From IMG/VR virus record IMGVR_UViG_3300043932_000239: a stretch of DNA of 20,000 nt. One strand, 5' to 3'. Within the stretch, counting starts at the first letter, position 1. Each line of letters opens with the position of its first letter. Shown one piece after another: positions 1-20,000 of the stretch. Origin of the DNA: an uncultured virus (IMG/VR IMGVR_UViG_3300043932_000239). Taxonomy: Duplodnaviria > Heunggongvirae > Uroviricota > Caudoviricetes. Under the pieces are notes generated by a model, which was not told the origin of the DNA, searched no databases, and was given only the letters and a program-made list of their open reading frames with translations. The translations under genes were made by a program, and so were the position numbers.

Positions 1-983
1 ATGCATCGCTCAATCCAGTTTCGATGCTGCTGTATCTTCACGATTCTCAGTCGGCTCGACTGGTGAACGATGCTCCGTTCGGATACTCAAGCGGGTCGCA
101 CGATTTCGGCTTGAGTTCGTTGGCAGAGATGTTGTCCCGGGAGCTCTTATCCTTTGCAGCAAAGCCAAAGTTATTTCGCCGCAAGCCTACGCTTGAGGCC
201 ACGTCATCTGCCGTTGGACAGATAAACTGGCCTGTGACAAACCTCCGAGCGCGGCGAGGAGATGCCGCTCCAATCGTAACGAGACGACACAGGCCGACAT
301 TTGATATCCCCGAGAACAGAATTATCAAGTCGGCTGCCAAACGAGTATTGGGACTCTTGTCTAGTGACGCTCCTGGGGCGCGTGTAACTCACGATTGGGC
401 AAACTGGCAGGCATCTACCTTTGCTGGTTATGACGATATCCGCAAGGTCAGCCAGATGATGCGAACGAAAAATGTTGGCGGTTCGCATTCCTACTACAGC
501 AATGCGCTCGGTCTCAGCCTCGTCATCCTCCAAGCATCCGGAATTGACCACGGTGAAAGCTGGGAGTCTGACGGATACTTGTTCAATATGCCTGGACTTT
601 ACGAAGACTTTGTGCGAACAAGTCTCATGAGAGCTGCAGAGCCCACTGCTCTAAGCGTTCAAAAGGGTTTTGCCTCCAGTAGCTTTCTGCTTACGAATGG
701 CGAAATCGAGCTAATTCCAGACCTGACTATCTATCGCGGCGGATCTATAGAAGCTGTCCTCGACGTAAAGTACAAGGTACCCGATGCGAAGGATCTGTAT
801 CAGATCTATACATACATGCAGTTTGCGCGTCTCAACGAGGCTTATATCATCTCACCTTCCGTTCGAACTGGAGACGTGGTCGAGACGTTCGACGGTCACC
901 GAATCAAATGCCTTGGTTTGGATAGCAGTTCTGCGATAGACGTCGACGCACTTGCTTCGAGGGTTATCGAAGCTCTGCGGTAA
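1..983 (+). CDS. mcrC: McrC-family PD-(D/E)xK restriction nuclease subunit (5' end probably outside the window)
   Basis: Frame is open from position 3 (before the ATG at 24) to TAA 981-983. McrC-like motifs: 'F-D-I-P-E-N-R-I-I-K-S-A', 'FNMPGLYEDFV', catalytic 'IPDL..YRGG....VLDVKYK', and 'DLYQIYTYM'. Confidence 0.85.
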   Translation, partial: ASLNPVSMLLYLHDSQSARLVNDAPFGYSSGSHDFGLSSLAEMLSRELLSFAAKPKLFRRKPTLEATSSAVGQINWPVTNLRARRGDAAPIVTRRHRPTFDIPENRIIKSAAKRVLGLLSSDAPGARVTHDWANWQASTFAGYDDIRKVSQMMRTKNVGGSHSYYSNALGLSLVILQASGIDHGESWESDGYLFNMPGLYEDFVRTSLMRAAEPTALSVQKGFASSSFLLTNGEIELIPDLTIYRGGSIEAVLDVKYKVPDAKDLYQIYTYMQFARLNEAYIISPSVRTGDVVETFDGHRIKCLGLDSSSAIDVDALASRVIEALR

Positions 984-2181
984 AGAGGGGTTGCTGCACG
1001 GTGGTTGAAGCCAACACTCGCTCAGCAGTGGCGAGGTATTCTGCGCTTACATCAAAACCGATATAGCTCCTCTCGAGCTTCTTCGCTGCAACGGCGGTAG
1101 TTCCAGCACCCATGAATGGATCAAGAACCACATCACCAGGGTCCGTTGAGATCGCGATGCAACGCCCAGGAAGCTGAACCGGGAACTGAGCCCCATGCCC
1201 ATCTCGGCCAGAAGAGGTTGGCAAGTACCAGAAGTCACTAAGCTTGTCCGACTCAAGCAGCTGTCGCCCACCAAGGTCTGAAGGTAGCTCCAAGTATGCG
1301 GCCTTGTTGAACTTGGGGGTTCGTTCCCGAGTGAGATGCAGAATGTACTCAACATTTCTGCTGACTCGCGACTGCTGGGGTTCAGGAGTTGTGGCCTGCT
1401 TGCACCACGAGATCGTGCTCTTTACGTAGTAGCCGATTTGGGCAGCACGCTGAGCAATCCGTTGCGGGATCAAACACTGCTCACCATCTTTCAGATACGA
1501 GTGTCCGGCGGAATACCGCAAGTACTCGTGATCTTTCCACGATCGACCATCCTTGCCTTGCATCGCATGCAGTGTCTCAACTGCACTACCCCGGATTTGA
1601 GTGCGAGTGTTGTACGAATCCATGATGTTCCACCACACGGAGCCATCTGCAGCAATTTTCGGAAGCAATGCATGCAAGACCTCGACCGAATGGCGAATAA
1701 ACCCTTCAGGTGTCTGCTCGAGACCAAACGAGCAGTACTCGCCATCCGCCCAAAGGCGCTCACCAGGCTCGTCATAGACCCGCATAGCCCAGTACGGCGT
1801 TGAGGTGACAACAGTATTCACCGAACCATCTTTCAGTCTTCCAATCAGCTGGAGAGCGTCTCCGACAACGAAGGAGTCCTTTTGAATGACCTCTTGACTC
1901 TCGGCAACGAGCACGGCTCCGGTGACGGCTCGACGGAGATATTCAAGAACTCTGCTGCGAGGAACGAACGTCTCGGAGAATGCATCTTGATCTAGAAGTT
2001 GCCGAACGTCGGCCTCGGACAAGATTGACTTCCTGCCAAGGACACGCCTAATGAAGCTGTGAGTCATGCCCACAACGGGGGCAACAAGCTCAATGGGGAA
2101 CACTAAGTCGGTAGTACTGCTGTCGGGGGAGGCGACCGCCGTTTGAGGCTTGATGGTATATGCCTGCTTCATCTCACTCAT
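964..2181 (-). CDS. Beta-class N4-cytosine/N6-adenine site-specific DNA methyltransferase with ~100-aa N-terminal extension
   Basis: Motif IV-like 'VVTSTPYW' precedes motif X/I 'HGAQFPVQLPGRCI...GDVVLDPFMGAGTT..AAKKLERSYIGFDV' (beta order). Start placed at ATG 2181 (alternative 2172), which overlaps the HTH stop TGA (2174-2176), rather than the track start 2271 inside the HTH gene. The 3' end overlaps mcrC by 20 bp. Confidence 0.9.
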   Translation of the reverse strand: MSEMKQAYTIKPQTAVASPDSSTTDLVFPIELVAPVVGMTHSFIRRVLGRKSILSEADVRQLLDQDAFSETFVPRSRVLEYLRRAVTGAVLVAESQEVIQKDSFVVGDALQLIGRLKDGSVNTVVTSTPYWAMRVYDEPGERLWADGEYCSFGLEQTPEGFIRHSVEVLHALLPKIAADGSVWWNIMDSYNTRTQIRGSAVETLHAMQGKDGRSWKDHEYLRYSAGHSYLKDGEQCLIPQRIAQRAAQIGYYVKSTISWCKQATTPEPQQSRVSRNVEYILHLTRERTPKFNKAAYLELPSDLGGRQLLESDKLSDFWYLPTSSGRDGHGAQFPVQLPGRCIAISTDPGDVVLDPFMGAGTTAVAAKKLERSYIGFDVSAEYLATAERVLASTTVQQPLFTAELR

Positions 2182-2431
2182 TACGACCGTCGCCGGTTCC
2201 TTCCTCATAACAGTCTTCAAAAGCCAGAATGTCGTTGGGTGAACAATCCAACGCTTTACAAATCCGCCCAAGTGTCGCGGTGGTAACCGTCTGATTTCGA
2301 CCCAGCTTCGTGATGGTTGATGAGCTCAGACCGGCAAGGTCTCTAAGCTCGCCCTTCCGAATTCCTCTGTCGATAAGCAACTTCCAGAGGTTTCTATAGT
2401 CCTCGCGAGGCGCGTTCGATGTGTCAACCAT
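2174..2431 (-). CDS. XRE/Cro-C1 family HTH transcriptional regulator (probable controller of the methyltransferase)
   Basis: 85 aa, 'YRNLWKLLIDRGIRKGELRDLAGLSSSTITKLGRNQTVTTATLGRICKALDCSPNDIL', a typical Cro/C1-type (HTH_26-like) pattern. Its stop overlaps the MTase start. Confidence 0.9.
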   Translation of the reverse strand: MVDTSNAPREDYRNLWKLLIDRGIRKGELRDLAGLSSSTITKLGRNQTVTTATLGRICKALDCSPNDILAFEDCYEEGTGDGRNE

Positions 2432-2455
2432 GCGGCCAGAATACCATACCGCATG
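2429..2455 (-). promoter_or_regulatory. Putative leaderless promoter (extended -10) with overlapping inverted-repeat operator
   Basis: Minus strand reads TGG-TATTCT (hexamer 2438-2443), then 6 nt, then ATG (2431), with no SD. Inverted repeat CATGCGG (2429-2435) / CCGCATG (2449-2455) brackets the -10 box. Confidence 0.55.
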
Positions 2456-5230
2456 ACTATTCGTGCGATACAGTCAGCTTTGATCAAGGTGTACATTTGG
2501 GCATCGCATGACGCCCTACCGATACTTTTTACACCCTCGGGTGCTGCGGTGACTCGGAAACCCGGATCAGCTCTGCCCGAAGATCCTCAGCGGTCACTTT
2601 GCGTCCTTTCAAAACGCGAGAAACCCCTCGAGCTGCGTCTCTGCGTAGGCACAACGTCTAGCTCAAGGGCCCCAACTTGCTAAAAGCTTTGTAGTTGACT
2701 AGGAGTGCAGATGGTCGTCGGCCCACCTGCAAGAACGAATAGCAAGCGGTATCGCCTACAGGTAGAGGTGCTACCCACATCATTTGTCGAGACCCCGCGT
2801 CTATTCTTGCGCGCGAGATCCCGACTGGTTCACCCCCCCTACGGACGCCAGCCGGGTAGCGACGTGCCAGATACTCAGCGGTACAGCAGGCTAATCTCCA
2901 AACGTCCGCGGCAGCCGGAAATCCCAATTCATAGCCGGTATCGAAGCTGTTCGATGGCCCTGCTCCGCACTGGGGTCTTGTATCCAACGTGACCGGTTGT
3001 GCGAGCCTGCCCTGGGGTCCGGGGCATTCGCGAACGAGGCCGTCAATCAGCTGGCCGACGCCTACCTGGAGCGTCGTCAGGACGAGCTGAATCAGCGCAT
3101 TCCGGCGGATGAGCTGCCCGAGGAACGCCGCCGGGTCAAGGCCTGGATCGCCCTGCACCGCGTCTACGGCGTCGACCTCAATGACACGGCCGTGGAGCTG
3201 GCCGAGGTCTCGATGTGGCTGAACGTCATGCAGCCGAGGCTCGCTGCCCCGTGGTTCGGCCTGCACCTCAAGCGGGGCAACTCCCTGATCGGGGCCCGGC
3301 GGGCCACCTACGACCTGTCAGCGCTGAGGAAGTCGAAGTCCAAGTGGTGGAAGACTCCGCCCGAGGATCGCGGGCTGGCCGACGTGCCCCTCGGGGGTCT
3401 GGAGAAGGGCAGCATTCACCACTTCCTGCTGCCCAGCGACACGTGGGGAGCCGCGGCCGGGGCGAAGCAGGCGAAAGAGCTGGCGCCCGAGCAGGTCGAC
3501 ACCATGAAGACGTGGAAGCGGGGGATGCTCCGCCAGCCGACGGCCACGCAGGTCAAGACATTGGCATCGTTGGCGCGGCGGGTCGAGCGCCTCTGGGAGA
3601 TCGCCGCCAAGCGCCTGGAGATCAGCGAGGCGGAGGCCTCGCGCGACATCGACGTGTGGGGCCGTGAGGCGGAGCCCAGCCATTCGAATGTGACGCGCGA
3701 ACAGATCGAAAATGCGCTGGCAGACCCGGACTCGATGTACCAGCGCCTGCGCCTGGTCATGGACGCGTGGTGCGCGTTGAGTTTCTGGCCGCTGGACCAG
3801 GTTGACCAGTTGCCCACGTGGCAGGAGTGGCTGGCGACATGCACGGACCTGCTCGGCATCGAGACCACGGACAAGGGACAGAACGAGGACTTCCTGACGC
3901 AGGGGAACGACTTCGACAAGCTCGCTGAGATTGAGAAGTTCGAGCGGTCGTTCCACCGGATGCCGTTGATGTTCGAGATTCAGGGGGCGCACCCGTGGCT
4001 GGCGACTGTGCAGGAGATCGCCGCGCGCGAGGGCTTCTTCCACTGGGAGTTGGACTTCGCGCAGGTCTTCGGGCGCGGAGGGTTCGACCTGCAGGTGGGA
4101 AACCCGCCGTGGGTGAGGCCGGTGTGGAAGGACAGTGCGACCCTGGCCGAGTTCGACCCGTGGTTCCTACTGGAGGAGAAGATCCCGGAGAGAGCGTTCC
4201 GCGATCGCCGTGGCCAGGTACTGGACGCACCGATGGCGCGGGACAAGTACCTGTCGGATCTGACGTCGGGGACCGCGACCTCGACGGTGCTGGGCGATAG
4301 AGTCGAGCATCCGGTCCTCGCAGGCCTCCAGACGAACCTCTACATGAACTTCATGGAGCGGACGTGGCGGTCGATGGCGCCCGCGGGGATCGTCGGACTG
4401 ATCCATCCGGAGGGCCACTTCCTGGACCCGAAGGGCGGTGTGCTGCGGGAGAACACGTATCGAAGGCTGCGAAGGCATTGGCAGTTCTCCAATGAACTTC
4501 AGCTTTTCCCTGAGGTCCACCATATGACCGTGTTTGGTGTTCATGTTTATGGTCCACCGAATGAACCTAATTTCAAGCAGGCCGTTGGATTGCTGAACGT
4601 GTCGACACTTGACGGATCGCTTCGCGATGACGGGCGGGGAGAAGAGCCTGGAATCCAACACGCTTCCGGTGGATGGGATATTCGCCCTCATCGTTCTCGA
4701 ATTCTGGCTGTCGATACTGATGTGTTGACCACGTGGGGATCTTTGTTTGATCCGGAAGGAATTCCTGCAGTTCAGGCTCGAATGGTTCGGCCTTACCTTC
4801 GTGAGCATCAGGAGGTGCTGGATCGCATCGCCTCCTCGGCGAGTCGTCCCGGGGAGAACATTGAGGTCTCAAGCGGTTGGCATGAAAAAGGAGCCAAGCA
4901 GGACGGATATATCGAGCAGGCGAAGACAGAGGCTGAGTCTTGGGACGAGGTGATCCTTCAAGGCCCGCTGTTCTATGTGGGGACTCCATTCTATAAGAAT
5001 GCGCGCCCGTCGGGCTTCAAGAACAGCGACTACGACCTGTGGGACCTGGACGAGATTCCTGAGCGCATGATTCCTCGGACAAATTATCGTCGTGCGTGCG
5101 ACCGGAAACGATATGACGCGGGTATGGATCGGTGGGACGGGCGACCGAGTTGGGACTACTGGCGCCTCGCAGTGAGGAGCATGACGCAGGTGGGGCTTGT
5201 TCGCTCTCTTGTCCCCGCTTTGATCCCCCG

Positions 5231-5303
5231 AGGTGCGGCACATGTCGATGCGGTACACTCGTGTACCGCATCGACATGTGCCGCACCTGCACATGTCCAT
5301 GCG
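5231..5303. repeat. 58-bp near-perfect palindrome plus third direct copy, inside the MTase coding sequence
   Basis: AGGTGCGGCACATGTCGATGCGGTACAC (5231-5258) - TC - GTGTACCGCATCGACATGTGCCGCACCT (5261-5288): 28/28 complementary. GCACATGTCCATGCG (5289-5303) repeats 5238-5252 with 1 mismatch. Confidence 0.97.
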
Positions 5304-5329
5304 CGAAAATCTCCTGACGGAGATTTTCG
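5304..5329. repeat. Perfect 11-bp hairpin inside the MTase coding sequence
   Basis: CGAAAATCTCC (5304-5314) - TGAC - GGAGATTTTCG (5319-5329). Confidence 0.95.
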
Positions 5330-6202
5330 AACGTATTCGACGGCGCCTGAAGACTCGTTGGCGACCGTCCTGACGTGTGGGTTGTGGTCGTCTCTCCCCT
5401 ATGACTTCTTGACGAAGGTCTCAGGACAGACGCACGTCCATCCCGAGTTCATCCAGAAACTCCCCAGCCCGACGAAGCACCCCGCCTGGCCCTTCCTCCT
5501 TCTCCGCACGCTGCGCCTCAACTGCCTGACGCGGGACTACGAGGACCTGTGGAACGCGCTGGCCCCATTGACAGTGGCTGGGGATTCCTGGACACCCGCA
5601 TTCGCCGACTGGCCGCAGCTCACCGTTCCCACCGGTGAATGGACATGGGACATCCCGCTTCGGTCCGATTTCGAGCGGCGGGCCGCGCTGGTCGAGACCG
5701 ACGCGCTGGGCGCGATCATGCTCGGCCTGACCGCCGAGCAGCTGTGCCTGATCTACCGCGTCCAGTTCGGCGTCCTGCGCAAGTACGAGAACGACATGTG
5801 GTTCGACGGCCAAGGCCACCAGATCGCGAAGGACCACCACGCTTACGGCGTCCACCAGGAGAAGACGGATTTCCCGACGCTCATGGACTACGTGGCCGCC
5901 ATGGAGGACGCGGGGCTGGATGCGCAGCGGGACCAGCCGAGCGACGCGATCCGCACGGACGCCAGGTTCTCCGCGTTCCTCGAGCACTATGAGGCGCCGT
6001 TCGTGAAGGCCGACCGGGAACGCGAGATGACGCTGGCGCACGAGGAATTCACGCGGCGCCTCCAAGCCGCCGGGCTGCTCCTGGCCGACGGGTCCGAGGC
6101 TCCGGGCGCCGAGGCCGTCGACGCGCAGGCGGTGCTGGAAGGCCGCCTGCCGTTCACGCCGACGCCAGGGGACCGCGCCATCGATGAGAGGGAGCGTGCG
6201 TG

Positions 6203-9200
6203 ATGACCCAGCCCACGGAGACGCCCTCGTCCGTGTTCGCCGCGACGGCGCCGTTCGCCCCCACTCTGCCCAGCCTGCTGGCGGAGGAGGTCCAAGACGC
6301 GCTCACGGAGTACCTGACGACCACCTACGCGCTGGGCGACCAGGAGACGCGGGACGCGCTCGGGCGCTTCCTGCGCGACCCGGAGACGGGGATCTTCCGC
6401 GGGCCCTACTACCGGCTGCGCCTGCCGTTCCGGCCCGCACCGGAGGGATGGCGGAACCCGCTGGGCTGGCTGCCCGACAGGTTCGTGCCCCACGCCCACC
6501 AGGCGGCGGCGTTCGACCGGCTGACCTCGCTGGGGCGCGTTCCACAGCCCACCCTGGTCACCACGGGCACCGGGTCCGGCAAGACGGAGTCGTTCCTGCT
6601 GCCCCTGCTGGACCACGCGCGGCGCGCGGCGGCCGAGGGCGCTCCCGGGATCACCGCGCTCGTCCTGTACCCGATGAACGCGCTGGTCACCGACCAGGCG
6701 CGACGCATCGCCGACTACGTCGCGTCCAGCCCGGAGCTGTCAGACGTCCGTGTCGGGCTCTACATCGGCGGCAACGGGCGAAACCGCACGATGGGCGCCG
6801 ACCACATCATCGATCACAGGGAGGAGCTCCAGGCCCGCCCCCCGCAGATCCTGCTGACGAACTACAAGATGCTGGACCTGCTGCTGCTGGACCCGCGCCA
6901 CCGCGGACTGTGGGCGGGTGCGGCGGAGTCGCTGCAGTACCTGGTCCTCGACGAGTTCCACACCTACGACGGCGCGCAGGGCAGCGATGTCGCCATGCTC
7001 CTGCGGCGCCTCGGCATGGCGCTCGGGATCGCGGAGGAGGGGCGGCCGCTGGGGCGCGTGACGCCGGTGGCGACGTCCGCCACCCTGGGCGATGCCGGGG
7101 ACACCGCGCCCATGCGGGAGCTCGCGCGGACCGTGTTCGGCTGCGACTTCCCGCCAGACTGCGTGATCACCGAGAGCCGTCGGACGCCGGAGGAGTTCCT
7201 GCCCCCCGACGACGAGGGCTCGCACGACCTGGTCCCGCCCCGGCCGGAGGTCCTGGCCGACCTGCCGGCGCCGGAGTCGGAAAGGCCGGAGTCCTGGATC
7301 CCGCTGGTCCGGTGCGTGTTCGGTCAGCGGGCCACAGAAGTCATGAGCGGAGGCCTGCCCGATCCGGTGCTCGTCGGCCATCTGCTCACCAAGCACCCGG
7401 TGACGCGCCTGCTCCTGGAGGCCATGGGCACACACCCCGCGGCCCCGGACGCCATCCTACGGACCCTCCAGGTGCGCACCCTCAACCTGTTCCCGTGGTA
7501 TTCGGATGACTCGGCGGTGCAGGCGCGCAACATCCGGGCCCTGGGCCGCCTGCTCGCGTTGTACTCGTTCGCGCGAGTCCAGACCCCGCGGGGCCTGCGC
7601 TCCTTCCTGGAGGTCCAGGTCCAGCTGTGGGTCCGCGACGTCTCCCATCTGCTGCGCGTCGTCGACGAGTCGCCGCGGTTCAACTGGGAGGTCGGGGCGA
7701 ACCGGGATCCCGAGAGGAAGTACCTTCCTGCGGCGTACTGCCGAACCTGCGGAGCGTCAGGGTGGATGTCGATGGTTCAGGAGGCCTCCGACGCGCTGGA
7801 GGCCGGGGCGGGGGAGATCTGGAAGGCGGCGCCGGACCTGCGTCGGCGCTCGCGCATTCGCGTCCTCATGACCGGAGGGGAGGACGCCGACTGCCGGTAC
7901 CTGGACCCCGACACCCTGGAGCTGCTCGGCCCGGCCACGCCCGCGCAAGATCGCGAGGAGAAGCACCTCATCCGGGTCCACACGCCGCTGACCGGCGACG
8001 ACGCGACGCGGGAGACCTGCCCGGCCTGTGGGTCCCGGGACTCCGTGCGATTCGTCGGGACGTCCGCTGCGACGCTGCTGTCCGTGTGCCTCACCCAGGA
8101 ATTCGGGTCCACCCACCTGCCGGAGAGTGAGAAGAAGACCCTGGTGTTCACCGACTCCGTCCAGGACGCCGCGCACCGCGCGGCCTTCATCGAGGCGCGC
8201 GCCTTCACATTCAACCTGCGCGGGGCGCTGGTCAAAAAGCTCGGGGAGTTGGGCGGGGCCGCGACATTGACGGATTTGGCAGACTCCCTGGGCCGCGGGA
8301 GGGCCGGCCGCGGCCGCCTGGACGACAAGGATCTCTACCTGGTGACACCGCCGGACTTCACGCGGCGCAGGAACCTGAGCGGGACCTGGCTGACCCCGGA
8401 CCCCAACGGCGAGAAGCACAAGAAGCTGGCGGAGCGCCTGGTCCAGGAGACCCATCTGGAGGCTGGGCTGGGCTCCCGGATCGGCCGAACGCTGCTGATG
8501 ACGGGCACCTGGTCCCTGGACCTAGACGTCGACGTCCAGGGACTGGCCGAGGAGATGGCGGAGGCCCACCGGAACTCTCAGGGGTTCCTCCCGGACTCGA
8601 ACACCGGGGAACGGACCGGGACCCAGGCCTATGCCGTGTGGATCTACGGGGTGCTCTCGCACCTGCGCGAGGCCGGCGGCATCTCCCACAGCTACCTCAC
8701 GCGGCTGAGGCAGGGAAACCTGGCCCGCTGGCACGTGGGCGGTGGCGCACGCGGGACGGACATGCGCCGGTTCGGGCCCGGCCGACCCGCCCCCGGATTC
8801 CTCTCCGCCGGAGGCGCGGCTCAAGACCGTGGCCGCGAGACTGACGAGATCCCGTTGAGCGGGACGACCCGCACGTGGCTGGGGGACTGGACGCGGAAGT
8901 GCCTGGCGGACACAGGAACGGGCGTGGGGCGCCTGCTCGGCGACCTGGCGGAGGCGTGCGTCCGTCGCGGGGTCCTGGACCGGGTGGCCATGAAGAACGG
9001 CGGCCTCAACTTCGGACTGCTGCCCGACAAGGTCCTCGTGTCCCTGGAGGAACCCGTCCGGCTCGCGTGCTCGGACTGCGACCACGTCGAGATCGTGGCA
9101 CCCGGGCGCGTCACCCTGTGGGAGGGGGCCCCGTGCCCCCGGATGCGATGCATGGGCACCCTGTCCGTCGCCACGGAGGCGCGGCCGGAGGGCACGTTCT

Positions 9201-12200
9201 ACCGCGAGCTCTACCGGCAGGGCATCCGCCGGATCATCGCCCGGGAGCACACGGCCCTGCTGGAACGCGAGGAGCGGGAGGACCTGGAGCGCTCCTTCAT
9301 CCAGAACACCTCGCCCGTCGACCCGAACGTCCTGGCCTGCACGCCGACCCTGGAGCTGGGCGTCGACATCGGCGACCTGTCCACCGTCGCCCTGGCGTCG
9401 GTCCCACGGACGTCGGCGAACTACCTCCAGCGCGTGGGCCGGGCCGGACGCTCCGACGGCAACGCCTTCGTCCTGACCGCGGCGCACGTCAGGCCCTCCA
9501 CCGAGCAGCGATTCGCGGATCCGCTGGACCTCATCGACGGACCGGTCCGCCCGCCCGCCGCCTACCTGCGGGCCACCGAACTGGTGCGCCGCCAGTTCCT
9601 GGCCTCCGTCCTGGACCGCGCCTCCCGCACCGGGGAGCTCGGCTCCGCGCCCGGCCTGTACCCGGAGCTCATGCGCCAGGGACTGGAGGAGGGGACCTGG
9701 CTGAGACGGCTCGTCGACCTGGTGCGGGCCGACGGGCCCGCCCTCGTCGATGAGTTCCTGTCCGCGTTCCCGCCCGAGGCGCGCGACTCGCGCGACTCGT
9801 TGCTGGCGTACGCGAGCGACGAGCTGGAGGGGCAGTGCCAGGACCTCATCGACCGGTGGCAGGCGAAGCGGCGGACGCTGCGCGCGCGCATCGACGAGGT
9901 CTCCCAGACCGTGAGGGACCTGGAGGGTCGCGGGCACCTGGACGACTCGGAGAAGAACGACCTGGACCGGTGCCGGGGCGAGGTCCGCGGGCTGGTCCTG
10001 CAGAGCGAGCGGCACAACGGGACCAGTCGCAGCCAGGACCCCGAGGAGCTGTTCACCTCGATGGCGCGGGAGGGGCTGCTCCCGACCTACAACCTGGTCG
10101 ATGACGGGACGGACCTGGAGGCCCACCTGTGGTGGCGGGCGGAGGACGACTCGACGACGGCGAAACCGGAGGCCCTGGACCTCACGTACTCCCGCCCGGC
10201 GGAGACCGCGCTCACCGAGCTGGCCCCCGGGTCCTGGTTCTACGCCGGCGGGCGCCGGCTCCAGGTCGATGCCGTCGAACGCGGCATCATCGGGGACGAC
10301 GCCCCCGCGATGCGCGCGATCTGCCCGGACTGCGGGTGGCTGGGCGACCTCACGGACGTGTGCCCCCACTGCGGGTCCGTCGGCGTGGCCGAGGTCGGGC
10401 AGCACGCCGTCACGATGCCGTTGAAGGCCGTGAGCTCCCAGGCGAACCTGGACGACACGACGATCACGGACCAGCAGGACGAGCGCGTCCGCACCCGCTA
10501 TCTCACGGCCACCTCCATCGAGGCGGAGGAGGTGACCCGCGCCTGGCGGTCGACCCGCACGACCTTCGGTGCCGAGATGCTGGGCCGGGCGACGATCCGC
10601 CGCTACAACCTGGGGAGGCCGGTATCCGGGGGACGGCGCGTGAGGATCGCGGGTGTGGAGTACTCGGCCCCCGGGTTCGAGGTCTGCGCCGGGTGCGGCG
10701 TCGTCCGTGAGCGTGAGCAGGCGGAGGACCGGGTCCGTCACCGCGGGTACTGCCCCTCGCGCCGAGGAGTGGAGACCGACTACGACACGATGTACTTCAC
10801 CCACACCCTGTCAACCCAGGCCGTGCGGATTCTGCTGCCCGAGCTGGCGGCCGTGGACGACGCCGAGCGGATCGCGTTCCAGGCCGCCGTGCAGCTGGGG
10901 GTGCGGGAGGACTTCGGCGGTGACCCGCACCACCTGACGGTCGACTCGCCGGTGGAGAGCGGTGAGGAGGGGCGGCGCGCCTACCTGGTGCTGGCCGACA
11001 CCGTGCCCGGAGGCACCGGCTACTTGGACCGCTACGCCGATCCGGCCGCCCTGCGCGAGATCCTTCAGAAAGCCCGGACGGTCCTGGAGACCTGTCCATG
11101 CAACGAGACCGGACAGGACGGGTGCCACCACTGCGTGCTCGGGGTCGTCGGGGACGCCGACCTGGGCTCCGCCTCCCGGGACCGCAGCCTGTCGGCGATC
11201 ACGGCCCTGCTGGACGACTGGGAGACGGAGGACATCGGCTCCCTGGATGACATCGACATCGAGCAGCACCCGGAGTCCGTCTTGGAGGCCCACTTCATGG
11301 ACTACCTCCAGCAGTGGACGGAGGCGCGTCGCGGTCGATTCACCCGGGCCAGGGGGGCCGGAGGATTCCGCAACGGGCATCTCACGATCGAGGTCGACGG
11401 GCAGGTGCGCACGTGGGACGTCCGCGCGCAGGGACACGCCGGGTCAGGGTCGCTGCAGACAATGCCGGACTACCGGCTGTCCCGCCCGGACGTCCCGGGT
11501 TCGTCCACGATCGAGGTCTACCTGGACGGCCAGCGCTACCACGCGAACATCGGGGACACGAACCGGACGGCGGACGATGCGCGCAAACGCAACGGGCTGC
11601 GCGGTGACCGCCATCTGGTCTGGTCGCTGAGCTGGGACGATGTCGAATCGGCGCTCACTCGGTTGACGAACCCCGCGAAGGCCGAGGACGGGGTGTGGCT
11701 CCCCCCGGAGACTCGCGCGAAGGTCGCGGCCGCACTCCCAGACGATGCCGGCAAAGTGAGCGCCCTCGCGGGCGGCCCCCTGGAGCTGTTGACCACGGTC
11801 CTCACGGACCCGGACTCCTCGTTCTGGGGGCGCAGCGCCCTGGCCCTGGCGAAGGTCCTCATGATGACGGGGAGAGGCGCGAGTTCCGTGCGCCCGGTTC
11901 CCGTCGCCCACTCGCGCGCGCAGGCGATGGTCGATGCCATGGTGAGAGAGACCCTGGGGTTCGATGCCGTGCCCGTTCCGCGTGGAACAGCCGCGGACTC
12001 GATGATCGCCTCAACACAGGGGCCAAGCGGGCTCCCCGTGTGGGTGCTTTCCGGGGTGGTGCCCGCGGAGATCGACGACCACCTGGGGATCCTCACGGTC
12101 CTGGACGACCGGGACGGGGTGAGCGGGGGCGAGGACCACCTGGCCCAGTGGCAGGATTGGCTGCGCCTGTCGAACATCCTCCAGATGCTGGTCGTCACCC

Positions 12201-12742
12201 CGGACGGAGGCGGGCACACCGGACGCTACTTCGGGGCGTGGACCGCGAAGAGTCTGGCGGACTTCGAGAGCCAGGACCTGCCGCTCACCCATATGGGCGA
12301 GGAACCCGTGCTCGTGCTCGCCGGCGTGGGGCATCCGGAGCAGCGCAGCGCTGCGGAGCCGGTGCCTGCGCCCGCCCCGGGCGCTGTGCCGACGCCGGAG
12401 GCGGCGCCCGGCGGAGCCGGGCCGTCCTCGTCGATGGGGGAACCCGACCCCGCCTGGGATAAGGCGCTGGAGTTGTGCGTGGCCAGTATGCGGCCCTTCC
12501 TCGAGGACATCCGGGCGGCCGGTCTGCCCGCGCCGGTCGTCGGCGAGGAGCTGGAGTCGGGGGAGACGTTCTTCCCCGTCGAAGCGCAGTGGGGTGTGGA
12601 CGGTGCGCTGGTCGCGCTCAATCCGGAACCGGATGCGGAGCGGGACGCAGCCCTGGTGGCCGCGGGATTCACCGTCCTGGACGTGCGCATGGGAGTGGAG
12701 CGCGTGATCGCGGCGCTTGCGAGGGAAGGAGCTGACCGATGA
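6203..12742 (+). CDS. Large SF2 DEAD/DEAH (YprA/DrmA-like) helicase fused to DUF1998/MrfA Zn-binding domain and a C-terminal restriction-endonuclease-like domain
   Basis: Motif I TGTGSGKT, Ia LYPMNALV.DQ, 'ILLTNYKMLD', II DEFH, III SAT, 'FTDSVQDAAHRA', V 'TPTLELGVDIG', VI 'QRVGRAGR'. Several CxxC pairs. DUF1998 'DTVPGGTGY...CPC....DGCHHC' (~10990-11135). Nuclease-like 'PDY.L......IEVYLDG..YH...DD..KR..LR.....VWSLSWDDV' (~11460-11645). TGATG overlap with the MTase stop; SD GAGAGGGAG at 6186-6194. Confidence 0.93.
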   Translation: MTQPTETPSSVFAATAPFAPTLPSLLAEEVQDALTEYLTTTYALGDQETRDALGRFLRDPETGIFRGPYYRLRLPFRPAPEGWRNPLGWLPDRFVPHAHQAAAFDRLTSLGRVPQPTLVTTGTGSGKTESFLLPLLDHARRAAAEGAPGITALVLYPMNALVTDQARRIADYVASSPELSDVRVGLYIGGNGRNRTMGADHIIDHREELQARPPQILLTNYKMLDLLLLDPRHRGLWAGAAESLQYLVLDEFHTYDGAQGSDVAMLLRRLGMALGIAEEGRPLGRVTPVATSATLGDAGDTAPMRELARTVFGCDFPPDCVITESRRTPEEFLPPDDEGSHDLVPPRPEVLADLPAPESERPESWIPLVRCVFGQRATEVMSGGLPDPVLVGHLLTKHPVTRLLLEAMGTHPAAPDAILRTLQVRTLNLFPWYSDDSAVQARNIRALGRLLALYSFARVQTPRGLRSFLEVQVQLWVRDVSHLLRVVDESPRFNWEVGANRDPERKYLPAAYCRTCGASGWMSMVQEASDALEAGAGEIWKAAPDLRRRSRIRVLMTGGEDADCRYLDPDTLELLGPATPAQDREEKHLIRVHTPLTGDDATRETCPACGSRDSVRFVGTSAATLLSVCLTQEFGSTHLPESEKKTLVFTDSVQDAAHRAAFIEARAFTFNLRGALVKKLGELGGAATLTDLADSLGRGRAGRGRLDDKDLYLVTPPDFTRRRNLSGTWLTPDPNGEKHKKLAERLVQETHLEAGLGSRIGRTLLMTGTWSLDLDVDVQGLAEEMAEAHRNSQGFLPDSNTGERTGTQAYAVWIYGVLSHLREAGGISHSYLTRLRQGNLARWHVGGGARGTDMRRFGPGRPAPGFLSAGGAAQDRGRETDEIPLSGTTRTWLGDWTRKCLADTGTGVGRLLGDLAEACVRRGVLDRVAMKNGGLNFGLLPDKVLVSLEEPVRLACSDCDHVEIVAPGRVTLWEGAPCPRMRCMGTLSVATEARPEGTFYRELYRQGIRRIIAREHTALLEREEREDLERSFIQNTSPVDPNVLACTPTLELGVDIGDLSTVALASVPRTSANYLQRVGRAGRSDGNAFVLTAAHVRPSTEQRFADPLDLIDGPVRPPAAYLRATELVRRQFLASVLDRASRTGELGSAPGLYPELMRQGLEEGTWLRRLVDLVRADGPALVDEFLSAFPPEARDSRDSLLAYASDELEGQCQDLIDRWQAKRRTLRARIDEVSQTVRDLEGRGHLDDSEKNDLDRCRGEVRGLVLQSERHNGTSRSQDPEELFTSMAREGLLPTYNLVDDGTDLEAHLWWRAEDDSTTAKPEALDLTYSRPAETALTELAPGSWFYAGGRRLQVDAVERGIIGDDAPAMRAICPDCGWLGDLTDVCPHCGSVGVAEVGQHAVTMPLKAVSSQANLDDTTITDQQDERVRTRYLTATSIEAEEVTRAWRSTRTTFGAEMLGRATIRRYNLGRPVSGGRRVRIAGVEYSAPGFEVCAGCGVVREREQAEDRVRHRGYCPSRRGVETDYDTMYFTHTLSTQAVRILLPELAAVDDAERIAFQAAVQLGVREDFGGDPHHLTVDSPVESGEEGRRAYLVLADTVPGGTGYLDRYADPAALREILQKARTVLETCPCNETGQDGCHHCVLGVVGDADLGSASRDRSLSAITALLDDWETEDIGSLDDIDIEQHPESVLEAHFMDYLQQWTEARRGRFTRARGAGGFRNGHLTIEVDGQVRTWDVRAQGHAGSGSLQTMPDYRLSRPDVPGSSTIEVYLDGQRYHANIGDTNRTADDARKRNGLRGDRHLVWSLSWDDVESALTRLTNPAKAEDGVWLPPETRAKVAAALPDDAGKVSALAGGPLELLTTVLTDPDSSFWGRSALALAKVLMMTGRGASSVRPVPVAHSRAQAMVDAMVRETLGFDAVPVPRGTAADSMIASTQGPSGLPVWVLSGVVPAEIDDHLGILTVLDDRDGVSGGEDHLAQWQDWLRLSNILQMLVVTPDGGGHTGRYFGAWTAKSLADFESQDLPLTHMGEEPVLVLAGVGHPEQRSAAEPVPAPAPGAVPTPEAAPGGAGPSSSMGEPDPAWDKALELCVASMRPFLEDIRAAGLPAPVVGEELESGETFFPVEAQWGVDGALVALNPEPDAERDAALVAAGFTVLDVRMGVERVIAALAREGADR

Positions 12743-14952
12743 CCCGGTCGATCGTCATGTCGAAGCAGTTCGCCGACGAGACGGCGAAGATGGATGGGAC
12801 CCTCAAACAGAAGGTGCTCACCTTCATGGGGAAGTTCCAGCGCGGCGTCGACGGGGGGCTGGACCTCAAGCAGCCGAAGAGCGCGCGGAGCAGCGCGGTG
12901 TTCACTGCGCGCGTCAACGACAACTACCGGGCGGTCCTGGCCGATGTCGGGGGCGAGGCATGGGCGCTCATCAGCGTGCGGCCGCACGATGACGCGTACA
13001 CGTTCGCCGGGACGCTGCGAGTCGAGGTCAACCCCCGGACCGGCGGATTCGACATCATCGACGAGACGGCCCTGGCCACGGCGCGGGCGCTCGCGGCGGG
13101 GACGACGCGGGTGGCGGAGGCGCCGGACGCGCCCACCGTCCAGGAAGCGACGACGGAGCCAGAGCCTGAGCTGGTGGAGTTGGATGAGGATGAGCTCCTG
13201 TCGGTCGGGCTGGACCCGGAGACGGCGCATTCGCTGGCCGGGTCGGCCAACCGGAGGCAGGCCGAGGCGGTGGCGGAGAACCTGCCGACCGCGCAGGGGG
13301 CGGCCTTACTCGACGTGCTGGCGGGACGGCCGATCACGGAGATCCAGGCGGACTACATGGCGCCGGAGCCCGTGGACACGGGCGATGTCCAAGCGGCGCT
13401 CAAGCGGCCGGTGTCACAGATGACGTTCGTCGACATGGAGGACGCTCAGGCCGTCCAGGCGGCGATGAGCGGCAGCCTGGAGGCGTGGCGGGTGTGGTTG
13501 CATCCGGCGCAGCGGGCGCTGGCCGACCACGGACCGTGGAAGGGATCCTTCCGCGTGACGGGGGGCGCCGGGACAGGCAAGACGGTGACCGCGGTGCATC
13601 GGGCCGTCCACCTGGCGTCCCAGCCGGGGCTGACGCGTGTTCCCGGAGCCCGGTTCGCGCCGGTCGTGTTCGTGACGTACACGCGGAACCTGGCGACGGC
13701 GATCGAGTCGCAGGTGCGCACCGTCATCCGCTCGGGCGACGTCACCGGGGACGAGGCCGCGAAGAAGGAGCAGGACCGCGTCGCCCACAACATCGAGGTG
13801 CTGAGCACCGACGCGCTGGCGCGGCGGATCGCGGACCTGGACCCGGCGCTGGCGGAGGTCGTGGGAAAGGGACGGCCGGCGACGTCCACGGAGCTGGGGC
13901 GTGCGTGCGCGGACGCCGTGATCGGCACGTCGGTGGAGCCGGGGTTCCTGGCCGAGGAGTGGGAGCAGGTGGTTCTCGGCGGAGGTCTCACCTCGCGGGA
14001 TCAGTACCTGGCCGTCGCGCGGTCGGGACGAGGGCGGCGACTGTCGCGGGCCCAGCGCGTCGAAGTCTGGACGTGCGTGGACCGGTTGACCACGGAGCTG
14101 TCCGTGATGAACCGGTATACGTGGGAGCAGCTGCGGGATCTGGTGGCGCGGGCGCTGGAGGCGGATGAGCGGGAGGACGGCTCTGGAGCGGGACTACGGG
14201 CTCGGACCGGCGTTCGGCACTTGGTTGTCGACGAGGCGCAGGACCTCACGGCGTCGCACTGGCGGATGCTGCGGGCGTTGGTGCCGGCGGGGCCCGACGA
14301 CCTGTTCATCGCGGGCGACGCCCACCAGCGGATCTACGGGCGGCCGGTGCCGCTGTCGCGGTTCGGGATCGAGACGCGAGGGCGTTCGCGTCGGCTGACG
14401 GTCAACTACCGGACGTCGCGGGAGATCCTGCGGTGGTCGCTCGGAGTGGCGGACGTTGGGGCCGATGATCTGGATGACGAGGTGGACCCGTTGACGGGGG
14501 AACGGTCGGTGTTCTCGGGGCCAGCGGTGGACGTCATCGGGCAGGGTGCGCTCGCGGACCTGGGCCGCGATCCTGATGGAGCGATGGTGCGCTGGATCAG
14601 GGGTCTGCTCGACGAAGTGGATGACGACGGTGCGCGGAAGTACTGGCCGCGCGACATCGCCGTGGTGCGGATGGACAACCGCGGCGTGGCGGACACCGTC
14701 GGGGTGCTCGCGGACGCCGGTATCGACGCGGTCGAGGTCAAGGGCGGCACCGACGAGGAACGCCTGGACGACGCCGTGCGCGTCATGACCATGCACCGGG
14801 CGAAGGGTCTGGAGTACAAGGCCGTCGTCATCCGCGACGGCGACCAGATGCCGTCCGAGGAGGAGGCGGCGCGTGACGTGGAGAAGCGGAGGTTGCGGAA
14901 CCTGTTCTACGTGGCGGGGACGAGGGCGCGGGAGAGGTTGCTGGAGTGTTGA
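12739..14952 (+). CDS. UvrD-like SF1 helicase with N-terminal RelE/ParE-like domain
   Basis: 'VWLHPAQR', Walker A 'GGAGTGKT' (~13561), 'VTYTRNLA', 'VVDEAQD', 'AGDAHQRIY', 'LTVNYRT', 'VMTMHRAKGLEY', 'LFYVAGTRARERL'. The first ~90 aa ('IVMSKQF...KQKV..FMGKF...GLDLKQ...VFTARVNDNYRAVL') resemble a RelE fold. ATGA overlap with the upstream helicase. Confidence 0.9.
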   Translation: MTRSIVMSKQFADETAKMDGTLKQKVLTFMGKFQRGVDGGLDLKQPKSARSSAVFTARVNDNYRAVLADVGGEAWALISVRPHDDAYTFAGTLRVEVNPRTGGFDIIDETALATARALAAGTTRVAEAPDAPTVQEATTEPEPELVELDEDELLSVGLDPETAHSLAGSANRRQAEAVAENLPTAQGAALLDVLAGRPITEIQADYMAPEPVDTGDVQAALKRPVSQMTFVDMEDAQAVQAAMSGSLEAWRVWLHPAQRALADHGPWKGSFRVTGGAGTGKTVTAVHRAVHLASQPGLTRVPGARFAPVVFVTYTRNLATAIESQVRTVIRSGDVTGDEAAKKEQDRVAHNIEVLSTDALARRIADLDPALAEVVGKGRPATSTELGRACADAVIGTSVEPGFLAEEWEQVVLGGGLTSRDQYLAVARSGRGRRLSRAQRVEVWTCVDRLTTELSVMNRYTWEQLRDLVARALEADEREDGSGAGLRARTGVRHLVVDEAQDLTASHWRMLRALVPAGPDDLFIAGDAHQRIYGRPVPLSRFGIETRGRSRRLTVNYRTSREILRWSLGVADVGADDLDDEVDPLTGERSVFSGPAVDVIGQGALADLGRDPDGAMVRWIRGLLDEVDDDGARKYWPRDIAVVRMDNRGVADTVGVLADAGIDAVEVKGGTDEERLDDAVRVMTMHRAKGLEYKAVVIRDGDQMPSEEEAARDVEKRRLRNLFYVAGTRARERLLEC

Positions 14953-14995
14953 TCATCTGAGTTGCGCGGAGCACGACCCGGTGAAAGAGGCACAG

Positions 14996-15019
14996 TCGAT
15001 ATAGGAGTACTCATATCGA
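14996..15019. promoter_or_regulatory. Bulged palindrome upstream of the GIY-YIG gene (possible operator)
   Basis: TCGATAT[AG]GAGT|ACTCATATCGA has 11-bp arms with a 2-nt bulge, in an AT-richer intergenic gap. SD-like GAGAGGAAGGG follows before ATG 15047. Confidence 0.35.
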
Positions 15020-15046
15020 GACGTATCGTCGAGAGGAAGGGCAGCG

Positions 15047-16033
15047 ATGCCGCAGGGTAAGCAAGTCAAGATGTTCCTTGTTGACGGAACGTCGAGCGGG
15101 CTGGTAACTGCGCAGATCACGAACTGGACCGGACACGTGATGAAGGGGCTGCGGCGGGATTTGGCCAGGATCCGAAAGCGCCCGGAGGCGACGCGCACGG
15201 GGGTCTACATTTTGTTGGGACCAGACCTTGAGGTGGCCGATGGCACCTTGGCCTACATCGGGCAAGCCGATGAAATCGCGAAGCGCTTGGGCCAACATGA
15301 CAGGGATGAGGACAAGAACTTCTTCCAGGACGTGGTTGTCATCACGTCGAAGGATGAGAACTTGACGAGTGCCCATGTCCGGTACTTGGAGGCACGGCTC
15401 ATTGCCATCGCGAAGGCTCAGTCGCGAGCTCGGCTGACCAACGGGAATGACGCTACTCAGGTGTCGCTCCCAGAGGGCGATGTCTCGGACATGGAGTACT
15501 TCATCGAGCAGTTGCGGATGTTGCTTCCTGTCCTTGGAGTCAACCTGTTTCGTGGTCGAGCGGCCGAGAACGCTGCGGCAGCGAAGTGTCAAGCAGTTCC
15601 CACGAAGAATGAACATGGTGATGGTTGGCAGTCTGGATCCGTGAGGGAAGACTCACCGGTCTTTCACCTCCGCCTGAAGAAGTGGCATGTCGACGCCTCT
15701 GCACAGGTGGTTGACGGAGAGTTCACGGTACTGCAAGGGTCGAGTGCCCGAAAAGACATGCCGGATGCCTCCGACGCGATGGCAATGAGCACCTCCAACC
15801 AGCATCGGCTCCGTCGAGCACATAGGCGGAGACTCTTTGATGATGGGACGCTTCAAGTCGACGGAGATGCTGCCAGGTTCACCCGTGACTGCGTGTTCTC
15901 TTCCCCGTCGATTGCGGCAGCCGTCGTGGTAGGGCGCGCGAGCTCCAATGGCCGGATCGAGTGGAAGGACGACAAGGGACGAACTTACGGCGAATGGGAA
16001 TCTGATGACACTAATGAGTCGCCGGAGACCTGA
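15047..16033 (+). CDS. GIY-YIG nuclease family protein with C-terminal DUF4357 (RAMA-like) domain
   Basis: 'TGVYILLG...AYIGQAD.I.KRL.QH...K.FF..VVVITSKDENLT.AHVRYLEARLI...LTNGN'. C-terminal 'FTVLQGS.A...FTRDCVFSSPS.AAAVV.GR.SSNGRIEWK...G.TY'. Confidence 0.9.
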   Translation: MPQGKQVKMFLVDGTSSGLVTAQITNWTGHVMKGLRRDLARIRKRPEATRTGVYILLGPDLEVADGTLAYIGQADEIAKRLGQHDRDEDKNFFQDVVVITSKDENLTSAHVRYLEARLIAIAKAQSRARLTNGNDATQVSLPEGDVSDMEYFIEQLRMLLPVLGVNLFRGRAAENAAAAKCQAVPTKNEHGDGWQSGSVREDSPVFHLRLKKWHVDASAQVVDGEFTVLQGSSARKDMPDASDAMAMSTSNQHRLRRAHRRRLFDDGTLQVDGDAARFTRDCVFSSPSIAAAVVVGRASSNGRIEWKDDKGRTYGEWESDDTNESPET

Positions 16034-16085
16034 GAACTGTGGCTTCTCCCGAACGTTGCGAGGGCGAGCCTTGAGTCATGCCCGT

Positions 16086-16817
16086 TCAGTGGCACATGTC
16101 CGCAGCGGCACCGTCCTCGTCCGTCGAAGGACGTCGCCAGCAGAGTCGCTGGGCGTCGGCGACGAAGCGTTCCCAGGAATGACTGGTGCCCACAGGACCC
16201 TTGGCTTGAGCACAGATGCTCTGCGCGATCTGTTCGGAATCGGACTCACGATAGGTTCGTGTCGTCTTCCCGGTGAGCGCAATGAGGCGACCCTTCGGAT
16301 CTGAGATTACCTCGACGTCTCCGCCTGGGAAACGAAGATCCCTCCAAGCGCCGGGTGCGACAGCTCGGACGGCGTCGGGGAAGAGAAACCACCAGGCTTC
16401 GGTCATCTGCACCGGGACGACCGGGATCGATGTGAACTCCCCGAGATACTTCGCGACATCCCGGGTGAGGGCATCATACTGAGCTCCCGCTGGGTCAGGC
16501 CCGTCAGCATCTCTGTGGATGACAATTGCGATGACGCGGGCGAGTTCCCCTCTCGCCACCTTCTCCACGTTCGACAGCCAGCTGCGAACGGCGTTGTCCC
16601 GCGCCGTACGCGTGAGAGAGACGGGCCGCTTCATCGCCTTGATGTCGCAGGTCCTGGCGAGTTCGGAGTTGACGAACCGGAGGAGGTGTTTGAGGGCTTT
16701 CGCGTCGTTGCTCCCCTGGGAGCCGGCGGCCCTCGTCCCTTCGCCGAAGACCAGAACGACGGGACGTCGGCTGTGTCGGGCAGCGCCACGATCGTCGTTT
16801 GAGTACCTCCTACTCAT
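16086..16817 (-). CDS. TOPRIM-fold putative nuclease (DUF4276/RloB-like), partner of the ABC ATPase
   Basis: 'VVLVFGEG...ND...LKHLL' (TOPRIM Glu), 'IVIHRDADG' (DxD), 'PVVPVQMTEAWW', 'VEVISDPK..L', 'Y.ESDS..IA'. Start reassigned to ATG 16817, which overlaps the ATPase stop TAG (16810-16812). Confidence 0.72.
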   Translation of the reverse strand: MSRRYSNDDRGAARHSRRPVVLVFGEGTRAAGSQGSNDAKALKHLLRFVNSELARTCDIKAMKRPVSLTRTARDNAVRSWLSNVEKVARGELARVIAIVIHRDADGPDPAGAQYDALTRDVAKYLGEFTSIPVVPVQMTEAWWFLFPDAVRAVAPGAWRDLRFPGGDVEVISDPKGRLIALTGKTTRTYRESDSEQIAQSICAQAKGPVGTSHSWERFVADAQRLCWRRPSTDEDGAAADMCH

Positions 16818-18039
16818 CCGACGGAACACCGCCGATCGCGCCGGAGTACCAGAGCTCGCCGATTCCCATGCCGCTTCGCTCGACGGCTTCTTTGATTTCG
16901 TCGGGAGTCGCAGACGGAATGATCGACGCTCCGGTGCGTGGATCGCGATCGCAGAGGACGACCTCATCAGGACGCAGGTTGTTGACGAAGGTGGGAGAGT
17001 GCGAAGCTGCGATGATCTGAGTACGGGACGAGGCCGCTCTCATACGTTCGGCCAAGACGTCGAGGGCGTAGGGGTGCAGCCCGTGATCGACCTCCTCGAT
17101 GATCGTTAGTGCAGGTGGGGTCGGGTCGTACAGGGCTGCGAGCAGAGCGAGCATCCTGACGGTGCCGAAGGACGCGTCCGCCAACTCGATATGGCGATCA
17201 AGACCGGTCTCCACGAGCTCCCCGACGACATCCCGGCTGGCTCCGCCTACAGCGGTGAAGTCAACTTTCCGCAGGCCTGGCAGACACAGAGCCAAATCTT
17301 GTTCGAGCTCGGTGAACGCCTCGGGGGACTGATTGCGGATTCGGAGAAGAACTGCTGCCAGATTGGAGGCGTCGTCGCCCAGATGGTCGTTGACGCTTCT
17401 CGCGGGCCGCCGAGCCTGGTCCACATTGGGGTCGAGGTACTTGATCTCTGCCAGGAAATTCGAGAACTCCAGGGGGACGGTCTGCAGCTCGTCGGTGGAG
17501 ACGCGAGAGAACGCGCTGAGCGCGGAAGTCCGATCCCCGGACAGGCGGACCTCCGTCCGGGAACCGGGATCAACCTGCTGGCCCTTCGCCACATCGTCGC
17601 CGACTGTCGCAACATCGCCGTTGACCTTGAACCCGAATCTGCGTCCTGGTCCCTCCGTTCTCTTGTAGGAGAAAGTCTCGCTTCGAACGAGGTGATCGTC
17701 CTGGTTCCTCAGGGTCAAGGTGTACTTGTCTGGCGCCTTCGAGGACGCGTGCGCGGTGACCAGAGCTTCGATTGTCACAGAAGTCTCGGTGGTGTTCGAG
17801 GTCGCGCGTCGAAGCGAATCGAAACCGCCGTGCCCTTCGATCGCTTGGTCGAGATCCAGTTGGGCACTGTCGCTGACGAACCGGAGGACCTCCAAGAGGT
17901 TGGATTTCCCAGATCCGTTCGGACCGACGAGGACGGTGAAAGAGCCGAACTTGACAGTGGAATTCCCCAGTGATCGGAAACCGCGCGCGGTGATCGACTT
18001 CAGTCGCGGTCGCCTGGGAGTTCCGGAAGTGGTCGACAT
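16810..18039 (-). CDS. ABC-type ATPase (AAA_21/AAA_15, COG4637-like)
   Basis: 'LKSITARGFRSL', Walker A 'GPNGSGKSN', signature-like 'ASFGTVRML', Walker B/D-loop 'IIEEVDHGLHP', H-loop 'QIIAASHSP', C-terminal 'IGELWYSGAIGGVP'. Probable leaderless start at 18039 with -10-like TAGCAT (18047-18052) 7 nt upstream. Confidence 0.9.
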   Translation of the reverse strand: MSTTSGTPRRPRLKSITARGFRSLGNSTVKFGSFTVLVGPNGSGKSNLLEVLRFVSDSAQLDLDQAIEGHGGFDSLRRATSNTTETSVTIEALVTAHASSKAPDKYTLTLRNQDDHLVRSETFSYKRTEGPGRRFGFKVNGDVATVGDDVAKGQQVDPGSRTEVRLSGDRTSALSAFSRVSTDELQTVPLEFSNFLAEIKYLDPNVDQARRPARSVNDHLGDDASNLAAVLLRIRNQSPEAFTELEQDLALCLPGLRKVDFTAVGGASRDVVGELVETGLDRHIELADASFGTVRMLALLAALYDPTPPALTIIEEVDHGLHPYALDVLAERMRAASSRTQIIAASHSPTFVNNLRPDEVVLCDRDPRTGASIIPSATPDEIKEAVERSGMGIGELWYSGAIGGVPSDE

Positions 18040-18188
18040 GTTGCATATGCTACCGACAGAACGTGTTGAACTCGGGGGATCCCGTCGGAGATGCCAGTGA
18101 CTCTCGGTAGGATCATGAACGGGCATGGTCAAAGCCCTCAGGGAAACCGCCGGACGTGTCGCCCGGGGCGAAGGGGCACGACGTCGAT

Positions 18189-18366
18189 ATGACGAATCAT
18201 GAGCTGATCTACCAGGCGTTGCTTGTTGTCGTGCCGAAGTATCTGGCGCCGTATGTCAGGTGGCGTCTTGACAACGCTTTTGGCGTCGGCAAATGGGGAC
18301 CGGCGCTCTCCATGACCCGGACCTCATCGGGGAGGACCGGTGACCTGATCCACTGGAACGACGCTA
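18189..18366 (+). pseudogene. N-terminal stub of a Swt1-like HEPN domain protein, truncated by the IS
   Basis: 'MTNHELIYQALLVVVPKYLAPYVRWRLDNAFGVGKW...WNDA' resembles the start of Swt1-like HEPN proteins (N..I..AL..L...L.PYV...L......W...D). It runs into the IS inverted repeat at 18367. Confidence 0.5.
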
Positions 18367-19316
18367 GGGTGTGTCTCCTATACCCTGAGCCATTGGAGGA
18401 CGGCGTGGGGGGCTGCGGCTGAGCGGTAGGTGGTGGCGAGTTTGTCGTATCTGGCGGCGAGTCTATGCCATTGCTTGACCCTGTTGAAGGCACGCTCCAT
18501 GACGTTGCGGCCCTTGTAGGCCTCAGTGTCGAGGGTGGGTGGGCGTCGGCCTGCACTCCCACGCTTCTTGCGGGCCGCGATCTCGTTCTTCTTCTCGGGG
18601 ATCACCATCTTGATGTGACGAGCACGCAGGTAAGAGCGGTTCGCCCCCGGCGTGTCACCGCGGTCGGCCATCACCGCATCGGGCGTGGTGCGAGGACGAC
18701 CATGGGGCCGGGGGACGTAGATGTCTTCCAGCGTCACAGCCAGCATCACGCCGTCGTTGCGTTGGCCTCCCGTGATCACCATCGCCAAGGGGCGCCCATG
18801 ACCATCCACTGCCTGGTGGATCTTCGTGGTCAACCCGCCTCGGGACCGGCCGATTCCATGGCCTGCGGGTTCGTCCTCACCCGTGGGCGATTTCTTGTCA
18901 TTCGCTCTCGCCCCCTGTGTGCCTCTCGGGGCGCGTCGTGTTGGTGGCGTGCTGGTGGGCACGGTTGATCGTGGCGTCCACACTGACCGTCTAGTCCGCC
19001 TGGCCCACCACCTGGGACAAGATGTAGTCCCACACGCCCCGGCGGGCGTAGGAGCGATGCCTCTTCCACACCGTCTGCCACGGCCCGAACTGCTCTCGGG
19101 GCAGGTCCCTCCACGGGATCCCCGTCCTGTAGTGGTAGATGATCCCATTGACGATCATCCGATTGTTCGAAAACGGGTGTCCCCGGTGCCCCTCGTTGGA
19201 CGGCAACAAGGGCTCCACGCGCGCCCACTGCTCATCCGTCAACGCCTTAAACCGGCTCTGTCCGCTCACTGGAACAGTCTGCGGCAAGCCTCACCCCACC
19301 TATAGGAGACACGCCC
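18367..19316 (-). mobile_element. IS5-family insertion sequence (IS427-group-like, two-ORF), 950 bp, degenerate
   Basis: Terminal IRs GGGTGTGTCTCCTATA (18367-18382) and TATAGGAGACACGCCC (19301-19316), 15/16 match. They enclose transposase orfA/orfB. No matching target duplication. Confidence 0.93.
18378..19287 (-). pseudogene. IS5-family transposase (orfA DUF4096-type + orfB DDE) with premature stop
   Basis: orfA: 'LTDEQWARVEPLLP...IVNGIIY.YRTGIPWRDLP..FGPWQTVWKRH'. After TAG 18991-18993 the same frame continues 'TVSVDATINRAHQHA' to TGA 18898-18900. orfB: 'IGRSRGGLTTKIH.AVDG.GRPL...GQRND...ADRG...YKGRNVMERAFNRVKQW..LA.RYDKLA'. The frames switch near the G run at 18911-18915. Confidence 0.92.
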
Positions 19317-19566
19317 CAGTCTTGTCGAGCCAACCGGCAACCCTCATGTGAGTGCTGTACCAGGACAGGTGGTTGTGCCATCGGGCTTCCTCGGTGCTCG
19401 GCCCTGCGGGCGTGAGCTCAATGGGGGTGAACGTCCCCCGGAGCCGTTCCTCCACCCGGCCGAGGGCCTCAGACCTCTTGAGCGGTGCTCTCGCCTCGTC
19501 GAGGACACTCAGGAGCTCCAGGACCAGCGTGTCCTTGCGTGCCGCCGGAATGCCGTCGTTGGCCAT
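19317..19566 (-). pseudogene. Mrr N-terminal-type winged-helix domain stub, truncated by the IS
   Basis: SD GAAGGGAG then ATG 19566. 'LELLSVL.E....L...EAL..VEERL..T..E......RWHNHLSWYSTHMRVAGWLDK' matches the Mrr_N wHTH pattern. The frame enters the IS IR and stops at 19300-19302. Confidence 0.65.
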
Positions 19567-19733
19567 GGTGCTCCCTTCTTCCTCCCGCAGCACGGGAATG
19601 TGCGAGGTGGTCTCCCGATCGGAGACCAACTCCTCTCGCCGAACCTGGTCCGGCGGGGCGCCCTCGTCAGCGAGAGTCCGGACGCGCCTCCAGCATAGGG
19701 AGGAGAGTCGCCCACGATCTCAGCCACCCTCCG

Positions 19734-20000
19734 TCAGGGTTCCGGGGCAGACAGATGTGCGGTGATCGTGCCGTCGTCGGTGACCATCGTGGGCCCGGTG
19801 CCCGTGACGGCCGAGTGGGGCGCGGTCACCGTGCGGACTCCGGCGGCATCAGCACCGGTGACGTCGCCGAGGCCGGTGAGAACTGCTGAGGCGCAGCCCT
19901 CGAAGGCGGTCTCCGCAACGAGAGATCGGACGACTGGACCGGGCCCGCTCTCGACGCTGCGGCGGACTGAACGGGGCCTCCCTGCCCTGGGCATGCTGCC
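19734..20000 (-). CDS. Possible 3' end of an unidentified gene entering from the right edge
   Basis: Minus-strand frame is open from the window edge to TGA 19734-19736. No recognisable motif. Confidence 0.25.
   Translation of the reverse strand, partial: GSMPRAGRPRSVRRSVESGPGPVVRSLVAETAFEGCASAVLTGLGDVTGADAAGVRTVTAPHSAVTGTGPTMVTDDGTITAHLSAPEP

Follow-up and report, generated by a model that had tools for sequence, protein, structure and literature searches.

A siphovirus-like prophage inside the methyltransferase gene of a probable actinobacterial ARMADA type II locus

Introduction

ARMADA type II consists of ArmA (BrxHII/RapA-like, SNF2), ArmB (a PglX-like methyltransferase, MTase), ArmC (a YprA-like SF2 helicase with fused OB-CON-DUF1998 and a C-terminal Vsr) and ArmD (RelE-like plus GajB/UvrD-like), and behind the Vsr nuclease of its ArmC, EEP and Vsr domains in degenerate form are described as frequent (Bell et al. 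2025, 10.1101/2025.09.15.676423). The system was named, and its protection of E. coli shown, in 2025-26, with deletion and point mutants in two strains; according to these accounts, the intact E. coli system requires all four proteins and blocks the phage directly, with no cell killing (Bell et al. 2025; PMC13463889). Across 426 E. coli genomes armB is reported as the variable gene of the island, and its deletion is tolerated, the mutants having been grown (PMC13463889).

DISARM class 1 (DrmA, DrmB, DrmC, DrmD and DrmMI) has in common with the locus described here an adenine MTase, a YprA-family helicase with DUF1998 and, in relatives of the locus, an SNF2 helicase. Prophages that disrupt a gene by means of a serine integrase are exemplified by SPbeta, which resides in spsM. 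For Streptococcus ICEs, which carry serine-integrase triplets, insertion in hsdM and repeats of 2-8 bp are described (Ambroset et al. 2016, PMC4701971).

Results

A three-gene locus with an interrupted armB

The window is a stretch of 20,000 nt from an uncultured virus record (IMG/VR IMGVR_UViG_3300043932_000239), in which a first-pass annotation had described a coupled MTase-helicase-RelE/UvrD operon. The ORF listing indeed contains three plus-strand frames, 2997-6203 (1068 aa), 6200-12742 (2180 aa) and 12739-14952 (737 aa), which overlap as claimed at GTGATG (6200) and ATGA (12739). The sequence at 6200 reads as a 4-nt armB'/armC overlap, with the armB' stop TGA (6201-6203) running into ATG 6203-6205, and a Shine-Dalgarno-like GAAGGAG run (12725-12731) stands ahead of the ATGA at 12739. 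The motifs named in the annotation are visible in the translations (GSG and NPPW in the first ORF, GTGSGKT and DEFH in the second, GAGTGKT in the third), and its MTase, DEAD/Helicase_C/MZB (DUF1998) helicase and UvrD-type helicase are all backed by Pfam and PADLOC. By sequence comparison, positions 3000-14952 appear to be armB', armC and armD, the final three genes of the known ARMADA type II anti-phage system:

3000-6203, plus strand: armB', 3' part of the MTase gene, with motif I (CEPALGSGAF) at its start, then NPPW and the stop codon
4584-5289, plus strand: diverged block in armB' (ArmB' residues about 530-765)
6200-12742, plus strand: armC, YprA-family SF2 helicase, 2180 aa
6497-7090, plus strand: armC DEAD domain (Pfam)
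9236-9454, plus strand: armC Helicase_C domain (Pfam)
10880-11137, plus strand: armC MZB/DUF1998 domain (Pfam)
about 11270-11818, plus strand: armC Vsr-like PD-(D/E)xK nuclease (predicted structure)
about 12434-12739, plus strand: armC second Vsr-like domain (predicted structure)
12739-14952, plus strand: armD, RelE-fold head and UvrD/GajB-like SF1 helicase
about 12739-13065, plus strand: armD RelE-fold N-terminal domain (predicted structure and Foldseek)
about 13504-14940, plus strand: armD UvrD/GajB-like SF1 helicase (Pfam, PADLOC)

The match to ARMADA suggested in the annotation was correct: B', C and D stand in the published type II order, and all four genes are coupled (armA-armB-armC-armD) in the nearest relative of the locus, L001 (88% nucleotide identity). 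Only the wording 'recently proposed' falls short of a system already validated by mutants in two E. coli strains. In relatives, armD lies 3' of armC in 73/73 loci with enough downstream DNA, and ArmB is encoded upstream in 54 of the 65 with 10 kb of upstream DNA, ArmA being also visible in 43 of these. The host is probably a high-G+C actinobacterium, nearest to Actinomyces provencensis (88% nucleotide identity).

The first ORF is an MTase as claimed, but it is not a whole gene: a prophage interrupts it and leaves the 3' part only. It corresponds to residues 560-1635 of L001 ArmB (79% identical by BLASTP from residue 560) and matches the PADLOC model PDLC03611 (E 3e-216) only over profile positions 555-1473 of 1532; the DrmMI and PglX models of PADLOC also match, and a PglX-like N6-adenine MTase lies immediately 5' of armC, as in ARMADA type II. 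Homology to L001 (blastn) begins precisely at 3000, and the TTG 'start' of the ORF (2997) still belongs to the prophage, 3 nt ahead of the integration junction. The missing 5' part is found 49 kb off, beyond the insert, where the opposite end of the IMG/VR contig G402 encodes ArmB residues 307-560 (94% identity, E 9e-161, no stops); its orientation is unchanged and it is flanked by the same 6-nt core. Within armB', the block 4584-5289 has no megablast-level match to L001 and a much weaker protein alignment, between flanks that are 84-88% identical, and is likely to be the target-recognition region. No ArmA homologue was found in G402, whose end falls inside armB at residue 307, so that relatives are the basis for assuming that this genome has the whole system.

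In the intact system, ArmB, a large N6-adenine MTase (PglX-like) that carries a specificity region of its own, would serve in DNA marking or recognition, while ArmA (an SNF2 ATPase) and ArmC would translocate along invading DNA, ArmC cleaving it and ArmD assisting. In this genome the phage splits armB at the codon for the acidic SAM-binding residue in motif I, and the 5' part, and presumably armA, lie ~49 kb leftward, beyond the window. We infer that it integrated site-specifically via one or both of its serine recombinases, with crossover within TGCGAG. Given that defence in E. coli depends on ArmB, ARMADA is probably switched off in this lysogen; precise excision would restore armB.

Continued ARMADA activity in the lysogen, through reassembly of the ArmB halves or through ArmC and ArmD acting without methylation, is unlikely. 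It would fit with armC and armD being intact and coupled, and with the only partial loss of protection described for the E. coli ArmB GxG mutant G605A (Bell et al. 2025). However, the cut leaves strand beta1 (ILEFRV) and the GxG loop on different fragments, the 3' fragment lacks a Shine-Dalgarno sequence and can start only at a TTG that is there by chance, and defence in E. coli is reported to be abolished by armB deletion and also by N971A (Bell et al. 2025; PMC13463889).

ArmC and ArmD resemble their ARMADA type II counterparts

In ArmC, the DEAD, Helicase_C and MZB (DUF1998) domains found by Pfam are fused within one ORF, as in the type II helicase, and phmmer against the PDB relates the protein to Bacillus subtilis YprA (6znp, E 3.2e-15). 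Its best PADLOC matches are DruE3 (2.9e-82) and DruE1 (8e-76), followed at a distance by DrmA (5.9e-15), in a 2023 model set that holds no ARMADA profile and in which DruE models are the best names for ArmC; this rank of DruE above DrmA, together with the gene context, suggests the type II placement. A C-terminal nuclease of Vsr type, as in type II ArmC, is predicted from a structural model (pLDDT 82.6), which VIA-align relates to Vsr itself (1cw0, Z 8.0, rmsd 3.2, 112 aligned) as well as to BsoBI (Z 8.5), I-Bth0305I (Z 8.4) and NGO0050 (Z 7.8), a Z of about 8 being near the background level of the tool. The last 100 residues align with the N-domains (nuclease) of AbaSI and PvuRts1I (Z 6.7 and 6.3), and E, D, H, D and R columns are invariant across 51 ArmC homologues; Foldseek with the whole 541-residue ArmC piece gave no match at E <= 0.001. 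For ArmD, Pfam finds UvrD-helicase, UvrD_C and AAA_19, PADLOC finds GajB models, and the modelled N-terminus (pLDDT 88.6) matches YafQ, RelE and YoeB in Foldseek (E 3e-5 to 1e-3, probability 1.00).

Compared with the published descriptions of ARMADA type II from E. coli NCTC 12900 / EDL933, the locus shares the order and domain content of B, C and D: a large PglX-like ArmB with about 365 residues from GxG to NPPW, and variable; an ArmC with YprA helicase, fused DUF1998, a Vsr-like tail and a second Vsr-like domain; and an ArmD with RelE-like and GajB/UvrD-like parts. It differs in its actinobacterial host (70% G+C), in the prophage interrupting armB and in that armA is not seen.

It is very unlikely that the locus is a Druantia system centred on DruE, or a DISARM variant, rather than ARMADA. 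Beyond the DruE scores, such a reading could draw on the matches of ArmB to DrmMI models and of L001 ArmA to DrmD (2.5e-85). However, DrmB and a PLD DrmC gene are absent, and the partners that accompany DruE in Druantia (DruH in type III; DruA-D in type I; DruM/F/G in type II), where the tail is a PLD or an inactive Vsr, are not found beside armC in the window or in L001, its partners being ArmB and ArmD; DUF1998 is fused to the helicase instead of being separate, the nuclease tail is Vsr-like and not PLD, and the extra RelE-UvrD gene comes next in all 73 relatives. By PADLOC scores, DruE is a nearer match to the helicase than DrmA is, and Bell et al. (2025, bioRxiv) describe ARMADA YprA homologues as closest to those of Druantia.

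To the right of the ARMADA genes lies further host-side defence DNA:

15047-19148, strand not assigned: right-hand host-side defence island (Pfam, NCBIfam, PADLOC)
15047-16033, plus strand: PDC-S14 (GIY-YIG/DUF4357) (Pfam/NCBIfam/PADLOC)
16086-16967, minus strand: HEC-01B-like (Pfam/NCBIfam/PADLOC)
16810-18132, minus strand: HEC-01A AAA_21 ATPase (Pfam/NCBIfam/PADLOC)
18378-19148, minus strand: DDE transposase (Pfam/NCBIfam/PADLOC)

A complete prophage with matching attachment sites

Positions 1-2999 appear to be the attR-side (right-hand) end of an integrated siphovirus-like prophage of 49,010 nt, measured from core to core:

1-2999, strand not assigned: prophage right end, cargo genes
3-983, plus strand: McrC-like (Pfam/PADLOC)
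964-2271, minus strand: N6_N4 DNA methylase (Pfam/PADLOC)
2174-2431, minus strand: small ORF with an XRE-type HTH look (translation, by eye only)
2960-2999, plus strand: attR P arm, imperfect dyad with the far-end P' arm, centred in the core
3000-3005, plus strand: core TGCGAG, Cys-Glu codons of ArmB motif I

G+C is 0.52-0.55 in this end and about 0.70 in the ARMADA genes, with the step at 3000. Window 1-5271 is 99.98% identical to G402 (locus L088, reverse orientation), so that the two represent the same DNA and are not independent of each other. Among the 43 contig ORFs that were scanned, Pfam identifies TerL, portal, ClpP protease, connector, tape measure, tail, holin and amidase genes, together with DNA polymerase A and D5 primase; CheckV completeness is 100, and the defence genes of the phage comprise McrBC, a Type II MTase, an ABC-3C system and an Abi_C protein. 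Two tandem large serine recombinases (Resolvase+Recombinase+Zn-ribbon; G402 47358-48908 and 48909-50498), mutually 38% identical, lie within 0.8-3.9 kb of attL, which places the integrases by the att site, as in serine-recombinase prophages.

The attachment sites agree with this arrangement. TGCGAG stands at both prophage ends (attL and attR) and once in the intact L001 site (B-TGCGAG-B'), the attB; the P/P' dyad of attP pairs at 15/25 symmetric positions around the centre TGCG/AG, a value reached by 30/2000 shuffles. The P arm is 97% identical in L081-L083, and L083 holds an attP-like join (right arm-TGCGAA-left arm). As far as the ICEs have been described, the element resembles them and SPbeta in its tandem large serine recombinases, its insertion within a coding gene, a very short repeat (6 nt here) and an excision that could rebuild the gene, and differs from the ICEs in being a tailed phage, in having two integrases and in targeting an ARMADA MTase.

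A decayed remnant, in which armA and the first 560 armB codons were deleted and a dead fragment remains beside unrelated low-G+C DNA, is extremely unlikely. The G+C step at 3000 would suit it, as would the window itself, where only foreign DNA with stops in the armB frame is seen upstream of 3000; however, residues 307-560 are encoded beyond the far end of the insert, in an open frame of unchanged orientation and next to the core, and the inserted DNA is that of a whole phage, integrases included.

The junction and the empty site in sister metagenome runs

In run X3, a separately assembled contig of 10,299 nt spans 1000-3077 with 0 differences and so crosses the join by 77 nt; a loose end before 3000 in the same run reads as the 24 nt found just ahead of TGCGAG in the armB 5' half, which is the empty site. 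Run X6 holds only DNA from 3000 onward (depth 178, 0 differences over 3000-4066). The uninterrupted armB site co-occurs in sister runs; no excised circular form of the prophage was seen among the run contigs compared, so that empty and filled sites together may reflect a strain mixture rather than excision. That the join at 3000 is a mis-assembly of a phage with an Actinomyces-like chromosome is scarcely credible: in many runs just one half of window 2000-4000 is present (share 0.49), and G+C and depth differ between the phage and host parts, but half-holders are expected if other samples contain non-lysogens and related phages, the X3 contig bridges the join with no mismatch, the gene halves at attL and attR complement each other and the core is duplicated, and in another record (L099) a second phage, distinct from this one, is joined at the same armB position.

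The motif I codon is a recurrent target

Counting the present prophage on both sides, eight 5' junctions and three 3' junctions were found in three MTase families (Type I hsdM, MmeI-like and armB), at the same motif I codon. In all eight 5' fragments, G402 included, the host frame stops at the motif I Asp/Glu codon: L099 occupies the same armB site with an integrase 67% identical and a different P' arm, the phages of L097 and L114 lie in MmeI-like genes, and those of L113, L115, L123 and L140 in hsdM. The 3' junctions of L081 (hsdM, then hsdS and hsdR) and L082 (MmeI-like) begin at C-D-P. Of the integrase relatives, 48 had 1.2 kb or more of DNA downstream; an MTase fragment was found in only 7 of these, with at most three ORFs scanned per locus, and the junction flank of a second copy in L083 is not recognisable as MTase.

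The use of one codon in these junctions of three MTase families suggests that the integrase lineage was selected for defence MTases; the Streptococcus ICEs, as described, use hsdM. We tentatively propose, while thinking it somewhat more apt to fail than to hold, that for a clade of phage large serine integrases (50% identity or more across IMG/VR records) the motif I Asp/Glu codon of N6-adenine DNA MTases is a near-universal site of attachment, lysogeny selectively and safely disarming Type I R-M (hsdM), MmeI-type and ARMADA (armB) systems and installing its own defences instead, excision restoring the host system as a prophage-operated switch.

Discussion

The gene identities, the split of armB, both junctions, the phage gene content and the recurrence of the target site are direct observations. 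They make it highly probable that this is an ARMADA type II system of a high-G+C actinobacterium, with armB split by an integrated siphovirus-like prophage and the system most likely off; loss of function, the choice of working integrase and reversibility are what we infer from them.

The defence system itself is just one actinobacterial addition to a published family. The unexpected part would be a phage integrase clade homing to MTase motif I: here a temperate phage is caught inside a gene essential for ARMADA defence, at the most conserved stretch of DNA adenine MTases. 'Truncated' defence MTases that start at motif I may be prophage junctions, not decay. If a lineage targeting defence MTases is real, it would provide serine integrases whose target is predictable and widespread, and would represent a natural counter-defence by integration and a candidate reversible immunity switch.

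An actinobacterial ARMADA type II locus

Three overlapping ORFs lie on the plus strand of the window, where G+C content rises from 0.52-0.55 left of position 3000 to about 0.70 over 6000-15000:

2997-6203, + strand: ORF1 (armB', from 3000), Eco57I/MmeI-type methylase (Pfam)
6200-12742, + strand: ORF2 (armC), DEAD, Helicase_C and MZB (DUF1998 zinc domain) domains (Pfam)
12739-14952, + strand: ORF3 (armD), UvrD/GajB-like SF1 helicase (Pfam and PADLOC)

The ORF listing, joint sequences and translations bear out the coupled arrangement and motifs described in the first-pass annotation: the joints read GTGATG (6200-6205) and ATGA (12739-12742, preceded by GAAGGAG), and the translations contain GSG and NPPW (ORF1), GTGSGKT and DEFH (ORF2), and GAGTGKT (ORF3). 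The best PADLOC model for ORF1 is REase_MTase_IIG PDLC03611 (E 3e-216, over profile positions 555-1473 of 1532 only), followed by the DrmMI and PglX models. ORF2 matches DruE3 (2.9e-82) and DruE1 (8e-76) far ahead of DrmA (5.9e-15), and its PDB matches are helicases of roughly 2000 residues (9tu7 and 9wae) and Bacillus subtilis YprA (6znp, E 3.2e-15).

The resemblance to ARMADA that the annotation had proposed was correct, as the gene content fits type II in the published description (Bell et al. 2025, bioRxiv 10.1101/2025.09.15.676423). According to that preprint, type II has four genes in strict order, among them those for a BrxHII/SNF2 helicase (ArmA), a PglX-like MTase (ArmB) and a YprA-like helicase (ArmC) whose C-terminal Vsr nuclease often precedes inactive EEP and Vsr domains; in E. 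coli it gives non-abortive protection from 13 of 80 phages, for which all four genes are needed. The same protection was confirmed in EDL933, with armB described as the variable gene, in the relevant passages of PMC13463889. ARMADA type II is already published and validated, and the window locus adds a new member from actinobacteria.

Searching species genomes with ArmC gave 80 actinobacterial loci, the closest being that of Actinomyces provencensis (L001; 90% protein identity to ArmC), in which all four genes are coupled: armA (1086 aa, SNF2; PADLOC DrmD 2.5e-85), armB (1635 aa), armC (2186 aa) and armD (768 aa). When these four proteins were run by tblastn against all 80 loci, armD lay at most 1.5 kb downstream of armC in every locus whose downstream DNA measured 2.5 kb or more (73/73). 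Where upstream DNA extended for about 10 kb (65 loci), ArmB was found upstream in 54, with ArmA also visible in 43 of these, and neither was found in 11. The three genes thus co-occur in conserved order, as had been proposed.

The gap between armB and armC is at most 108 nt in half of the actinobacterial loci with ArmB upstream (27/54), and the other 27 carry inserts of 0.25-8.4 kb. These inserts often hold other defence genes, and include GmrSD (L009, L020, L022, L060 and L061), McrBC (L058), AAA_21 ATPases (L017 and L042), a DprA-like gene (L002), HTH-DUF5753 regulators (L014, L030, L040, L057 and L071) and IS elements (L055). Since they occur despite a gene order described as strict (bioRxiv 10.1101/2025.09.15.676423), the armB-armC junction appears to be a hotspot for cargo. 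Right of armD, window 15047-19148 is a host defence island with PDC-S14 (E 7e-112), a HEC-01 A/B pair (E 8e-115 and 8e-25) and a DDE transposase, in this order.

Predicted folds of the ArmD head and ArmC tail

Pfam searches by sequence detected neither a RelE-like head in ArmD nor a Vsr-like tail in ArmC. For the ArmD head, 43 N-terminal segments were aligned and the window copy was folded (pLDDT 88.6); in Foldseek the predicted model matched the toxins YafQ, RelE and YoeB (E 3e-5 to 1e-3, probability 1.00), which supports at fold level the RelE label initially given to this region. For the ArmC tail, the last 541 residues were aligned across 51 homologues and the window copy was folded (pLDDT 82.6). 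The whole piece had no PDB match at E <= 0.001 in Foldseek. In an exhaustive VIA-align search, the top four rows for residues 52-234 of the piece were all restriction-endonuclease-fold proteins (BsoBI, Z 8.5; I-Bth0305I, Z 8.4; Vsr 1cw0, Z 8.0, rmsd 3.2, 112 aligned; NGO0050, Z 7.8), and the last 100 residues of ArmC resembled the nuclease domains of AbaSI (Z 6.7) and PvuRts1I (Z 6.3), all these Z values being near the tool's stated background level. Columns of invariant Glu, Asp, His, Asp and Arg across the 51 homologues are located in the first domain. The modelled domains appear to fit the published 'active Vsr plus degenerate domains'.

armB is split at motif I

DNA homology between the window and the A. 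provencensis locus begins exactly at window 3000 and extends to 14936. ORF1 aligns with L001 ArmB from residue 560, i.e., the Cys-Glu-Pro-Ala-Leu-Gly-Ser-Gly of motif I, and the armB frame is closed upstream of 3000. The locus was first read as a deletion remnant, a view overturned by the armB 5' part at the far end of G402 (L088), an IMG/VR contig of 52,046 nt: its first 5271 nt are window 1-5271 in reverse (99.98% identity), and its opposite end encodes ArmB residues 307-560 in an open frame (94% identity to L001, E 9e-161). The METHYLTRANSFERASE gene has therefore been split rather than truncated. Written in window orientation, the left junction is ..GAGTTTCGCGTC-TGCGAG-ACTTTCATG.. and the right one ..CCGGTTG-TGCGAG-CCTGCC.., the uninterrupted L001 gene reads ..CGCGTC-TGCGAG-CCCGCC.., and the insert between the cores measures 49,010 nt.

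Several metagenome runs contain only half of window 2000-4000. In run X3, a contig of 10,299 nt covers 1000-3077 with 0 differences, and in another the 24-nt loose end before 3000 codes for ..EDILEFRV; run X6 has 3000 onward only, at depth 178 and identical over 3000-4066. A contig of run X12 (1021-3029) was not counted as bridging because it reaches only 29-30 nt past the junction. Three metagenome contigs (L081-L083) share the 373 nt to the left of the break. For the exact 40-mer at window 3000-3039, JGI metagenome contigs gave no match.

Other features of armB' were noted. The block at 4584-5289 has diverged from L001 far beyond its flanks and has lower G+C, and by its sequence looks like an exchanged target-recognition region; a 17-residue insertion, HVDAVHSCTASTCAAPA, distinguishes window ArmB' from L001. 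Many short contigs with loose ends fall on 4076-4121 in all four runs compared; these positions code the NPPW motif IV of ArmB', and therefore probably form a patch common to methyltransferase genes of other organisms. A 90-nt tRNA-Gly(CCC) called by ARAGORN at 5595-5684 is probably a false positive, since it is embedded in a conserved reading frame and Rfam gave no tRNA match.

The insert and its ends

Gene content of G402 (Pfam, 43 ORFs)
Structural and lysis genes: large terminase, portal, ClpP-type protease, head-tail connector, tape measure, tail endopeptidase/fibre, holin, amidase with CW_7 repeats
Replication and regulation genes: DNA polymerase A, D5-type primase, Enc34-type ssDNA-binding protein, DUF2800 nuclease, antirepressor, ParB-methylase
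Integration genes, adjoining the left junction: two Resolvase + Recombinase + zinc-ribbon genes, Hypoth_Ymh gene
Defence-type cargo toward the right junction: Abi_C, ABC-3C set (CTD11, MC7, DUF2326), McrB-like AAA_5, McrC, N6_N4 methylase

Judged by this content, the insert is a temperate phage with two serine integrases, which are 38% identical to each other; the completeness given by CheckV for the G402 record is 100, and window 1-2999 is the final stretch of the prophage cargo. The reconstructed attP has a dyad, with its centre between the G and the A of the core, in which 15 of 25 positions pair, a value reached in 30 of 2000 shuffles. Contig L083 joins right arm-TGCGAA-left arm (90% identity over 42 nt of the left arm), and this join looks like attP. 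Among the contigs compared, from which rare forms drop out, no loose end carried the phage left arm after 3005, so that they show no trace of an excised circle.

As serine integrases and attP symmetry emerged, readings of the prophage end as an IS200/IS605-like element, an IS91-like element or a group II intron were dropped. An IS, a MITE or a structured RNA was also rejected for the 373-nt segment at 2632-3004: terminal inverted repeats were not found in it, its RNA fold z-scores were +0.67 and -0.61, no Rfam family reached gathering score in the whole window, PLSDB plasmids gave no match, and 401 Actinomycetota genomes gave only short chance matches (4/401).

At the point corresponding to window 2669|2670, the related prophage ends in L081 (10311-18364) and L082 (1667-9720) hold an extra block of 8,054 nt with ECF/ABC transporter genes and an IS256-family transposase, flanked by the 8-nt direct repeat ACTTGACC; the window has neither block nor repeat. 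Contigs of runs X3 and X5 match the prophage end over 36 nt only (2801-2836), with unrelated sequence on either side. In L082, a 5'-cut serine recombinase gene (388-1602), 83% identical in DNA to the G402 integrase region, directly abuts the shared 38-nt piece, and this contig appears to be a degenerate relative of the prophage.

Methyltransferase motif I is a recurrent target

The 3' junctions of two of these contigs also fall in methyltransferase genes. In L081, the right arm abuts CDPAAGTGGML.., i.e., HsdM from motif I on, followed by hsdS and hsdR, and HsdM chains in the PDB align to the fragment from their residue 195-250; in L082, it abuts CDPACGCGNFL.. of an MmeI-like enzyme, with a Pfam MTase match from profile position 24. 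A second copy in L083 gives one further junction, with a flank lacking a recognisable methyltransferase.

The second G402 integrase was compared with IMG/VR, and 80 loci were kept of 582 matches; downstream length was checked for 72 of them, the index locus and seven partial matches being left out, and the 48 with at least 1.2 kb after the integrase were scanned against Pfam (115 ORFs altogether, no more than three from any locus). A methyltransferase 5' fragment on the expected strand was present in 7/48: MmeI_N and MmeI_hel only (L097 and L114), HsdM_N with N6_Mtase profile positions 2 to 44-53 of 311 (L113, L115, L123 and L140), and an armB 5' half as in G402, recognised by sequence (L099). 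The last belongs to a different phage from G402, with an integrase 67% identical and a differing arm. In all seven fragments and in G402, the host frame ends at the motif I Asp/Glu codon (..VYE|, ..IYE|, ..VYD|, ..CLE|, ..FFE| and ..VCE|), and is followed by a phage arm in which a GATAC(A/G) element is conserved about 20 nt downstream. The remaining 41 loci had no methyltransferase fragment among the ORFs scanned (at most three per locus).

Eight of these 41 loci carry a beta-lactamase-family (class A) ORF just downstream of the integrase (L127, L133, L144, L145, L148, L150, L153 and L154), their integrases being about 52% identical; an rve integrase-core ORF follows in five (L133, L144, L150, L153 and L154), and in L127, L145 and L148 the beta-lactamase-family ORF was the only one scanned. 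These loci look like a different kind of element.

Prophages that split genes by means of serine integrases are already known. Among the papers found by literature search, the closest parallel to integrases targeting methyltransferase motif I is PMC4701971, on Streptococcus ICEs with serine-integrase triplets that insert in hsdM, with 2-8-bp repeats. As judged from titles and abstract openings, none of the papers found dealt with a lineage of phage integrases that targets motif I in several methyltransferase families, or with a prophage inside an ARMADA gene.

Probable consequences for defence

An ARMADA type II locus is here interrupted at motif I of armB by an integrated serine-integrase phage, and related genomes and sister samples contain the site uninterrupted. 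The lysogen would lack ARMADA defence, because strand beta1 is cut from the GxG loop, the armB 3' part has no ribosome-binding site, and armB deletion abolishes defence in E. coli (bioRxiv 10.1101/2025.09.15.676423; PMC13463889). Excision would rebuild armB, by analogy with other serine-integrase elements inside genes. HsdM, MmeI-type enzymes and ArmB would each be needed not only to methylate DNA but also to restrict or defend, so that cutting them would not be self-toxic.
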